Shown here: in pieces, positions 1 through 64,000 of the stretch
Layout: each line of letters starts with the position of its first letter
Position numbering within the stretch: the stretch's first letter is position 1
The notes under the pieces: generated by a model
What the model was told of the DNA's origin: nothing
The model's database searches: none
What the model saw: only the letters and a program-made list of their open reading frames with translations
NCBI GenBank assembly: GCA_044892525.1
Contig: CM097885.1
Span: forward strand, 9,984,001-10,048,000
DNA length: 64,000 nucleotides
Source of the DNA: Schmidtea polychroa
Taxonomy: Eukaryota
Reading direction: 5' to 3'
Program-made: the position numbers and the translations under genes

Positions 1-319
1 TGGATTGCTAACAATATGTGGAATTGTGCTCAGTGAATGTTCTTCGCAAATTTTCTTTTTCAATAATTCTTTCGAAATAAATTGGCATGTTCATTTTTCT
101 AGTTTTTATTATACAGGGAGATAATAATAATAATAATAATGATACTGAAATTATTACACATATAATAAAACAATATTATAATATAATTTCTATAATAATA
201 GGAATAAAAAATCGCATAAATATAGAAATGAGTCATAAATACAATAGGAATGCATCACGCACGCAAATTAAATAAAGACAAAATATTAAATTTTAATTAG
301 ATAATCGACATTTTTCGAA

Positions 320-952
320 GGTATAAAAACTCTTACCATGTTATGTAGGTCATAATCCACAATGACCAAGAAAAAATCAAGATCCGAGAAACTACTGTCC
401 AAACAACCTGTCCAAATATTTCACAACTATAAAATGTATTTTTAAAAGTAGAAATGAATATGAAATTCTATCAAGTTACAATTCCGATTTCTTGCAGGGA
501 CACTCTTAATAACGGATAATCAAGTTATTGATGAAGATTTCATAAAGATGGATTCAAATTTGAAATGCAATCAAAATGATTTCTTCAATATTCGATATAT
601 AAGATATACATGTATTATGATACCTTTGCAGACAAAGCTTTAAGGAACAAGAAACTTGATATCTAACAATCATTATTCAAACCTGATCCAGCGGTGGTCA
701 ATTAATCTACTGCACTTCCATCAACAAATTCGATTATCAGTAGTTAACCAGATGCATAAACCAATAACGGAAATAGTATCAATGGTTGATTCAATATTCA
801 AGTAAACCAACTACATAATGAAAACTATTCAAAATACCAATTCAAACAATGATCAAATCACGTCTTTATTCAACTATATAAGGTAGATTAGAATGATGTG
901 TTTTCTCCAATTCGGAATCTTACAATTGCTAGATTTTCACAATTATTCTTAG
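320..952 (+). pseudogene. Decayed homolog of the inner-Polinton accessory ORF 26276-26695
   Basis: From ATG 362 it reads MTKKKSRSEKLLSKQPVQIFHNYKMYF and later YKVD.NDVFSPI...ARFSQLF. This matches MTKKISSTEK...QPVQMFHNYKMYF...YKVDNNDVYSPI...ARLSQLF. The upstream GGTATAAAAAC is shared. It has frameshifts and a ~185-bp insert flanked by TTATTCAA (673-680, 866-873). Confidence 0.85.
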
Positions 953-1116
953 AGATGTTGATGAATGTTAATAAATTTATTTAATTATATTTGTGTTTGT
1001 TTTTACTTTTAAATAATAATATCACAAAGACTGCCACTTGAACAGAAATCAAAGGCAATATAACAGCAAACTTTAACAAAGAAATTCTATAAACAAAATC
1101 ATATTTACATAACAAA

Positions 1117-1443
1117 ATGATAATAAATTCACCAGAAAAAGGTAAAATATAAGTATTAATTTTGATTGAAAATATTTAATGAACTTTTTGTTTTATTAAT
1201 TAAAGGAAGTAACAGGTGTAGAAATTAGAGAAATATGTAGTTTTAAAAGTATTGATTCCGACGAAGATTCAGGAATAAATGAAGATTATCAAGTTAATGA
1301 AGAAAACTTTAGTGATGTCAAAGAACCTAAACATGAAGAAGTTGAATAACATGAATGTAATGATTTTACAAATTGTATTGATTACATTGTAGAAAATATA
1401 ATGAAGAAAAAGTGTGGAGATATAGACATGTATTAATCAATAA
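1117..1443 (+). pseudogene. Decayed homolog of the inner-Polinton small acidic spliced gene (25821-26179)
   Basis: Same gene order as in the inner element. Short first exon ending CAGAAAAAG|GT, then NFL...GVEI, an acidic tract and CIDYIVENIM..CGD, matching CIDHVVENVMNCGD. Contains stops. Confidence 0.75.
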
Positions 1444-2432
1444 ATATATTTAATTTCTTAGTATTATCCCCTGGATAACATAATAATTATGTGCAATACA
1501 CGAGTGTTTGAGGGACGCTTTCTAATAATTAAAATTATTGCCATGTTAATTTCATTATTAATTTGACTTATCCTTATTTAGTTTACTGCAATATAACAAC
1601 GAAATATACTCATTTTGAAATATATCACCCGTTTGATGTTTAAAATAAACATTTGTATTGCAAACTCGTACTTATTGTCAGATTAACATAAAGAGCGAAG
1701 AAAATTTTCAAAAAATAATCATGTTTTTAAATTACAGGTTTAATTTAAACATTTTGTTGAATAAATTAATTTTAAAAATATCACTAAGCTAATTGAACTT
1801 ATATTTAGAAAATTTTCATTAAAAAATGATAAAATTTGATGAAATATTATTATATTAATAATTAAATTTTTTAAAATTCTTACATGATTATTTTTTAAAT
1901 TAAAAAAATAAAATTTTTAACAACCCATCAAGCATTTTAATATTTTTTTAAATCTTTAGCAATAAATAATTACGCATTATTTAAATATATTTTTTTAAAA
2001 TAAAATAAAATAAAATTCTAATTAATATATAGAAAATGATTTATTATTTTAATATTATTTAAATAAATTATATAGAAATAAAATTTTGAATTAATATTGG
2101 AATAATTTGAAATTATCCAAGTCATGCAAGATGAATTTCTTAGGATTCGGTTGTAATCATTTTGATTAATTATACTTTCCATTTCAATAGTTAATGTTTA
2201 TAATTTTTAAATTGATGTTTGTTTAAATAAATGTATCATACATTTGGGGATTCTAAAAACAGAATGGAATTTTTTGACACTCGAATGCTTGATTTTTTTA
2301 TTTTAAAACATTTATCTGGTATGTACAGGTATATAGAAATCCTTGTGTTATCTTATATAACCACGGAGGTTTTACAAATTATGTACGCTATTAATTAAAC
2401 AACTGAAAATTAATTTTACATACAATTTAATA

Positions 2433-2497
2433 CAGTGGTGTCCAACCCAAATCAATCGAAGGGCCAAATTTTCGGAAAAATACTATCACGGGCCACA
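2433..2497 (+). mobile_element. hAT-type MITE left-end fragment
   Basis: CAGTGGTGTCCAAC terminus followed by GGGCC subterminal motifs; no matching right end found. Confidence 0.45.
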
Positions 2498-2778
2498 ATA
2501 AATTCATTTAAATAAATATAACTCGTTTTTACGATTCAAGTAAACTTAGAATCAACTTTTTAAATTAAAAACATGCTTTAATAACATGATTTATTACAAT
2601 AACTGCTATGGGAATTTAATACAACTCGTATATACAGCGGCCTTTGGCGCCGTGTAAGTTACATATAAGTATATGGAATATTTGGGTTTGAAGGTGTGAA
2701 GAAGTGTGACTCCGCAACAATTTTACCAATTTTTGATGTTACCGCAACAGCAACACAATGCATCTGAAGCTTAATTAT

Positions 2779-2935
2779 TTTATTAAAAAGAGAGTTTGAA
2801 GACTATAAATCAGTAATATATCGATGTTTATTGATACTGAAATTCACTTGAAAAAGGCAGTGCCGAAAATTCGTGAGTATGAACAATCATCGATATATTA
2901 CTGATTAATAGTCTTCAAACTCTCCTTTTAATAAA
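2779..2935 (+). repeat. Dispersed fold-back repeat (family A) with a hammerhead-like motif at the apex
   Basis: Long inverted arms around TTCAC-TTGAAAAA-GGC-AGT-GCC-GAAA-ATTC-GTGA (2843-2877). Related copies at ~5155-5293 (core deleted), 13820-13955, 60010-60120, 62616-62820 and 63253-63340. Confidence 0.75.
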
Positions 2936-5852
2936 TCCAATGTAAAAAATAATCAGTGGTGAAATTAGAAGAAAAATGAAGTTCTTATAATACTTAATTA
3001 TTTTATCCATAAAACATTTTACCTTGAAATTTATAATAGAGTTAATTTTATTTTTTAATTGTAAATATTTTATAAATATTTTAATTAAAGCTTGATACCA
3101 TGTCGATTAATTATTTGTGGTTTTTGAACCAAATAATAATGATTCAGAAATAAAATTTACTTATTATAAAGTTTCAAAGTGATATTCATTGTGATTTCTA
3201 ATGGCAAAAAAATATTGTTGAGTTTGTTTAACTTTCTTTGATACCATATAAAAAATCAGATTTTTGGATCAAGTCGTCAAGTTGCTGGTTTCAATTCCGT
3301 GTTTGATCGAGCTTCCTAAATGGTCCCAATGAGATCAAAATAAACTCGAAACTAGTCGGAAATTTGAATTCGCACTGTATATCACTCGAATATGTTATTT
3401 TTTTATTCAGTTAGTCAAGTTAGTTAGTTTAAACAAAATCAAGAAGAAAACCCAATTAAAAGCCTTTTATTTATTTGTTGAAAATATCTTTATATTGTTG
3501 ATCCCGTTGATTATAACTTCAACAGAAATTCAAAGATATTTTAAGAATTTGCTAGGATATTTTTTTAATTTCAAATTCATAAAGTCATTATGTTTAGCTT
3601 GATATTTATTTATGAAATGCATATTTTTATAAGTTCTTTTGAAATTCGTCAAATTATTAAATTTGTGTTCACTAGATTGGACATTTCCGTTGGAATTCGT
3701 ACTTGACACTTTAAATATTTGTCATTGATTTGTTTCTCACTCTTATTCTCGCTGAATTCAGATTGATATTATTTTCATTCAACGAGCCAATGATTGAATC
3801 ACTAAAAGAACTTTTCATATCACACTTCTTTCGATTTTATCTTCTTTTTATTCACTTTTTTTCAATTCTAATACAAATTATTTTTAAAACAAACGAGTTA
3901 CCACAAAGATTTAGTGAATAATACGAATGACAATAACGAAAGCGGAAACCAAATTACAAACCAGCCGAAACAAGTGTTTTAGTTAATATTTCTATTGTTG
4001 GTTTTGGAAACTTTTTTGATTATCAAAAAAAATGTTGCAAAACATTTATGTAGCGGTTGCTTTGCCTTGCTTGATTTTGTTATTTTTAAAGGAAATAATT
4101 GCAAAAGTTCATAATTTTCTTTATATTTCTTTAGTTTACTTATGTTAAATAACAATAAATATAAAATTGGGAGAGGTGTTGATATTTTGTTTATTCAATT
4201 TTTGCTCAAATTGTGAATGTTATAATAACAACTGCAAAACAGTCATTTTGTGTGAAATACAGTTATGCGTTATCAAAGATATTCTTGCGTCAAGCATATA
4301 ATTTTAAAATGTTCCTATATGTAGCTTTATATTTTCAGATTAGATGTCGAAAAACAAAATATTAATGATGTATACCATTAAAAAAATAATTGAAACGTCT
4401 CAGATTTGTTGGAATCCATCTCACACAGATTCTGAAATTAGCAAGAAACTGAAATTTATTCTTTAAATGATGAATATATTTTGAACTGATCCGTCCAATT
4501 GGCAACAATGATTAGGAAGTCACAGTGCCAATTATTTGTTTCAATGGCTAAAGCAAAATCAAGAATAATGATAGAAATTATGATTCCAGACAAAGAAACT
4601 CAATGTAGACTCATTCAAGAAAGTAATAAAGTATTGAAAACTGATTCGTATTTTTTACAGAAATACTTTAATTATTAAAATTATTTAATATTTTCTGGAA
4701 AATAAAAACTAGAGGTATGTTTATTGAAAGTAAGGAAATTAAATGACATACGAATATTATATCATTTTATAAATCTTAGGACAAGTAGTGGCTATATAAT
4801 TATTTTATTTCTCTACTGTGCTTAAACAAGTCTACCAGAGTACAGGAAACTAATTTCTTTCCAATCACTCGAGTTAATACACACACGGTTAAACTTTGAT
4901 TTCACAAATAATTACAACCGAATTTAACTACTAGAAAGTTTTGCGCTTATTTCCTTTCATCCGAGAAAAGTTTTATTAATATTTTTTTAAAACAAAATTT
5001 TTTTTGTTTTTTTGACATTATTTGTTTTAATTTTTTTATGTATAAATAAAATAAAGAAAATATTTTTTTATAATTATAAAAAATTAATTATAAACATTAA
5101 TCAGTTCGAAGAATGAGTTTAGCATTTAGTTATATACTTTTATTTTTTATTGTATTTATTAAAAAGCTTGACTATGAATCAGTAAATATATCAAAAAAAC
5201 ATCGATAATTTACTAATTCATAGTAAAATTTTTAATAATTACAATGTCAATTGACAAGAAATCAGTGGTGAAATTTGAAAAAGGTTCTTATAATTCTATT
5301 TTTTAATTTATGTGATTTGACAAACATGTTTCTGTATAATTCATATTTAGATTCTTTTCCAAAAAATTGGGAAATTTTATTTTTTTTACATTTTAACCCC
5401 CCCCTCGTTTCGTTTTCTTTCATCCGATGAATGTATCTTTCTTAAAAATATATTTTTTGTTGACTAAAAAATGCACTTTATAATTTGTTTTACTAATAAA
5501 CATATTTTTATTTTCTACTTTATCGTTTAAAATTTAATTAATCTCCTCACAAACTTTTGACAGATGTCAAAATCTCAAATTTTATTTACTTACTGTAGAC
5601 TTTGATAAAGAAAAAAAACAATTTATAATTTTTTTACAAAAGAATTAATTAAATAAAAGCCAATAGTTTTATTTTTATTGTAATTTTTTTCTCCAACTTG
5701 ATGTCCTTTTTGTGGTTTATTTGTTTTACTGTTACAATAACTGAAGGCAAAATATTTGACAAAAATAAAAACTTTACACATAAACATTTGAATCTCAACT
5801 ACTGAAAGAGAAAAGATAAAAAAAAGAAAATAATTGAAGAATAATTATAAAA

Positions 5853-8420
5853 TTAACTCCTGGGTTCCGGAAATTGACTTAATTTTCTTTTTTGTTTGAT
5901 CTGATGTAATTTATAGAGAAAGTCCGTTAAGCCAAGGACAAGGGATAACATAATTCCAAAAAAGAGAATATAGAACACTCCAGATAAATTGGCCAACGCT
6001 AGAGGCTTGGAGGCACTTCCACCAGACTCGACAATACATTCACCTTTTTTAATCCACCATTTGGTGTATAGTTTTGCAAGGGTTTGTTTTTCTCTTAGTT
6101 GTAGAATTGCATCGGTTATTTGTTCTTTCATATCTAGCATTTTGTTGTCATTTGATCGAGTAGCCACCGCGTAAGCCTTACTACCAAAAACACTGCCGAC
6201 CATCATAGTGTCGCAAGGGTGTTTGTTATTTTTATATTCATTCATTTTTGATTCCAGAATAAATACATATTTACCTTGTTCTTCACGTACCCGTGTAACG
6301 CCTTCATCTATTGTTTTCGTATAAACCGATGGATCCTTTTGCATAATCTCGTATACTTTATTATATGGATAAAACGTAGAAGTGGCGAAATATTCTTTCG
6401 TTGACCCAGCATCAAGGGTACCGACCTTAATTCCCAGATCCTTTTTCTCTACGAGATCGTGAATCTTTGTTATAGGAGAAATGAGATTTGCTACTGATAA
6501 AAATGCTGCTAGATTAGCAGTATAATATGCAATATGAACTAATGAAAACATCCACCAAATACTGGCTAAAATTCTAGCTCCCGGTGACTTGGGAAATATT
6601 TCTGCTCCTTGTCTCACCACTGCCGCAAAACTAAACCAAAAGCTATTTCCCATGTTAAATGCTTCATCCCGTTTCCATTCATATGGACTGATGTTGGCTA
6701 TTACTCGCAATCCAATTGCAATAAACAAACAAGCACTTCCGGTACAAATCCAAACGTTGTCTGAGATAGGTTTCATGAAACTAAAAACTCCCGGCTTAGT
6801 TTCAACTGGTTTTTTCATAATTAATGACAACCCAAATGTCATAAATGGCTCGGTAAACGCTATAAACTTTGCACGACTCGAGCTAACTGTTAAAGGTGCA
6901 ATTACAATGTCTGCGTCTCCTCTAATTAGTTCTCCAACCATTCCATTCCAAGTATCGTTTTCTTTGACATAGGCTCCATATAAATTGTCCTTCACTAGAT
7001 GTATTTCATAGCTCTGATTAATCATTCCAAATATTTCTTCCGCAAGATCAATGCAATAACCTTCAAGGTTCTTTTTCCCAGATTGAGAGTTTTTCGAAGA
7101 ATCCGACGCTGGCATAACGAATGGATTCGCTAGAATTGTCACAACCCTTATAACATGTGACCGATTTTTTACATGAATGTTTTCTTCATTTGGATTTTTT
7201 TCGTTGTTTACCATTATATCCCAAGTTTCGTCTGGATTTGATTTTGCAATAATTTCTCCTCCGCCTTGACCATTAAACTTTGTCAAGATAATTGTTGCAT
7301 TCTTTCGGACACAGGTTTTATTGTCAAACATAATAGATCCGGTCTGTCCTACTGTATTAATAGATTTTATATAGTCGATTAAATCCTTTCCATCATTGAT
7401 TTTCACTTTAACAGATGTGTTAAAGAACGTAGAAAAACTTGTGCAATCGATTCCGTTATTTGGTGCCGAGGGGTTTCGGAATCGGTTATTATTGAAAAGG
7501 CTTTGGAGAACTCTAAAGGCGTCTAAAATGAATGCTACACTGGACAATTCTTCATCGCCTAACAGTCGAGTCCATTGAGTAATGAAGCCTCTGGTCTCTT
7601 GATGCAAATAATCCAGAATGTGAAATCCGGTAATGTTGACTCGGCTTGACTTGTAAGAACTTAATGGAAGCTGCATTATACGAAAGTTAACCATTAAGTA
7701 ATGGTATTCCTGGCGTAACATACCTAATAATTTCAAACAACGTAATAATTCTTCAACCTCACTCCTACCATCTAAATCAACGACAATTTTTCTCTCATTC
7801 ATTTTTGATATCTTTTGATCTAATATCCTCAAAGTATGAAATATTCCTTTTTCATCGGGAGGTAAATAAATCGGGGTTACATCTAACAAATCCTCCGACG
7901 TCTCATGGCCGTATAATTCATGTAAAACGGTGTTGATTCGATAAAAGCTATATTCCTTTCGATAAATATAAACAAAGTGATTCCATTTCCATTGAACAAG
8001 GAAATTTATTAAAGGAACTGTCAGATCGGGCTGAACACTAAAGATCCTGCAAATATCGGAGTTTTGTTTCCCAACAATTGCCGGCAAATTATATAACGGA
8101 CTCCACGTAATAAAGGGAATATTGAAATGTTTCGTGTAACTTTCAACAATCAAACGGCTCTCTAAATCCAACCGGCCGATAATCGGTTTTTCATTCGACT
8201 GGGCAATTCCACAAAGTTGTTTCTGGAAATTCCCGGGATCGGAGGTGTTGACTGCGTATTTTGTGAAATATTGTTTCAAATTCCAATCATTGCCGACATA
8301 CTCAAGGACTTTGTTGAATTCAAACGACTCATTTGACCAGAGTAGCGCAAATCGACAGTCGTAGAGTTGAGAAAGACCGAGAAAAATCGCCCAATTTATA
8401 AGAGGCTTTCGTAGAACCAT
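5853..8420 (-). CDS. Ionotropic glutamate receptor, AMPA/kainate type, single exon (~855 aa from ATG 8420)
   Basis: Signal-peptide-like N-terminus and LIVBP-like ATD. S1: GYCIDL, WNGMVGEL, APLTVSSSR. Pore loop FWFSFAAVVRQG, M3 YTANLAAFL. S2: GSTKEYF, ILES, PCDTMMVG, KWW..KGEC. M4 NLSGVFYILFFG. Confidence 0.97.
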   Translation of the reverse strand: MVLRKPLINWAIFLGLSQLYDCRFALLWSNESFEFNKVLEYVGNDWNLKQYFTKYAVNTSDPGNFQKQLCGIAQSNEKPIIGRLDLESRLIVESYTKHFNIPFITWSPLYNLPAIVGKQNSDICRIFSVQPDLTVPLINFLVQWKWNHFVYIYRKEYSFYRINTVLHELYGHETSEDLLDVTPIYLPPDEKGIFHTLRILDQKISKMNERKIVVDLDGRSEVEELLRCLKLLGMLRQEYHYLMVNFRIMQLPLSSYKSSRVNITGFHILDYLHQETRGFITQWTRLLGDEELSSVAFILDAFRVLQSLFNNNRFRNPSAPNNGIDCTSFSTFFNTSVKVKINDGKDLIDYIKSINTVGQTGSIMFDNKTCVRKNATIILTKFNGQGGGEIIAKSNPDETWDIMVNNEKNPNEENIHVKNRSHVIRVVTILANPFVMPASDSSKNSQSGKKNLEGYCIDLAEEIFGMINQSYEIHLVKDNLYGAYVKENDTWNGMVGELIRGDADIVIAPLTVSSSRAKFIAFTEPFMTFGLSLIMKKPVETKPGVFSFMKPISDNVWICTGSACLFIAIGLRVIANISPYEWKRDEAFNMGNSFWFSFAAVVRQGAEIFPKSPGARILASIWWMFSLVHIAYYTANLAAFLSVANLISPITKIHDLVEKKDLGIKVGTLDAGSTKEYFATSTFYPYNKVYEIMQKDPSVYTKTIDEGVTRVREEQGKYVFILESKMNEYKNNKHPCDTMMVGSVFGSKAYAVATRSNDNKMLDMKEQITDAILQLREKQTLAKLYTKWWIKKGECIVESGGSASKPLALANLSGVFYILFFGIMLSLVLGLTDFLYKLHQIKQKRKLSQFPEPRS

Positions 8421-9593
8421 GAAAAGAGAGAGACTGAAGAAACAAGCCACCAATTGTGACAATATATAAATATTTGTAAGAATTTCATGTAAACCAATTA
8501 ACGTCGACCAGTCGTATGTTAAATTTGAACTACCAATTAAATGAGTTTTTCTTTTATAGTTTTAGTTGGTTATTGTATCTGCTTTGTAATATTAAAAAGC
8601 CAGTCTAAGTAGAAGCCCCGGCATTTAGAGTTTCAATGAATGGGAGATATGAACACATACCCACAAACGAGGGAGACTTCCCCAACTAAGGAACACACCG
8701 AATGAGAATTCCTAAATTCCCCAAAGCATGCATTAGCTTCATTATAAGTTCAATTCATTGCAAGCTCTTTTGTGTGGGAATGAATACGACTGAATTATTG
8801 CATACATTTAGTAGGGGTTTTTAATATTATATCTATAAAATAATAAAATATTTTCAGTCGATTTAATTTTTTTTCCCACAAAATTTTGTTCAACAGTTAA
8901 TTTACAGCAAACAAATCACTGAATTTTGACGAAATGGACTTTTGGGAAATTTGGAAATAATTTTTTTTTATATATTTTATTTATTTAATATTTATTGTGA
9001 TTATTATTATTAAATTTTAAAATGTATTTTAAGGTAATTAGAATTAATATTATTATGATGCTTATATAATACAAATTTAATTTAATTATTATAATTATTA
9101 CTGCAATAATTAAAACAATTAACAATTTCGGACATAATATAATATTTATTTATTTTATTTTATTATTAATAAATATATATATAATATTAAAAAGTTTTTT
9201 TTAAATATTTTTTAATCTTTTTAATATTTTTTATAAAAAAAAAAATTCGTATATTTTACAAATTTCTGGACATTTGTCATTGATTTTCGGAAAGTTAAAT
9301 TTGTAAAATATTTATTTGAATACTCATTTATGATGTTTGTTTGCTGTGAATTTCGGAGAAATTTTATTATGTAGTTGCAATAATTTTCTCCCTGCTCATG
9401 ACTTCGATCAATCTTCCTTCAGTGCATATTTTTTTAATTAAACTATTGTGCACATAATTTTTGTCACTTTGTGTGTAACTTTTATTATAGAGATTTTTGT
9501 GTAACTTATAAATATTTCTATTTTATTATTCTTGATAAAATCGTTTTTTAGCCCGATGGTCAAGGCACATATGAGATTTACATGAGATGCACA

Positions 9594-11240
9594 TTAAAAT
9601 TTTGTTTTCTTATCAGTTTTCCAAGAGCAGATTGTAATTTGTAGTCCTTGCATTTCATAATAGATTGACAACTTGTAACCGCACTGACAAATCATATATC
9701 GACGATTCTTGTTAATTCGATGTGATATACTAATTGGTAACGAAGGCTCTGGTTTGAATAAAACTAAAACGTTAATTCCAGAAATGTACACTAGATTCAT
9801 GTAAACACCATTAAACCTTATCTTGCACTTTAGCTTTGTTCTGTAATATCGTACTTGCATGTCCATATTATTGGAACCTGATTTTTGTGATGTTGTAGAA
9901 GCAGTCATTTTAGGCTTTTTTTCCTCATCGAAAGATGGTTTGTGCATTGTAGAAAGGAACAACACAAGTGACTTTGCTTTGTCCCAGAAGCTGAGAAGAT
10001 ATTGAGAATTACGATAATAGTGCACCGCACTCTTTTTCTGGCGGCCAGCAATGCCTATACTAGCAGATGGAATATCACGATTGTTTTTATAATAGTTCCA
10101 ACAATCGTCGTTTTATGTTATTGGAATGAGCCAGCCTTGTAAATCAGTGCCTGTGGTCAAGTTCCGGTCAGTGCGCAAGTAAGGTGTCATTATTTTTGTG
10201 AAAGTAATTAAATAGAATTAGTATTTAATTTCCAGTTTTAAATAGATTTAAATAATAGTAGATAATCAAATTATAAATTAAAATATAAAATTAAATATGA
10301 ATATCGAAGTTATTAATTGGTTTGACTAAGAATAATTGAAAATTAGAATATAAAATATTTATTGAATGCTTGTGAATGAATATCCCTTATTCAATTATTA
10401 ACTTATGCGTCCAAAAATATCCTCAAAGCTTAAAACAGAGATAGTTTAAATAAGAGAGATTTTTGTGTTGTGTTTAAAAAATATAGTTTTGTTTTGAAAT
10501 ATTATGGATGTTATTAATTTAAGAAATCAGACATCTAATAATTTTCATTGTCAAAGTTTCTAAGAATGGCGAATATTATGATTTTTTGTAGCTGATAGTG
10601 TTGACACTGCAACATAGGGAATCTCATTCAGAACGTAACATGATTTGGAAGCACACAACCAGAAGAACTGGTGGCAAAAATATCTCTATGACTATACTGC
10701 ACCTTGTAAACAGCGGCATTGATATACAGACCAATAAAAGCTTTCATTTTTTCTGTAGTGATTGGAACCAAAACTTGTTATTTTTTTTTAAACACTTCTT
10801 TTTCCTTTTAAGTTCGAATAAATTAATGCTTCATTTATAATTTTCTCAGTTAGCATTTCAAAGTTTTATACCTCGCTCAGTGGATTAATATCAGTTTTTC
10901 GCCCTGGTCGGCTTTGTAGAATATTATTCTGAGCAAAAATGTCCTTGTAACTGAGAGGGTTGACGACCCCAAACGCTTCCATTGCGTGCTATTTTTATAC
11001 AGAATTTTCATTCTCTTCCTCCTTACTGGATGTTTCTATACAGAAACACCATCTGATGAATCTTCTTGAAAGCTTCAACGGTGAGAATACAACCATTTTC
11101 TGAATTTATGTCTACTTCAACATCGTTCTTTTCCTCAATGCTGTCTTCTGGTTCATCATTGCTGTTGTCCTCTTCACTAAGTGATGTGTTTTCAAAAATG
11201 TTTTGAAATGCGCTGATCTTGGAAGCGCGAGATAAACGTC
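9594..11240 (-). pseudogene. Degenerate piggyBac (PGBD4-like) transposase
   Basis: Acidic N-terminal tract (~11040-11200), NILQSRPG-like segment (~10900) and C-terminal V.FLSTMH...KP...MD..VRYY...ISGINV motifs. Many frameshifts; boundaries approximate. Confidence 0.65.
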
Positions 11241-11467
11241 TGCTTTAAAATAAAAATAATTAGGAAAAATAATTTAAGAAAAATATCGATTGTAAACTTA
11301 GTAAACTAATAAGTGTCATGTTTCATGTATACCAACATTTGCACAATATTATATTATTTATGATTAGTAAATTAGAAAAATTATATTTACTATCTGATAT
11401 AATTGAATTTGGAGAAGTTCAAAAAATTGGATTTTATAATTTACACAAGTTAAACAAACATCTAAGT

Positions 11468-11743
11468 CAGCGACGGCGAACCTATGACCCACGGGTCAGA
11501 CACTGACTCACGCCAAAAATTCAAATCACCTACAAGATGTCTTGTTTTTTAATTATAAAATAATAATCATACGAATGAGTTCGAATATTGATCTAATTAA
11601 TGTATAATAAATAAAATCATATTATAATTACATGAAATTTTGTTAAAATTTTAATGACTAAAATAATATTTGACTCGTAGGTTGATATTTTCAAAAAATA
11701 AATTCTATTGTTACCCCTTTGTCAAAATATTTCGCCATCACTG
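11468..11743. mobile_element. Non-autonomous hAT MITE (276 bp)
   Basis: TIRs CAGCGACGGCGAA / TTCGCCATCACTG, with a perfect 8-bp TSD ATCTAAGT (11460-11467, 11744-11751). Confidence 0.9.
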
Positions 11744-12679
11744 ATCTAAGTAATTAAAATGTCAAATAATCGGAACTTATTTGTAACAATTGTACATTAA
11801 GAGTGAACAATCAAGTGTAAATTTTGCAGTAAAATTTAATGCAGCTATTATATATCTCCTATGGGATATATCAGATCCCATAAAGTTAGCCACCATAAAA
11901 ATGCAAATTAACATGGAAATTTCGTGATGTAAGCCTTCACATTAGTATCATCCAACAAAGGACAGAAAACAAAAAAGTCGTAAAGTTTCGGCTATGTGAA
12001 GTTTTTCTTGAGAGTATTGGAAGTCTTTAAATGGGGTTGGAGTCTGTCAGACCCCACAAAGTATGCAAACCATAAAATAAATTTTTTATAGAATTAATAT
12101 AAAATTTATAAAAGTAAATTTAAAAGGAATATAAATTTGATTTTTTAAATTTTATTTCTGTATTTTTATGATTAAATGAAATTTATTATCAATGAACGTT
12201 TTTCAACAAATACTCTCAATGTTTGATAGAAACGTCACCGAATCTTGATATTCCTAAATAACGAAGAATGAAATTTTATTTTGCCTGTCATTTTTGGCAT
12301 TTATTCAACTGAACTTCCATCTTTGAATGAGAAATTAAAATCATTAATTTTCAATTGGGATGTTCATGAATAATCCTTTGACTCTATCCGTTGGACACTC
12401 TTACTCACTTAATCGGGAAATTCGTTGTTTGAAATCTCTCCTCACTGACAATGCTTATTTATTCTGGGATATTTACCCAATCCATCAATTTTGTACCGGT
12501 TCAATCTGACATTATTCTCGTGAACAAAAAGTGAAGAATTACAATTTATTTTGACTTCTTTATTTATTAACCTTTTTATTTTTATAAAATCGATTTAAAC
12601 TCAAATAAAAACGTTAATATATATGAATATCAATAGTTTAATAATAATTTAATAATTTTTTTAATTACATAAATAAATC

Positions 12680-12720
12680 ATTATTATTACTATTAATACT
12701 ACTACTACTACTACTACTAC

Positions 12721-12805
<85 letters not shown>

Positions 12806-12865
12806 TATAATAATAATAATAATAATAATTATTATTATAATAATAATAATAATAATAATTATTAT

Positions 12866-12928
<63 letters not shown>

Positions 12929-13049
12929 TATAATAATAATAATAATTATAATAATAATAATAATGATAATAATAATAATTATAATAATAATAATAATTAT
13001 AATAATAATAATAATTATAATAATAATAATAATGATAATAATAATAATT

Positions 13050-13080
<31 letters not shown>

Positions 13081-13140
13081 TAATAATAATTATTATAATA
13101 ATAAAATAATTATAAATATTATAAATTATTATTACTATAA
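12680..13140. repeat. (ACT)n/(AAT)n microsatellite
   Basis: Directly visible trinucleotide tract. Confidence 0.97.
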
Positions 13141-16100
13141 TATTACGTATTGTAAAAGTGATTTATTGTCTATCAAATGGACTTATGGTACTATATTTGG
13201 CAGCTTATCGGTTGTCACTTCACCCATTCAAAAGCCTAGATGGGTCATTTAAATGCAATGATGACTCATTCTGAATTAACAAAAGTCCTGCTCATTTAAA
13301 TAAAGTCAAAAGTTCGGATATGCGAAAGGACAACATTACCGAGCGATTAAAACAAAAATAATCCGATCCCAGTTGTTCATCAATGAGATTATTAACAGTC
13401 TAATTTCTGTACTTTAAAACTTTAAAAAAATACAAGTTTGTATTTTATTTTTGTATGATCAAGTATTGTTGGGTTAAACTTGCATAGTTTGGCACATATT
13501 TTGCGCAATAATTTCACATTTTTATTCATATAAGACAAAAGTGTTTCACAAATATTTTTATTATTTTATAATTATTTTTTGTTTTTTAGAAGTTACATCT
13601 TTTTTGAATGATTCTTCTATGGAGATGCTTTAGCAACAAATGTTATTGAATGGTATATTTTTTTGATTAGGTAATTTTATGTATATACTTTATAAGTCAC
13701 ATTTTTTAGCATCTTATTTGATTTGGATGCCATCTTTTAATTTAAAATGTTCTTGAAAATAGGAGTATGACGACTCCTTTTCAAAAGAAACCGCAAAGTA
13801 GAATCACATTAAGAAAAAATCACTGGAAAAAGGCAGTGCTGAAAATTCGTGAATATCAAAAAAAACATCATTTCTCATTCATATTCAGTTTTTTAATAAA
13901 TACAATATCAATTGAAATGAAATCAGAGGTGAAAATCGAAAGAAGTTCTTATAAAAATATATTTGAAAGATGTTTTACAATTTTTTCAAAAAACCAAAAT
14001 AAAATTGTTTAAATGTATTTTAGACACTTGATAACAGAAAAATAGAAACTGGTAATAAAACCAGTAACCAGAAGAAAATCAATAAAAACAGACAATTACA
14101 TAAAAGGTCATTCTTAATTATTAAGTACAAGTAAAAAAGCAAAACAAAAAGCAAACAAAATTCAGATTAAAATAAAATGTTGAGAATCAGGAAAAGTTGG
14201 AAGAAACTTGCGTATTGTGGTCAGTAGTCATGTTCTTAGAGTATTTTATTGCTGTATTATTCTTCCCGGAGGGTTGTAATAAGTATTTGAAGCATTTGAG
14301 GTGTGTTGGAAATTGGTATTGTTGAATTCGTTTGTAATCAATTGTGATAATCAATAAACTTTTACGTCGTTTGGATTTGTCATTGTCGTTAATTAATAAT
14401 ACGTTCGGAGTCAGATAAATAATTGACAGTTAATAATCACCGACCAACGACCATATATATACCCAACAAATCTCAGAAAGCTGTTTGATAAAAAAAATTT
14501 TATATTTAAAATGTCAATTTATTTCTTGATATAATAATATAATTTTAAAATGGTTACTTAGTTATTTTTTATTAAAACAAATGTTATTTAAACATGTTAC
14601 ATAAAATCTTGTTAAATCGTTTTAAATAATTATTTAAAATATAATTGCTAAAAAAACAGGAATATATTTATATTTAAATTATTTTATTTTAATTTTGTTT
14701 TAATTTTTATAAATTTTTCATCAGTGTTTAAGGATTTTCTTTTAATTAATTTAAACAAAGTAAAAGGATTATTTTTGAAATAATAATTCTTTAAGGAATA
14801 TGGACAAGACAGAAATTATCTGGTAAAATTAACATTTCCTTCTTCATGACAGAATTGAATATATTTTGATTATTCAAACCATTACCGAGCACTGAAACGA
14901 GAAAATTAGACCGTGACCTGAATAATCACATAGGAAAATGATGAGGAGAATTGAAAATTTTCAAATAAAAAACATCAGTCCACTGATCACGTAGATAAAA
15001 TTTGGAAGGGGGGGGGGCAATGAGAATTGCAAATGACGTTATTGATTTATCAATTAATTCCAAGAGCTCGACATTTTTTTTCAAATCTTCAGTTAAAACA
15101 AAAATATTTTTAATTATTTCTTATAAAAAAGTAAAAATTTTATTTAATAAAACAAAACTTTTTCTAATAACCCGATATTATTATCATTTTATTAATTAGC
15201 CGCCGAAATATGGTTGTATTGTGACCTTGAAATAATAATAATTAACCTTTACATTTAAACACTCGATAATACATAATTTCATGCTTTAAAAAAATTGCGA
15301 AACTTAATTCTTAAACTAGGGTAGACTTTGGTTTTATTTTAATAATTATAACAAACGATGTAGTAAACAATGAGACATTTTTTTGAAGACAAAGTTCGAA
15401 GCATTATCGGATATTGAAGATATGGTTAGTGAATATGAGTACAATTTTATGTTGCTAAAATTGAGAATCAGGACAGCCAGGAAAACGAATTGAGCTATAT
15501 GAAAAGAAATTAAAAGATTAGAACTTGGAGGTCTGTTTAAGAAAGATTGCTAATAGGTTTGGTGGGTACTTATGATGACTCATTTCTTTGGAATATTTCA
15601 TTGTAGTTTAGGAACCCTTTAGATTTGTCACGGTTGATTATTTAAGAAATTCTTTTTTAACCCTTTCAACTCTTGACTTTTTTGTTATGGCATACATGCA
15701 ACTACATATTTACAATTTCAAGCAAACATGGTAGATTTAAATGCGCATTCAAAACACTAGATATATTAGTAAATTAATTTATTTAAACAGAAATAACAAC
15801 AATTATAGATTATAAATATTAGCACCATATAGTCGCTGACTGAGTTACAAAGGAATCTATCATGTTGACATATTAGTCAGCATTAATTGCCTAGGTAGAC
15901 AAGCTGATCTACAAATGACATATATAAGAAGTCTACTGTCTACAATTGGCTAATATAAATCAAAAAAATCCTTTTATTTTAATTCAATTGTTTAATTTTC
16001 CCCAAATTTATTAATTGGAAATTATTCAGATATCAAATTATAAATTGTCGAATGTCACGAATTTATGTCGAATATTATATAAGAAAGTAAATAAAAAAAC

Positions 16101-16914
16101 ATTTTACAAAAATTCAAGATTTTATTTTAAAATGTAAAATTTATTATTCTAATACCTAAACACCAATAAATTGTTCGAGGTTCTCATTTTACAAATAAAT
16201 AACCCATCTTTACCATGAACCACATTTTGGAATCACTTCATTATATATTGTTAGTAACATTTATTTGACAAATGTCATGTATGTCAGAGGTATAAAATAA
16301 TTTTTACATACATTCTACTTTTATCAATGAAAATTCTCCGTGACCTACTTTTCCTAAAATGTCTCGTAAGTTTTTACTTAAAATTACTTAAATATACTAA
16401 ACTGTATTTAGATTATTAGCAATCGATTAAAAATCATCACGTGATCAATGTTATTAATGTACTCCAATTATAATTGTACTCCAACATGTGTGTATTAGTT
16501 TTCTTTCATTTTGTGAATATTTGATGAATATATTGATTGTTGAATTTGAATTTGAAAAGATTTTAAATTCAAAAATTAAATATTTTAATAAATTAAATAA
16601 ATAAAAAATAGAAAAAAAAGATAAAAAAAAGACTGTTCAAATATGAATATTGATTAATTAAAAATCTATTTTATTATTTTGGAAATCGATATTTCATAAA
16701 TTTTGAAATTTAATCTGCCATTCATAAATGGCAATGATGCAATTATAAGAAAGCGCTAATCAAACATTCTTTTCACGATATATTTTGACAGTTTTCTTGT
16801 CATCATCAGGTAACATATAATAACTATATAAATTATATAAAAAATTTGTTTTAATTATTAAATTAATGGTGTAAAAAGTTTTTAACAGATGTCTAACATT
16901 TGAATAATATAAAC

Positions 16915-17090
16915 AGTACAAGCTTTGTGATACCAAGTGCAAATTTCAATAGTAGGCTAGTTTTGAGCTTTTGGCTCTCATCGGTACTATGCTGGAGACG
17001 CGAAGATTTCTCTTCGCACCAGGTAAGTATACAATATTGTTGATTCAGCTTTATTGCATACTTTATCTGGTACACTGGAAATCACATCAC
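16915..17090 (-). repeat. Dispersed repeat family B (Penelope-like end) with a degenerate minimal hammerhead
   Basis: Homologous to 18005-18315 (opposite orientation) and 63373-63718. Hammerhead-like motif at 16949-16990. Confidence 0.75.
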
Positions 17091-18004
17091 TTGTTTTATA
17101 AGGCTTCTTTATAAAAAAACATTCTCAAACATTTTCAATTCAAAATTCACGATATTTCAAAATATTTCAAATTAATAATAATTGAATTACATAAAAATTC
17201 ATATCTCTACAATATTTCACCTGATAGAGAGGAAGAGGCTCAATCAGCAGTTCTGTTTTATTGCGTAAAATTAAACAAAAACATTATAAAATTTTCTCGA
17301 CTTTCAGACTGTTCAAATACGAATATTGATTAATTAAAAATCGATTTTATTATTTTGGAAATCGATATTTCATAAATTTTGAAATTTAATCTGCCATTCA
17401 TAAATAAACAAAATTGATTTTTCTCAGCCAATTATTTCATAATAAAAAAACAAATGTAAGTTTTTACCAATAAATATTAAATATTTTAAATAAATTTTAA
17501 AAAGTTAATTTAATTTTTAAAAATAATTAAATTAAATATTCATAAATTAAATAATAAATAACATTTGATAAAAATAACTTCAAGCCTTTTAAAATTTTAT
17601 TTTATTTTTTAAACTTTTATTACATACAATTGCAAATGTCGACAATTATTCTCTTGAATTAATTTAATACTAAATATGTTTTTAAATAATGTTAAATATA
17701 ACTATTTTATAAATCTTTTCGTCAATATTTACGTAAAATTATATGTAATATTTTTAAAAAATATTTCGGATTTTTGCTACATTTACAAAATAAATTTTAA
17801 AATTTAAATTTTCTGAGCTAAAATTGGGCATGTTTTTGTATTTTGCTTTAAAAAAATGAGAATTCTTACATTGAAATTCTCAATTAATAATGATATAATT
17901 AAAAATTAATTTTATATTAATACAATGGATTATAATTTTTATGCATTTTTATTTTCAACCATAAAATTGAACGAAAGCTGCCTTTAACTTTTTAATTTAT
18001 AAAA

Positions 18005-18315
18005 TAATGGTGTAAAATATTTTTATACACCATATTTTACTTTATTAATTAATCAAATGCACTTGTAAACAATTTCTGTGCATCGACTTATTTTTTAGTT
18101 CGCAAAGGGGAATATGATTTTTTGTACGTCATGTTTACAAGCTTACAGATGTGATTTTCAGTGTACCAGGAAAAGTATGCAATAAAGCTGAATCATCAAT
18201 ATTGTATACTTACCTGGCGCGAAGAGAAATCTTCGCATCTCCTGCATAGTACTGATGAGAGCCAAAACTTCGAAACTATTGGGATTTGCACTGGATATCA
18301 CAAAGCTTGTGCTGT
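18005..18315 (+). repeat. Dispersed repeat family B copy abutting (TAT)n
   Basis: ATAGTA-CTGATGA-GAGC-CAAAA-CTTC-GAAA-CTA at 18246-18278; reverse complement aligns to 63373-63718. Confidence 0.8.
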
Positions 18316-18317
18316 TT

Positions 18318-18485
<168 letters not shown>

Positions 18486-18766
18486 TTAGACGCAATTAAA
18501 TTCAAATCTTCGTCAAGCATTTCTTTTTATAACAACTTCAAAATTGTGCCGTTTACTAGCGTATTTAAACACCGAGGCTTGATAATTATTAATATTAATG
18601 TAATTACTGGTCATACATTTAATTGATTTAATTTAATATAATATGATATAATTTAATATAGAATTTAAATATAAAAATTTAACAGAAATTATTATTTCTA
18701 CTAACTGATCTCACTTCTACCATTTAACCATAATAATTTTATATATAGGTTTACTAACTCCTTACA

Positions 18767-18888
<122 letters not shown>

Positions 18889-19965
18889 AATATTCTTTAT
18901 TTTATTTTTAAATATAAATTGTAAGTAGTGTCATTTATTTCAATACGGGAATTCAATTTTTGAAATCGAGTTTGTTTAAACAAACTTTAACAAACACAAA
19001 TCCTTTTATAGTTGTCTTAATTACAATATTTATTTAAGTTACTTGAATTTAAAATAATCAAAACATAAATGTAAACGCTACATTTGTAAATTAAATGAAA
19101 TTAAATTGATTAAAACAAACAAAAAATTAAATGAAATTTTCTTGTGATTTTAAAACCTGATCTTATATGGTTTCATGTCGAATTTCCAAAAGGTAATAAT
19201 TATAATCCGATATTTCCCTATAAAATACCTAATAATAAAATTCATTTTCTACAAAATAAAATGCGATGAAATATTTCTACAACAAATAATGAAAATGAAA
19301 AAAATTGTCGAGAGTCGTTAAAATTTGAAACTGCGATTAATTGGGAAGTGATTTATAAAGCCATCTCTTTGCTACTAATGAAACGCAACGTTTTTGTGAA
19401 TATTTTATGTCCGTATTATTCTCAATCCGACGTCAACAATTCCTCATTCCCATTAACAATGATCAGTTGATGGTAAATTAAATGTGAAAAGCGAGTAATT
19501 AAAATAATAATATTTCGTTTGTTTCCTCCTTAATTATGATACATTTTATTATAATTTTATAAATAATTAATGATAATATTGTTTACGATAATCACATAAT
19601 AAACAAAATTGATCTATGCCATGTACGACTTGGATTTGCAGGAGGTTTCTCTGATTTCGAGAATTTTTGTTTAACTGAATTATTATTAATATATTACTTT
19701 TTTATATTAATAAATGACTAATATTATTGCAAAAATTATAACAAATAATCCTAATTGTTGGAATTATTTACCCTGCCAGTGCTAGAGAACTAAGGGTAGT
19801 TCATCAAGGAAATTGTTCTTTTTAATTCTGAAATCACTTAAGAACCTTAAAATAGTGTAACATTAAAACAAAATTCATATAATAAATAATCTGTGGCTTT
19901 ATCTATAAAAGAGAAAGCAAAATGTAATTAAACGGACCATGCTTATCAATCGATTAGACCATAAA

Positions 19966-20302
19966 CCAGTGGTTCTCAACCCGTGTTTACGCTTCCAGTG
20001 TTCCGCTAAAAATGACATTTTATATTTAAATATGCATTTAAGATGCATATCATCAAAAACCTCAATTAATTTTTTTATAAGATGATTCAATAAGAAAGCC
20101 GTTACACAGATATATAAACATACAAATATAAAAATGTTTTTTTTTGCTTGTTATTGTTGAGCGTGGTATTTTCTTTGCTTATAAGAAGGCATTGTTTATG
20201 TTTACGACAGATTTATAGTAATTTGTGATTGGTCACTCATTGTGGGCAAGTATTTTTTGTCAGTGTTACGCGTAAAAAAATCATGTGAATGGTGTTCCGC
20301 GC
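19966..20302 (+). mobile_element. Truncated hAT-type MITE
   Basis: CAGTGGTTCTCAACC terminus and repeated GTGTTCCGC subterminal motifs; right TIR not found. Confidence 0.5.
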
Positions 20303-20447
20303 TTTTATATTACTGCCATAAACCATTACATCCATCGTTGGATTTATATTAAAATAGTAAACGTTCAAACTATTGTAAAATATTGCATCTTCTATTTTTG
20401 TTACTTCTATAAGTGCATATAACTCATAACCTCCTGTCCAAATTCAT

Positions 20448-20704
20448 TTACCGGTTCGCCACCATCACCCGTTTCAATAATTTTTTTTTCATATTTATGT
20501 TTAAAAATAAAATAATTAATAAAATAAATAAAATAAAATAAAATAAAATAAAAATAAATAAAATAAAATATAAATCTAAGATACCCACACTATTATTTTC
20601 AAATTTTTAAAAAAAAAAAACTAACCACAGTTAGGATTTGAACCGCTATCCATTTGAACCACGGTGTCGGTCTAGCCCACTGCGCTATCTAGGTTTGGAT
20701 TTTT
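20448..20704. repeat. Outer Polinton left TIR (probably truncated)
   Basis: Near-identical reverse complement of 51039-51304, apart from homopolymer and (AAAAT)n length differences. Confidence 0.92.
20609..20695 (-). ncRNA. tRNA-like Pol III unit 1 (in TIR)
   Basis: A box TAGCGCAGTGG (20687-20677), B box GGTTCAAATCC (20644-20634), T12 terminator; no complete cloverleaf. Confidence 0.7.
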
Positions 20705-20940
20705 CTCATTTTTTAGACTATAAATAATCGATTCAAGTTCTTTAACTCTTTCCTGTAATTGTTTCATTTTCTTCAATCTTATATCAGCAACATCTACAGC
20801 CTTCATATAAAAATGTCGATACTTTTCATTATCTACCATCAACTCTTTGATGTATTCTAATGGTTCTTCTCTCTTCTTTTCATTCTCTTATGTTTAACTT
20901 CATTCAATTCATTTCTCATTCTTTCTTTTAAATCATCCAT
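20672..20940 (-). pseudogene. Small coiled-coil protein of the outer element (~89 aa, one frameshift)
   Basis: MDDLKERMRNELNEVKH / ENEKKREEPLEYIKELM...LQERVKELESII...SAVG* when one base is restored near 20888. Confidence 0.55.
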
Positions 20941-21097
20941 TTTTATAAATATTTTTTTTATTGGATATATTAATTTTTGGTAGTTAAAACGTTTTTGATC
21001 TTAAATTTCCAAGAGTTGCCGTTGACCAATCACCTTAAAAATTTGTACAAGTACTAAATCGAGTATGCTGATCAATATTTCGTTAAAAAAAAATTTG

Positions 21098-21178
21098 AAA
21101 AAAAATGACCGAAATGGGATTTGAACCCATTGGTATTGGCAATGCAGTCGAGTGCTATTACCACTAAGCTATACTCAA
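21098..21178 (-). ncRNA. tRNA-like Pol III unit 2 (5' half resembles tRNA-Cys)
   Basis: GAGTA-TAGCTTAGTGG-TAATAGCACTCGACTGCA...ATGGG-TTCAAAT-CCCAT...T8. Perfect T-arm; anticodon and acceptor stems do not pair. Confidence 0.7.
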
Positions 21179-21331
21179 TATGAAATAAGTTGTTAATGTG
21201 TGACTATTTATTGATGAAATTAATAATTAATTATTCATTTTCTCGACAACTACCACTCAGATCCATCTGAAAATTTAAATATATACTAAAATCAGTACAC
21301 TGAATCAGATTCCGTTGAAAAAAAAATATCG

Positions 21332-21413
21332 AAAAAAATTGACCAAAATCGAAAATTGAACCCGGTACTCCCGGTGATAAAATTGAAGCCTATTCCCACT
21401 CCGCTATAATGGC
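21332..21413 (-). ncRNA. tRNA-like Pol III unit 3
   Basis: A box TAGCGGAGTGG (21406-21396), degenerate B box GGTTCAATTTT, T7 terminator. 3' flank similar to unit 2 at a ~234-bp period. Confidence 0.55.
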
Positions 21414-21469
21414 TTACATAATATATTTAATTAATCCTATTTTGTGTGTGTAAATTTTAATATATAAAA

Positions 21470-22754
21470 ATGAATAATATAAAAATTCAAGAAAAAAATA
21501 AATTAAATCTTGATTATAATAAAGAATTTACTCATGAAATCAAGAAAAACGATGTACTTAAAATCTCCCCAACTTCAGGATCTATTGCAAACTTAAATCG
21601 TAGGGGTGATATAGTTTTTCAATCTCTTCAAACATCAAACCCTATAGATATTTGTAATGCCAAATTATATTATAAAATCGAATCAGAAATTGAAGCAAAC
21701 AAAGATATAACCCTAGAAAATAATTTCTTTCCAAATTTATTCTCCAACATGAGATTAAAACTAGGATCATCAGAAATTGAAACTGTTTTACATCCAGGAG
21801 TATATTCTACAATGTTAAATTTTTTTGACTGGTTGTGATTATAAAAATGAATATGGTGAATTAACAGGCTGGATTCCTGATGTTAATAAAGGAGATTTAG
21901 ATAAAGATGGTTTAGATATAAATTATGGTTACTATAAAAGAGCTGAACTTTATAAATCTAAAAAATTTGAAGGTTATTTTGAATTAAAACACTTGTTTGG
22001 ATTCCTTCAAAACTATAATCGTATACTTCATAATGTTTTTATAGAATTAGTTTGTAATAGAGTAGAAGGTGATAAAAGATTGTTCTATGGAGATAAGGAT
22101 ACAACAGCTAAATTAAAAATATCAACACTTGAATTGCATATACCTGAATGGACATTAAATCCACATTCTGAAATCAAACTCCTTGAAAGATTAAATTCCA
22201 ACAAGTCTATAAATGTAAATTATTTAAATAGAATCTGTAGTGAATTTAGTATGACAGAGGGTTCAACATATTCTATAAAGGTAGCAAATTTAGCATACCG
22301 ACCAAGATATATCTTGATTGGATTCGAAGAAGTAGATTCATCTTTCCAAAAAAATAACAACTTGTTTATTCAAAAGATTGGAGTTGATAATTTAAAAACA
22401 ATCCAAATTCAATTAAATAGTTCTTATTATCCAATAAATAGAATGGAATTTAATATTGAAAATAATGAAAACATATTCCCATATCTAAATTATATTGAAA
22501 CATGTTATGATTTCAAAGTTGAACCGCAATTAAGTTTAGAAGATTTCAAAAATTTATATTCTATATTTTGTATAAATGTTTCAGACCAAGATGATCGCCT
22601 AGCCATAAATAATGTTGATGTTACACTTCATGTAACAAAGGATTCTAATTTTAAAGCTAAAGTATATACATTAATATTAGAAGAAAAGAAAATAGAAATG
22701 AAATTATATGGTGGAAAGATTTCAATAATCGAAAATGTTAGGGGAGATTCTTAA
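21470..22754 (+). pseudogene. Major capsid protein (double jelly-roll) of the outer Polinton, frameshifted
   Basis: ORFs 21470-21838 and 21825-22754 join if one T is removed from T7 at 21820-21826. Motifs NLN..GDI.F, NNF...LFS, IE....PG..STM, RPRYILIGF, LNS.YYP. Confidence 0.88.
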
Positions 22755-22771
22755 TATTTTAACATTTTAAA

Positions 22772-23853
22772 ATGTCTCTCTATTGGAGATGTGAAAGTTG
22801 TAATTGTCAAGTTACAAGACATCATAAAGCAAGTCATCTAAAAACTAAAAAACATATAGGAGGCGACATGATTCCACGAGCCGGAGGCGACCTACAATCT
22901 TCAAAAGTGACATCTTCAATATTAAAACCTTTTACTACAGAAAAATATCCAGGTGAAAGACATTTATTTAAACACAACTATACCGGACCAGGAACAAGAT
23001 TAGATATTAGATTAGATGAAAATAATAATCCCAAACAAGGAGAAGAACCAATAAATAGAATCGACCAAGCAGCTTTAAAACATGATATTGCTTACAATTC
23101 AGAAGATCTTAGAGATAGACATGTTGCAGATGTTAATTTAATACATGATTTAAATAGTATGCAAAATCCATCAACCCAAGAAAAGATTCAAAGAGCTCTA
23201 GTTAAATTAGCAATGAAAGGTAAGATTTTCATAGGTGCTAGTTTACCAAGGATGGCAAAAGATGTTGCTAATAAAAAGATTATTGAACAAGCAGACGCTG
23301 AAAGATCCCTCGAGAATATATCCAAGACTAGTTTATTAACCCCAACAGAATCACAAATAAAATATGCCAACGAATTACACCATGAATTTAGAAAAAATAA
23401 AAAATATTTAAAAGTTCAAGTACATGAAAAAGATCAAACATGGTCTGCAGATTTAGTCTTTATGCCAACCAAATCATCAGACCCTGAAAAATATAAAATA
23501 ATTTTAACTGTAATAGATTTATATACAAGATTTGCCTTTGCAAGGTGTTTAGAAAATAAAACAGGATATTCCATTACAGAAGCATTTGAAAATATATTTG
23601 AAGAACATCAAAGAATTCCAAAATATTTATGGAGTGATAAAGGAACAGAATTTTATAACAAAGTTTTTACAAAGTTTTTAAATGAAAATGATATTAAATT
23701 ATATTCAACAGAAAACGAAGGAAAAGCAGTTGTGGTTGAAAGATTAAATAGAACATTAAAAAATAAAATGTGGAAATATTTTACGGCTATTGGAAAACAA
23801 AAATGGAACAATGAATTGTTACAAAAGATTGTAAATGAATATAATAATGATGT
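22772..23853 (+). pseudogene. Outer integrase, 5' part: zinc finger + parvovirus-like phospholipase A2 domain + retroviral-type DDE core
   Basis: CxxC..H..H; NYTGPGT..IDQAALKHDIAY..RHVAD; WSADL, LWSDKGTEF, VERLNRTLK. Interrupted after YNND by the inner element. Confidence 0.92.
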
Positions 23854-25571
23854 AGTAGTAGGATTGGAGCTCCCCAGATCAGGAGCTCCCCGCATCACAT
23901 ATACCCCCTCCCCCCCCCCCCCCGGGAAAAAAAAATTTTTTTTTTTAATTTTTTGTTTTAATTAATTGGCCTGGCGGGCTCACACTTTTTTTCATCCCAA
24001 AAATTAATGTTCCCACCAACGGATTTTATTGGATGATACCTCATCTTAAAGCCCAGTCCAAGACCTTTCGAATGAGCTATAGGTATCATATATATCTTTA
24101 ATAGTTTTAATGTTATTAACAATTGATGACCACCATCTTTTCAACGTTAAATTATTATTATTTTCCAAAATATTATTAATTGGCCTGGCGGGCTCACACT
24201 TATTTTCATCCCAAAAATTAATGTTCCCACCAACAGATTTTATTGACCGATACCTCATCTTAAAGCCCAGTCCAAGACCTTTCGAATGAGCTATAGGTAT
24301 CATATATATCTTTAATAGTTTTAATGTTATTAACAATTGATGACCACCATCTTTTCAACGTTAAATTATTATTATTTTCCAAAATATTATTAATTGGCCT
24401 GGCGGGCTCACACTTTTTTTCATCCCAAAAATTAATGTTCCCACCAACAGATTTTATTGACCGATACCTCATCTTAAAGCCCAGTCCAAGACCTTTCGAA
24501 TGAGCTATAGGTATCATATATATCTTTAATAGTTTTAATGTTATTAACATTTGATGACCACCATCTTTTCAACGTTAAATTATTATTATTATTCAAAATA
24601 TTATTAATTGGCCGGGCGGGGACATACTTTTTCTCATCCCAAAAATTAATGTTGCCATTATCCGAATTTATTAATCGATAGCTTATTTTGAAGCGTAGTC
24701 TAAGACCTTTCAATTGAGCCATAGAACGTATCATCATCATTAACATCGGCAAAGTTATTAAAGTTTTACCGAGACCATTTTTCAAGGTCATTTATTTTTC
24801 AAAATATTATTTTCAAGGTCAAGGTCAAGGTCATTTATTTTTTCAAGGTCATTTATTTTTTCAAGGTCATTTATTTTTTCAAGGTCATATTTTAAAATTT
24901 AAATGTACAGAGTTCCCGACAACGATAATTATTCAACGATAGCTCATTTTAAAGCCCAATGCAAGACCTTTCGATTGATTCATAGAAGGTATCATCATCA
25001 TTATTATTGACAAAGTTATTAACAATTGATGACCACCATCTTTTCAACGTTAAATTATTATTATTTTCCAAAATATTATTAATTGGCCGGGAGGGCCCCT
25101 ACTCTTTTTCATCCCAAAAATTAATGTTCCCATTATCCGAATTTATTGGACGATACCTCATCTTAAAGCTCAGTCCAAGACCTTTCGAATGAGCCATAGA
25201 AGGTATCATCATCATTAATATTAACAAAGAGAATGACTCACCCAATGACTCACCCAACGATGTCTAATATTTTTAGAACGATGACTCATCAAGGTCATTC
25301 CCAAGGTCATATGACTCATCAAGGTCAAGGTCATTTTTTTTAAATTTAATTTTTTGTTTTAATTAAGTAATCTTTTTATTTTCAAGGTCATTTAATTTTC
25401 AAGGTCATTTAATTTTCAAGGTCATTTAATTTTCAAGGTCATTTAATTTTCAAGGTCATTTAATTTTTCAAGGTCATTTAATTTTCAAGGTCATTTACTT
25501 TTCAAGGTCATTTAATTTTTCAAGATCATTTATTAAAATAATTATTATTTTCTAAGTTTTTAGTTTCTAAG

Positions 25572-25622
<51 letters not shown>

Positions 25623-25822
25623 CATATATACACCGAGTCTATCCGACAAGATATTCTGTCCCCCTATGGGTACTGCTCACAAATGTACTACTCACATTCA
25701 ACAAGTCACAAATGTACTACTCACACTCAACAAGTCACATGGGTACTGTTCACAAAGCTACTGGTAAAAATATTCAAGACAAAACTTTCTAAATTCTAAA
25801 TATTATTCTTTAAATATACACT
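23854..25822. repeat. Inner Polinton left TIR with 214-bp tandem units and TCAAGGTCA arrays
   Basis: Reverse complement of 39179-40969, with one more 214-bp unit than the right TIR. Confidence 0.95.
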
Positions 25823-26179
25823 AAAATTTATTAACACATTCACATTCATCATCTCCACAGTTCATAACATTTTCAACAACATGATCTATACAATCCCTAT
25901 ATACACACGGTTCAGTATCCGTAAATTCCTCCATAGGTTCATCAATTTCTTGAATGCTTTCCTCATCATCTTGAGTGTTTTCTTCATCTGTTTCATCAAA
26001 TTCCGAATCTTCACTCTCTGCTACCCAGCCGATATTTAATGAGTTTGTAACAGATAATATGTCCTCAATTTTCACACCAGATATTTCTGCTAACTTTTCC
26101 AATAAAAAGTTTATTATAAATTCTAAATATTAAATAATTCGATAATTAACTAATCATATTAACCTTTTTCTGTAGTCAT
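25821..26179 (-). CDS. Small acidic protein, two exons (predicted intron 26123-26163)
   Basis: ATG ACT ACA GAA AAA G|GT...TTTAG|AA gives MTTEKEFIINFLLEKLAEISG, in frame with ORF 25821-26102. The donor context is conserved in the relic at ~1141. Confidence 0.7.
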
Positions 26180-26275
26180 TATTAGTATTTTAAAACTATA
26201 GTATATATTTGTTTATAGAAAATATAGAATATAAGCGAAAACAAATATGACTAAATACATTTATTAAATACAACA

Positions 26276-26695
26276 TTAAAATAACTGTGAAAGTCTAGCA
26301 GACATAATTTTCCAAATTGGAGAATACACATCATTATTATCAACTTTATATCCTTGGATTGTAATTGTTATATACCAATTTTCGTTTTCTTTGAAACTGA
26401 TTTCATCAAAGGAATCATAAAATTTTGCATATCGGTTGTTGAAAAATGCATTTTGATTGCATGATAGATTCGTATTCAACCTTTTGAAAACATCATCTAT
26501 GGTTTTAATATCTAACATTGAAAGCGTGCCGGTTAAGAATTGAAATTGGGTAGGAATTAGCTTGATCGGTGACACCAATTTCATATTGATTTCTTCTTTT
26601 AAAAAATACATCTTGTAGTTGTGGAACATTTGAACAGGTTGTACAAGTTCTGGAACTACTTTTGGTTTTTCAGTGCTTGAAATTTTCTTGGTCAT
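26276..26695 (-). CDS. Hypothetical accessory protein (139 aa)
   Basis: Open ORF with upstream GGTATAAAAAC; a homologous relic at 362-952 supports that it is coding. Confidence 0.8.
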   Translation of the reverse strand: MTKKISSTEKPKVVPELVQPVQMFHNYKMYFLKEEINMKLVSPIKLIPTQFQFLTGTLSMLDIKTIDDVFKRLNTNLSCNQNAFFNNRYAKFYDSFDEISFKENENWYITITIQGYKVDNNDVYSPIWKIMSARLSQLF

Positions 26696-26803
26696 TGTGA
26701 ATTATGATTAAAATGAAATGGTACAGGGTTTTTATACCTATGACTATTGTTTATCATCCAATCAGATTGCAGTATGTTTTTGTTTTAATTGAATGATAAA
26801 TAA

Positions 26804-27268
26804 TTAATTAAGTGATAATAAAAAATCTAAAAATTCTTTTCCTTCAATTATTGATTTAATTTCAGATATGATATTATCAACTATACTTTTGTAATCAATA
26901 TTTTTTATTCCAAGAATTACTATCTTACCGCTAGCGAATATATTTACACACATAGGGTTATATTTTATATATCTCAAAGCTGGAAATAATTCTGGTTCAT
27001 AAAAGCATGGTATTAATTTAGCTAATTTATTTAAATTACAAGAAAAACCTATATCGGAAGTTACGGTTATCGATTGTATTTCTAAATCATAAACATTATA
27101 TTCACTAGCTTTGATTATTTCCTTACACCCCATAATTCTACATTTACCAGTTTTGAAATATATTATTGGATATTTATTACTTCTATTGATAAGTTGTTGT
27201 GGTTTCCCTATTGGAAATATCATTTTTGATACATCAGTTTTTGCCCTGTAATTTATATTTGAAAGCAT
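26804..27268 (-). CDS. TATA-binding-protein (TBP)-like protein
   Basis: Two TBP repeats: IYFKTGKCRIMG and IQSITVT...NLNKLA...YEPELFPALRY...NIFASGKIVILG. Confidence 0.92.
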   Translation of the reverse strand: MLSNINYRAKTDVSKMIFPIGKPQQLINRSNKYPIIYFKTGKCRIMGCKEIIKASEYNVYDLEIQSITVTSDIGFSCNLNKLAKLIPCFYEPELFPALRYIKYNPMCVNIFASGKIVILGIKNIDYKSIVDNIISEIKSIIEGKEFLDFLLSLN

Positions 27269-27373
27269 TTTAATGAAATAATTTTAAAAACTTTGATATA
27301 TATAGGTATTTAAAAACAGAGTTCATTTAAATTATCAATATAAACAATAATTATATAGTTTAAATTTTAAAAA

Positions 27374-28012
27374 ATGGAATTACGAAATGATGCAGTATAC
27401 CAAATCGTTGGTCCAAGTGGTAGCGGGAAAACTTTATTTGTTTGTAAATTACTAAAATCAAATTTGTTTAAAACAAAATTCAACAATATTTATTGGCATA
27501 GGGGCGCCGACGAAGAACACGGATTGACGCAATCAAGTTTCTGTCAGTTGAAAAACATGAAAATAGTAAAGGGCTTTGATAAAAACTGGTCAAGTCGTTT
27601 GAAGAAAGATGATGTCATCATTATCGATGATTTGTATCAAGAAGCCAATAAAGAAAAGGACTTTAATAATTTATTCACAAAAATCAGCAGACATGTTGGT
27701 GTAACAGTTATTTTCATAACACAAAATCTATTTCATCAAGGTGGTGCACATCGAACACGTAATTTAAATGTACAATATTTAGTTATTTTCAAGAATCCTA
27801 GAGATGCAACTGTCATTGATTTTCTTGGACGACAAGCATACCCTAATAACCGTAATTTTCTTATCAGTGCATTTCAAGATGCCACGAAAATACCGCATGG
27901 GTATATATTTCTCGATTTCACACAACAATGCCCTGATGATATACGGGTAAAAACAGATATTTTCAACCCAAAAGGTGCCATGGTATATAAACAAAGTTCA
28001 AAACAAAGTTGA
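27374..28012 (+). CDS. Genome-packaging ATPase (A32/FtsK-like)
   Basis: Walker A GPSGSGKT, Walker B IIIDD, LFTKISRH, FITQNLF. Confidence 0.95.
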   Translation: MELRNDAVYQIVGPSGSGKTLFVCKLLKSNLFKTKFNNIYWHRGADEEHGLTQSSFCQLKNMKIVKGFDKNWSSRLKKDDVIIIDDLYQEANKEKDFNNLFTKISRHVGVTVIFITQNLFHQGGAHRTRNLNVQYLVIFKNPRDATVIDFLGRQAYPNNRNFLISAFQDATKIPHGYIFLDFTQQCPDDIRVKTDIFNPKGAMVYKQSSKQS

Positions 28013-28025
28013 AAACATATAAATC

Positions 28026-28520
28026 ATGTTTTCAAAAACAAGGATATCGGGTAAAAAACAACCAAAAGTTCCACCAACAACTAGTTATACTCCATCTAAA
28101 GATCTTATTACAGAAAATTTTCCTGCAATGAATCTTATTTCGAAAAATCCTAAACCTAAACCTAAAAGTAAAACCACTAAGAAAGTAAAAGTTGTTAAAA
28201 ATCATCGGAGTTTCCCGTTTTTCAATACATTGTTAAAGGCACCAAGTATGAAAAGAAACAGTATTTTGCAATCATTTCCAAATTATGTTGTCGATGATTT
28301 ACTCGATATTATACTTAAAGTAGTCAAAGGCAAGATTAAAATCAGTAAATCTAAAAAGCAATTATTGAGTAAACATAGGAAACCTTTGCTATCATTAGTA
28401 AATAATAAAAATCGTCAACAAATGAGAAAAATTATATATAAACAACAAGGGGGATTTATCGGTGCATTGATACCTTTAGCAATATCATTATTAGGTGGAA
28501 TAATAGGAAGTCGATCATAA
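28026..28520 (+). CDS. Basic virion core-like protein with a C-terminal hydrophobic/amphipathic helix
   Basis: Lys-rich; ends QQGG|FIGALIPLAISLLGGII, a GG protease-site-like motif typical of Polinton core proteins. Confidence 0.7.
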   Translation: MFSKTRISGKKQPKVPPTTSYTPSKDLITENFPAMNLISKNPKPKPKSKTTKKVKVVKNHRSFPFFNTLLKAPSMKRNSILQSFPNYVVDDLLDIILKVVKGKIKISKSKKQLLSKHRKPLLSLVNNKNRQQMRKIIYKQQGGFIGALIPLAISLLGGIIGSRS

Positions 28521-28523
28521 ACA

Positions 28524-28751
28524 ATGGGTGCTAATCCTTCATTACCAGACATTAAATTTAATATTAAATCTTCTTGTTGTAATGGAGAAGATTTGGACGA
28601 ACCCGGAAGACGAAGCCGGTTTTGGTGGAGTGGCAAAATTAAGGAAAAGAGTTCCGAATTCGAAAAAGGAAACACAGAAGTGGTTATCAGACCAGCTTGC
28701 GTACAGTTTGAACAAACCAATGCGGAAACGATTCCCAACAAGAGCATATAA
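28524..28751 (+). CDS. Putative overprinted myristoylated microprotein (75 aa)
   Basis: MGANPS (MGxxxS) plus a CC pair. First ATG after the upstream stop; overlaps the integrase 5' end in another frame. Confidence 0.4.
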   Translation: MGANPSLPDIKFNIKSSCCNGEDLDEPGRRSRFWWSGKIKEKSSEFEKGNTEVVIRPACVQFEQTNAETIPNKSI

Positions 28752-29640
28752 AACATATGGAATAAATGATTTATGGCAAATGGATTTGATGGAGATGATA
28801 CCCTATTCGAAAATTAACAATGGGTATAAATATATTTTAACATGTATTGATGTATTCAGTCGGTTTGCCCGAGCAATACCCGTCAAGGCAAAATCTGCAG
28901 ATGAAATGTCCAAAGCTGTTAATCATTTATTTAAAGATGGACATCCTAAAAACTTGCAAACTGATTTAGGTATTAATATTATTATTATTAATATTATTAT
29001 TATTATTATTTTAGGTAAAGAATTCTACAACAGTAAAGTCAAGCAAATCCTCAATAAATTGAAAATAAACCATTACTCAGTACATTCTCAATACAAAGCT
29101 GCTCATGTTGAAAGATTTAACCGAACTTTGAGAGATAGATTAAAGAAATTATTCGTGCATCAAGGTAATAAAAAATGGGTATTGGTTTTACCAAAAATAA
29201 TAACCAGTTATAATCACTCATCACATCAAGGACTGAGTGGATTAAGGCCGATTGATATCACGTCAAAAACAATCTATTCTAAAAAACCTGAAAAAATTAC
29301 AAAACCGAAATATAAAGTAGGTGACCATGTTAGAATTAGTAAAATTAGTGCATCACCATTTATTAAAAATTTCGATACAAATTGGAGTGATGAAGTCTTT
29401 GTAATTTCAAAAATAAATACTAAACAGAATCCTGTAATGTATGTCATCAAAGATAATGATAACAATATTGTACAAGGAAAATTTTATGAGCAGGAATTAC
29501 AAGTTATTCCTCCCCCAAAAGTATTTAGAATTCAGAAGATTTTGAAAACTAAAAATAAAGGCAAGGATAAACAATACTATGTCAAATGGCATGGTTATCA
29601 AAACCCATCATGGATATCAGAAAAGGATCTAGTAAAGTGA
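28582..29640 (+). CDS. Retroviral-type integrase with C-terminal chromodomain; 45-bp intron 28970-29014
   Basis: WQMDL, QTDLG^KEF after intron removal, VERFNRTL, YNHS.H, PKYKVGDHVRISK, YYVKWHGY..PSWI. Confidence 0.95.
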   Translation: MEKIWTNPEDEAGFGGVAKLRKRVPNSKKETQKWLSDQLAYSLNKPMRKRFPTRAYKTYGINDLWQMDLMEMIPYSKINNGYKYILTCIDVFSRFARAIPVKAKSADEMSKAVNHLFKDGHPKNLQTDLGINIIIINIIIIIILGKEFYNSKVKQILNKLKINHYSVHSQYKAAHVERFNRTLRDRLKKLFVHQGNKKWVLVLPKIITSYNHSSHQGLSGLRPIDITSKTIYSKKPEKITKPKYKVGDHVRISKISASPFIKNFDTNWSDEVFVISKINTKQNPVMYVIKDNDNNIVQGKFYEQELQVIPPPKVFRIQKILKTKNKGKDKQYYVKWHGYQNPSWISEKDLVK

Positions 29641-30653
29641 ATTTTTATACTATTTTACCAAGCAATAGTTGCCCGCTTATTCATCCAGATAATCAAGCCA
29701 GTAAATTCATGGTCAATCTCCAGAATCCGATTTCTTTAAATGGGGACTGGGAAGTTGCACTGCAAGATTTTACATTCGTGTACAATACATTCCCATTTTA
29801 TAGTCAATGTAAGATTGATTTCAAAAGGAATGCTATGAAAACATGTAGTGGTATCTTTATTATCAGTAATTATGATAAAACATATCATATTCCGAATCAA
29901 ATATTAGATCAGCACTGCTCTATGTTTTACAAGGATGGATTAAATATCAGTTGTGATTTTAAACCATTTACAATAACATTCGAATATATTGAAGATGCCA
30001 GACGAATGGGTTGCAATAAGTTGAAAAATGAAGTTATGGAAACAGAATATTTATTACGCTTTGATCTATTTGAAGCAAACAGTGTAATGAGAGAAGAAAT
30101 CAAAATATCAGTGTCGTATAATAATGAAGTTGAAGAATCATTCACCTTCGCTGACGAATTATATATTGATAAACTTGATGTGTTACTTAAATATTTAAAG
30201 TATAATTGTTCACACATATTTAAAAGTTTGGACATTGTGAAAGATTTGTTATTTACCTTCAGTTTGAATGATGACATTTGCGAAGTTACATTTGATAAAA
30301 ATTTGACAAATACACTTGGATTAGAGAAGCAGCAATATCGGGAAAAATCGGCTGGTATACGTAAACCAAGAATACTTGAACATCATCAACAAATGTTCAT
30401 ATATACTAATATTATTGAGCCTATAATAGTTGGTGATTCCAGTGTTCCTCTATTGAAATCGGTGTGGATTGGAAAATATGAACATGATGAAGTTGTCAAT
30501 ATAAATATAGATAATCCCATGTATTTACCAATTTCAAGCTCATGTATAAACAATATAGAAATAAATATTCGTGACGATAGTGGAAAACTTATAAACTTCC
30601 CAAAAGACTCAAAAACTCATTTGACACTACATTTTCGTAAAGTAGATGGCTAA
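29586..30653 (+). CDS. Minor capsid (penton-like) protein; start codon uncertain
   Basis: FYTILPSNS..HPDN, WEVAL, MFIYTNIIEP.IVGD...PLL, IEINIRDDSG, LTLHFR. Confidence 0.9.
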   Translation: MAWLSKPIMDIRKGSSKVNFYTILPSNSCPLIHPDNQASKFMVNLQNPISLNGDWEVALQDFTFVYNTFPFYSQCKIDFKRNAMKTCSGIFIISNYDKTYHIPNQILDQHCSMFYKDGLNISCDFKPFTITFEYIEDARRMGCNKLKNEVMETEYLLRFDLFEANSVMREEIKISVSYNNEVEESFTFADELYIDKLDVLLKYLKYNCSHIFKSLDIVKDLLFTFSLNDDICEVTFDKNLTNTLGLEKQQYREKSAGIRKPRILEHHQQMFIYTNIIEPIIVGDSSVPLLKSVWIGKYEHDEVVNINIDNPMYLPISSSCINNIEINIRDDSGKLINFPKDSKTHLTLHFRKVDG

Positions 30654-31008
30654 TTCCGATATTATTAGTATGTATAGTGATAGCCAATCTGGTGGTGAAT
30701 TACCATATTTTATTGGTAAACAGTATGGATCAGGTTGGTTAAAAACAATAGGGAGATTTGCACTTCCCATTCTTAAACGTATTGGTAGTTTTGGCATGAA
30801 AACTGCAAAAGATGTGATTATGAATGAACAGAAAATATTACCATCCCTAAAAACAAATGCTTTAGCTGAGTTAGGGAAGGTTCTACCTGGAGTTGCTGGT
30901 ATGTTTCAAAAAGATACACCTCCAGTCCCAGCTCCAAAACGTAAAGGGCATGGAATATCGCGTATAAACAAACGAATGAAAGGACATGGAACTATATTTG
31001 CAAAATGA
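30646..31008 (+). CDS. Small basic core-protein precursor
   Basis: QSGG.LPYF.G.QYGSG..RFALPILK and repeated KGHG motifs; lies directly upstream of the MCP. Confidence 0.75.
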   Translation: MANSDIISMYSDSQSGGELPYFIGKQYGSGWLKTIGRFALPILKRIGSFGMKTAKDVIMNEQKILPSLKTNALAELGKVLPGVAGMFQKDTPPVPAPKRKGHGISRINKRMKGHGTIFAK

Positions 31009-32228
31009 TTTGTGGTAAATCCGAATTATGTATATTTGATAGACCGTCGCCCCAGGCAGTAATAGAATTTGGTGCCTTTGAGGAAGTTTTTCCTATGAAT
31101 TCAATTACTGATAGTAGAAATGATATCGAGTTTTATATTAATGGTTCGCAAACTGAATATTTAGATTTGAACGATACTTTATTGACTGTTCAGATCAAGG
31201 TTGTAGATAAAGATAGAAAGGTTTTGGATGCCAATGCTGATGTATTACCAAACAATTTCATGTTTCATACTCTGTTTAAAGATGCAGTGTTGGGATTTAA
31301 TAATATCAAGATTGAGGGTGGAAATAATACATTCATTCACAAGGCTTTGATAGAAACTATTTTAAATTACAATTCAGATACTAAAAATACCTGTCTTACA
31401 CCTATGGGTTATGCAGCAGCAGATGATGAAAGAAAAAAGTGGGTTAAAGGCTCAAAATCATTCACTATGTGCTCATCATTACAACTTGATTTTATGGATC
31501 AACCGAAATATTTACTACCGGGAGTTAATATACATATTAGACTGAAAAGATCTGATTCTGCATTGTCTCTTACTAGTGCAACTGGTGCACCAATATGTCA
31601 ATTAGTTGATGCAAAATTATTGGTGAGAAGAGTTCGAGTAGACCCGTCAGTATTAGCTGGTCATCAATTGGGGCTTAATTCAAAACATGCAATTTATCCT
31701 TTAAAAACAAAGGAAATTGTACAATTTGCTATTGCTAAAGGTGCTTCATCATTCTATAAAGAACAAATATTTGGTGACAGAAGAATGCCTAATTTTATTC
31801 TGGTAACATTTCAAAGTGAAACGCAATATAATGGATCGTATACTGCTTCCAGCTCAATTTTCAAAAATTTTGGTGTTACTTCATTGACTTTATCGAAAAA
31901 TACTGATTATAGAGAAACATATACTCAAGATTTCGAGAATGATAATTACTGTGCGACATATATGCAGAGTATTGTTAGAAATCTGGGTTATTTAGATAAA
32001 AACTTGAATTGCGGAATAACTCTTGAAGAATTTAAAAGCAAATACCCATTTTTCACATTTGTTCTAGCTCCCGATTTTGATTTAAATCAGAGTCAATTAC
32101 CACAAAACGGGAATTTACGACTGGATATAAAGTTTGCAAAGGCCATTACTGAACCAGTACATGTTATAATATATGGAGTATTTGAAAATGAAGTTCAAAT
32201 TACTGCAAATAGAACCGTGCTAGTATAA
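31005..32228 (+). CDS. Major capsid protein (hexon-like double jelly-roll)
   Basis: KSEL.IF..P..Q, IEFYI.G...EYLDL, QPKYLLPGV, L.VRRV, GNLRLDIKF. Confidence 0.93.
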   Translation: MICGKSELCIFDRPSPQAVIEFGAFEEVFPMNSITDSRNDIEFYINGSQTEYLDLNDTLLTVQIKVVDKDRKVLDANADVLPNNFMFHTLFKDAVLGFNNIKIEGGNNTFIHKALIETILNYNSDTKNTCLTPMGYAAADDERKKWVKGSKSFTMCSSLQLDFMDQPKYLLPGVNIHIRLKRSDSALSLTSATGAPICQLVDAKLLVRRVRVDPSVLAGHQLGLNSKHAIYPLKTKEIVQFAIAKGASSFYKEQIFGDRRMPNFILVTFQSETQYNGSYTASSSIFKNFGVTSLTLSKNTDYRETYTQDFENDNYCATYMQSIVRNLGYLDKNLNCGITLEEFKSKYPFFTFVLAPDFDLNQSQLPQNGNLRLDIKFAKAITEPVHVIIYGVFENEVQITANRTVLV

Positions 32229-32640
32229 ATGTATACAGAAACACCAAAAAGTTGTCATGGAGTAAGTTTTTCAATACTGTTTAATTTATTAAAGTAGTTC
32301 TGTTCAGGTCAATAGAATTGGAAAACAGATATTGGGAAATGAATTTGTAGGAGTTTTTCCTCTCGATAAAATCCCATATTTGAGCAATAATCAAGCCATA
32401 ATCGTCAATACTCAATCGTCTCATCTTGGTGGAGAACATTGGATTGCTATATATGTGAAACCTAGTAATATATTCGTGTTCGATCCTATGGGTTTCTATT
32501 ACCCTGCTTTGTTGGTATCAAAACTACAAACAATGGGGAAACCTATTGTATATAATAAAACAATGTTTCAAAATCCCTTGACACAAACATGCGGTCAACA
32601 TTGTTTAGCTTGGTTGTTGTATAAAAAATTTGATGTTTAA
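32229..32640 (+). CDS. Adenain-like cysteine protease; predicted intron 32262-32307
   Basis: FVGVFP.D, GEHWIA, FDPMG, QNP..QTCGQHC. ATG exon 32229-32261 with a GTAAGT donor joins in frame at TTCAG|32308. Confidence 0.88.
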
Positions 32641-32657
32641 TAAATGTATCCTTTCCT

Positions 32658-33135
<478 letters not shown>

Positions 33136-33218
33136 AATATCCAAATAAAGACTACACAATCATTGTGCATGCACAAAGTCATGACTAACAAAGATGTGTA
33201 ATCCCATTTGATACCATT

Positions 33219-33304
33219 TGATTGGCTGATAGAGGAAAAAGTATTCAGGAATGTGTCTTAATTCTGATTGGTTGAGACATGGAAATATTCATGTTCTATA
33301 TAAA
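33219..33304 (+). promoter_or_regulatory. Pol II promoter: two inverted CCAAT boxes plus a TATA box
   Basis: TGATTGG at ~33219 and ~33265, TATATAAA at 33297-33304, ATG at 33365. Confidence 0.65.
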
Positions 33305-33364
33305 CATTGACAAATTCCAAATTCATCACAATTTATCAAAATTTTCAATTTCTGATTTTTCAAA

Positions 33365-33908
33365 ATGTCTAACAATAACAACAACATATTAAGAAGTCTA
33401 TTGACTACCGGTAATTTTATTATTTATTTATTTATTATATTTTATTCTTTATTTTTTAGATGTGTTCGATTGGTATCAAGTTACTGAGGACGAAAGAATT
33501 TTGAATGTTGATAGGATTTTCGGTAAATTTAAATATTTTATTTTTTATGAAATTATTATTTTATTTAGAACCTATTATAATTAGCGACGATGATGATGTC
33601 GTATTTATTGGGCAAACTAATGCCCCAGTTTCCTGTAATGTTTTTAATGAACAAAGTAAATTTATTTTATTTTAGTATATTATTTTTTAAAAATCATTTT
33701 AGTGTTTAATGTTGACATGGACGCTGAAATCGATGTTCCAATTAATAATGATTCTATTGAGGAGATGAATAATGCACTGACTTCTATCGATGAGCTGAAT
33801 TATGTGGATAATACAATCGAGGAGCTTGTTAATGTGGATAATGCCCTCACTTCTATTGAGGAGGTTGCTGATAATGAATCAGATTCCGACATGGAATCAC
33901 GATGTTAG
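33365..33908 (+). CDS. Four-exon acidic protein (~133 aa) with SIM-like motifs
   Basis: Exons 33365-33410, 33460-33522, 33569-33655, 33703-33908. Three GT..AG phase-1 introns of 49, 46 and 47 bp give a continuous frame. Confidence 0.8.
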
Positions 33909-34062
33909 TATTTATTTATTTTTATATATTTATTTTTTTTTTAAAAACCTTGTAAATTTCTTAAATACTTTTTAAACATTTTCTTTAAAAACTTATTTAT
34001 AAAAACTTATTATGAAAATGAAGAAAATATTATGTTGAAATTGAAAATGTTATGTTGACTAA

Positions 34063-34166
34063 ATGATGAAAATATTATGATGAAGAAAATGATGAAAATA
34101 TTATGATGAAGAAAATGATGAAAATATTATGATGAAGAAAATGATGAAAATATTATGATGAAGAAA
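34063..34166. repeat. 4 x 26-bp tandem repeat
   Basis: ATGATGAAAATATTATGATGAAGAAA x4. Confidence 0.9.
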
Positions 34167-34292
34167 ATGTTTAAAAAGTATTTAAGAAACAATAGTTTTA
34201 AAATATTCCTTGTAGTTTGCAATGAGCAACTACATTAGTTAAAATAATAATAATAATAATAATAATATTAAAAATAGTAATAAAAATATATC

Positions 34293-34683
34293 TTGTAGTC
34301 TGCAGTGAGCATGCAGCTACATATCTCTTTTATCATGATTGCCCCAATAAATGTAGTCTGCAGTGAGCATGCAGCTACATCAAACTAATTATTTATTACG
34401 TAATACATACCCTTTATTAAATGTGTCTAAATGCAGCTGCGTCAAACTAAATATTTATTACGTAATACATACCCTTTATTAAATGTGTCTAAATGCAGCT
34501 GCGTCAAACTAAATATTTATTACGTAATACATACCCTTTATTAAATGTGTCTAAATGCAGCTGCAACAAACTATTTATTACGTAATAATTAACCCTTATT
34601 AAATATAGTCTGCATGCAGCTGCATCAACTATTTATTATGTAATAATTATAATCTTTAAATGTAATCTGCATGCAGCTGCATC
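34293..34683. repeat. Array of ~56-62-bp units with palindromes TATTACGTAATA and GCAGCTGC
   Basis: 62-bp period at 34381, 34443, 34505, plus degenerate units on both sides. Confidence 0.88.
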
Positions 34684-34869
34684 AATAATGATAATAATGA
34701 TAATAATAATAATAATAATAATAAAATCACACATTTATAGTTTACAAGACTTTATTAATATAAATACAATTTCATGATTAATATTAATTGATAAATATAA
34801 TTAACAGGCAAATTATATCCACATTACTGCCAGGCTTCAACTGGTCACTCAAATTTATGTCACAAAGTG

Positions 34870-37800
34870 ATGAAAAAATATTATGGTCGTAAATTTTATG
34901 GCATCAAGTACTACATATGCCCAATATGCGAGACTTCCCATAGCATTAAATATTTAGAGTTTTACAGTATACATAAATCCCATTTAAATCAGTTCTCTTT
35001 AAATAAAAAGGATTTATTTAACAAATTGCGAAATACCGCAAAACCTATAATTAAAACTAATGTAAATAATACAAAACCTGTAAATAATAATACAAAACCT
35101 GTAAATAATAATACAAAACCTGTAAATAATATTACAAAACCTGTAATTAATAATAATACAAAACCTGTAAATAATATTACAAAACCTGTAAATAATAATA
35201 CAAAACATGTAAATAATATTACAAAACCTGTAAATAATAATAATACAAAACCTGTAAATAATATTACAAAACCTGTAAATAATAATACAAAACATGTAAA
35301 TAATATTACAAAACCTCTAATTAATAATGTTATTAATGTAAATAATAATTTAAAAAGACCTGCTGTTAGTATTGGGTCTGATGCTCCCTCTAAAATTAAT
35401 AAATTAGAACAAATAACTGTGGTTAATAATATTCAAGTAGGCGGTTCAGTCGATATTGACGATGAACCTGAAATCGAAATTGATTTTAAGGGGGTTCGAA
35501 AGAATCTAAGATTTAATGTAGAAAAGGATAACATCATTCAAATATCCATAACCGATAAAATCGTTAATAAGTTAAAACATGAAATAATCAGAATGGGGTC
35601 GGTGAAAATACAATTCTCTGTATTGATTCAATTTGAAAAAGATGGTGAAATTAAAGATAATTTCTTCTCGAATAGGGCAGAGGCTTTTTCAGATAGTTTT
35701 CTAAGTGAGGGGGTTCACAAATTAAATAATAAAATAGAAAAATTCACATATTTGGGTAGTGGATGGCGGGTTGTTAAAATCAAAGAAATAGATTTTATAT
35801 TAACAAAATTTACACATATGAATAGGCTAGCTGGACATAGTTACATCCCCACCCCATCATCTTTAAAATCTAAAAATGCAATAGTAAATGTTAAAAACAC
35901 CGATGATATGTGCTTTATATATAGTATTTTAGCACTTTTAAAACGTAATGTCGTACATATAAATAGAAATAGAGTTAGTTCCTATCAAAATTATCTTGAC
36001 GAGTTAAATTTTGACCCCATTTCAGACTGTCCAATGAAACTATGTGATATTCCTAAATTCGAGATGAAAAATAAGGATTTAAATTTAGCAATAAATGTTT
36101 TAACTTATAGAACAACCCCTGCTAAGCCTTTTGAAAATATAGTTGACGATAATTATATTCCACATCATCCTCAATTAGATATTATTCACCGATCTAAGGT
36201 TATAGGTGGTGAACCCATATATTTACTTTTATTGGAAGACGGTGATAATTTCCATTATACTGCAGTTTTTAACTTACAAAGACTAATGAATTGTCGCTCT
36301 AGCAGTGAATGTGACGTTAGACTTCAAGTAAACTGGTGCCCCCATTGTCTTAACGGATTTAGACATAAAAATGCATTTGATATTCATGTCGCCTTATGCA
36401 TTAAAAACCAGATAGGTACTACTTTATACACGCTACCCAATGATAAAAATTTAATTTTTCAAAATTATGCGAAAACCATAACCCCACCATTCGTGATATA
36501 TGCAGACTTTGAATCAATTTTACCGGGGGATATAATACACCATCAAAAGCATTTGCCAATAACAGCAGGTTTATTATTAATAAATAATTATAATAACTCT
36601 AAATTTTATTATGAGTTTGTTGGGGATGATTGCATCTTATCTTTCTTGCGTAAGGTGGAGGAAATTGCTATGACAATTGTCCTGCCATATTACGAAATTA
36701 ATGGGAAAAAGCCCATGCAAACCTTGTCTTTCACTGAAGAGCGGGCCTTTCGTGATTCCAGAACCTGCTACCTTTGTAAAAAATTCATTAAGAATAGAGT
36801 TAGGGATCATTGTCACTTTTCAGGTAAGTATCTTGGTGCTGCCTGTAGGAAATGTAATGTTTCTCGACGAATTCAGAAACAGTTACCTGTGGTTTTTCAC
36901 AATTTGAGGGGGTATGATCTTCATCATATTTTGAAGTATGGTTTGAATAATTTTCCTTCTTGGGAATTAAATATTATTCCGACCACTACTGAGAAATTCA
37001 TCTCTCTTATCGCGTACATTAACAAATTGTCTGTTCGTTTTATTGACAGCATGCAGTTTGTTAATTCATCTTTAGCAAAAGCAGTTAAGACTCTTTCCGA
37101 TCTGCCTTTAACTTCTTCTGTTTTCGATGGCGCAATTGTTCGAGCCAAAGGTATCTTTCCTTATGACTTTGCCACATCTCTTGAGGTTCTGGAATCGACT
37201 CTTGAATTGCCTCCTATTTGGGATTCTGTGTCTAATGATGAATATGCATTAGCCCAAGTTATTTGGACTCAGCAAAACTGCAACAACATGTTAGATTACA
37301 TGTTAATCTACCTTAAATTAGACGTGTTTCTCCTCGCAGACTATTTTCAACAATTCCGTGAAAAGGCCATTGCTTACAATGGTCTTGAGCCTCTTAATTT
37401 CTATGGCATTCCCGGTATGTCTTGGGCCTCTGCGCTTATGACATTAACGGAACCCATTGAACTTCTGCAGGACATGGAAATGTTTAATTTCTATGAAGGA
37501 GGGATACGGGGTGGGTTAACATTTGTTAACAAACATTATGTTGCAAGTTCTGAAGACACAGAACTCTTGTATATTGATATTAATAACTTGTATGGTTGGG
37601 CCTTAAGCCAAAATCTGCCTTATGCTGACTTTGTTTGGGTGTATGATGATCTTGATTCTGTCTTGAATGAATGTATGAATGCTGATATCGATAACCTTCC
37701 ATATGGCTATACTATGGAGGTAGATATCGATATACCTGTTTGTTTGCATGACTTTCTGAATGATTTTCCTCTTGCTCCGGAAAAGATGTGCCCGCCAAAT

Positions 37801-38949
37801 TCTAAAGTTGAGAAGCTGATGCTCACGCATTGGCCGAAGAAGAACCATGTTCTTCATTGGCGACTTCTCAAGTTGTATATAGAATTGGGGGCTATTATTA
37901 AAAATGTACATAGAGCAATCAAATTTAAGCATGCACCCATTTTCAAATCTTACATAGACAAAAACACTAATTTGAGAGCCAATTCTACATGCGAATTATA
38001 TAGGGATCTATACAAATTATTTAATAATAGTCTGTATGGGAAATCCGTAGAAAACCTTAAAAAACGGATGAATTTGAGGCTATGCAATTCAGCTGAAAAG
38101 ATGATTGTATATGCTTCAAAGCCGACTTTCAAGAAATCTATCAAAATTGATGATGACTTGATTGCTGCACATCTATATAAGGATTCTATATGTTTAGACA
38201 GGCCTAGTTACATTGGCCAAACGGTGCTAGACCTGTCTAAACTGAGGATGTACCAGTTACAGTATAAAGAATTGGCTAAATATAGAAATGAATTTAAATG
38301 TGAGATAAATATCGTTGCCGGCGATACTGACTCCTTTTTTCTTGAGGTTAGGCACTGTAAGCTTGACATTCGTGACAATCTTTTAGACACTTCCAACTAT
38401 GACCCTGCACATCCCTTATACTCTAGAAACCTTGATTCTGTGATAGGTAAATTTAAAGATGAAAGTAAAGGTCTAGGGTATAAGGAATGGGTTTTCTTAA
38501 GACCCAAGTGCTATAGTTTGTTAGGGGCTAAAGATCATTTAAAAGCAAAAGGAGTCAGGTTAATAGGTACAGAAATTAGGCACGATTCATATTTAGAATG
38601 CTACAATAACAACGTAGTATTTTCTGTGCCACAAAGTAGGATAGGGACGCGGAACCATCAATTGTACACATTTAAAAACAATAAAATCGCGTTGACAAAC
38701 AATGACGACAAGCGGTTTTGGGTGGGGAAAAATTCCAGTCTCGCATTTGGTCATTATTTAGCACTAGATGATATAAATGATGATCAAATATTTGAAGAAG
38801 TTGGGCCACTATTCGGAAGATTAAGTCCAGATTTTGTTTCTGGTGATGAGGAAGTGGGTCCACTTTTCAATGGTTTAAGTCCAGATTTCGATTCTGGTGA
38901 TGATCCTAATGATAAAAGAGATATAGATGATATTTTATTGTCAGACTAA
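34870..38949 (+). CDS. Protein-primed family B DNA polymerase (pPolB) of the inner element; frame open from 34801, possibly spliced
   Basis: YADFES, FHNLRGYD, FIDS, KGIFPY, YIDINNLYG, KLFNNSLYGK, GDTDS, KCY, AKGV; endonuclease-VII-like CxxC..DHCH..CxxCN insert. Confidence 0.97.
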   Translation: MKKYYGRKFYGIKYYICPICETSHSIKYLEFYSIHKSHLNQFSLNKKDLFNKLRNTAKPIIKTNVNNTKPVNNNTKPVNNNTKPVNNITKPVINNNTKPVNNITKPVNNNTKHVNNITKPVNNNNTKPVNNITKPVNNNTKHVNNITKPLINNVINVNNNLKRPAVSIGSDAPSKINKLEQITVVNNIQVGGSVDIDDEPEIEIDFKGVRKNLRFNVEKDNIIQISITDKIVNKLKHEIIRMGSVKIQFSVLIQFEKDGEIKDNFFSNRAEAFSDSFLSEGVHKLNNKIEKFTYLGSGWRVVKIKEIDFILTKFTHMNRLAGHSYIPTPSSLKSKNAIVNVKNTDDMCFIYSILALLKRNVVHINRNRVSSYQNYLDELNFDPISDCPMKLCDIPKFEMKNKDLNLAINVLTYRTTPAKPFENIVDDNYIPHHPQLDIIHRSKVIGGEPIYLLLLEDGDNFHYTAVFNLQRLMNCRSSSECDVRLQVNWCPHCLNGFRHKNAFDIHVALCIKNQIGTTLYTLPNDKNLIFQNYAKTITPPFVIYADFESILPGDIIHHQKHLPITAGLLLINNYNNSKFYYEFVGDDCILSFLRKVEEIAMTIVLPYYEINGKKPMQTLSFTEERAFRDSRTCYLCKKFIKNRVRDHCHFSGKYLGAACRKCNVSRRIQKQLPVVFHNLRGYDLHHILKYGLNNFPSWELNIIPTTTEKFISLIAYINKLSVRFIDSMQFVNSSLAKAVKTLSDLPLTSSVFDGAIVRAKGIFPYDFATSLEVLESTLELPPIWDSVSNDEYALAQVIWTQQNCNNMLDYMLIYLKLDVFLLADYFQQFREKAIAYNGLEPLNFYGIPGMSWASALMTLTEPIELLQDMEMFNFYEGGIRGGLTFVNKHYVASSEDTELLYIDINNLYGWALSQNLPYADFVWVYDDLDSVLNECMNADIDNLPYGYTMEVDIDIPVCLHDFLNDFPLAPEKMCPPNSKVEKLMLTHWPKKNHVLHWRLLKLYIELGAIIKNVHRAIKFKHAPIFKSYIDKNTNLRANSTCELYRDLYKLFNNSLYGKSVENLKKRMNLRLCNSAEKMIVYASKPTFKKSIKIDDDLIAAHLYKDSICLDRPSYIGQTVLDLSKLRMYQLQYKELAKYRNEFKCEINIVAGDTDSFFLEVRHCKLDIRDNLLDTSNYDPAHPLYSRNLDSVIGKFKDESKGLGYKEWVFLRPKCYSLLGAKDHLKAKGVRLIGTEIRHDSYLECYNNNVVFSVPQSRIGTRNHQLYTFKNNKIALTNNDDKRFWVGKNSSLAFGHYLALDDINDDQIFEEVGPLFGRLSPDFVSGDEEVGPLFNGLSPDFDSGDDPNDKRDIDDILLSD

Positions 38950-39178
38950 ACTGTGATAAATGTTAATATATCTTTAATAAAACGTTTCTTCTACATTGTT
39001 GTATTATCTAAAATTTTTATTGAAAACTTGTTATAGTTTTCACATTTCTTACAAATGTTAAACACTTGTATAAATATATTTATTAATATTGATAAAGTTT
39101 TTATAAATCATGTTTAACTATTGAAAGAAATTTTTATTTGAAATGTATGTATGAGCTCACCACTACATATATGAGTTG

Positions 39179-39350
39179 AGTGTACATTTAAAGTATAATA
39201 TTTAGAATTTAGAAAGTTTTACCTTGAATATTTTTACCAGTACCTTTGTGAACAATAACCATGTGACTTGTTGAGTGTGAGTAGTACCCTTGCTAGCAAT
39301 ACCCATAGGGAGACAGAATATCTTGTCGGATAGATTATATATATATATAT

Positions 39351-39444
<94 letters not shown>

Positions 39445-40969
39445 CTTAGAAACTAAAAACTTAGAAAATAATAATTATTTTAATAAATGATCTTGAAAAA
39501 TTAAATGACCTTGAAAAGTAAATGACCTTGAAAATTAAATGACCTTGAAAAATTAAATGACCTTGAAAATTAAATGAGCTTGAAAATTAAATGACCTTGA
39601 AAATTAAATGACCTTGAAAATTAAATGACCTTGAAAATAAAAAGATTACTTAATTAAAACAAAAAATTAAATTAAAAAAAAAATGACCTTGACCTTGATG
39701 AGTCATATGACCTTGGGAATGACCTTGATGAGTCATCGTTCTAAAAATATTAGACATCGTTGGGTGAGTCATTGGGTGAGTCATTCTCTTTGTTAATATT
39801 AATGATGATGATACCTTCTATGGCTCATTCGAAAGGTCTTGGACTGAGCTTTAAGATGAGGTATCGTCCAATAAATTCGGATAATGGGAACATTAATTTT
39901 TGGGATGAAAAAGAGTAGGGGCCCTCCCGGCCAATTAATAATATTTTGGAAAATAATAATAATTTAACGTTGAAAAGATGGTGGTCATCAATTGTTAATA
40001 ACTTTGTCAATAATAATGATGATGATACCTTCTATGAATCAATCGAAAGGTCTTGCATTGGGCTTTAAAATGAGCTATCGTTGAATAATTATCGTTGTCG
40101 GGAACTCTGTACATTTAAATTTTAAAATATGACCTTGAAAAAATAAATGACCTTGAAAAAATAAATGACCTTGAAAAAATAAATGACCTTGAAAAAATAA
40201 ATGACCTTGACCTTGACCTTGAAAATAATATTTTGAAAAATAAATGACCTTGAAAAATGGTCTCGGTAAAACTTTAATAACTTTGCCGATGTTAATGATG
40301 ATGATACCTTCTATGGCTCAATTGAAAGGTCTTAGACTACGCTTCAAAATAAGCTATCGATTAATAAATTCGGATAATGGCAACATTAATTTTTGGGATG
40401 AGAAAAAGTATGTCCCCGCCCGGCCAATTAATAATATTTTGAATAATAATAATAATTTAACGTTGAAAAGATGGTGGTCATCAATTGTTAATAACATTAA
40501 AACTATTAAAGATATATATGATACCTATAGCTCATTCGAAAGGTCTTGGACTGGGCTTTAAGATGAGGTATCGGTCAATAAAATCTGTTGGTGGGAACAT
40601 TAATTTTTGGGATGAAAAAAAGTGTGAGCCCGCCAGGCCAATTAATAATATTTTGGAAAATAATAATAATTTAACGTTGAAAAGATGGTGGTCATCAATT
40701 GTTAATAACATTAAAACTATTAAAGATATATATGATACCTATAGCTCATTCGAAAGGTCTTGGACTGGGCTTTAAGATGAGGTATCATCCAATAAAATCC
40801 GTTGGTGGGAACATTAATTTTTGGGATGAAAAAAAGTGTGAGCCCGCCAGGCCAATTAATTAAAACAAAAAATTAAAAAAAAAAATTTTTTTTTCCCGGG
40901 GGGGGGGGGGGGGAGGGGGTATATGTGATGCGGGGAGCTCCTGATCTGGGGAGCTCCAATCCTACTACT
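39179..40969. repeat. Inner Polinton right TIR
   Basis: Reverse complement of the left TIR; ends CCTACTACT. Confidence 0.95.
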
Positions 40970-41404
40970 TGATGTACATAGTTCTATAAAATCAACACCT
41001 TTAAATGCTTCCATAAATCCTGAAACCATTAAAGTGGTAAATATTGAAAATGATAATATTGAAAAACCAAAGTTTAAAATTGGTGACCGAGTAAGAATAT
41101 TTACCGTAATTATCCGAATATAAGACGCATCCAATATAAGACGCATCATTAAAAATTGACTGAATTCAAGAAAATATAAGTAACCTAAATATAAGACGCA
41201 TGTATAATTATTACATTAAATTTATATTACATTAAATTTAAAAATAAATTTGAAAAGGGATTCACAGCAAAATGAACAAATGAAATTTTTATTATAAATA
41301 AAATAAATTATACAACTCCAATAACATATAGCATCATTGATTTAAATAATGAAAAAATATTAGGTAGATTTTATAATAATGAGTTACAGAAAACAGATTT
41401 CTAA
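40970..41404 (+). pseudogene. Outer integrase, 3' part
   Basis: Resumes in frame after the TSD: (DV)HSSIKSTP...KPKFKIGDRVRIF [insert] KFKNKFEKGFTAK*TNEIF...GRFYNNELQKTDF*. Conserved W replaced by TGA at 41273-41275. Confidence 0.92.
41104..41232 (+). mobile_element. One-ended pogo/Tc2-like transposon remnant inserted at TA
   Basis: TA|CCGTAATTATCCGAATATAAGACGCA with three ATATAAGACGCA repeats. Removing it with one TA restores the integrase frame. Confidence 0.65.
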
Positions 41405-42213
41405 AATAAACTTTTCCATATTTCAGCTTCTTCTCTATCCAAATAAATATAATTATATTTTTCTCTCCAATGATTATCAACAAACATATCAAACATATTC
41501 TTATCAGGTTCAACATTTGAAAATAAATCATTATAAATCATATTCTTATCACGGCGATCTAATTTAAAAAATATAAAACAATTGGAATTATTTCTTATAG
41601 AGTTTTTATCTAAAGCATAATAAGTTTGAGATATATAAATAACATTACAATTATTATGTCTTCCTCTTGTAAAGTAACTCTTTTGAATCTCTTGATTTTT
41701 CATGTTAACAACATCATCAAATATAACTAGATTCTTTTTATCTTTAGGAAGTAAATCACAATGTAAAACATCTTCAGGTTTATTAGAGAATAAAACTTGA
41801 ATCGCCTCTGCCTGCCCCTCATCTTCACAGATGTAATCATTTTTATTACTAATATCTGATTCTAAAATCTTTTCCTTATACCAATCAACCATATCACAAG
41901 GTTGAAAAACTTCTTCAGGACATCTATGTTGATTTTTAAAAATATCAATTATAGCTTTTTTAGTTAATTTATTTTCAAATCCACATTTCAAAAGTTGTAA
42001 TTCTGGTTGATTTATGGTTGTAGAATAAAAGATTAAATTATTATAATCTAAAAAACCATCTTCAAGTAATATTTTCAAAACAAGTACATTCTTTCCACAT
42101 CCAGAAGATCCAACAATTAATAATCTAAAATTATCAGGAAATACTTTATTATTAAATTTAGATTTATGTCTATTTAAAATTGGTTTCCAAATTATTGGAC
42201 TTCGTACATCCAT
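41401..42213 (-). CDS. Packaging ATPase of the outer element
   Basis: GSSGCGKN (atypical Walker A), LVIFDD, FTRGRHNN, YISQ.Y, IRNN; likely start MDVRS at 42213. Confidence 0.92.
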   Translation of the reverse strand: MDVRSPIIWKPILNRHKSKFNNKVFPDNFRLLIVGSSGCGKNVLVLKILLEDGFLDYNNLIFYSTTINQPELQLLKCGFENKLTKKAIIDIFKNQHRCPEEVFQPCDMVDWYKEKILESDISNKNDYICEDEGQAEAIQVLFSNKPEDVLHCDLLPKDKKNLVIFDDVVNMKNQEIQKSYFTRGRHNNCNVIYISQTYYALDKNSIRNNSNCFIFFKLDRRDKNMIYNDLFSNVEPDKNMFDMFVDNHWREKYNYIYLDREEAEIWKSLF

Positions 42214-42228
42214 TTTATTTATTATAAA

Positions 42229-42840
42229 ATGACCTCGAAGAGTTCCTCTACTGAAGAATCTTTGCAAGAATTAATAAATTCAAATAAAAATAAATCAGTA
42301 GTAATTGATGGTAAAAAATATTTTATTGGAAAACGTGTAAAAGAACAAGTTAGAGCGAAGCTGAAGGGCTCTTCGACTAAAGAAGGCGGCATTCTTCCAT
42401 TAGCTGCTTTAATATCTGCAATCATTGCTGGTTTATCAGGTGCTGCTGGAATAGCTGGAGGAATTGCAACTACAGTTCAAAAAGCTAAAGAATCTCAAAA
42501 GACAGACCTAGAAAAAGAAAAACTACAAACTGAAATCGATTCAATGAAGAAGGTAGGGCAAGCTAAGGGAAAAGGCCTCTATCTTAATCCATACGAGGGG
42601 ACTCTGTCTGAAGGTCAAAAGTCTCAGGGGACTCTGTCCAAGGGAAAGGGTCTCTATCTTGATCCTTATAAAGGTAGAGGTTAAAATGATTTTTTAAAAA
42701 ATCAAATTTCTACATCTGAATCTTTATCTTCAAAAGATAAAGATGATTTAAAAAAGATATGTAAATCTTTAAAGAATGGATGCCTTTGTAAAACTAAAAA
42801 TGGTAAAGGTTTATACTTGAAGCCCTTCGAACCCCATTGA
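42229..42840 (+). pseudogene. Core/membrane-active precursor-like protein with an in-frame TAA at 42682
   Basis: GG|ILPLAALISAIIAGLSGAAGIAGG hydrophobic segment. GKGLYLxP(Y/F) occurs three times, the third beyond the TAA in the same frame. Confidence 0.7.
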
Positions 42841-42862
42841 TACCATTTTTAATACCATAAAA

Positions 42863-43707
42863 ATGGTATATGAAGAAAGATTAGCACTTTTAAAAATATT
42901 ACAATCTGAACAAGATAAATATAATAAAAAGATACAACTCAACATGCTGAATCTATAATATTAAATGAGGTAATAACACAACAACAGGGGCCAACAATTA
43001 AAGCTATAGAGGGACTTAAAACTATAGAAGCTCCTCTAACCCCTGAACTTAAAGCTATAGAACCTTCTAAAAAGGAATTGTCAAGATTAATGGGTTTAAG
43101 AAAACGTAGAAATACTATTGATTTAGAAGAAGATGAATTTCTTTCAAGATTAACACCTCTTAAGACTCCAGTTAATTTTAAAATTAATACATCACTAGCT
43201 AAATCAATTATACCTACTATAGGTTATGATCCTAGAGGTTTTCAAACAATAACAATTAATAATCAAAAATTTTATATATATTTAAATTCAAAAAATAATC
43301 CAGCGATTATTTCAACAAATACTTTTATGAATAGAGAGCGTGTAGACATTGAACTTTCAGATGGTTTTCATGGATTAATTTCTGGATATCTTCCAGATGA
43401 TGTTAAGAAAGAAGAAATTGATAAATATTTAAACTTAATAAAATTAGTACATGGTAGTTCTAAAGCAAAACATATTCAAGATTTAAAGAATTATTTAAAT
43501 AAAAATGAAAGGGGTTATGTTGTTACAGAGGGTAAGGGGATGCCTGTGGCTGCAAACCCAATCAATCTTTTTATTGAATTAAGAAAACTATTAGCAGCTA
43601 AAAAAGCAGGACATAATAATTTAGATTCTGATATTTTAAAGATTTCTAAAGATTTGTTAAAACAAGGAATAATTTCAAAAGATAAATTTAATAAGTATAT
43701 AAAATGA
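42863..43707 (+). pseudogene. Conserved Polinton hypothetical protein, frameshifted at A5 (42926-42930)
   Basis: The ATG 42863 frame joins ORF 43078-43707 with one added A. C-terminal NP..L..EL..LLAAKKAGHNN..I...L...GII motif. Confidence 0.65.
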
Positions 43708-44189
43708 CTCCTACAATATTAGATTTTTTAAAAACATTTGGAATAAATGCAAAAACAAATTTTGATTTAAAAGATTATGCAGATTATTTAAATTTAAAAA
43801 TAAAAATATTAATGAATAATGAATTGAAAGGTCCGAAGGTCAAAGGTCAAAGGGTCACTCCAAAGAATATAATAATCAATTATCAAAATTCAAATGAAAA
43901 AGGATCTCATTGGGTTTGTATATATATGGACGAAGTCCCAATCTACTTTGATTCTTTTGGGATTAAACCCACTAAAGAAGTTGAAGACTATCTGTCCGGA
44001 GTATGCTCGAAGAGAGACTATACTTTTAATTCTTTACAAGTTCAACCTAATAATACTAAAATATGTGGTATTTTAAGCTTATATGTTTTGTATAGATTGA
44101 ATAAATCTCAAGGGACTCTGTCCAAAGGGGACTACTGTTTCACTTCCTTAATCCAAGAAATTTATAATGATTTAAAATCTCTACTATAA
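43704..44189 (+). CDS. Adenain-like cysteine protease of the outer element
   Basis: GSHWVC, YFDSFG, QVQP....ICG. Confidence 0.92.
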   Translation: MTPTILDFLKTFGINAKTNFDLKDYADYLNLKIKILMNNELKGPKVKGQRVTPKNIIINYQNSNEKGSHWVCIYMDEVPIYFDSFGIKPTKEVEDYLSGVCSKRDYTFNSLQVQPNNTKICGILSLYVLYRLNKSQGTLSKGDYCFTSLIQEIYNDLKSLL

Positions 44190-44192
44190 GAA

Positions 44193-44930
44193 ATGGAAGA
44201 TAATTTAAAAAAAATGGTAAACATAATGTCAGATAAATATTCAAGAACTTTATCTATAAATTCAAAAGAATCAGACTTTACTATAAATTTTGAAGATTCA
44301 ATAAAATTAGATCAAAATTTAAATTATGAATTAGGTCTATTATGGTTTTGTGCTTATAATACTATTTTTAATATAACTAAAGATATTAACACATTTAGTT
44401 ATGTAAGCCCCCCAAAAACGGAGTATAACATAATAATAATAGAACCCGGGGCTTATGAGATAAAAGATTTAAATAATATACTTTCTAAAAAAACAAATGG
44501 AGCTATTGAAATTAAAATAGATTTACCAACTTCAAAATGTATAATGACATTAAAGAATATAGGACTTAGGTTTCAAAATAATAGATTCTTTAGAACAATT
44601 TTAGGATTTACACAAAACCATTATACCACACCTGAAGTTACATCAGAAAATATTATAAAAATAATAAATACAAACACAATAAATATTCATTGCGATTGTA
44701 TAACAGGTTCTTATAATAATGGTAAACAAAGTAATATTTTATATTCCTTTCCCTCAAACACAGTTCCTATGGGATATAAAATAGTTGAAAGAATGAATCC
44801 TCCAAATTATTTACCTTTATGTAGAAAATATATAATGGATATTAATTTTAAAATTCTTAATCAAGAAGGAGAATTGATTGATTTTAATGGAGAAGAGATT
44901 TCAATGTATTTACATTTGAAACAGGTTTGA
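44193..44930 (+). CDS. Minor capsid (penton-like) protein of the outer element
   Basis: I.PGAYEI.D.N, IHCD.I.GSY.NG, P.GYKI.E, LIDFNGE.I...LHLK. Confidence 0.9.
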   Translation: MEDNLKKMVNIMSDKYSRTLSINSKESDFTINFEDSIKLDQNLNYELGLLWFCAYNTIFNITKDINTFSYVSPPKTEYNIIIIEPGAYEIKDLNNILSKKTNGAIEIKIDLPTSKCIMTLKNIGLRFQNNRFFRTILGFTQNHYTTPEVTSENIIKIINTNTINIHCDCITGSYNNGKQSNILYSFPSNTVPMGYKIVERMNPPNYLPLCRKYIMDINFKILNQEGELIDFNGEEISMYLHLKQV

Positions 44931-44954
44931 AGATTCATTTTAAATTATTAATAA

Positions 44955-45953
44955 ATGAGTTCTTATATTCCATGTAATAGAGGTGGTGGAACAATAAAAA
45001 CAGGGTTTAATACAGAAGAAATATTAACTTTAACAGAAAATAAATATATTAATGAAAGAGGTGATTCAATGAAGGGTGATTTAATTTTAAATGGACACAA
45101 GATAAAAGAATTATCTTTTCCAACTGATGAAGCTGATGCAGTTAATAAGAAATATGTAGATGGTGTTAAAAAATATACTGATTTAACAACAACAAGAATT
45201 GAAAGTTCATTAACAACAAAAATTGATTCAATGGAATCAAAGCTTAATAATATCGAACAACGATTTAATGATAAATTTGACAAGTTACAAAGTCTGTTAA
45301 CTGAACAAGTTGTAAAGTTAAATACTGCTATATTAAATTCTAAAGATAAACAAATTATGAATACTAAATTTAATGCAATATATAATATAATAAATGAGAT
45401 GATTACATCATTTAATAAAAGACTTTCAAATTTAGAATCTCATACAACACACATTAACACCACACATAGTATTAGAAAAAGAGCTGCTGAATTAGAACAG
45501 AATAAAACATTATTACCCCATACATATAAACATTTTATAGAACCAACTTTAATAACAACAAATAGTAAAGAATGGAGTGTTTTTATGGTTGTAAAGATTA
45601 TTGATCCTTATTTCTTTTTATTTGATGATGATAATGAAAGAATGAAATGGTTTGTGAAATGTGATTATAATAGTAAGTTTGAAAAGGGTGATGTTATAAT
45701 AAGTGGTTATGATTTAACACATGGATATTGGCATGATAAAACTGATTCACATAAAACACATAAAGTTAAAAGTAAGAATATTATTTTTAAAAGCACACTT
45801 GTACAGTATATAGATTTAATATTTTATGAAAAAAAGGTTGATGTTGATGAAGTTCGTAAAGCATTGATGGAATTGTATAAAGACATTCTCTCAACAAGAG
45901 TCTCTTATGATATCCGAGTATTGGTACCAGATAATAAAATCTTATTTTTTTAA
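44955..45953 (+). CDS. Fiber/spike-like protein (putative)
   Basis: GD.M.GDL.LNGHKI..L..P....DAVNKKYVD motif, long predicted coiled coil, beta-rich C-terminus. Confidence 0.55.
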   Translation: MSSYIPCNRGGGTIKTGFNTEEILTLTENKYINERGDSMKGDLILNGHKIKELSFPTDEADAVNKKYVDGVKKYTDLTTTRIESSLTTKIDSMESKLNNIEQRFNDKFDKLQSLLTEQVVKLNTAILNSKDKQIMNTKFNAIYNIINEMITSFNKRLSNLESHTTHINTTHSIRKRAAELEQNKTLLPHTYKHFIEPTLITTNSKEWSVFMVVKIIDPYFFLFDDDNERMKWFVKCDYNSKFEKGDVIISGYDLTHGYWHDKTDSHKTHKVKSKNIIFKSTLVQYIDLIFYEKKVDVDEVRKALMELYKDILSTRVSYDIRVLVPDNKILFF

Positions 45954-45961
45954 TTATTAAA

Positions 45962-46570
45962 ATGGAAGAAGTAAGAGAAGAAAAAGTTTACCCAGAATTG
46001 TCATCAGGATATTATTCCCCCAAACCTTCGGGACCTTCGGGACCTTCAGCTCCCACAGAACTTGAAATTATGAGAGTAAAAGAATTTAAATTAGAAATCT
46101 TACATTTACAAGATTTATTAAAGCATTATAAAAAAATTAAAAATAGATGGAATAAAGGGAATACCGTTTTAAAAGTTATAGGTTATTCTTTAGGATTTGC
46201 ATCTGCAATATTAACAGTTATTTTACCTATAACTTTACCAGTTGTTACTCTTGCACCAGTAATACTTGGAAGTATTACTGTAGCTGATGGTTTCTTAACT
46301 GAAATAGTTTCATTATCTTATACTTCAAAAAAGAGAAGTTTATATCGTGAAGTTTGTTTGTCAATAGAATTAGGAATCTCTAAATTATTTTTATTTCAAT
46401 TAAAAGCTTTGGAAGATGGAATCTTAACTGATGATGAAATAATGAAATCAAATCAAATAATACAAGATATTAAAAATAATATTAATAGATTAAAAAGTGC
46501 TAATGTTATAACTAATGAATATTCTAAAAAAATTAAACGGGAGAAATGGTTAAAGAATTCTTATTTATAA
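45962..46570 (+). CDS. Hypothetical membrane protein
   Basis: Central hydrophobic hairpin, then a KL......ALEDG.LTDDE motif. Confidence 0.6.
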   Translation: MEEVREEKVYPELSSGYYSPKPSGPSGPSAPTELEIMRVKEFKLEILHLQDLLKHYKKIKNRWNKGNTVLKVIGYSLGFASAILTVILPITLPVVTLAPVILGSITVADGFLTEIVSLSYTSKKRSLYREVCLSIELGISKLFLFQLKALEDGILTDDEIMKSNQIIQDIKNNINRLKSANVITNEYSKKIKREKWLKNSYL

Positions 46571-46648
46571 AATGGGTGTATTTTTAAAAAAGTAGATCAG
46601 GTTGCTATAGTTGCTTAAATTAATTGTCGACATTTTATTATTAAAAAA

Positions 46649-49600
46649 TTAAATATCGTTGAAAGCCAACCTTTGAATCATTAATTTATGATCTTTAAAT
46701 TCTTTATCACTTAGACCTTTTATATATTCAGGATCAGTATTAAAATATTTAAGTTCTAAACATATAGGATTAAAAACTTGAGAATATAAAGGCTTCTCGA
46801 TTTCTCTCTCGGGATAAATGATTTCAACATTATAAATATCAAGATCAGTAATTTTTGTATCATATAACATATTAAACTTTTCTGGATTTTTTATTATCGG
46901 TATTAAATTATTTCCTATAGGAAGAGTTGTCTTTAAATCACTTAGGATGAATCTCTTATCATCATAATTTGATAATGATACTTTTTGAGATTCTATCAAG
47001 TGAATATCATGGTTTTCGCTTTTAATCTGATGCACTTCATCAATTTTATCTTTATGATTTGGATTCAATGTATCTATATAATCTTGATGAGAAAGATTCT
47101 TTGCAACGGATTTCTGTATTCCTTTACATCTGTTATCCTTTACAGGTTTTTCTTCTTGTCCCTCTGGTTCTTTAGGGAATATAGGATATTTAAATGAAAT
47201 AATTTCCTCTTTTTCTGGGGTTTTAAATATAATTTCTCGGGTTATAAATTCAGGGTTTTTAAATGTTTCGTATGAATATTGTTTAGCACGAATAAATATT
47301 CCATTTTCTATAGGAGTAAAAGGTTTTTCATCTTTAAATGAAAATAATTCTCCAGTTGAATTTATTAAATTTGAAAGTATAGGATTTTCAGCTATATCTC
47401 TTTGTAAATCATGAGTTCTTATTGTTAAAAACATTGAATCTGTATCCATTGCATGCATTGATATATTAGAACCATATATAGGTTGTAAGATGTTATAATA
47501 TGTTTCATACATTTGTAATTTTGAAAGTTCTAAAATTGAAAACCCTATAAATATTGGTTTGTTGTATGTTTTCTCAAAACTCTTTAGTTCTATTGCAGTA
47601 AGACTTTCAGAAAATACTTGTGCGTTTTTAAATGTAGGCTTTCCTAGCATACGATTATAACGCTTAATATCTTTGGCAGTATTAGTTAGGAGTTCAATAT
47701 GAGTATATTTATCAACATTCTCCATTGTCTTCCCAAAGACTGAATTGTTAAAAAGTTTATAATTATTATCTTTAAAAAGGTTACCTTCTCTTTTTGCAAT
47801 GTTTCGACATCTAATGTTCTCCTCGATAAAAGCTTTCATGAATGGCCTCTGTTTAAATCTTATGACACTATGAACTTTTTTTAATATCATACCTCGTGAA
47901 AGATAAAATTGGAGGAGTCTATAGTGACAAAGATAAAACCTTCGATCTGTTTGATCACAAAGAAGTTTCATTGTTGGGGGTTTATCTTGTGAGATTTGCC
48001 ATTCAGAAAGTTCGTTGATATCAATCTTTCTTCTTACAGGAGCTAATGGGAAATATCTTGTTCCTGATTTTATATCATCTGGATATAATAAGTCACATTC
48101 TACAAAGTAACCTATTGGAGAATCTTTAGGTGTTGAAAGTATTTCTTTTATAAGTTCTTTTGATGATTCTATTTCAATGAAATCACCCATTGGTAAATAT
48201 TGAGTCATAATTCCTGAATATAAAGCTGTTGCATCTATATAAAGTATAAATATAGGATTTTTCATTGTTTCTAATATTTCTTTTAATTCCTCATTGTTAA
48301 TTTTTATATATGGATCAGAGGTCTTTGAAAGCATTCTGCTAGTAGTGATTGCATTTCTAGCTTTTATTTCTCTATTCCCCATTACTGAAGAGACTCCTCC
48401 TCTAATGTTTGTTTTAATTTGGTTAAACATATCGAGGTTAGTTAAAAGATCTATAATTTTATCACCTTCTTCTATATTTGAAGTCCAAATGGTATATAAT
48501 AAAGTATCCCAAGCTAAAGAGGGTGCTGTTATATAATTGTAAGGTTTAAAAACAAAAGACTTTGTAAATTCTTCAAAGCAATCTGCTAGAATATAAACAT
48601 CCAAGGATAAATACATACTTGTATATTCTCCTAAAGTTTTACACTTGAATAATTCCCACATTTTATTTGCTCGAGAATATTCTTGATTTGTAATATGATT
48701 TTTTTGAAGTTGTGAATAGAAATCTTCTTGGCTAGGAAGACTTGTTTCATTATATCTTTCAAACGAGTCAACATAGTCATAAGGATATATTCCTTTTGCT
48801 AAATATGTAGGATATTCTTCTAGAGGAATATTATTTTTTTCCAAGACTTCTCGAGTGATTTTAAAATCTTCTGGTTTCATTGTTTTAGCTATTCCATCTA
48901 GAGACATTTGAAGAAAGTTTAACGAGTCTATAAATTTTAATTTTCCATATTCAACTGATTTATATTTTTCCTTTGTAAGTCCTATAACTTTGAAAGAGTT
49001 TTTAGCATTTGCTGCTAAATGTTTAATAAATAGATGTATGTCATAACCAAAAAGATTATGAAATATAACAGGTACAAATTTAGGAGTATGACAATTAAGA
49101 TTACAATTTTTATGAGCTGCTCCTCGATAATTATTTTCCTTTTTTAAATGATCATGATCGAGGACTTTTATATTCGGAGACTCTTCAAATGGTTGTTTAC
49201 ACATCCAACAGTTGGAAGTGTTTTCATATTCTTGTTGTTGTTGATTAGAAATATTTTGAGGATAGTTTGTTTTTAATACTTTAAATATTTCATGTTCTAG
49301 ATCATTTATACTTTTAGTAAAATGATTCAAGACTTCTGTTTCTGAAATTCCTCGAAATGTATATTCTCTAGATTCTATGAGTTCAGGATAATTACTTTTA
49401 AATAATAATTTATAAGCAGATGGTAATTGTTTAGTTTTTTTAACACTATTAGGTTTATTCCTTTTTCTTAGAAAGGCTTTCATCCTCTCTGGTTTCATCT
49501 TCTCTCCTGAGGAGTTCCAGGAATACATGAGTTTATTTTTTTCTATTATTTTTAAATATTGTTTAACCAAATCTTGTTTACGATTTATAGATTCAAAGTC

Positions 49601-50949
49601 CCCATAAAGCACTCCTACTGTTTGTAGTAAATTTGAAAAGTTTTTAAAATACATCTTGGGATTATTAGGCATTTTAATTAAAGCTGGATCATCTTTTTCA
49701 CAAAATCTTGTATGTTTAATCATGGCGTTTTTAGTTGTTGAATAATGAAGACATCTTTTACATGTTCCTCCTCCACTAGTTGGATTCTCTGGTGATGTAA
49801 AAGCTTGAAAGTTTTTTATTAAAACATAGTGTTGATTATTTTGTTGTTCCAAGATTAAAAGATATATTTCTCTAGGGTTATCCTGGGGTTCGTTATCCTT
49901 GGTTCCACTATCAGAAATGTAAATTGGAATAATTTCTCTACTTTTAACATGTTCACAAATATTAATTTTAAGATTATTTAAACTTTCAAATTTTGGAATG
50001 TCTTCTAGTTTCATTGGATGTTTGAATCCTTTGGGAAATATTAATTCATTTTCATATTGTTTGTATTTTGAAACTCTTTGAGGGTTTGATTCTTGAGGGT
50101 GTAAATGTGCAAGTATTGACCAGACGAAACATTTGTTATCATTATTCTGTATGTTTATAACATTTTTAGATTTAAAGGGTGTAGGAATATAAGATTTAGG
50201 ATTAGGTGGTAATCCTCTCCAATAATCAATCACTAAAGTTTGGAAAGAGTTGAATACTAAGTTTGAATCTCCTAATTCATTTTCAACCTCTTCTTGTTTT
50301 GCTTCTACTGCTTGAATTATTTCTTTGATGGTTTTATCAAATCCTTTAGTTGAAAATAAATATTTAAAGGGTATTCCAATTTCAACATCTAAAGGTGTTG
50401 TCTTTTCTTCTGCTCCTCGCCAGTATTTTGCTTTGATTATAATTTTATATTTTATAACATTATACCTTGTCGGTTTATAATTTTTTAAAGCTTCAGTGAA
50501 AGAATTTTTAATATTTTTTTTATTTTTATTTATATATTCTCCAGGAGTTATAGGTCCATTGATTTCTAATTGAAATTCATCTACATGATTAAAATCATCC
50601 CAGTTATATTTTTCTCTTTCAACATGATCAGGTTCTCCTTCTGAATGACATTCCTCATCGTCAGAATTTTGTTTTTTATTTTTACATTCTTTTATATGTT
50701 CTAAATAATAGAAATTTACTTTTGTTGAAAAGTTACAGTGAGAACATGTAAATATTTCTCTATTTTCCCGATACAATTTTCAAAATGTTTATTATATCCA
50801 GAATGTAGAAATCTTCCTTTACATTTAGGACAAACTTTTGAATTTGTATCATTAAGATTGTTTTCTTTTAATAAATGAGCTTTCGATTTTAAGTGAGAAA
50901 TTAATCCAGTTTTATTTTTAAAAACTTTATTACAAATATTACAATTCAT
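46649..50949 (-). CDS. pPolB of the outer element with N-terminal zinc fingers; probable 1-bp frameshift near 50767
   Basis: YGDFES, DHDH..YRGAAH..CN, FHNLFGYD, KGIYPY, YIDATALYS, KLFNNSVFGK, MDTDS, CKGI. ORF 50716-50949 supplies the ATG and two more zinc fingers. Confidence 0.95.
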
Positions 50950-51038
50950 TTTTAGAAAAAAATTTTTTATTGGATATCCTGTTTTGATTTTTTATGTTTT
51001 TATATTTATTTTCATAATGTGACAGTATAAAAAATAAC

Positions 51039-51304
51039 AAAAATCCAAACCTAGATAGCGCAGTGGGCTAGACCGACACCGTGGTTCAAATGGATAGCGG
51101 TTCAAATCCTAACTGTGGTTAGTTTTTTTTTTTTTAAAATTTGAAAATAATAGTGTGGGTATCTTAGATTTATATTTTATTTTATTTATTTTTATTTTAT
51201 TTTATTTTATTTTATTTATTTTATTTATTTTATTAATTATTTTATTTTTAAACATAAATATGAAAAAAAAATTATTGAAACGGGTGATGGTGGCGAACCG
51301 GTAA
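51039..51304. repeat. Outer Polinton right TIR (part shared with the left TIR)
   Basis: Reverse complement of 20448-20704. Confidence 0.92.
51047..51135 (+). ncRNA. tRNA-like Pol III unit 1, right-TIR copy
   Basis: A box 51056-51066, B box 51099-51109, T13 at 51123-51135; TATAAAAA about 20 bp upstream. Confidence 0.7.
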
Positions 51305-51723
51305 TTATCGCCACCAGTCTTTCGAACACCCCCGGATCGATTCTTTAATGTGCACATTTATTTCTCAGTTGTTTTCGGACCTCTTTCGGATTTACTTTCG
51401 AATTCATTTGTACTTTCGAGCAGCACGCTTAAAACGCCGATGAAATCGTATTCGAGCGAGAAGCGAATAATAAGGTGTGCTGCTATTATCGGATTGATTC
51501 TGATGTATGAGTCTCGCCAGCTTGTATATTAGAAGAGATTTGATAAACGAAAGAGGTTGAAATGATCCGGATCAAAAAAACTGTTGAGGGATCAGTGAAA
51601 AAAAAAAAAAAATACCACTGTCCCCTCAGAGCAGTTTTACTATTTTTCATTTATTTTTTAATTTATATAATTTAAAATCAATAATCTGATAAAGATGAAC
51701 TCCGGAGTTTGATTGCGATCAAA

Positions 51724-51974
51724 AGTAGTGTGTATATAGCCCTATCCCAAATAGCCCTCTAACTTTTTCATAATGCCATTTTCTTTTCTATTCTCTTTTT
51801 AGTTTGAAGCTTTTGAGTTTGAGGCTTTAAAGATTAAGGGTGGTTGTTGTTTAAAATATGGGGTAAAATACTATAAAAACATAGGTTTTATGTTGTTTTT
51901 CTAATGGTTTAAGCGTAATGGAGGTATGTTTTTGTTGGGAGGGCTGTTTGGGTTGGGTATATATACACACTACT
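51724..51974. mobile_element. 251-bp unit with Polinton-type AGTAGT...ACTACT inverted ends
   Basis: AGTAGTGTGTATATA perfect 15-bp IR extending to ~36 bp with few mismatches; no 6-bp TSD. Confidence 0.6.
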
Positions 51975-52108
51975 GAAGTAGCATTTATTTCATCGTGATT
52001 TGAAAAGTCAACGGACTCGGCAATTTTCAGCTATGATCAACGTGTTAAATATTATCTGTTTTAAATTCATACTATTTTAATTAATGATCATCTATTAAAA
52101 TGAAAATT

Positions 52109-52491
52109 CAGTGGCGTAACTAATAAACGCAGGACCCTGTGTTGCGGGGGCCCACCAGCTATAGGGGGCCCAAAATTATTACTAAAAAAATATTTACAAT
52201 CATTTTCTGAAACATTTTTCCCGCAGTTATATTTGCCTACAAACATAAAACTATCATTGAATAGCGGCTGCTGTGAATAACTATGTATTAAACTTTAACG
52301 AAAAGATTTTTTGCCAATATGAAGGCAAGGAGGAAAGATTTTAATATTTAAGGTCCATTAAGTTTTAGTTTCATTTTTGTATTATTTTTATGATATATGA
52401 AATAAATATCTTACTTGTTTTTGTTAAAAAAAATTATTGTGGAATTATTTTACATTGCGCGGAGGGCCTAAATTTTGAAGTTCCGCACCTG
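52109..52491 (+). mobile_element. Non-autonomous hAT element
   Basis: TIRs CAGTGGCGTAACT / AGTTCCGCACCTG, GGGCCC subterminal motifs, perfect 8-bp TSD TGAAAATT, residual FANMKARRK transposase end. Confidence 0.88.
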
Positions 52492-53569
52492 TGAAAATTA
52501 TTAAGAAATATTTCTTTATTATAGAAATTGAATAATACAAAAAACAATTGAAAATTCAAAAGGATTTTACAAAAAATAAATAACAATTATAATTATTTTT
52601 ACAACATAAACAAATTAAATAAACATGTATAATGTTTTTGAAGTAAAGTTACTAGATCACTAGCATTCAGGGCAATTGTTGAAATCACTCACAGAAGCGT
52701 TTGAGCAACCTATGAGTTATTAAGTATTAAAGTCGTTTGACCCTGAATGCGCAAAGACGTCAACCGGTAATCGTGTTGATGCTGTTCATATCGAAATAGT
52801 AAGGCGTTACCACCATCAAGAGCTATTACTACATTTTGACAATAATTAATTGGAATAGTAGATGATCAGAGACTTTCCCAAGACGCTTAACGAACACGCT
52901 GAAAATCACCGAACTTTTTAAAAATAACTGGGTAAATAACAGCGTAGACAATTTGAGTTTCGCCTATTCAATTCAAAATACGTCTGAATGTTGAGAGAAT
53001 TTCCAACTTCCTTAACAAATTCTTTACACAATAGACTCATTTATGACCTTTTTTGTATCCTTTGCAAGTCAGATGCTCTCAACATTAGATGTCACCGAAT
53101 AATATTTGTAATAATATTGTTACCAAAAATCTCGCCACTTGCATTAAATACCACTTACTAGTGACAAAGCCGAAATATTCAGAAAACATCCATTAGCTTC
53201 GACTGACTTTGAAATACTAAACGAGATGTCACAGGAACAGACTGGACGTATAAGAACGTATGACGAACATTTTGTGGGTTTCGGGTATAGTTTGTTTGTA
53301 CCTGAACATACGGTATACGGCTTGTTGCGTTTGGGCAATATTATAGTATTACGTACGTTCATTTGAGTAGAGCGGTTAAAGTAACGCTATGTCGGTCCCT
53401 TCAAGGTGTTGAAATTTCACCAAGAAAACAACACATAACCATAATAGTATACGAAAGCTGCAAAACTGTCAATATTTATAAGGTCAAATTTTCCTACTAC
53501 ATCGACGAGATCAGCATCATTGTTACAAATTCATGGCTTGAACTTCAGTTTCTTGGAACTCCTTGAAAG

Positions 53570-54095
53570 ATTAGCGGCAAATAAGTCTCTTTTCAAGGTC
53601 CAGAAGTAATCTTCCATAATTACTGCATCCCAACGCCCCTTATACTTTGTCCTCATTTCTTTTAGGTCTTGATGAAACCTCTCCCCTGTTCGTCACTCAT
53701 CGATCCAAGATTCTCAGGAAACCAATTCAAGTGGGAGAACAAGTAGTTCATTTAGATGCTCATGTTGCATCCGAGGTATCTAAAAGCAGCCAGCATCTTG
53801 GTAACAATTTCTTCATAGTTCCTGGCCTTGTTGTTGCCAAGGAAGTTGTTGGAAATATTGAACAAAAGTCGTCAACACTTTAATCTCCAATGATTTTATT
53901 GAGCTCTCAAACTTTGGATCTCTCATGAGCTGTCAAATTTGAGGACCATCAAAAATCCTAGCTTTCAACTTTTAATAATTATTACTAAATATCCGAATTT
54001 CTATTGTTGTTTAGCTGCTTCCTGAGTTTCTTGGGATTTAATAAATGCCTCCTGGAACCGAAATATTTAAAGAAATTATCTCGTTTCATAATTTT
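53570..54095 (-). pseudogene. Degenerate Chapaev3-like (CMC) transposase C-terminus
   Basis: KLKARIFDGPQI...NFLGNNKARNY...GCNMSI*MNYLFSHL..FPENLG..SDEQG/RFHQDL..M...Y.GRW...M.DY.W.LKRD. Confidence 0.75.
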
Positions 54096-56095
54096 CTGTT
54101 TAATATACACCGAGTCTTATTTCTCTAGTTGATTTTATTTTTTCACCTTTTTAATTGCCATTTATTTCTACTGTGAAATAATTTGTAATTTTGCATCTAA
54201 CATTTACAGTATAAATTGTAAAATATGGTTTATGATAGATATGTAAATTAATAAGTAACTTTAAGTAACTTTAATATGCCAAAAACTTTCTTTCTTCTCT
54301 ACCGGTATTTTAAATTTAATTCACAATTTTGACGATCCCAGGAGAAAAAGGTTGAATAGATAAAGACAAAGTGAGTATTATCTGCTTGAAATGTAGGCGT
54401 CTCAGAGTCATTCATGATCATCTTCTTTTCATTATAATCCATTTATATCAGTCGATTCCAGAAAATCCAATTTAATTTCCAATTAACAAAGAAAAAACTC
54501 TAAATCTCCAATCACAATCGATATTATTAATTCAAATTCCAATAAATTCAATAAATCAAAAAGAAAAATTCGAAATATCACGAATTGAAACAAACTTAAA
54601 GTTAAAGAAGTCGATTTTCTAATTCAAACACAGAATTGGAGAATAATCCAAAAAACAGAATTCAATATAAAATAGGCATGCGCACACAAACGCAAAAGAA
54701 TCACAAATATTATTGACGCGCGCACACAAACGCGAGCACTTATTTAAAAAACATGAAAAGGCACAATCGGCCAAAACAGAATGTTTAATTAATTAAATTA
54801 ATTAATTTAATTTTTAAATATATACTTAATATGGGCGTATAATTTATACGATTGTTTACTGTAATAATGTTTAGATAGAAATTAAAAATTTTTAATCTCT
54901 TCAAACTTTTCGTTATCAACGTCATTTCTGTGCAAGTTAATTAAAATTTTATTTTCTTATATATCAAATTTCACTGTAAGGACCCCCCTCCCTCTATAAA
55001 AATACATTAATGTATTAAAAAAAATAACAATGAAAGAAATATTTAAATGACGTTACAAATATGAAGTATTTTGTCATAAATGAATTAGTGACATCAAATT
55101 CTTGAATGCAAACTTTGAGGAGTTTAATGGTTTATAACGATAGAATAATTTACTCTTTCATGCTTATGAAGTTCCATATTTTCTTTCTCCAACTCTTAAA
55201 TTGCTTTATCATGATACCATATTAAAACAAATAATAATACCCCAAAACACTTTAAAATTGCACTTGAAATATTATATAATTAAATAAATTTAAATAAATT
55301 TATTATTCAAATTTTCATTTTTATTCAACTTTTAACAAGTAAATGAAATAAATTAATAAAAATGAAAATTCAAACTGAAAATAAAAAATATTGCAAAATG
55401 TTTATATAAAAAACTTTACATATAAACAAATTAAACTTTAACTTATTTGTTTGAACAAATTATATATAATTAAAACAAAGTTTGCTAAAAAAAATCAATA
55501 GGCATAATAAAACAAAGTTTATGTTTTGTAAATGTTCATGTAATTGTTTTGCGAGCAGCAGTAGGAAATTAGAAATGAAAAAAACAAATCCAATGAGGTT
55601 TAAATTGAGTTTTTAGTAACAAAACTGGAACAGTAAGCGAGAAATCGATAATTTTTTTAGAAATTTATTATTTTAATTCTGTCTGGTAAAAGAAAACTTT
55701 TTCTTTATTTAAAAATATTTATTTCAAATTTTTATTGTTTCAATGGATCAAAATGACTGATTAAGTAACATATAAATATAATTGGTCACCGGTAGTCTGT
55801 CAAAATGATTTGAAGTTTGTTTTCTTGTTTTTATTTCTATTAATTCAAAACGAAAACAAACAGTTTCATTTATTTTCTACTTTCCTAATTTTTACTTCTT
55901 ATTTATAATTTAAATATTAAACAATAATTTTCTATTCATTTTCATTGATCATCATTTGTTTCATTATACTCACCTTATTTGTCTTTTACATTTTCCATTA
56001 TTATCTAATTTTTTTTATTATTATGTGACAATATATTAATAAAAATTTAAAAATGACCAAACATTGTATTACGAATATATATATGTATACTGTTT

Positions 56096-57779
56096 ACACC
56101 AAACACCACTGAGATACGTTTCTTATAATATAAGAAAAAACTCGTTATAGAAATATACATACTATTATGATGTAATCGAAATTGTAACTGTTATGAGGTA
56201 TTTTCTTGCTTATGTAATATATATATATATTCTCTCGATTATAAGTTCGTATGTTAAATAACTAAGTTGTGATTAAATATATATCTTATGTTCTTGTCCG
56301 TTTATGCGTGTATTGCAAGGGGGTTTGTAGAGCCCAGCCGAGTCACCAGTAAATGAACTGTCTCAAGACAGCTGGAGTGAACGTGTGTAGAGTAATATAC
56401 AATTGAATAATAATGTTTATAAAGAATATGATAAAATAATAACTAAATTTAACTATCAAAAAATATTATCCAACTTTTATTAACAAAAAATATTGTAGGA
56501 CCTGATTTAATTGGAATATTGTTAACTTAGACTAAACTTGGAATATCTATGTTGGTAGCCGCTTGATCAAGGGGATTTATTATATCTGAATTAATATTCA
56601 TGGATTTCGTTCAAGAACGTATATGATTGTTTCGTTGTATTAGAATTGAATTTAGTATATTTAGTTCGTTGTCGTTTAGTCAGTGATTTTGATAAATTGA
56701 GATCAAAATTGCTTGACTATAATTGAAAATATACTGAATCTTCTTATTAAATTTGTATTAGACTTTGAATATTTTCTCTGCTTCTAGTTTTTTTACTATC
56801 CTTTTGATTGTTTGAGTTTACAAATTTCTGTTATTATTTCCTTAGAATATTCTTTATTGATTCTTTTGAATTTTTTATTTTTCATCGTTTTTGTCATTTT
56901 ACTATAGCGATAATTTACTATAGTAAATTATCGCTATATAGTTTTTATAAACATTTTGTTTCACAAACGTTAAGGGCACAGAAATGATAGTAAAAACAAA
57001 CCCTAATTGAGGTTCTGTTTTAACTCATAATGATGATAAAAATGTAACATTCTACTACACATACTTATTTTAATATCACACTGATATTTTCATTGATAAT
57101 GCAATCGAATACATAATACACTATAGAAATCATAAAAGTGGTAGAAAAATTAAATACTAAACACAAACACAACACATACTAAAAAACACATGCAAACTTT
57201 CGATATATAAAAATGCGCAACTGAGATACATTTCTATAAAAACTTTATTTTAGACAATTAGAAAAAAAATGATCGCTGAAAATGTTTTTAAATGTCATGA
57301 AAATAACGAAATATCGTAAGAATTATTCTTGATTTAAAATTAAGTTAAATATTCATTAGAATTTCTGATATTTGTTTTAGAAATATTTGAGAAAAATACA
57401 TTTTTGGCGATTGATTTAATTATAATTTAAAATATATCTGACTAACATTATATAAAAATAATTTTCGAAATAAATATAAAATAAATTTTATAAAATTCCT
57501 AAAAAACCTGAAAATTAATTAAAAATAATTTATAACACCAATGTTGACTAAAAGTAATATTAAACAACTTGAATAATGATCTGATATCTATATGGATCAA
57601 AATTCAAATCTTAAAATTTACTTAAAATTAAACATCTTACATGAAAAACATTTCAAAATTGGCTAAAATAAATTTCTAGAAAATTAAAATCCATTAAATT
57701 GGTGAGTCAATTAAATGAGACTAATTGATGTACACAATAACCACCACTATAGAAAATGTATCTCAGTGGTGTTTGGTGT
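56096..57779. mobile_element. Possible non-autonomous TIR element
   Basis: ~30-bp inverted repeat ACACCAAACACCACTGAGATAC at 56096 and 57779, partial internal copy at ~57220; no TSD seen. Confidence 0.4.
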
Positions 57780-60700
57780 TGTAATAAAGCTTACATTCCT
57801 TTGTTGTACTCATGTTAAAATATACCGTTTCGGTTGGTTCCCTTTAATACCTATTTCGGGTACTTATTGAACGCACCATATATATGAAAAGAATAATGGT
57901 AATAAGAATAACAGAGCAATGGTAATAATAATATTAATATAAGAGAATTTGTTTTCTTTACATAATTTCAGTTTAATAATTCAACTTTACAACATCCTAT
58001 TGTTGATGGATTTTGAACCTTTGATCTAAATGTTTAAAGGGAGAGCTTCATATATATTTTGTTGCGTCACATCCTGTTGATTAAATTCAAATTAAGGTTT
58101 CCAGAGTATTTAAATTATTTATTTTACTTTTTTAAAGAGAAGTAAAATAATTTTCATATAAATAAAATCACATAGTTTGTTACAATATATTTGTAACATA
58201 TTGCGACCTTGCGCAAACATTACCAGACACTAAGCACATTCAATAAAAATGATCATACTCATGTCTTTCTGGGATAAAATGTTATTGTTCTTTCCAAAAT
58301 TAATTAAAAATCTCAAAATACTGTAAAACATACAAACACCCTCTTTACGGTTCAAAGGTTTAAAATTGAACCATATATAGAGGTGTATCATTCGTAGAAT
58401 AGTTTATAAAATATGGGAAAAATTACATTTTAAAACTGAAAAAAAATAACTAATCTTTAAATACTTTTAATTAATTTTTTCCACATTCTGCAGATTGACA
58501 ATAATTCAATGTTTGTTTTAATTGTTAAATGTTAGCTATACAATAGGAACTCGGATATTTATTTATAAAGCACTTTATTTCTTTTGTTTTAAAAATATAT
58601 ATCCAGTATTAATAGTTTAGCGTTTTCAGACTATTTCTCTTCAATTTTATCAAATAATTTCATTAAATTCATTTCATCCTTTATATCTCCCCTATGAGTA
58701 ATTCTTATATCAATTTTAGCTTGATTTTGTGTTATTTCTTTTGTATACAGGTTGATTGGATCTTGACAATACATATCTTCTGATACTTTATACTTAGAAT
58801 CTTCAATGTTTTCAATATCATCATCGCCATAATAAAATTCATCAATTAATCTTTTAATTAATATTTCTTCTTTTATTAGTGCAAATACTGACAACTTCTT
58901 TTTAATTATTAACTCTTATAGCGCTTTATCCTTTTTCTTTAGATTCTCTATCCTATACTTAAAAACTATTATTATATGAACTTTTTTCAATTTTCACTTC
59001 TGATATCTTTTCAACTGAAATTGTCTTTATTGCTTGTATGTAATACTTATGGAGTCTCTAAATTTGACATGAAAATAGAAGCCAAAGTCAGAGTTAAGTA
59101 TGAACTCACAGTAATACAAACAATCTGTTTATGCCGTTAATTATTAACGATAAAATAGACATTGGGTATGATTAATGTCAAAAGCGTTCATAAACAACTG
59201 CGAATAATATTATAATTAATTTTTTAATTGAATCATTAGAACAAAAATTTATTATCTCAGTTAGGAGTTCAAATATTTTTCATTAAAAAATAGAAATTTA
59301 TTTGATATATTATATTTATTTAAACATACATGGAAACGATCTACTCGAACATTCGTTTCACGATATATTTTGACAGTTTTCCTGTTATCATCAGGTCGGA
59401 CAGAATGACTATAGAAATTATTGATTTTATGAACAAATTTATTAATTATATAATTTTAATAAAATATTTTCATTAAAAAATTACTATTATATTATATTAT
59501 ATTTTCTCTAATTTCAAAAATATTTCTAACAAATTAATATTTTTAAAATGAATTTTTCGTCAGTTGTGATAAGATTAATACAAATTTTAATCCTAGATTT
59601 TCCATCATGTACAAAATATAATTTTACACATTAAATATTTATTAAAATTTATTTTTTGAGAATATGTTTTTTTAATTTAGCAAAAAACAAATTTGTTAAT
59701 AATAAATCTTTGTAATTTCGAGTTTTGTAAAAAATAAACATGAAAGATTACTTTTTTATCTGTTTTATCAAAAAGTAATTGTAAAAAATATAAATTTATG
59801 TAAAATAATACAACGATGAATTTGACAATGGAGTCCATATTAAGCTCGGTTTTACAGTTTTTTTGCTGATTTCAAAAATATATTATTATATTCATGGATA
59901 TTTATAAAATGTTTTAAATAGAAGAAATTGGTTGATGGTTAATTTAAGAATATCGTATGAAATTGTGAAATCAAATGTAAAATATAGTGAAATAATTAGT
60001 AAATAATCGGATCAGTAATATAATACACTATTTAAGCTGTTTTATCAAATTCACTTCAAAAAGGCAGTTTCGGAAATTCGTGAATATCAAAAACATTGAT
60101 ATATTTACTGATTCATTTGACTATTGAATCGATTGAGTTGTTATTATTCATGTAATGAATTGTGATAATCAATAAAGGCGTATATTGTCTGAGAATTGTT
60201 ATTTTGTGGATCAAATAAAGCGCGTTTTGGAGTCAGAGATTTTATTGGTAACTTTTAAATATTACCTCCAACCCAATAACCAAACAGTACATTATACAGA
60301 TATAATAATTATAATTCACAACATAAATTAAAAAATACAATCAAAAACAAAGCCAATTTTTTATGACTGAATTTTAATTGAAACAACAAAAACTGTAAAG
60401 AAATTTAACATTATCAATTCTCTAAATTGGCAACATTTCCTCAATCGAATTGACTCTGTAACCTTGAATTGTGATATAATTATATAATAATTTTACATAT
60501 TCTTGAATTCTAATTTTATTAAATGATATCTGGTGTGATGGTGACTGATTAATATGCATCACTGCGCTATAACATTTTGATTTAGTTTAAACATTTATTC
60601 ATTGAAACATTTGAAACATTTTACATATATTTCCAAGAAAATTGAAATGTCTCAATGGGTGGCTATGATGTCACAATTTTAAAGACGACCAAGTAGCACA

Positions 60701-62546
60701 TATATTAAAAGTCAGAATGCGTAGAGCATATTACACAGATATCTTTGAACTTTATCTAAGTATATGTTTTTTATTGTTGTACGGGGTATTTATATATTAT
60801 ATATATATTATATATATTATTAAAAATTATAATTACTATAATTATTATTTTATTACTGTAATGTTTAACCTCTTATGCCATAATTTATCTTTGAAATTGT
60901 ATGTCACAGTTTATTTTTAATCTTCTACATCAAAACTGATCTTTGACCTATTATACCATAGTTGACACTTAATCTAGTACCTTAATATATTATATATAGT
61001 ATGATAAAACATTACATACTATTGTAGTTTTAGTTTTGTGGGACAATTCAATGAGTATGCATCACTGTAGTATTATTTATAATGTAAAAAAAGTTACTGA
61101 AATTTTCCACTTTGAAAATATGTCATTCATTTTGACATAACATGCCGATGTATTTCTTATAGCCAGAGCGTCAGAAGTAAATGTTTGGGAGAAGGTTTGT
61201 CGAGAGAAGTATTCAAGCATAAAAAAATTCTGTGAATATATCAATTGACGTTTTAGATCCACTTATTTGAGTGAATCGGCATCTTCTCATTTAAATCAGA
61301 CAAAAAAGAAACATAGTTCCTGCCTTACAGATTTGCACACAGATTATTCATTAAGACTGTTATTGGTAGACGTTATGATTGCACAAGTATAACATTAAAA
61401 TAATAGTTTTTAATTCTTTCTACATCTGTTCACTTTCTTATTATTGAACATTTAATTGAGTTGTTTGTTTTGCTTTTACTTTTTTATATTAATTTAACAA
61501 TTTTTTTTAAATAAAATTTCTTGACTTGTCAAAAAAAATATATTTAATAAAAAAATTTTAGCTTCTTTCTTAAATCAATTATTTTATTTTATAACTTTAT
61601 GTATTTACTAGTTCTTTTTTTTACTTGGTAGATCAGTATTTATTTTATAATACCAAAGTCGATTGCAAGTTAAACCAAGTTAGCAACCCATGATTTATAT
61701 CAATTGAATTGGACAGAATGTTACTAAATGTTTTCTTGTCATAAACATTTTTTCCTAGTTACACTGTAGAATCATCATAAAATATAATATAAGTTTCATT
61801 TTTATAGTAAAAAAAATAGTAATGTGCAAACCAATCAAAATCACGCAATTGCTTTGCTAAGAAGTCGAATTTATTTTAAATTAATTTTTCCATTTGAAAC
61901 ATATAATAATTTTTTAGATGTAATTGCTAATGAATTTTTAACACATATGTATACTGATGTATATAATGTAAATGTATATAATGTAATGTATATAATGTAA
62001 ATTATTGGATATTTGATGAGAAAAATTCTTATATATAACAAATGTTGGTCAACTCAAAATAAATTTCTTTTGAAAAGCATTATATTCGAGTTTGATAAGC
62101 ATAGTAGCGTTCTGTGAATTAAGAAAATTTGCTGAAAATGAGGAAAATGATTTAAATATTTCGGCGATTTAAGATAAATATTATCTCAACTGCGATAGTA
62201 AAATTCGCCAGTTATGGTCAAACGAAAATTGTGTAATTGTTATAATTATTATTATTATTATTTTATATTTTTAAAATTTAAAATTTAATTTCATAGAAAA
62301 TCATTTTTATTATTTGTTTAACTATTACTAAAATATAATTATCGAATATTAGTTTTAACCAACAAACCCAATGAAACAAAACCATGGAATTATAATCAAT
62401 AAATCTATAAACTTAGTCATGCATGATTTGAAATCAAATTTTAGATTAAATATGGCATTATACGAAATATATACACCAATTACGAATTACGTCGTATTAT
62501 TTTATTGAAGCACATAATGATGTATATTTTCATATATAATTATATG

Positions 62547-62606
<60 letters not shown>

Positions 62607-62615
62607 TAGATCATA

Positions 62616-62820
62616 TTTATTAAAAAGCTTGACTATGAATCACTAAATATATCGATTTTTGATGTTCACCTGAAAAAGGCAGTGCCAAAAATTCGTGAAT
62701 ATCAAAAACATCGAAATATATATATATATATATATATATATACTGATTCAACGTCAAGCTTTTTAATAAATACAATGTCAATGGAATAGAAATCAGTGGT
62801 GAAATTTTGAAAAAAGGTTT
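62616..62820 (+). repeat. Family A fold-back repeat with hammerhead-like apex, next to (AAT)n
   Basis: TTCAC-CTGAAAAA-GGC-AGT-GCC-AAAA-ATTC-GTGAA (62665-62699) within long inverted arms. Confidence 0.75.
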
Positions 62821-63252
62821 TTTTAACATTATAGATTATGAAAATAGATTTTATTATATTAAGGAATACATGTCAGAATAATTTTTTACGATTATAAGGA
62901 ATAATTTCTATGATAAATAAATTATAATATCTATGTTATGATAATAATATAGAATTTTATAAGAATAATAATAATAATAATTTATAATTGTTAATAGTTT
63001 ACTATAAATACTTAAAGGGCATTTGTTTTCATAATGATAGAAATATAACTGATTGTAAGTAGTTTAAATTTTATAACCAGATTTGTGCTCATAACTGATT
63101 AATTTATATCCTCGATTATGTTCGAGATTGAATGTGAAACTTGAATCTTAGACATTGTTATTCATTATTTATTCTAAGTTTCAAGTTTTATTGATCTCTT
63201 AAAAGCACAGACATACATAAAATCGAATTATGATTATATTTAATTACACAAA

Positions 63253-63718
63253 TTCACTTGAAAGAGGCAGCCCTCAAAATTTGTGAGTATCGAAAACATC
63301 GATATATTACTGATTTAGTCTTCAAGCTCCCTTTTTAATATATTACAATATAAACATTAATAATATAAACATCACAAGCTTTTTGATACCCAGTGCAAAT
63401 CTCAATAGTAGACTAGTTTCGAGCTTTTGACTTTCATTAGTATTATGCAGGAGACGTGAAGATTTATCTTCGCGACAGGTAAGTACACACTATTGCTGAT
63501 TGAGCTTTATTGCATAATTTACTTGAACACTAAAAATCACATTATTTGCTTATTAGCTTGGTCACAGAACATTTGTAAACTTGTAAATAGGGCGTATGAA
63601 AAATCATAATCACCTCTGCTGCCTAAAAGATTAGTCGATACACAGAAGCGGTTTACAAGTGCATCCGATTACTTTTAGCATTTTAACTTATGAAGTAATG
63701 GTGTAAAAATATCTTTTT
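63253..63718. repeat. Adjacent family A (+) and family B (-) repeats, each with a hammerhead-like motif
   Basis: Family A core at 63253-63287; family B motif at 63405-63446 on the minus strand. Confidence 0.75.
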
Positions 63719-63741
63719 ATAAATAATAATAATAATAATCA

Positions 63742-64000
63742 AATGGGGAGTAGAAAGTGTGTGTTTAAAATTAAATGAGATTGATTTTATCATTACAAAA
63801 TTCTCATTTATAAATAAGCTAACAGGTCAAATCTATATCTCAACACCATCATCTTTTAAGGTCAAAAAAGCAATTGTGAACATCCAAAACACTGGCCATA
63901 TGTGTTTCATATATAATGTATTTTCAAGTAGTTCGCACACATAGAAATCGCGTTAACTCATACTCAAATTACTTAAGTAAACTAAAGTATGATCCATTTA
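63742..64000 (+). pseudogene. pPolB fragment related to the inner Polinton
   Basis: EIDFIITKF..NKL.G..YI.TPSS.K.K.AIVN..NT..MCFIY and HRNRVNSY.NYL..L.YDP align to the inner pPolB at ~35780-36020. Confidence 0.88.

What the first reader, a model, noticed from the sequence alone, without database searches (positions are those of the whole stretch)
20609..21413. Array of tRNA-like Pol III transcription units at a Polinton end (possible VA-RNA analogue)
Seen: three outward-pointing ~75-85 nt units (20609-20695, 21098-21178, 21332-21413), plus a copy of unit 1 in the right TIR. Each has an A box TAGCNNAGTGG, a B box (GGTTCAAATCC, degenerate in unit 3) at tRNA spacing and an oligo-T terminator. The interiors differ and none folds into a full cloverleaf; units 2 and 3 are a diverged ~234-bp duplication. 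Established: adenoviruses, relatives of Polintons, make Pol III VA RNAs that counter host defence, and tRNA-type promoters can act as chromatin insulators. Inference: element-encoded small RNAs (RNAi or tRNA decoys) or TFIIIC boundary elements. I am not aware of this being described for Polintons.
Basis: partly seen in the sequence, partly recalled or inferred. Interest (0 to 1): 0.85.

Follow-up and report, generated by a model that had tools for sequence, protein, structure and literature searches.

The report
Polinton ends carry Pol III cassette
A virus-like jumping element present in about 1,500 copies in a flatworm genome carries at its ends several worn-down copies of a host tRNA gene that keep their RNA polymerase III signals, plus a longer, tightly folded RNA gene with the same signals, so it probably makes its own small RNAs, as adenoviruses do.

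Summary
Observation confirmed. The three units are real, outward-facing and tied to Polinton ends, not a free SINE: all 59 other copies sampled lie in Polinton sequence. Unit 2's 5' half is host tRNA-Cys(GCA); units 1-3 look like paralogues. They are poor VA-RNA analogues: units 1 and 3 do not fold better than shuffles, unit 1 keeps only its boxes and T-run, and unit 3 has lost B-box C61. It has A and B boxes at exact tRNA spacing, ~360 nt of strong folding, a strand-specific pre-miRNA-like hairpin and ~3,000 genomic copies. It also has by far the highest contig depth in three runs guessed to be RNA (a hint only). A sister family (capsid 92% identical) lacks the cassette and has two copies, so the cassette is accessory. 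Best reading: U0 is the RNA product and units 1-3 are promoter/boundary DNA. Pol III transcription and function are untested. The scan noted this family before (e1-7879910) and similar genes in Polintons of two other genomes; six paper searches showed nothing.

The parts
20609..20695 (-). Unit 1 (U1), left TIR: A box 20687-20677, internal 16-nt duplication of a B-box-like word, B box 20644-20634, T12 terminator; no stable fold
   Evidence: 2,954 exact-pattern copies genome-wide
21098..21178 (-). Unit 2 (U2): 5' half from host tRNA-Cys(GCA); anticodon stem broken; own 6-bp T stem; A box 21171-21161, B box 21127-21117, T8
   Evidence: fold z -2.8 to -3.1; about 1,290 exact copies (2,280 minus 986 host tRNA-Cys; lower bound)
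21332..21413 (-). Unit 3 (U3): A box 21406-21396, degenerate B box at 21362 (C61 lost), internal T4 runs, T7; head-to-head with the capsid gene, ~55 nt apart
   Evidence: 2,092 copies with up to 1 mismatch
51040..51135 (+). U1 copy in the right TIR, head-to-head with the zinc-finger ORF and pPolB side
51281..51647 (+). U0, fourth candidate Pol III unit: A-box-like 51291-51301, B box 51334-51344 (offset 43), internal T4 51372-51375, multi-hairpin body, A-loop hairpin 51580-51634, T4/T5 end 51635-51647
   Evidence: 3,020 copies of its 5' motif. Start and end are inferred from the boxes and T-runs
51486..51546 (+). 61-nt pre-miRNA-like hairpin in U0, folds only on the U0 strand (G-U pairs)
   Evidence: -24.4 kcal/mol, z -5.5 on +; -3.3, z +0.6 on -; 8 of 25 pairs vary, all on one side, all stay paired in 18 copies
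20448..20471 (-). Stump of the left-end U0 (5' end and A box only); the element is truncated here
20672..20940 (-). Small charged ORF between U2 and U1, ending inside U1; frameshifted in this copy, open for 89 aa in L012; deleted in 7 of 28 aligned copies that keep the units
21470..22754 (+). Major capsid protein gene (double jelly roll, PF21738), split into two ORFs in this copy
22772..23895 (+). PLA2-domain + rve integrase gene, interrupted by the nested element
23896..40925 (.). Nested Polinton of another family (own TIRs, TBP-domain ORF, ATPase, integrase); no A-box or A+B hit inside it
41401..42213 (-). Packaging ATPase (Pox_A32) of the outer element
46649..50014 (-). Protein-primed DNA polymerase B (DNA_pol_B_2) of the outer element
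51724..51974 (+). Outermost TIR module, itself bounded by inverted repeats, ending ...CACTACT; differs between subfamilies

Best explanation
One Polinton lineage captured a host tRNA-Cys gene and built from it an outward-facing RNA polymerase III cassette at its ends, with two kinds of part. (1) U1-U3 are mainly promoter DNA: TFIIIC/TFIIIB bound to their A and B boxes keep the TIR and the head-to-head capsid and polymerase promoters open against piRNA-guided heterochromatin; their short U-tailed RNAs are largely by-products. (2) U0 uses the same kind of internal promoter to make a ~100-360-nt folded RNA that acts in trans as a Dicer/Argonaute-pathway decoy or a miRNA source, the job of adenovirus VA RNA. 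SHOWN: anatomy, copy numbers, tRNA-Cys origin of U2, restriction to Polinton ends, strand-specific folding of U0, absence of the cassette from a two-copy sister family. HINTED: that U0 is an abundant RNA. INFERRED: Pol III as the polymerase, the boundary role, the decoy/miRNA role. My odds: U1/U2 are working Pol III templates 0.8; U0 is transcribed 0.75; U0 made by Pol III 0.6; the whole two-part mechanism 0.4.
For: Boxes, spacing and T-runs far above chance. U2 matches host tRNA-Cys over a 31-nt stretch with 3 substitutions and 1 extra base. In 33 U1 copies the first 10 B-box bases, the A box (apart from its purine position and one change at a free position) and the T-run are kept, while leader, interior and trailer vary (read by eye): promoter kept, RNA shape not. 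U0's B box stays within GWTCRANNC in 17 of 18 copies, and its common polymorphism is at a free position. U0 folds at z -9.4/-6.6 on its own strand against -4.4/-4.6 on the other; its hairpin is strand-specific and its variation keeps pairing. Summed contig depth in RNA-guessed runs X16/X20/X21: U0 core bins 3,637-8,273 / 1,303-20,939 / 0-65; U1 bins 158-171 / 476-588 / 5-7; capsid bins 224-996 / 0-509 / 0-30. The cassette-less sister family has 3 TIR hits against ~3,000 for U0 and U1. PMC8532177 (passages): planarian Polintons are repressed by SMEDWI-2/piRNA at chromatin level. PMC11346459 (passages): tRNA genes and TFIIIC sites have proposed insulator roles.
Against: No raw RNA reads, no strand, no 5' or 3' ends: one search used assembled contigs of runs whose RNA status is a guess, the tool says contig depth cannot rank parts of a locus, no silent control stretch was laid, and GC bias could favour U0. 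The deepest part of U0 lies beyond an internal T4 that could end Pol III, so it may be a Pol II or read-through product. U0's A box has one mismatch, and the pattern that found it was relaxed after I had seen the sequence. No two-sided covariation in the U0 stems tested (0 of 82 pairs; 183 of 500 shuffles reach the observed score, where two of five helices were mis-registered by my typing). Copies are 92-97% identical, so conservation says little about selection. The copy-number contrast rests on one sister family. U2 does fold better than shuffles (z about -3), which a promoter-only role does not explain. U3 is almost invariant despite a broken B box, as hitchhiking would predict.
Confidence: 0.4

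Rival explanations
1. One reading: U1-U3 themselves make functional 75-90-nt tRNA-mimic RNAs (decoys for La, tRNA-processing or PIWI/Argonaute factors, or sources of tRNA-fragment-like RNAs), as a multi-gene cluster like MHV68 TMERs.
For: All have terminators right after tRNA length; U2 keeps a D arm, a GCA loop, a 6-bp T stem of its own sequence and a new middle hairpin (z -2.8 to -3.1); the units are repeatedly duplicated in tandem (L061, L063, L067, L020, L100, L106); standard RNA-seq would lose such short RNAs.
Against: U1 and U3 have no significant fold; U1's ends vary independently; U3 lacks C61 and has internal T4 runs; U2/U3 are absent from 5 of 6 left ends in one sample and from 10 of 11 cassette-bearing ends in another.
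Confidence: 0.2
2. Neutral cargo: a captured tRNA-Cys gene and a SINE-like folded piece hitchhike in a recently expanded family; any transcription is incidental.
For: A sister family with a 92%-identical capsid has complete ends without the cassette, so it is not needed in cis; copies are young; U3 is broken; no homologue was found outside this genome.
Against: Boxes are kept while the sequence between and around them turned over; the cassette is kept across subfamilies whose outermost ends differ completely; the U0 hairpin varies only in pair-keeping ways; copy-number contrast.
Confidence: 0.2
3. All four units act only as DNA: TFIIIC-bound boundaries or open-chromatin elements; U0's RNA is a by-product or a piRNA-precursor transcript.
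For: Position at both ends and outward orientation; head-to-head with inward genes; Polintons are piRNA targets (PMC8532177).
Against: A boundary needs no 61-nt hairpin that folds on one strand only or 360 nt of strong folding.
Confidence: 0.12
4. U0's hairpins are single-stranded DNA structures for protein-primed replication or integration of the element, and its boxes are chance.
For: It lies in the TIR; the A-loop hairpin shows a two-sided change (6 of 18 copies), as a DNA palindrome kept by conversion would.
Against: G-U-dependent, strand-specific stem; exact tRNA box spacing; absent from a complete sister element; contig-depth peak.
Confidence: 0.08

Closest known systems
Adenovirus VA RNA I/II (PMC7589676, passages read)
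   Same: Intragenic box A/box B, oligo-U terminator, proposed tRNA origin, hairpin structure that can feed or block Dicer; carried by a relative with pPolB and jelly-roll capsid. U0 fits the layout.
   Different: No sequence match (Rfam); U0 is up to ~360 nt with A-runs, against ~160 nt for VA RNA (recalled); sits in TIRs of an integrated element in ~3,000 copies; U1-U3 lack the folded body; PKR/OAS targets do not apply to a flatworm (recalled).
Murine gammaherpesvirus 68 TMERs and EBV EBERs (PMC8223928, passages)
   Same: Cluster of viral tRNA-like type-2 Pol III genes near a genome end, linked to hairpins.
   Different: TMERs join a tRNA-like head and pre-miRNA hairpins in one transcript (name, layout recalled); here T7-T13 terminators and a T-rich spacer separate the tRNA-like units from the hairpin RNA, which has its own boxes.
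Bovine leukaemia virus Pol III miRNA cluster (PMC12498455, search listing and start of abstract only)
   Same: Integrated virus with a cluster of type-2 Pol III units that yield hairpins.
   Different: Retrovirus; each short unit is itself a pre-miRNA (recalled); U1-U3 are not.
TRIMp3 elements Helenus, Cassandra, Ajax (PMC10886601, passages)
   Same: Mobile elements with a tRNA- or 5S-derived Pol III promoter kept in their terminal repeats.
   Different: Non-autonomous LTR retroelements that need the promoter to make their genome RNA; a Polinton replicates as DNA, and these units point outward and terminate at once.
tDNA/TFIIIC insulators and ETC sites (PMC11346459, passages)
   Same: A/B-box DNA with a possible chromatin-organising role.
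   Different: Known as host loci; not shown here, and not known to me as transposon-borne.
Host tRNA-Cys(GCA) (L137)
   Same: 5' half of U2, box spacing.
   Different: Acceptor and anticodon stems broken; below the Rfam cut-off; no ARAGORN call.

Membership tests
Polinton/Maverick (host element) | pPolB, rve integrase, packaging ATPase, jelly-roll capsid | tested here: met
Polinton/Maverick (host element) | Long TIRs with AGTAGT-type termini | tested here: met
   (left end truncated in this copy)
Polinton/Maverick (host element) | 6-bp target-site duplication | tested here: inconclusive
   left terminus lost in this copy; not checked in other copies
Functional tRNA gene | Full cloverleaf, score above cut-off | tested here: not met
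tRNA-derived SINE | Dispersed copies independent of another element, with body and tail | tested here: not met
   29 of 29 U2, 15 of 15 U1 and 15 of 15 U3 sampled sites other than this copy lie in Polinton sequence; U0 and U1 counts about 1:1
Type-2 Pol III gene | A box, B box at tRNA spacing, oligo-T end | tested here: met
   U1, U2 exact; U0 with one A-box mismatch and an internal T4; U3 fails the B box
Type-2 Pol III gene | Pol III/TFIIIC occupancy and Pol III-dependent transcript | not testable with these tools
   only assembled contigs of RNA-guessed runs
Adenovirus VA RNA (family membership) | Match to the Rfam VA model | tested here: not met
   no hit at gathering score in the window, none at E<=10 over 20400-21600 or E<=3 over 40800-52100
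VA-like function | Strongly folded RNA | tested here: met
   met for U0; not met for U1 and U3, weak for U2
VA-like function | High abundance | tested here: inconclusive
   depth peak on U0 in contigs only
VA-like function | Blocks or feeds Dicer or another host defence | not testable with these tools
   no functional data
TMER (tRNA-miRNA) genes | tRNA-like head and hairpin in one transcript | tested here: not met
   T12-T13 and a T-rich spacer separate U1 from U0
tDNA/TFIIIC insulator | TFIIIC binding and barrier activity | not testable with these tools
   needs ChIP and a reporter assay

The most novel reading that the evidence does not exclude
Animal Polintons encode their own Pol III counter-silencing RNAs. 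In this lineage a tRNA-derived cassette makes an abundant folded RNA (U0) that disarms or reprograms host small-RNA defence in trans while tRNA-like promoters insulate the element, and this acquisition drove its expansion to ~1,500 copies. VA-type RNAs would then be a recurring invention across the Polinton-adenovirus lineage, caught here in the making.
Probability: 0.25. Interest if true: 0.92.

Novelty: new variant of a known kind. Interest (0 to 1): 0.74.

Why it matters
Polintons are known by their proteins; how they withstand piRNA/RNAi silencing is open. A Pol III cassette with a traceable tRNA-Cys origin would give a concrete, testable counter-defence and a visible case of the proposed tRNA-to-VA-RNA path. 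It has a natural control in the same genome, a cassette-less sister family with two copies. It would also mean that several thousand extra Pol III/TFIIIC sites in this genome come from one transposon family (U0+U1+U2 about 7,000 copies, against 986 genes for host tRNA-Cys). The host group allows RNAi and has public small-RNA data, so the first tests need only existing reads.

Tried and rejected
Free-SINE origin: rejected. Functional tRNA: rejected. My first reading as 2,280 unit-2 copies was wrong, because the pattern also matches 986 host tRNA-Cys genes. The generic A/B/T count (8,284 forward) includes host tRNA arrays and is not used as a copy number. A recalled likeness of U1's 3' end to tRNA-Trp was not tested. 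Relatives elsewhere: viral contigs gave nothing for the capsid, ATPase, a capsid alignment or the U0 motif. Fifteen metagenome contigs with 31-52% identical capsids have other gene orders in the two read, show no tRNA-like Rfam hit and no B box in the 5 of 15 searched; they are uninformative because no terminus was recognised in them. Sequencing-run search: no RNA holder listed. Run X24 laid nothing, and the low contig depth over U2/U3 (0-17) is not used as evidence on expression. An Rfam mir-754 search of the genome found nothing and its control found nothing. Right ends of L092 and L095 could not be read (other insertions). Covariation test: not significant, two helices mis-typed. Whole-genome scripting, per-column statistics and trees could not be run, so U1 variation is read by eye. 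Paper searches for Pol III units in Polintons showed no such paper in their listings. The adintovirus preprint 10.1101/697771 has 0 mentions of VA RNA or polymerase III in its main text (supplements not seen). The library lacks most subscription papers and Repbase entries.

Full report
SETTING. The window lies on the largest contig of a 781-Mb, AT-rich genome with four large contigs. The best named hit of a neighbouring host gene is a flatworm protein, and the runs holding the stretch include freshwater sediments; I infer a planarian-like host. The finding sits in a Polinton with a jelly-roll capsid, PLA2+integrase, A32 ATPase, pPolB and a zinc-finger ORF. A second Polinton of another family is nested in it (23896-40925). 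The inverted repeat visible in the window is 20448-20719 / 51024-51304. Aligning 17 other copies shows that the TIR continues to a ...CACTACT end at 51974 and that this copy has lost ~670 nt on the left.

OBSERVATION. The three units and the right-TIR copy are there. The A-box motif occurs 4 times in 64 kb (0.14 expected), always in a unit. The A+B pattern occurs 3 times and never in 100 shuffles. Spacing equals that of the host tRNA-Cys gene within one base. Unit 3 lacks B-box C61 and contains T4 runs. ARAGORN finds nothing; Rfam gives unit 2 a sub-threshold tRNA score.

ORIGIN. The host has 986 matches to a tRNA-Cys(GCA) pattern, the first 100 all in one tandem array. Unit 2 equals that gene from just before the A box through the anticodon (31 nt, 3 substitutions, 1 extra base). 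It then diverges except for the B box, with a 6-bp T stem of different sequence. All three units share the same altered D-loop word after the A box, and units 2 and 3 are one 234-243-nt repeat: they align, and L061 holds a U3-U2-U2-U2 run in which U2 bodies carry U3's downstream flank. I infer one captured tRNA-Cys gene, duplicated and eroded.

NOT A SINE. Of the first 30 genome-order hits of the unit-2 pattern (one is this copy), 27 have the TIR motif within 1.5 kb and the other 3 carry unit 3; 28 were aligned (L038 and this copy's own locus left out) and all are Polinton left ends. Fifteen U1 hits away from an exact U2 all continue into TIR sequence: 9 right ends, 5 left ends without U2/U3, 1 with a shortened U2. 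Fifteen U3 hits without an exact U2 are all Polinton sequence. Counts: U1 2,954, U0 3,020, U2 about 1,290 exact, U3 2,092 with one mismatch. That suggests about 1,500 elements; the U3 excess is only partly explained by point changes in U2.

WHAT IS KEPT. U1 is in both TIRs and persists across subfamilies whose outermost ends are unrelated. U2/U3 are accessory: in 14 of 15 capsid loci aligned (L101 left out as a near duplicate of L100), 10 have U1 alone (one without its A box), 1 has all three, and 3 have no cassette next to the capsid gene. Across 33 U1 copies the boxes, the T-run and the AT-rich flanks hold, while leader, interior and trailer vary, the two ends independently (by eye). U1 and U3 do not fold better than shuffles; U2 does, modestly. 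This is the pattern of a promoter under constraint rather than of a structured RNA; raised mutation in transcribed tRNA-type genes (recalled) would add to it. A sister family with a 92%-identical capsid has no unit at the left end of L092 or at the right end of L098, and its TIR motif has 3 hits genome-wide. The cassette is therefore not required in cis.

THE FOURTH UNIT. An earlier scan note (e1-7879910) mentioned a folded neighbour, which sent me to the TIR stretch outward of U1. It starts with an A-box-like word (one mismatch) and has a B box of the GGATCGA type 43 nt later. The pattern, relaxed after I saw the sequence, has 1 hit in the window and 0 in 100 shuffles, and recurs in most TIR-containing loci. 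The ~365-nt stretch folds at z -6.6 (window) and -9.4 (L041) on the U1 strand, less on the other strand. A 61-nt hairpin of pre-miRNA size folds at -24.4 kcal/mol on that strand and -3.3 on the other. In 18 copies 8 of its 25 pairs vary, always on one side and always staying paired. No two-sided change supports these stems and the shuffle control is not beaten. An internal T4 at +92 may end a short form; the final T4/T5 follows an A-loop hairpin. In this window only the right-hand U0 is whole.

EXPRESSION HINT. No holder is on record as RNA. Four of the listed runs, all guessed to be RNA, were laid as contigs on a complete left end, L041. In three (two studies) summed depth peaks on U0: up to 8,273, 20,939 and 65, against 171, 588 and 7 on U1 and at most 996, 509 and 30 on the capsid gene; the fourth laid nothing. 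In X20 parts of the capsid gene have no cover while U0 is deep, which DNA contamination would not easily give. Loose A-runs extend from U0's internal A-tract (7 contigs in X20), as oligo(dT) priming or tailing of an RNA of that strand would. Contigs give no strand, ends or reliable level, and no silent control was laid, so this is a hint.

MECHANISM. I favour a two-part cassette (0.4): promoter-like units that hold TFIIIC/Pol III at the element ends, head-to-head with the capsid gene (U3, ~55 nt) and the zinc-finger/pPolB side (U1, ~100 nt), and one structured RNA gene acting in trans on small-RNA defence. The pressure exists in a planarian: Polintons are silenced by SMEDWI-2/piRNAs with H3K9me3 (PMC8532177, passages). 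Rivals: U1-U3 as functional tRNA mimics (0.2), neutral cargo (0.2), DNA-only boundaries (0.12), replication hairpins (0.08).

COMPARISON AND NOVELTY. It works, if at all, like adenovirus VA RNA, gammaherpesvirus TMERs/EBERs or the BLV cluster, but is a member of none (no Rfam match; different layout). Helenus and Cassandra show tRNA/5S promoters in terminal repeats of retroelements, for another purpose. Six targeted searches listed no paper on Pol III units in Polintons, and the adintovirus preprint does not mention them. Within this scan the family was noted before, and unverified notes report Pol III hairpin genes in Polintons of two other genomes; I could not check these and do not count them as support. 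Verdict: real feature, new variant of a known kind, function unproven; interest 0.74.

Noticed in passing
window 26804-27268 (-): The nested Polinton encodes a TBP-domain protein (PF00352, E 2e-15); also noted by an earlier scan report (e1-7879962).
   Followed up: no
L078:3810-3889 (-): A metagenome Polinton-like contig (capsid 50% identical) has an 80-nt hairpin matching Rfam mir-754 at 48.6 bits (E 4.8e-7, cut-off 84), between two converging ORFs. mir-754 is a planarian family by my recall; a second possible Polinton-borne hairpin RNA.
   Followed up: partly
window 51580-51634: Hairpin with a variable poly-A loop at U0's 3' end shows a two-sided G-C to A-T change in 6 of 18 copies.
   Followed up: partly
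window 51724-51974; L092, L093, L095, L096, L102, L105, L147: The outermost ~250 nt of each TIR is a module bounded by its own inverted repeats and is exchanged between subfamilies that share the inner TIR.
   Followed up: partly
G000:C1:269.25 Mb; C4:76.66 Mb; C140, C333: Host tRNA genes lie in long single-isoacceptor tandem arrays (Cys 281-nt period, 986 matches; Lys 424 nt; Arg 278 nt).
   Followed up: no
L061:980-1800: An isolated U3-U2-U2-U2 tandem (243-nt period) cut off from the rest of the element.
   Followed up: partly
genome-wide: U3 (2,092) outnumbers exact U2 (~1,290) and the estimated number of left ends (~1,500), although the two are about 1:1 in the first 55 Mb of C1; tandem arrays elsewhere are possible. 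Scan note e1-7879912 (a satellite sharing 290 bp with the element) may bear on this; not checked.
   Followed up: partly
L031:1190-1460, L032:1190-1460, L151: Another element with short terminal repeats has inserted between U3 and U2 in three copies near the contig start; L160 has a Polinton end module inserted in U3.
   Followed up: no
window 5853-8420 (-): Single open reading frame for an ionotropic glutamate receptor (855 aa).
   Followed up: no

What the first reader, a model, noticed from the sequence alone, without database searches (positions are those of the whole stretch)
26804..27268. Polinton-encoded, shortened TBP-like factor
Seen: 154 aa with an intact C-terminal repeat, including the YEPELF stirrup. 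Three of the four DNA-intercalating Phe positions are kept (IYFKTGK, PELFP, NIFASGK); the first repeat is shortened. It is transcribed divergently from the ATPase-to-protease block across a 105-bp TATA-rich spacer. Established: TBP is not a core Polinton gene, and the stirrup contacts TFIIB. Inference: an element-specific initiation factor for late genes, or a decoy of host TBP, in a 17-kb virus with no RNA polymerase.
Basis: partly seen in the sequence, partly recalled or inferred. Interest (0 to 1): 0.85.

Follow-up and report, generated by a model that had tools for sequence, protein, structure and literature searches.

The report
Polinton mini-TBP with matching promoter box
A virus-like jumping element carries a stripped-down TATA-binding protein with a rebuilt DNA-reading surface, and its packaging and capsid genes sit behind an unusual TATA-like box, which suggests that the element switches on its own late genes.

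Summary
Confirmed and extended. The 154-aa ORF folds as TBP (pLDDT 96; Z 12.5) but repeat 1 has lost both helices. It lies in a 17,116-bp Polinton, head-to-head with the packaging ATPase. It is not a decaying host capture. It sits beside 59 of 60 ATPase-picked copies, subfamilies show dN/dS 0.12-0.27, and it belongs to a broad clade separate from host TBP. Across 144 members the TFIIB stirrup acids are kept, while the DNA-reading face is fixed in a non-canonical state (F99P, V122R, T124M, L205N; yeast numbers). A box, (T)ATAAACAA, precedes seven consecutive genes from ATPase to capsid. It is the top 8-mer in seven lineages (50 coding-strand, 0 template) and is held even against codon preference. 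It is absent before this gene, before PolB and in the TBP-less Polinton around it. C at position 7 is disfavoured for cellular TBP. Best reading (0.6): an altered-specificity TBP that turns on late genes through host TFIIB, analogous to herpesvirus vTBP/TATT. Binding and expression are untested. The scan noted the same gene and box before on another copy in this genome (e1-7879962), and a Polinton TBP in another genome (e1-7352920).

The parts
26804..27268 (-). Mini-TBP gene, 154 aa; repeat 1 lacks helices H1 and H2; stirrup acids E91/E93 kept; DNA face rebuilt (N6, P23, R44, M46, S66, T68, R99, C107, N109)
27269..27373 (.). 105-bp divergent spacer; canonical-type TATATATA 36 nt before the mini-TBP start, TATAAACAA 35 nt before the ATPase start
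27339..27347 (+). Box TATAAACAA before the packaging ATPase (-35), non-coding
27986..27994 (+). Box before ORF164 (-40), inside the ATPase 3' end
28437..28445 (+). Box before ORF75 (-87), inside ORF164; broken in one of seven lineages
28516..28524 (+). Box CATAAACAA before the integrase (-66)
29566..29574 (+). Box GATAAACAA before the putative minor capsid gene (-20 from the first ATG; spacing fits poorly)
30545..30553 (+). Box before ORF120 (-101), inside the minor capsid gene, held as ATA AAC codons
30963..30971 (+). Box before the putative major capsid gene (-42), inside ORF120, held as ATA AAC codons
32224..32231 (+). TATAAATG variant (TATAAACC in two lineages) 32-34 nt before the inferred short first exon of the protease
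27374..28012 (+). A32-like packaging ATPase
   Evidence: Pox_A32 above cut-off
28582..29640 (+). rve integrase with chromodomain
29586..32228 (+). Putative minor capsid (355 aa), ORF120 and putative major capsid (407 aa); named from position, size and recalled motifs, with no significant Pfam hit
34870..38949 (+). Putative protein-primed PolB; no box upstream and none in 4.1 kb of coding sequence (1.1 expected)
26276..26762 (-). ORF139 (no family found) with a host-type promoter: CCAAT box plus canonical TATAAAAA at -41
23854..40969 (.). Whole Polinton, 17,116 bp, terminal inverted repeats about 1.7 kb and 96-98% identical, 6-bp TSD TGATGT; inserted in the integrase gene of an unrelated TBP-less Polinton

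Best explanation
The gene encodes an altered-specificity TBP that acts as the element's late-gene switch. Step 1 (inferred): the mini-TBP gene and left-arm genes are read by host TFIID from ordinary TATA boxes, some with CCAAT boxes. Step 2 (inferred from shown sequence features): the mini-TBP binds TATAAACAA. Cellular TBP accommodates that sequence poorly because of C at position 7, and the mini-TBP has replaced the minor-groove residues and lost the Phe that inserts at the 7/8 step. Step 3 (inferred): the kept E-P-E-L-F stirrup recruits host TFIIB and so Pol II. Loss of the repeat-1 helices removes the surface that, as recalled, binds TFIIA, Brf1, TAF1 and Mot1, making the factor Pol II-directed and less subject to host control. 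Result: packaging, integrase and capsid genes come on only after the factor is made. Shown: fold, conservation, selection, linkage, the box and its placement. Not shown: binding, TFIIB recruitment, expression, timing.
For: Fold and loss of helices. Fixed DNA-face changes in 144 family rows: F99P 140, V122R 143, T124M 143, L205N 144, V71N 119; stirrup E186 134, E188 143. Box before 7 of 7 starts from ATPase to major capsid, against 3.7% of random windows; 0 of 10 starts in the TBP-less outer Polinton; none before mini-TBP or PolB. Top 8-mer of 65,536 in seven lineages, 50 coding and 0 template; 7 seen against 0.65 expected. AAC codon kept in 7 of 7 lineages at two coding sites, against 0 of 41 other invariant Asn columns. 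Three lineages with an extra small ORF have an extra box 34-38 nt before the next start. L092, a distant Polinton-like contig with the same head-to-head layout but a full two-repeat TBP keeping F99 and V122, has canonical TATAAAAG at -35 and -43 (one case only). C or G at position 7 needs Hoogsteen pairing to avoid Leu72, and the Phe pairs insert at steps 1/2 and 7/8 (passages of PMC13566119 and PMC1935006). Complex prediction with a close relative's TFIIB core gave weak support: 0.51, best of 3 controls 0.00; runs agree in at least 95% of contacts, partner pLDDT at least 83. The mark was reached by 51 of 78 solved and 2 of 108 mismatched pairs, but at 0.60 or under by only 5 of 78 solved pairs and all 4 passing mismatches. 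TBP-TFIIB structures are solved, so the pass may be from memory.
Against: Window-wide the 7-mer is not enriched (46 against 39.8 expected); only its placement is. Three coding sites (ATPase, ORF164, integrase) arise by codon usage alone with probability about 0.6. The first ATG 25 nt or more past the box opens a long frame in only 32 of 50 cases (29% at random); the minor-capsid box lies 20 nt from the first ATG, and an out-of-frame ATG follows at +25. Distances range from 20 to 101 nt. The residue said to clash at position 7 (L114) stays aliphatic (Ile 63, Leu 48, Val 31 of 144). The protease uses TATAAATG in four of six lineages. Two copies of the box also lie before left-arm ORFs. The seven lineages are related, not independent. 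The DNA around the database homologues was not seen, so box-protein co-variation rests on one genome plus L092.
Confidence: 0.6

Rival explanations
1. The box is a core promoter read by host TBP or a host TBP paralogue, or a site for a host Forkhead-type factor (ATAAACA fits the recalled Fox consensus). The mini-TBP does something else or only boosts these promoters.
For: Cellular TBP can bind C7 boxes through a Hoogsteen pair, which 'does not preclude complex formation'. Two boxes overlap canonical TATATAAA. The host has several TBP paralogues.
Against: The box is strictly one-stranded and mostly 33-42 nt before starts. The recalled Fox optimum GTAAACA is not substituted (8 coding, 3 template). 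This reading does not explain why C7 is held against codon preference, nor why the protein's DNA face is rebuilt and fixed.
Confidence: 0.2
2. The protein is a decoy or repressor. It sequesters TFIIB through the stirrup, or occupies the boxes or host TATA boxes without forming a productive complex, keeping integrated copies quiet or shutting off host genes.
For: Stirrup kept; repeat-1 helices and one Phe lost. Weak TFIIB complex score. Thousands of candidate copies in one genome would reward self-restraint.
Against: A pure TFIIB sponge would not need invariant new residues across the whole DNA face. A repressor would not need the TFIIB stirrup. The boxes sit at promoter-like spacing before each virion gene.
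Confidence: 0.15
3. The protein binds AT-rich DNA for a non-transcriptional task, such as end recognition in replication, packaging or integration targeting. The motif is a poly(A)-type or translation signal unrelated to it.
For: Most boxes lie near 3' ends of upstream genes, and TATAAA resembles a poly(A) hexamer variant (recalled).
Against: The best-conserved box lies before the first gene of the block, with no upstream gene on that strand. Others lie inside coding sequence. The TFIIB stirrup is conserved.
Confidence: 0.04
4. A recent host capture decaying neutrally.
For: Within the youngest subfamily dN/dS is 0.40-0.71 on 3-4 synonymous differences (4 of 19 comparisons).
Against: dN/dS is 0.12-0.27 in 15 between-subfamily comparisons. 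The gene is beside 59 of 60 ATPase-picked copies. There are 97 database relatives. The family is one clade apart from host TBP.
Confidence: 0.01

Closest known systems
Cellular TBP (Pfam PF00352; eukaryotic and archaeal)
   Same: Saddle fold (Z 12.5, rmsd 2.5, 141-143 residues aligned), three of four Phe, C-terminal stirrup EPELF, whole of repeat 2.
   Different: About 30 residues shorter; repeat-1 helices H1 and H2 absent; F99 is Pro; at least eight DNA-face or neighbouring residues replaced and fixed; separate clade.
Beta/gammaherpesvirus vTBP (KSHV ORF24, EBV BcRF1, HCMV UL87) and the TATT late promoter (passages of PMC7498053)
   Same: A virus without its own RNA polymerase encodes a TBP-like protein and marks late genes with a non-canonical TATA variant.
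   Different: vTBP binds the Pol II CTD directly and works with at least six viral activators; it is also far larger (about 580-1000 aa). This protein is 154 aa, keeps the TFIIB stirrup, has no evident extra domain, and the box is TATAAACAA.
TBP homologues of large DNA viruses (Nucleocytoviricota)
   Same: Virus-encoded TBP fold.
   Different: Those are two-repeat or longer proteins in large genomes, many with their own polymerase (recalled). The few sampled fall outside this clade.
'TBP' gene label in a MELD-virus genome map (Starrett et al., PMC8502044 and bioRxiv 10.1101/697771; figure legends only)
   Same: A TBP-like gene in a Polinton-like virus has been labelled before.
   Different: The legends concern elements shown in the section on non-animal datasets. 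No analysis of structure, selection or promoter was seen in the parts read, and whether it is this short family is unknown, as the figure was not visible.
TRF2/TBPL1 of animals (recalled)
   Same: TBP paralogue that lost intercalating Phe residues and serves non-TATA promoters.
   Different: TRF2 keeps both repeats and TFIIA binding and is a host gene; not included as a labelled row in the tree.

Membership tests
TBP family (PF00352) | Pfam score above the curated cut-off | tested here: met
   56.6 bits against 22.9, residues 62-135 only
TBP family (PF00352) | Saddle fold with a curved sheet from two repeats | tested here: met
   The 38 best entries are all TBP chains, Z 10.4-12.6, next 6.3; model range 1-145
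Canonical TBP | Two complete repeats, each with helices H1 and H2 | tested here: not met
   No helix of 4 or more residues before position 79 in a pLDDT 96 model; gaps at yeast 133-145
Canonical TBP | Four intercalating Phe and the hydrophobic minor-groove face | tested here: not met
   F99 is Pro in 140 of 144; V122R, T124M, L205N fixed
Canonical TBP | Acidic stirrup for TFIIB | tested here: met
   E186 in 134 and E188 in 143 of 144; sequence only
Canonical TBP | Binds TATA DNA and nucleates a preinitiation complex | not testable with these tools
   Needs biochemistry
Herpesvirus vTBP | Large protein with a Pol II-binding N-terminal domain; TATT box; multi-subunit viral complex | tested here: not met
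   154 aa, all within the TBP fold; box is TATAAACAA
Large-DNA-virus TBP | Groups with those proteins; full two-repeat core | tested here: inconclusive
   Family is one side of a branch (SH-aLRT 100) against 19 reference rows, but references are few, the tree is unrooted and the careful search did not finish
TRF2/TBPL1 | Groups with TRF2 orthologues | not tested
   No labelled TRF2 sequence in hand
Polinton/Maverick | TIRs, AGT-type ends, 6-bp TSD, 15-20 kb | tested here: met
Polinton/Maverick | rve integrase and packaging ATPase | tested here: met
   Both above Pfam cut-off
Polinton/Maverick | pPolB, capsid proteins, protease | tested here: inconclusive
   No significant Pfam hit for the inner PolB core or capsid ORFs; the protease was not scanned; assigned from recalled motifs, order, and tblastn similarity to the outer element's counterparts (PolB 25-29%, protease 33%)

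The most novel reading that the evidence does not exclude
A widespread Polinton lineage has independently evolved a minimal promoter-selectivity factor: a TBP cut down to its DNA saddle and TFIIB handle and re-tooled to read TATAAACAA. That would give these 17-kb elements their own early-to-late transcription cascade on host Pol II, and provide a natural orthogonal TBP-promoter pair.
Probability: 0.55. Interest if true: 0.87.

Novelty: new variant of a known kind. Interest (0 to 1): 0.76.

Why it matters
How Polintons time their virion genes without an RNA polymerase is open. A dedicated factor-plus-box pair would point to a regulated, helper-independent late phase in the nucleus. It gives a direct marker for that phase: transcripts starting about 30 nt after the box. 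TBP's DNA face is among the most conserved surfaces in eukaryotes and archaea, so a natural family lacking two helices and fixed for polar residues there would show how far TATA recognition can be re-programmed. It would also parallel the herpesvirus TATT system by a different route, through TFIIB.

Tried and rejected
Expression: no RNA holder listed. Laying three guessed-RNA contig sets and one unlabelled set showed cover of genes and spacers alike and cannot show transcription. Context of distant homologues: viral contigs gave one canonical giant-virus TBP and nothing for the capsid, L092 TBP or ATPase queries. The broad alignment was too divergent to scan with. The metagenome collection gave no result. 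Genome contigs gave L092 and one 21-residue chance match, L093. The phage collection gave no match. The Atlas returned only generic TBP clusters and nothing for ORF139. Cluster look-ups gave no organism names. Generic TATAWAW counting in the spacer was uninformative: it is absent toward the ATPase in 3 of 21 spacers and inflated by TA microsatellites. One of 20 fetched loci (L057) had no Polinton match. One of 60 ATPase-picked copies (L101, flank L134) had no mini-TBP, and no other element gene in the 10 kb beyond. Literature: ten full-text searches. The six with Polinton terms found only the figure-legend label in Starrett et al.; other hits were seen as listings only. That paper's one held supplement has no 'TBP' or 'TATA'. 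Its figures and the bioRxiv supplements could not be seen, and subscription papers and Repbase reports are not covered. Patikoglou 1999 was not held; it is cited through PMC13566119.

Full report
Observation. The ORF at 26804-27268 (-) is open and encodes 154 aa. It passes the Pfam TBP cut-off with its second half and matches 35 PDB sequences, all TBP or TBP fusions. An AlphaFold model from a 76-row alignment has pLDDT 95.7 and pTM 0.85. It aligns to TBP over residues 1-145 (Z 12.5, rmsd 2.5 A; best non-TBP Z 6.3). Repeat 1 keeps its strands but has no helix of four or more residues, so H1 and H2 are gone. Repeat 2 is whole.

Setting. The gene lies in a 17,116-bp element (23854-40969) with AGTAGT ends, a TGATGT duplication and inverted repeats 96-98% alike. 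It faces away from the block ATPase, ORF164, ORF75, integrase, putative minor capsid, ORF120, putative major capsid, protease, with PolB further on. The capsid, protease and PolB names rest on order and recalled motifs, not on Pfam. The element sits inside the PLA2-integrase gene of an unrelated Polinton. Two family profiles found no second convincing TBP-like hit in the window (next best E 0.04).

Not a decaying capture. The 150 best of 4,144 candidates in the genome are 99-100% identical and unbroken (best-scoring, so biased). A distant query pulled other subfamilies. Of 20 loci fetched, 19 hold the gene in Polinton context and 18 head-to-head with the ATPase, with identities down to 55-62%. 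Picking copies by ATPase instead, the gene was beside 58 of 60 within 1.5 kb, and one more further off. Between subfamilies dN/dS is 0.12-0.27 (15 comparisons, dS near saturation). Within the youngest it is 0.40-0.71 on very few changes (4 comparisons). ATPase gives 0.04-0.07 and capsid 0.06-0.20. Outside the genome, 97 of 118 candidates are relatives, mostly 144-165 aa; I aligned 75 of them and left out 22, mostly partial or long ones. A profile found 59 representatives at E up to 1e-30, grading into forms that keep part of the helices (output partly cut). In a quick tree, 58 family rows form one side of a branch (SH-aLRT 100) against 19 host, eukaryotic, archaeal, viral and unknown TBPs. The donor is not resolved, and the hosts of the database relatives are unknown.

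What is kept and what is rebuilt. I mapped 144 family rows (alignment A1 plus 68 representatives picked by eye as near full length) on a canonical TBP, using recalled yeast numbers. Kept: N69 (133), F116 (144), F190 (143), F207 (144), E186 (134), E188 (143). Changed and fixed: F99P (140), V122R (143), T124M (143), V71N (119), N159S/T (143), V161T/S (142), V203C (117), L205N (144), I194R (113). The residues reported to police TATA positions 2, 4 and 5 (Leu163, Val119, Val29 in Arabidopsis numbers; passage in PMC13566119) correspond to L205, V161 and V71 by a recalled offset of 42, and all three are now polar. The Phe pairs insert at steps 1/2 and 7/8 (passages in PMC1935006); that F99 belongs to the 7/8 pair is recalled.

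The box. Aligning the divergent spacers showed one conserved word, TATAAACAA, 33-41 nt before the ATPase start in the copies measured and present in 19 of 21 spacers. Tested next on other genes, ATAAACAA lies within 110 nt of all seven starts from ATPase to major capsid. It lies before none of ten starts in the outer Polinton, and not before the mini-TBP or PolB. Random 110-nt windows contain the 7-mer 3.7% of the time. Ranking all 65,536 8-mers over seven lineages put ATAAACAA first, 6-8 per lineage, 50 on the coding strand and 0 on the template; a Markov model expects 0.65. At two coding sites it is spelled ATA AAC in 7 of 7 lineages, whereas 0 of 41 other invariant Asn columns are all AAC and 2 of 52 Ile columns all ATA. 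The constraint is therefore on the DNA. Three lineages with an extra small ORF have an extra box. The inferred first exon of the protease has TATAAATG or TATAAACC at 32-34 nt in 6 of 6 lineages. The left-arm ORF139 and its homologues have CCAAT plus canonical TATA in the window, L043, L051, L055 and L060. [quoted passage not shown]

Against. The 7-mer is not enriched window-wide. Three coding sites could arise from codon usage (probability about 0.6 each). The start-codon test passed in 32 of 50. The minor-capsid box is only 20 nt from the first ATG. L114 is not changed in kind. Two boxes occur before left-arm ORFs. The lineages are related.

A natural control, one case. L092, a 3.4-kb contig binned in a bacterial assembly, has an ATPase (32% identical), an ORF164-like gene and a divergent TBP gene, but the TBP has both repeats and keeps F99 and V122. 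Its boxes are canonical TATAAAAG at -35 and -43, with no ATAAACAA on that strand. It does not group with the short family.

TFIIB. Folding the protein with the core of a TFIIB 92% identical to the host's exon gave weak support: 0.51 against 0.00 for the best of three controls, at least 95% agreement between runs, partner pLDDT at least 83. The mark was reached by 51 of 78 solved and 2 of 108 mismatched pairs, but scores at or under 0.60 came from only 5 solved pairs and all 4 passing mismatches. TBP-TFIIB is a solved complex, so the pass may be recall.

Mechanism and rivals. Most likely (0.6) the protein is made early from a host-type TATA promoter, binds TATAAACAA, recruits host TFIIB and Pol II, and turns on packaging and capsid genes. 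The lost helices would remove the TFIIA, Brf1, TAF1 and Mot1 surface (recalled). Rivals: the box is read by host TBP or a Forkhead factor (0.2); the protein is a decoy or repressor (0.15); a non-transcriptional role (0.04); neutral decay (0.01).

Known systems and novelty. It works like the beta/gammaherpesvirus vTBP-TATT system (passages of PMC7498053; listings) but is not a member. It is a TBP-family protein that fails two defining features of canonical TBP. A 'TBP' label appears in figure legends of Starrett et al. (passages; parts 2 and 3 of 6 of the journal text; held supplement searched), with no analysis in what I read. Six searches with Polinton terms found nothing on a short family or the box. 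After my analysis I found that this scan had already noted the same gene and a TATAAAC box on another copy in this genome (e1-7879962), and a Polinton TBP in another genome (e1-7352920). These are AI notes, not independent evidence. Verdict: real, selected, a new variant of a known kind; interest 0.76.

Noticed in passing
window 20505-51238: An outer Polinton (inverted repeats at 20505-20719 and 51024-51238) with a PLA2 domain fused to its integrase is interrupted by the inner element; it has no TBP-like gene and no box.
   Followed up: partly
window 23961-25257 and 39760-40941: The terminal inverted repeats hold 214-nt tandem units and 17-nt repeats; an earlier scan note (e1-7879910) reports tRNA-like Pol III units in a Polinton end of this genome.
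   Followed up: no
window 32258-32296: The protease appears spliced: a 5-nt first exon (ATG plus two bases), then a GTAAG intron, in 6 of 6 lineages examined.
   Followed up: partly
window 33267-33908: CCAAT boxes plus TATATAAA precede an apparently multi-exon acidic ORF between protease and PolB, possibly an early regulatory gene.
   Followed up: no
window 28963-29020: An ATT-rich in-frame stretch in the integrase between TDLG and KEF looks like a small intron or microsatellite insertion.
   Followed up: no
L044, L047-L049 against the window: Core genes are mostly 87-97% identical to the window's while the mini-TBP is only 56-58% identical, suggesting exchange of the left arm between subfamilies.
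   Followed up: no
L050, L052 (second element), L053: Copies with PolB joined to the first half of the ATPase, lacking the integrase-to-protease block but keeping the mini-TBP and left arm.
   Followed up: no
L032-L037, L124-L133: The host has several TBP paralogues and an expanded set of TFIIB/Brf-like genes, including tandem arrays on C1 and C3.
   Followed up: no
L092 1-3352: A Polinton-like contig binned in a bacterial assembly, with a full-length TBP and canonical TATAAAAG boxes; probably not bacterial DNA.
   Followed up: partly
window 26276-26695 (-): ORF139 is under purifying selection (dN/dS 0.12-0.29), moves between arms in different subfamilies, and has no Pfam or Atlas match.
   Followed up: partly

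What the first reader, a model, noticed from the sequence alone, without database searches (positions are those of the whole stretch)
28965..29017. Intron apparently born from a duplicated AGGT site plus an (ATT)n microsatellite, inside the integrase catalytic motif
Seen: a 45-bp GT..AG segment made almost entirely of ATT repeats, flanked by the 8-bp direct repeat TTTAGGTA. It splits TDLG^KEF next to the second catalytic Asp. It is in frame, so retention adds a 15-aa Ile-rich insert. Inference: a snapshot of intron gain, and possibly a splicing switch controlling integrase activity.
Basis: partly seen in the sequence, partly recalled or inferred. Interest (0 to 1): 0.7.

Follow-up and report, generated by a model that had tools for sequence, protein, structure and literature searches.

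The report
Mini-intron in a Polinton integrase gene
A virus-like jumping element in an animal genome has a 45-base, host-style intron beside the active site of its integrase gene; related elements carry an insert at the same spot while most relatives have none, so it looks like an established intron gained at a ready-made splice site rather than a brand-new one or a proven switch.

Summary
28970-29014 is a 45-nt GT..AG, ATT-rich segment between two TTTAGGTA copies, four bases after the second catalytic Asp codon of the integrase of a 17.1-kb Polinton with intact core frames. All 120 listed full-length homologues lack it.

It is most likely a real spliceosomal mini-intron (~0.8; splicing inferred, not shown). 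The element has five other predicted 36-49-nt introns. Relatives at 92% and 75-78% identity leave the motif at the same point into Ile-rich tails. So it is not unique to this copy and not newborn.

The 8-bp repeat is weak evidence of origin: four unrelated introns of this element would give 8-11 bp at this site. The site is more telling, since intronless relatives carry TTTAGGTA exactly there, once per gene. Duplication plus (ATT)n filler stays plausible (~0.5).

A splicing switch is unsupported (~0.1): the 15-residue read-through is not seen in relatives.

Animal Polinton core genes are described as intronless, but this scan has noted intron-bearing Polintons before, here and in other genomes. 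New variant of a known kind.

The parts
28970..29014 (+). 45-nt predicted spliceosomal mini-intron, GT..AG, phase 1, ATT-rich, in frame and stop-free
   Evidence: absent from 120 of 120 listed homologues; insert at the same point in P0149, P0128, P0150, P0133
28965..28972 (+). first copy of TTTAGGTA (exon end plus 5' splice site)
29010..29017 (+). second copy of TTTAGGTA (3' splice site plus exon start)
28582..28969 (+). integrase exon 1 (129 codons plus one base), holds catalytic D68 (28783-28785) and D128 (28963-28965)
   Evidence: Pfam rve E 5e-8
29015..29640 (+). integrase exon 2, holds catalytic E (29110-29112) and the C-terminal chromodomain
28524..28751 (+). 75-aa reading frame (Met-Gly start, Cys-Cys motif) overlapping the integrase 5' end in another frame; its stop lies 219 nt before the intron
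   Evidence: same relative frame in 18 of 31 loci examined
32262..32297 (+). predicted 36-nt (or 33-nt) phase-2 intron after the protease start codon, conserved in relatives that lack the integrase segment
   Evidence: one-base indels of family variants at 32268 and 32284 (table 4)
33411..33459 (+). predicted 49-nt phase-1 intron A1, polymerase leader
33523..33568 (+). predicted 46-nt phase-1 intron A2, polymerase leader
33656..33702 (+). predicted 47-nt phase-1 intron A3, polymerase leader
33904..34807 (+). predicted 904-nt phase-1 intron between the leader exons and the long pPolB frame
   Evidence: frame arithmetic
26123..26163 (-). predicted 41-nt phase-1 intron B in a small acidic gene
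23854..40969 (.). inner Polinton/Maverick, 17.1 kb: TBP-like gene, ATPase, integrase, putative minor and major capsid genes, protease, pPolB; terminal inverted repeats about 23854-25629 and 39388-40969, 96-98% identical
23848..23853 (+). left copy of the 6-bp target-site duplication TGATGT
40970..40975 (+). right copy of the 6-bp target-site duplication TGATGT

Best explanation
The segment is an ordinary host-type (U2, GT-AG) mini-intron that one sub-lineage of these Polintons gained in its integrase gene and has kept. Step 1 (shown): the D-L-G-K codons of intronless relatives can spell TTTAG|GTA, at once a 3' and a 5' splice consensus. Step 2 (inferred, about even odds): the intron arose when this 8-mer was duplicated around an AT-rich or (ATT)n filler, for example in repair of a staggered break, so both splice sites existed at once; otherwise a conventional AT-rich intron landed on this proto-splice site. 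Step 3 (inferred from protein read-throughs): the gain predates the split from a 92% relative and probably from a 75-78% group, and the body has since drifted in length and sequence. Step 4 (inferred): the host spliceosome removes it routinely, like the element's other 36-49-nt introns, giving a normal D-D-34-E integrase. That it is in frame and stop-free in this copy is incidental: ATT repeats read as Ile in this frame.
For: 120 of 120 listed full-length homologues and 32 of 32 metagenome loci that cover the motif (37 fetched) lack it. Only one of nine registers is GT..AG. Four other predicted phase-1 introns of 41-49 nt in the element all end TTTAG, have non-3n lengths and are needed for open frames. 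A 36-47-nt protease intron is shared with L005, L011, L012 and L013, which lack the integrase segment; one-base indels of family variants fall inside it (table 4; 12 of 17 rows shown). P0149 (92% over exon 1) reads through the same first six residues and then a different tail. P0128 and P0150 (two sources, 94% alike) both end GKIII, and P0133 ends GN. All these tails fit a GTA start. One origin for these rows is not rejected (p-AU 0.46). 5 of 32 intronless loci have TTTAG|GTA and 8 of 32 have AG|GT at the site; in L001 and L006 it is the only TTTAGGTA of the gene. The longest ATT run is 19 nt here against 4-9 nt in 8 comparison introns, where Ile-Ile-Ile occurs in 1 of 278 triples. Catalytic triad, core frames, inverted repeats and target duplication are intact.
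Against: Splicing is inferred from sequence and comparison only. The relatives' inserts are known only as predicted proteins, without DNA, so their splice sites, lengths and true stops are unverified, and tails may end at contig edges. Clustering of truncation points alone is modest: 5 of 56 clusters end within D..D+4 (p 0.007), and another five-residue window also holds 5. The donor GTATTA departs from the GTAA start of most comparison introns. The repeat does not discriminate origin, and in Drosophila 25% of gained and 26% of conserved introns have flanking repeats of 5 bp or more (PMC3443670, passage). The tree is unresolved: only 10% of bootstrap trees have a single origin. The host's own intron consensus could not be measured because no whole genome is held.
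Confidence: 0.78

Rival explanations
1. Regulated splice switch, as in the P-element third intron: splicing gives active integrase in some cells, and retention gives an inactive or interfering protein elsewhere. The overlapping upstream frame, which stops 219 nt before the intron, could also expose spliced messages to nonsense-mediated decay.
For: The position is next to D128. The donor is non-consensus. Read-through is open in this copy, and the model keeps the fold with the insert as a low-confidence loop (pLDDT under 50 at 134-141, mean 89.5). Precedent: P-element IVS3 retention yields a repressor (PMC7776569, passages). The overlapping frame is conserved in 18 of 31 loci.
Against: The 15-residue insert is not conserved: P0149 does not return to the motif within 17 residues, and P0128, P0150 and P0133 end within 1-4 residues. 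Most relatives do without the intron altogether, including those with the overlapping frame. No regulatory element was identified. AlphaFold loops out insertions by default, so the model says little about activity.
Confidence: 0.1
2. Not spliced: a microsatellite insertion with target-site duplication that disables, or is tolerated in, the integrase of a sub-family mobilised by integrase supplied from other copies.
For: The genome is rich in (ATT)n (38 arrays of 5 or more units in 64 kb), and 34 of the 45 nt match the element's own array at 32780 exactly. Any duplication of AGGT gives GT..AG ends whether or not it is spliced. P0126 and P0149 carry Asn at the otherwise invariant D90 and may be decaying copies.
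Against: The length falls in the element's intron size class. The insert is shared by diverged lineages whose exon 1 stays conserved. In this copy exon 2 is intact, with the catalytic Glu, chromodomain and no stops.
Confidence: 0.08
3. Parallel gains at a hot spot: the D-x-G-K codons form a latent donor in many Polinton integrases, and several lineages gained separate introns there.
For: The free tree needs 2 changes for six rows, and P0142 falls far away. Four spider gene models (P0287, P0288, P0316, P0329; NCBI, Trichonephila clavipes) break at the same motif in a distant integrase, so gene finders also read it as a donor. Parallel gains made up 43 of 90 new Daphnia introns (PMC4202315, abstract passage).
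Against: One clade is not rejected (p-AU 0.46). The two firm groups sit in the same unresolved cluster and share Ile-rich tails. P0142 and P0154 have no tail beyond the motif and may be contig ends.
Confidence: 0.25
4. Assembly or sequencing artefact in a low-complexity tract.
For: The segment is a simple repeat in a repeat-rich region.
Against: P0149, from a different record with 8% protein divergence, reads into the same start. Precise GT..AG ends, with both exon flanks matching homologues to the residue.
Confidence: 0.02

Closest known systems
Polintons/Mavericks of vertebrates and nematodes (PMC8097293; bioRxiv 10.1101/2022.07.12.499685; passages read)
   Same: Terminal inverted repeats, 6-bp target duplication, pPolB, retroviral-type integrase with chromodomain, ATPase, adenain-like protease, putative capsid genes.
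   Different: Those papers report intronless core genes (introns only in nematode cargo genes). Here the integrase, protease and polymerase leader carry predicted mini-introns.
Intron gain at AGGT proto-splice sites by duplication or staggered-break repair (PMC3443670 and PMC4202315, passages; PMC3265369 and PMC4974935, search listing and abstract start only)
   Same: Short AT-rich intron on an AG|GT site with a 4-12-bp repeat shared with the flanking exon; intronless relatives show the single unduplicated site.
   Different: Here it is in a mobile virus-like element, the body is (ATT)n rather than duplicated exon or organelle DNA, and there is no allele-level presence/absence or cDNA evidence. 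It is not demonstrably recent.
Introner-bearing Maverick/Polinton-like proviruses of dinoflagellates (PMC11957031, passages)
   Same: Spliceosomal-type introns inside integrated Polinton-like elements.
   Different: Those are copies of intron-generating transposons. This segment has no terminal structure and no second copy with its ends in the window; the only long match is a plain ATT array.
P-element third intron (IVS3) retention switch (PMC7776569, passages)
   Same: Intron inside the recombinase gene of a DNA transposon, whose retention would affect activity.
   Different: P-element regulation is proven and fixed in the family. Here no regulation is shown, the intron is absent from most relatives, and the retained product is not conserved.

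Membership tests
Polinton/Maverick | [quoted passage not shown] | tested here: met
   Repeats of about 1.6-1.8 kb, 96-98% identical; TGATGT on both sides
Polinton/Maverick | Retroviral-type DDE integrase | tested here: met
   Pfam rve; profile and fold matches to foamy-virus integrase; invariant D68, D128, E177
Polinton/Maverick | Protein-primed family B polymerase, packaging ATPase, cysteine protease | tested here: met
   Pox_A32 and Peptidase_C5 hits. The 1382-aa frame has no Pfam hit of its own but matches the outer element's DNA_pol_B_2 protein by tblastx and L013 at 49%
Polinton/Maverick | Double jelly-roll major and single jelly-roll minor capsid proteins | tested here: inconclusive
   Frames 30945-32228 and 29571-30653 are conserved in position in related loci but have no Pfam hit; the capsid labels are recalled, not tested by fold
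U2-type spliceosomal intron | GT..AG ends whose removal matches homologous proteins exactly | tested here: met
U2-type spliceosomal intron | Size, composition and 3' end like other introns of the same system | tested here: met
   45 nt against 36-49 nt; TTTAG end as in 4 of 4 phase-1 mini-introns. The comparison introns are themselves predictions
U2-type spliceosomal intron | Branch point | tested here: inconclusive
   Only a TTAAT 27 nt from the 3' end; three of four comparison introns show no such motif
U2-type spliceosomal intron | Removed from RNA | tested here: inconclusive
   No usable RNA data; see Tried and rejected
Intron gained by site duplication or staggered-break repair | Flanking repeat longer than the background from splice consensus | tested here: not met
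   8 bp observed; 8, 9, 10, 11 bp for the element's four phase-1 mini-introns and 6-12 bp for four protease introns if placed here
Intron gained by site duplication or staggered-break repair | Empty site in intronless relatives equals one copy of the repeat | tested here: met
   TTTAG|GTA in 5 of 32 loci (two distinct elements), once per gene in L001 and L006; the element's four other phase-1 mini-introns have repeats of 0-2 bp
Recently gained intron | Confined to one allele or copy, with close relatives empty | tested here: not met
   Shared with P0149 (92%) with a diverged body, and probably with a 75-78% group
Introner element | Many near-identical introns at unrelated sites | tested here: inconclusive
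   None in the 64-kb window apart from ATT arrays; the rest of the genome is not held
Regulated intron-retention switch (P-element type) | Tissue- or piRNA-dependent splicing with a functional retained product | not testable with these tools
   Needs RNA from tissues; the retained product is not conserved among relatives

The most novel reading that the evidence does not exclude
A Polinton sub-lineage turned a break-repair scar (a duplicated TTTAGGTA around (ATT)n) beside the integrase active site into a splice gate. Only cells that splice this weak mini-intron make active integrase; retention gives a dead or interfering enzyme; and the conserved overlapping upstream frame couples spliced messages to nonsense-mediated decay. 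The element could then express its other genes while integration stays under separate, host-dependent control. This would be a P-element-like switch in a virus-like element, with intronless sister lineages as natural controls.
Probability: 0.1. Interest if true: 0.72.

Novelty: new variant of a known kind. Interest (0 to 1): 0.4.

Why it matters
Core genes of animal Polintons are described as intronless, and intact copies are screened on that assumption (PMC8097293, passages). Mini-introns in integrase, protease and polymerase would make intron-blind pipelines call such elements broken or truncated, as P0128, P0133, P0149 and P0150 appear to show. The site offers a traceable case of intron gain: the empty proto-splice site survives in sister lineages, and a many-copy family could date the gain and follow the drift of the body. 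It also shows that an 8-bp flanking repeat can be pure splice consensus. If splicing were regulated, it would be a new control point for integration.

Tried and rejected
1. RNA test. No RNA holder listed (23 runs, all contigs). Four of the 23 were laid (X8, X13, X1, X5). No 28969^29015 joint is among the 15 shown of 479. The tool skipped the repeat covering the segment (note in the X5 row: 0 gaps, 0 joints, 17 loose ends dropped; X8: reads seem cut there). The two 'RNA?' runs cover 30 and 29 of 30 bins, intergenic parts included, so they may be DNA. No conclusion either way.
2. No whole genome is held, so family copies and host introns could not be counted.
3. IMG/VR: no relative with the window protein or P0128; 37 matches to a 17-nt pattern were chance, 0 of 37 encoding the integrase.
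4. P0126 (identical to P0149 over exon 1) jumps from residue 130 to 338-352. I first read this as splicing to a distal acceptor and then dropped it as evidence. 30 of 40 top homologues have His before that Gly, which gives no AG; a GGT microhomology deletion fits; and spliced gene models in the same collection make such jumps.
5. P0142 and P0154 were dropped from the firm set (no tail; P0154 is sister to uninterrupted P0005). Seven more flagged rows of 36-47% identity were dropped as motif variants or distant elements. Of 8 flagged among 137 new representatives, four are spider gene models, three are regex hits elsewhere, and P0347 has no tail.
6. The 34-nt match to the array at 32780 was not taken as a template source, because other ATT arrays match about as well.
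7. Single-sequence PDB search found nothing; the profile search did.
8. The 102-row careful tree did not finish; the quick tree was used, then a 25-row careful tree.
9. Literature. Searches listed no title or abstract start describing a spliceosomal intron in an animal Polinton integrase (0 papers). PMC10748475 and PMC12220804 (passages) mention only self-splicing introns; 10.64898/2026.10.09.758095 (passages) concerns a giant virus. Subscription journals, Repbase and all supplements were not seen and may hold such annotations. 'Planarian' was a guess; the host is not identified.

Full report
Setting. The window is AT-rich DNA (about 20-37% G+C per 2 kb) with an intronless ionotropic glutamate-receptor gene (5853-8561, minus), which points to an animal. 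The host is not identified and no whole genome is held. The finding lies in a 17.1-kb Polinton/Maverick at 23854-40969. It has 96-98% identical terminal repeats and a perfect TGATGT target duplication, and it is inserted in the integrase gene of a second Polinton (about 20450-51300). Its ATPase, integrase, putative capsid and polymerase frames each have only their terminal stop.

Observation. 28970-29014 is 45 nt, GT..AG, 43 of 45 A/T, phase 1, between two TTTAGGTA copies; only one of nine possible registers has GT..AG ends. It lies four bases after the codon of D128, one of three invariant catalytic residues in a 92-sequence alignment, in the motif that aligns to SDQG of foamy-virus integrase. 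The D-to-E distance is 49 with it and 34 without it. All 120 listed full-length homologues (best 120 of 2241 hits) are continuous here, as are all 32 of 37 metagenome loci that cover the motif.

Is it an intron? The element appears to use host-type mini-introns elsewhere. Three of 49, 46 and 47 nt, plus a 904-nt one, link four leader exons in frame to the polymerase; one of 41 nt sits in a small acidic gene. All are phase 1, and the four short ones end TTTAG and have non-3n lengths. I first read the leader as a separate gene; earlier notes on this genome suggested the polymerase link, which one search confirmed by frame arithmetic. A 36-47-nt intron after the protease start codon is shared with L005, L011, L012 and L013. 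Among the 12 of 17 indel rows shown for family variants, those inside reading frames are multiples of three or add up to three, while lone one-base indels fall between genes or inside this predicted intron (table 4). Those same relatives lack the integrase segment, so it is a later gain or was lost from them. The 45-nt segment matches this class in size, composition, phase and 3' end. All of these introns are predictions; none is shown in RNA.

Is it unique to this copy? No. Searches for shorter proteins and cluster members gave 248 aligned proteins of 250: 220 continuous, 14 not reaching the motif and 14 flagged, 7 of the flagged above 50% identity. P0149 (92% over exon 1) continues GINIII like the window and then differs, ending 17 residues after the Gly. 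P0128 and P0150, from two sources and 94% alike, both end GKIII; P0133 ends GN. In each, the residue after Gly needs a codon starting with A, as a GTA donor would give. The window with P0149/P0126 forms one supported group, and P0128/P0150/P0133 another. Both lie in one unresolved cluster; one origin is not rejected (p-AU 0.46) but appears in only 10% of bootstrap trees. Caveats: these are predicted proteins without DNA, tails may be contig ends (which at an ATT tract would still imply an insert), and truncation clustering alone is modest (5 of 56, p 0.007, with another window as crowded). The fair reading is an established intron with a drifting body, not a snapshot of birth.

How did it arise? 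The flanking repeat is TTTAG plus GTA, which is simply the element's 3' and 5' splice consensus. Each of the four other phase-1 mini-introns, placed at this site, would give a repeat of 8-11 bp, and four protease introns would give 6-12 bp. A review notes the same trap in Drosophila (PMC3443670, passage). The position is more telling. Intronless relatives spell TTTAG|GTA here in 5 of 32 loci, from two distinct elements; in L001 and L006 it is the only such 8-mer in about 1.1 kb, among 4 and 6 AGGT sites. The element's four other phase-1 mini-introns sit on sites with repeats of 0-2 bp. The body is also unusual: a 19-nt ATT run against 4-9 nt in eight comparison introns, and Ile-Ile-Ile, seen in 1 of 278 triples there, recurs in P0149 and P0128/P0150. 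Duplication of the site around an ATT filler, the staggered-break route described for Daphnia (PMC4202315, passages), is therefore a reasonable origin at about even odds against insertion at a favoured proto-splice site. The window holds 38 ATT arrays, so later expansion inside an AT-rich intron cannot be excluded. Four spider gene models break at the same motif in a distant integrase, showing that these codons look like a donor more widely; parallel gains remain possible.

Is it a switch? Retention would put 15 mostly Ile residues right after the strand that ends in D128. The AlphaFold model of the unchanged frame keeps the integrase fold (mean pLDDT 89.5; best match the foamy-virus intasome) and loops the insert out at low confidence, which does not decide activity. 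That an insert here would harm catalysis is my inference from general knowledge of integrases. The P-element third intron is the precedent (PMC7776569, passages). But no relative shows a read-through that returns to the motif, and most relatives lack the intron. A conserved 75-aa frame overlaps the integrase start and stops 219 nt before the intron (18 of 31 loci), which could tie splicing to nonsense-mediated decay; it also exists in intronless relatives, so this is speculation. I put a regulated switch at about 0.1.

Known and new. Intact vertebrate Mavericks and nematode Maverick core genes are reported as intronless (PMC8097293 and bioRxiv 10.1101/2022.07.12.499685, passages). Introners occur in dinoflagellate Polinton-like elements (PMC11957031, passages). 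Eight searches listed nothing on an intron in an animal Polinton integrase; subscription journals, Repbase and supplements were not seen. This scan has noted intron-rich Polintons, integrases included, in two other genomes and spliced polymerase leaders in this one; those notes are unchecked and are not counted as support. Gain at AGGT sites is a known route.

Verdict. Observation confirmed; most likely a real, established mini-intron (0.78); origin by site duplication plus ATT filler plausible but unproven; recency and regulation not supported. New variant of a known kind, interest 0.4.

Noticed in passing
window 28524-28751 (+): 75-aa frame starting Met-Gly with a Cys-Cys motif, overlapping the integrase 5' end, just behind an ATAAAC box; same relative frame in 18 of 31 loci. 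It looks like a lipid-modified small protein (recalled motif, untested).
   Followed up: partly
window 32257-32297 (+); L005 5603-5641, L011 5267-5313, L013 8484-8520: The protease start codon sits on a 5-nt first exon followed by a 36-47-nt intron conserved across relatives about 50-60% identical in protein.
   Followed up: yes
window 33365-34808 (+): Four leader exons join the pPolB frame in phase 1 without stops; exon 4 also ends in a stop if its donor is not used, which would give a short acidic protein.
   Followed up: partly
window 20450-51300: Outer Polinton of a different type (integrase with a phospholipase A2-like domain, DJR-like capsid, DNA_pol_B_2) whose integrase gene is split by the inner element and also has an in-frame stop further on.
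   Followed up: partly
window 26804-27283 (-): TBP-like gene (Pfam TBP, E 2.5e-15) inside the inner element, also present in L004, L013, L019 and L024; already noted many times by this scan.
   Followed up: no
P0126 (no DNA held): 92% relative whose protein jumps from residue 130 straight to residues 338-352; deletion, gene-model splice or real distal splice are all open.
   Followed up: partly
P0216 (no DNA held): Distant integrase (39%) whose read-through leaves the motif one base earlier, with Val-Ser, which fits a GTAAGT donor in phase 0: perhaps an independent intron next to this position.
   Followed up: no
window 32670-33140 (+): 470-bp (TTA)n array between protease and polymerase leader, and (ATT)n arrays at the inner ends of both terminal repeats.
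   Followed up: no
window 267-670, about 1150-1440, and 63720-63996: Decayed fragments of related elements: 67% and 71% DNA matches to the inner element; the 1150-1440 resemblance to the acidic gene was seen by eye only.
   Followed up: no
window 20620-21450 (+): Several short stretches in the outer element's left part resemble tRNA-type boxes by eye; no tRNA scan was run.
   Followed up: no
L002 1393-3460, L001, L003: These relatives carry two tandem copies of the putative minor capsid gene.
   Followed up: no
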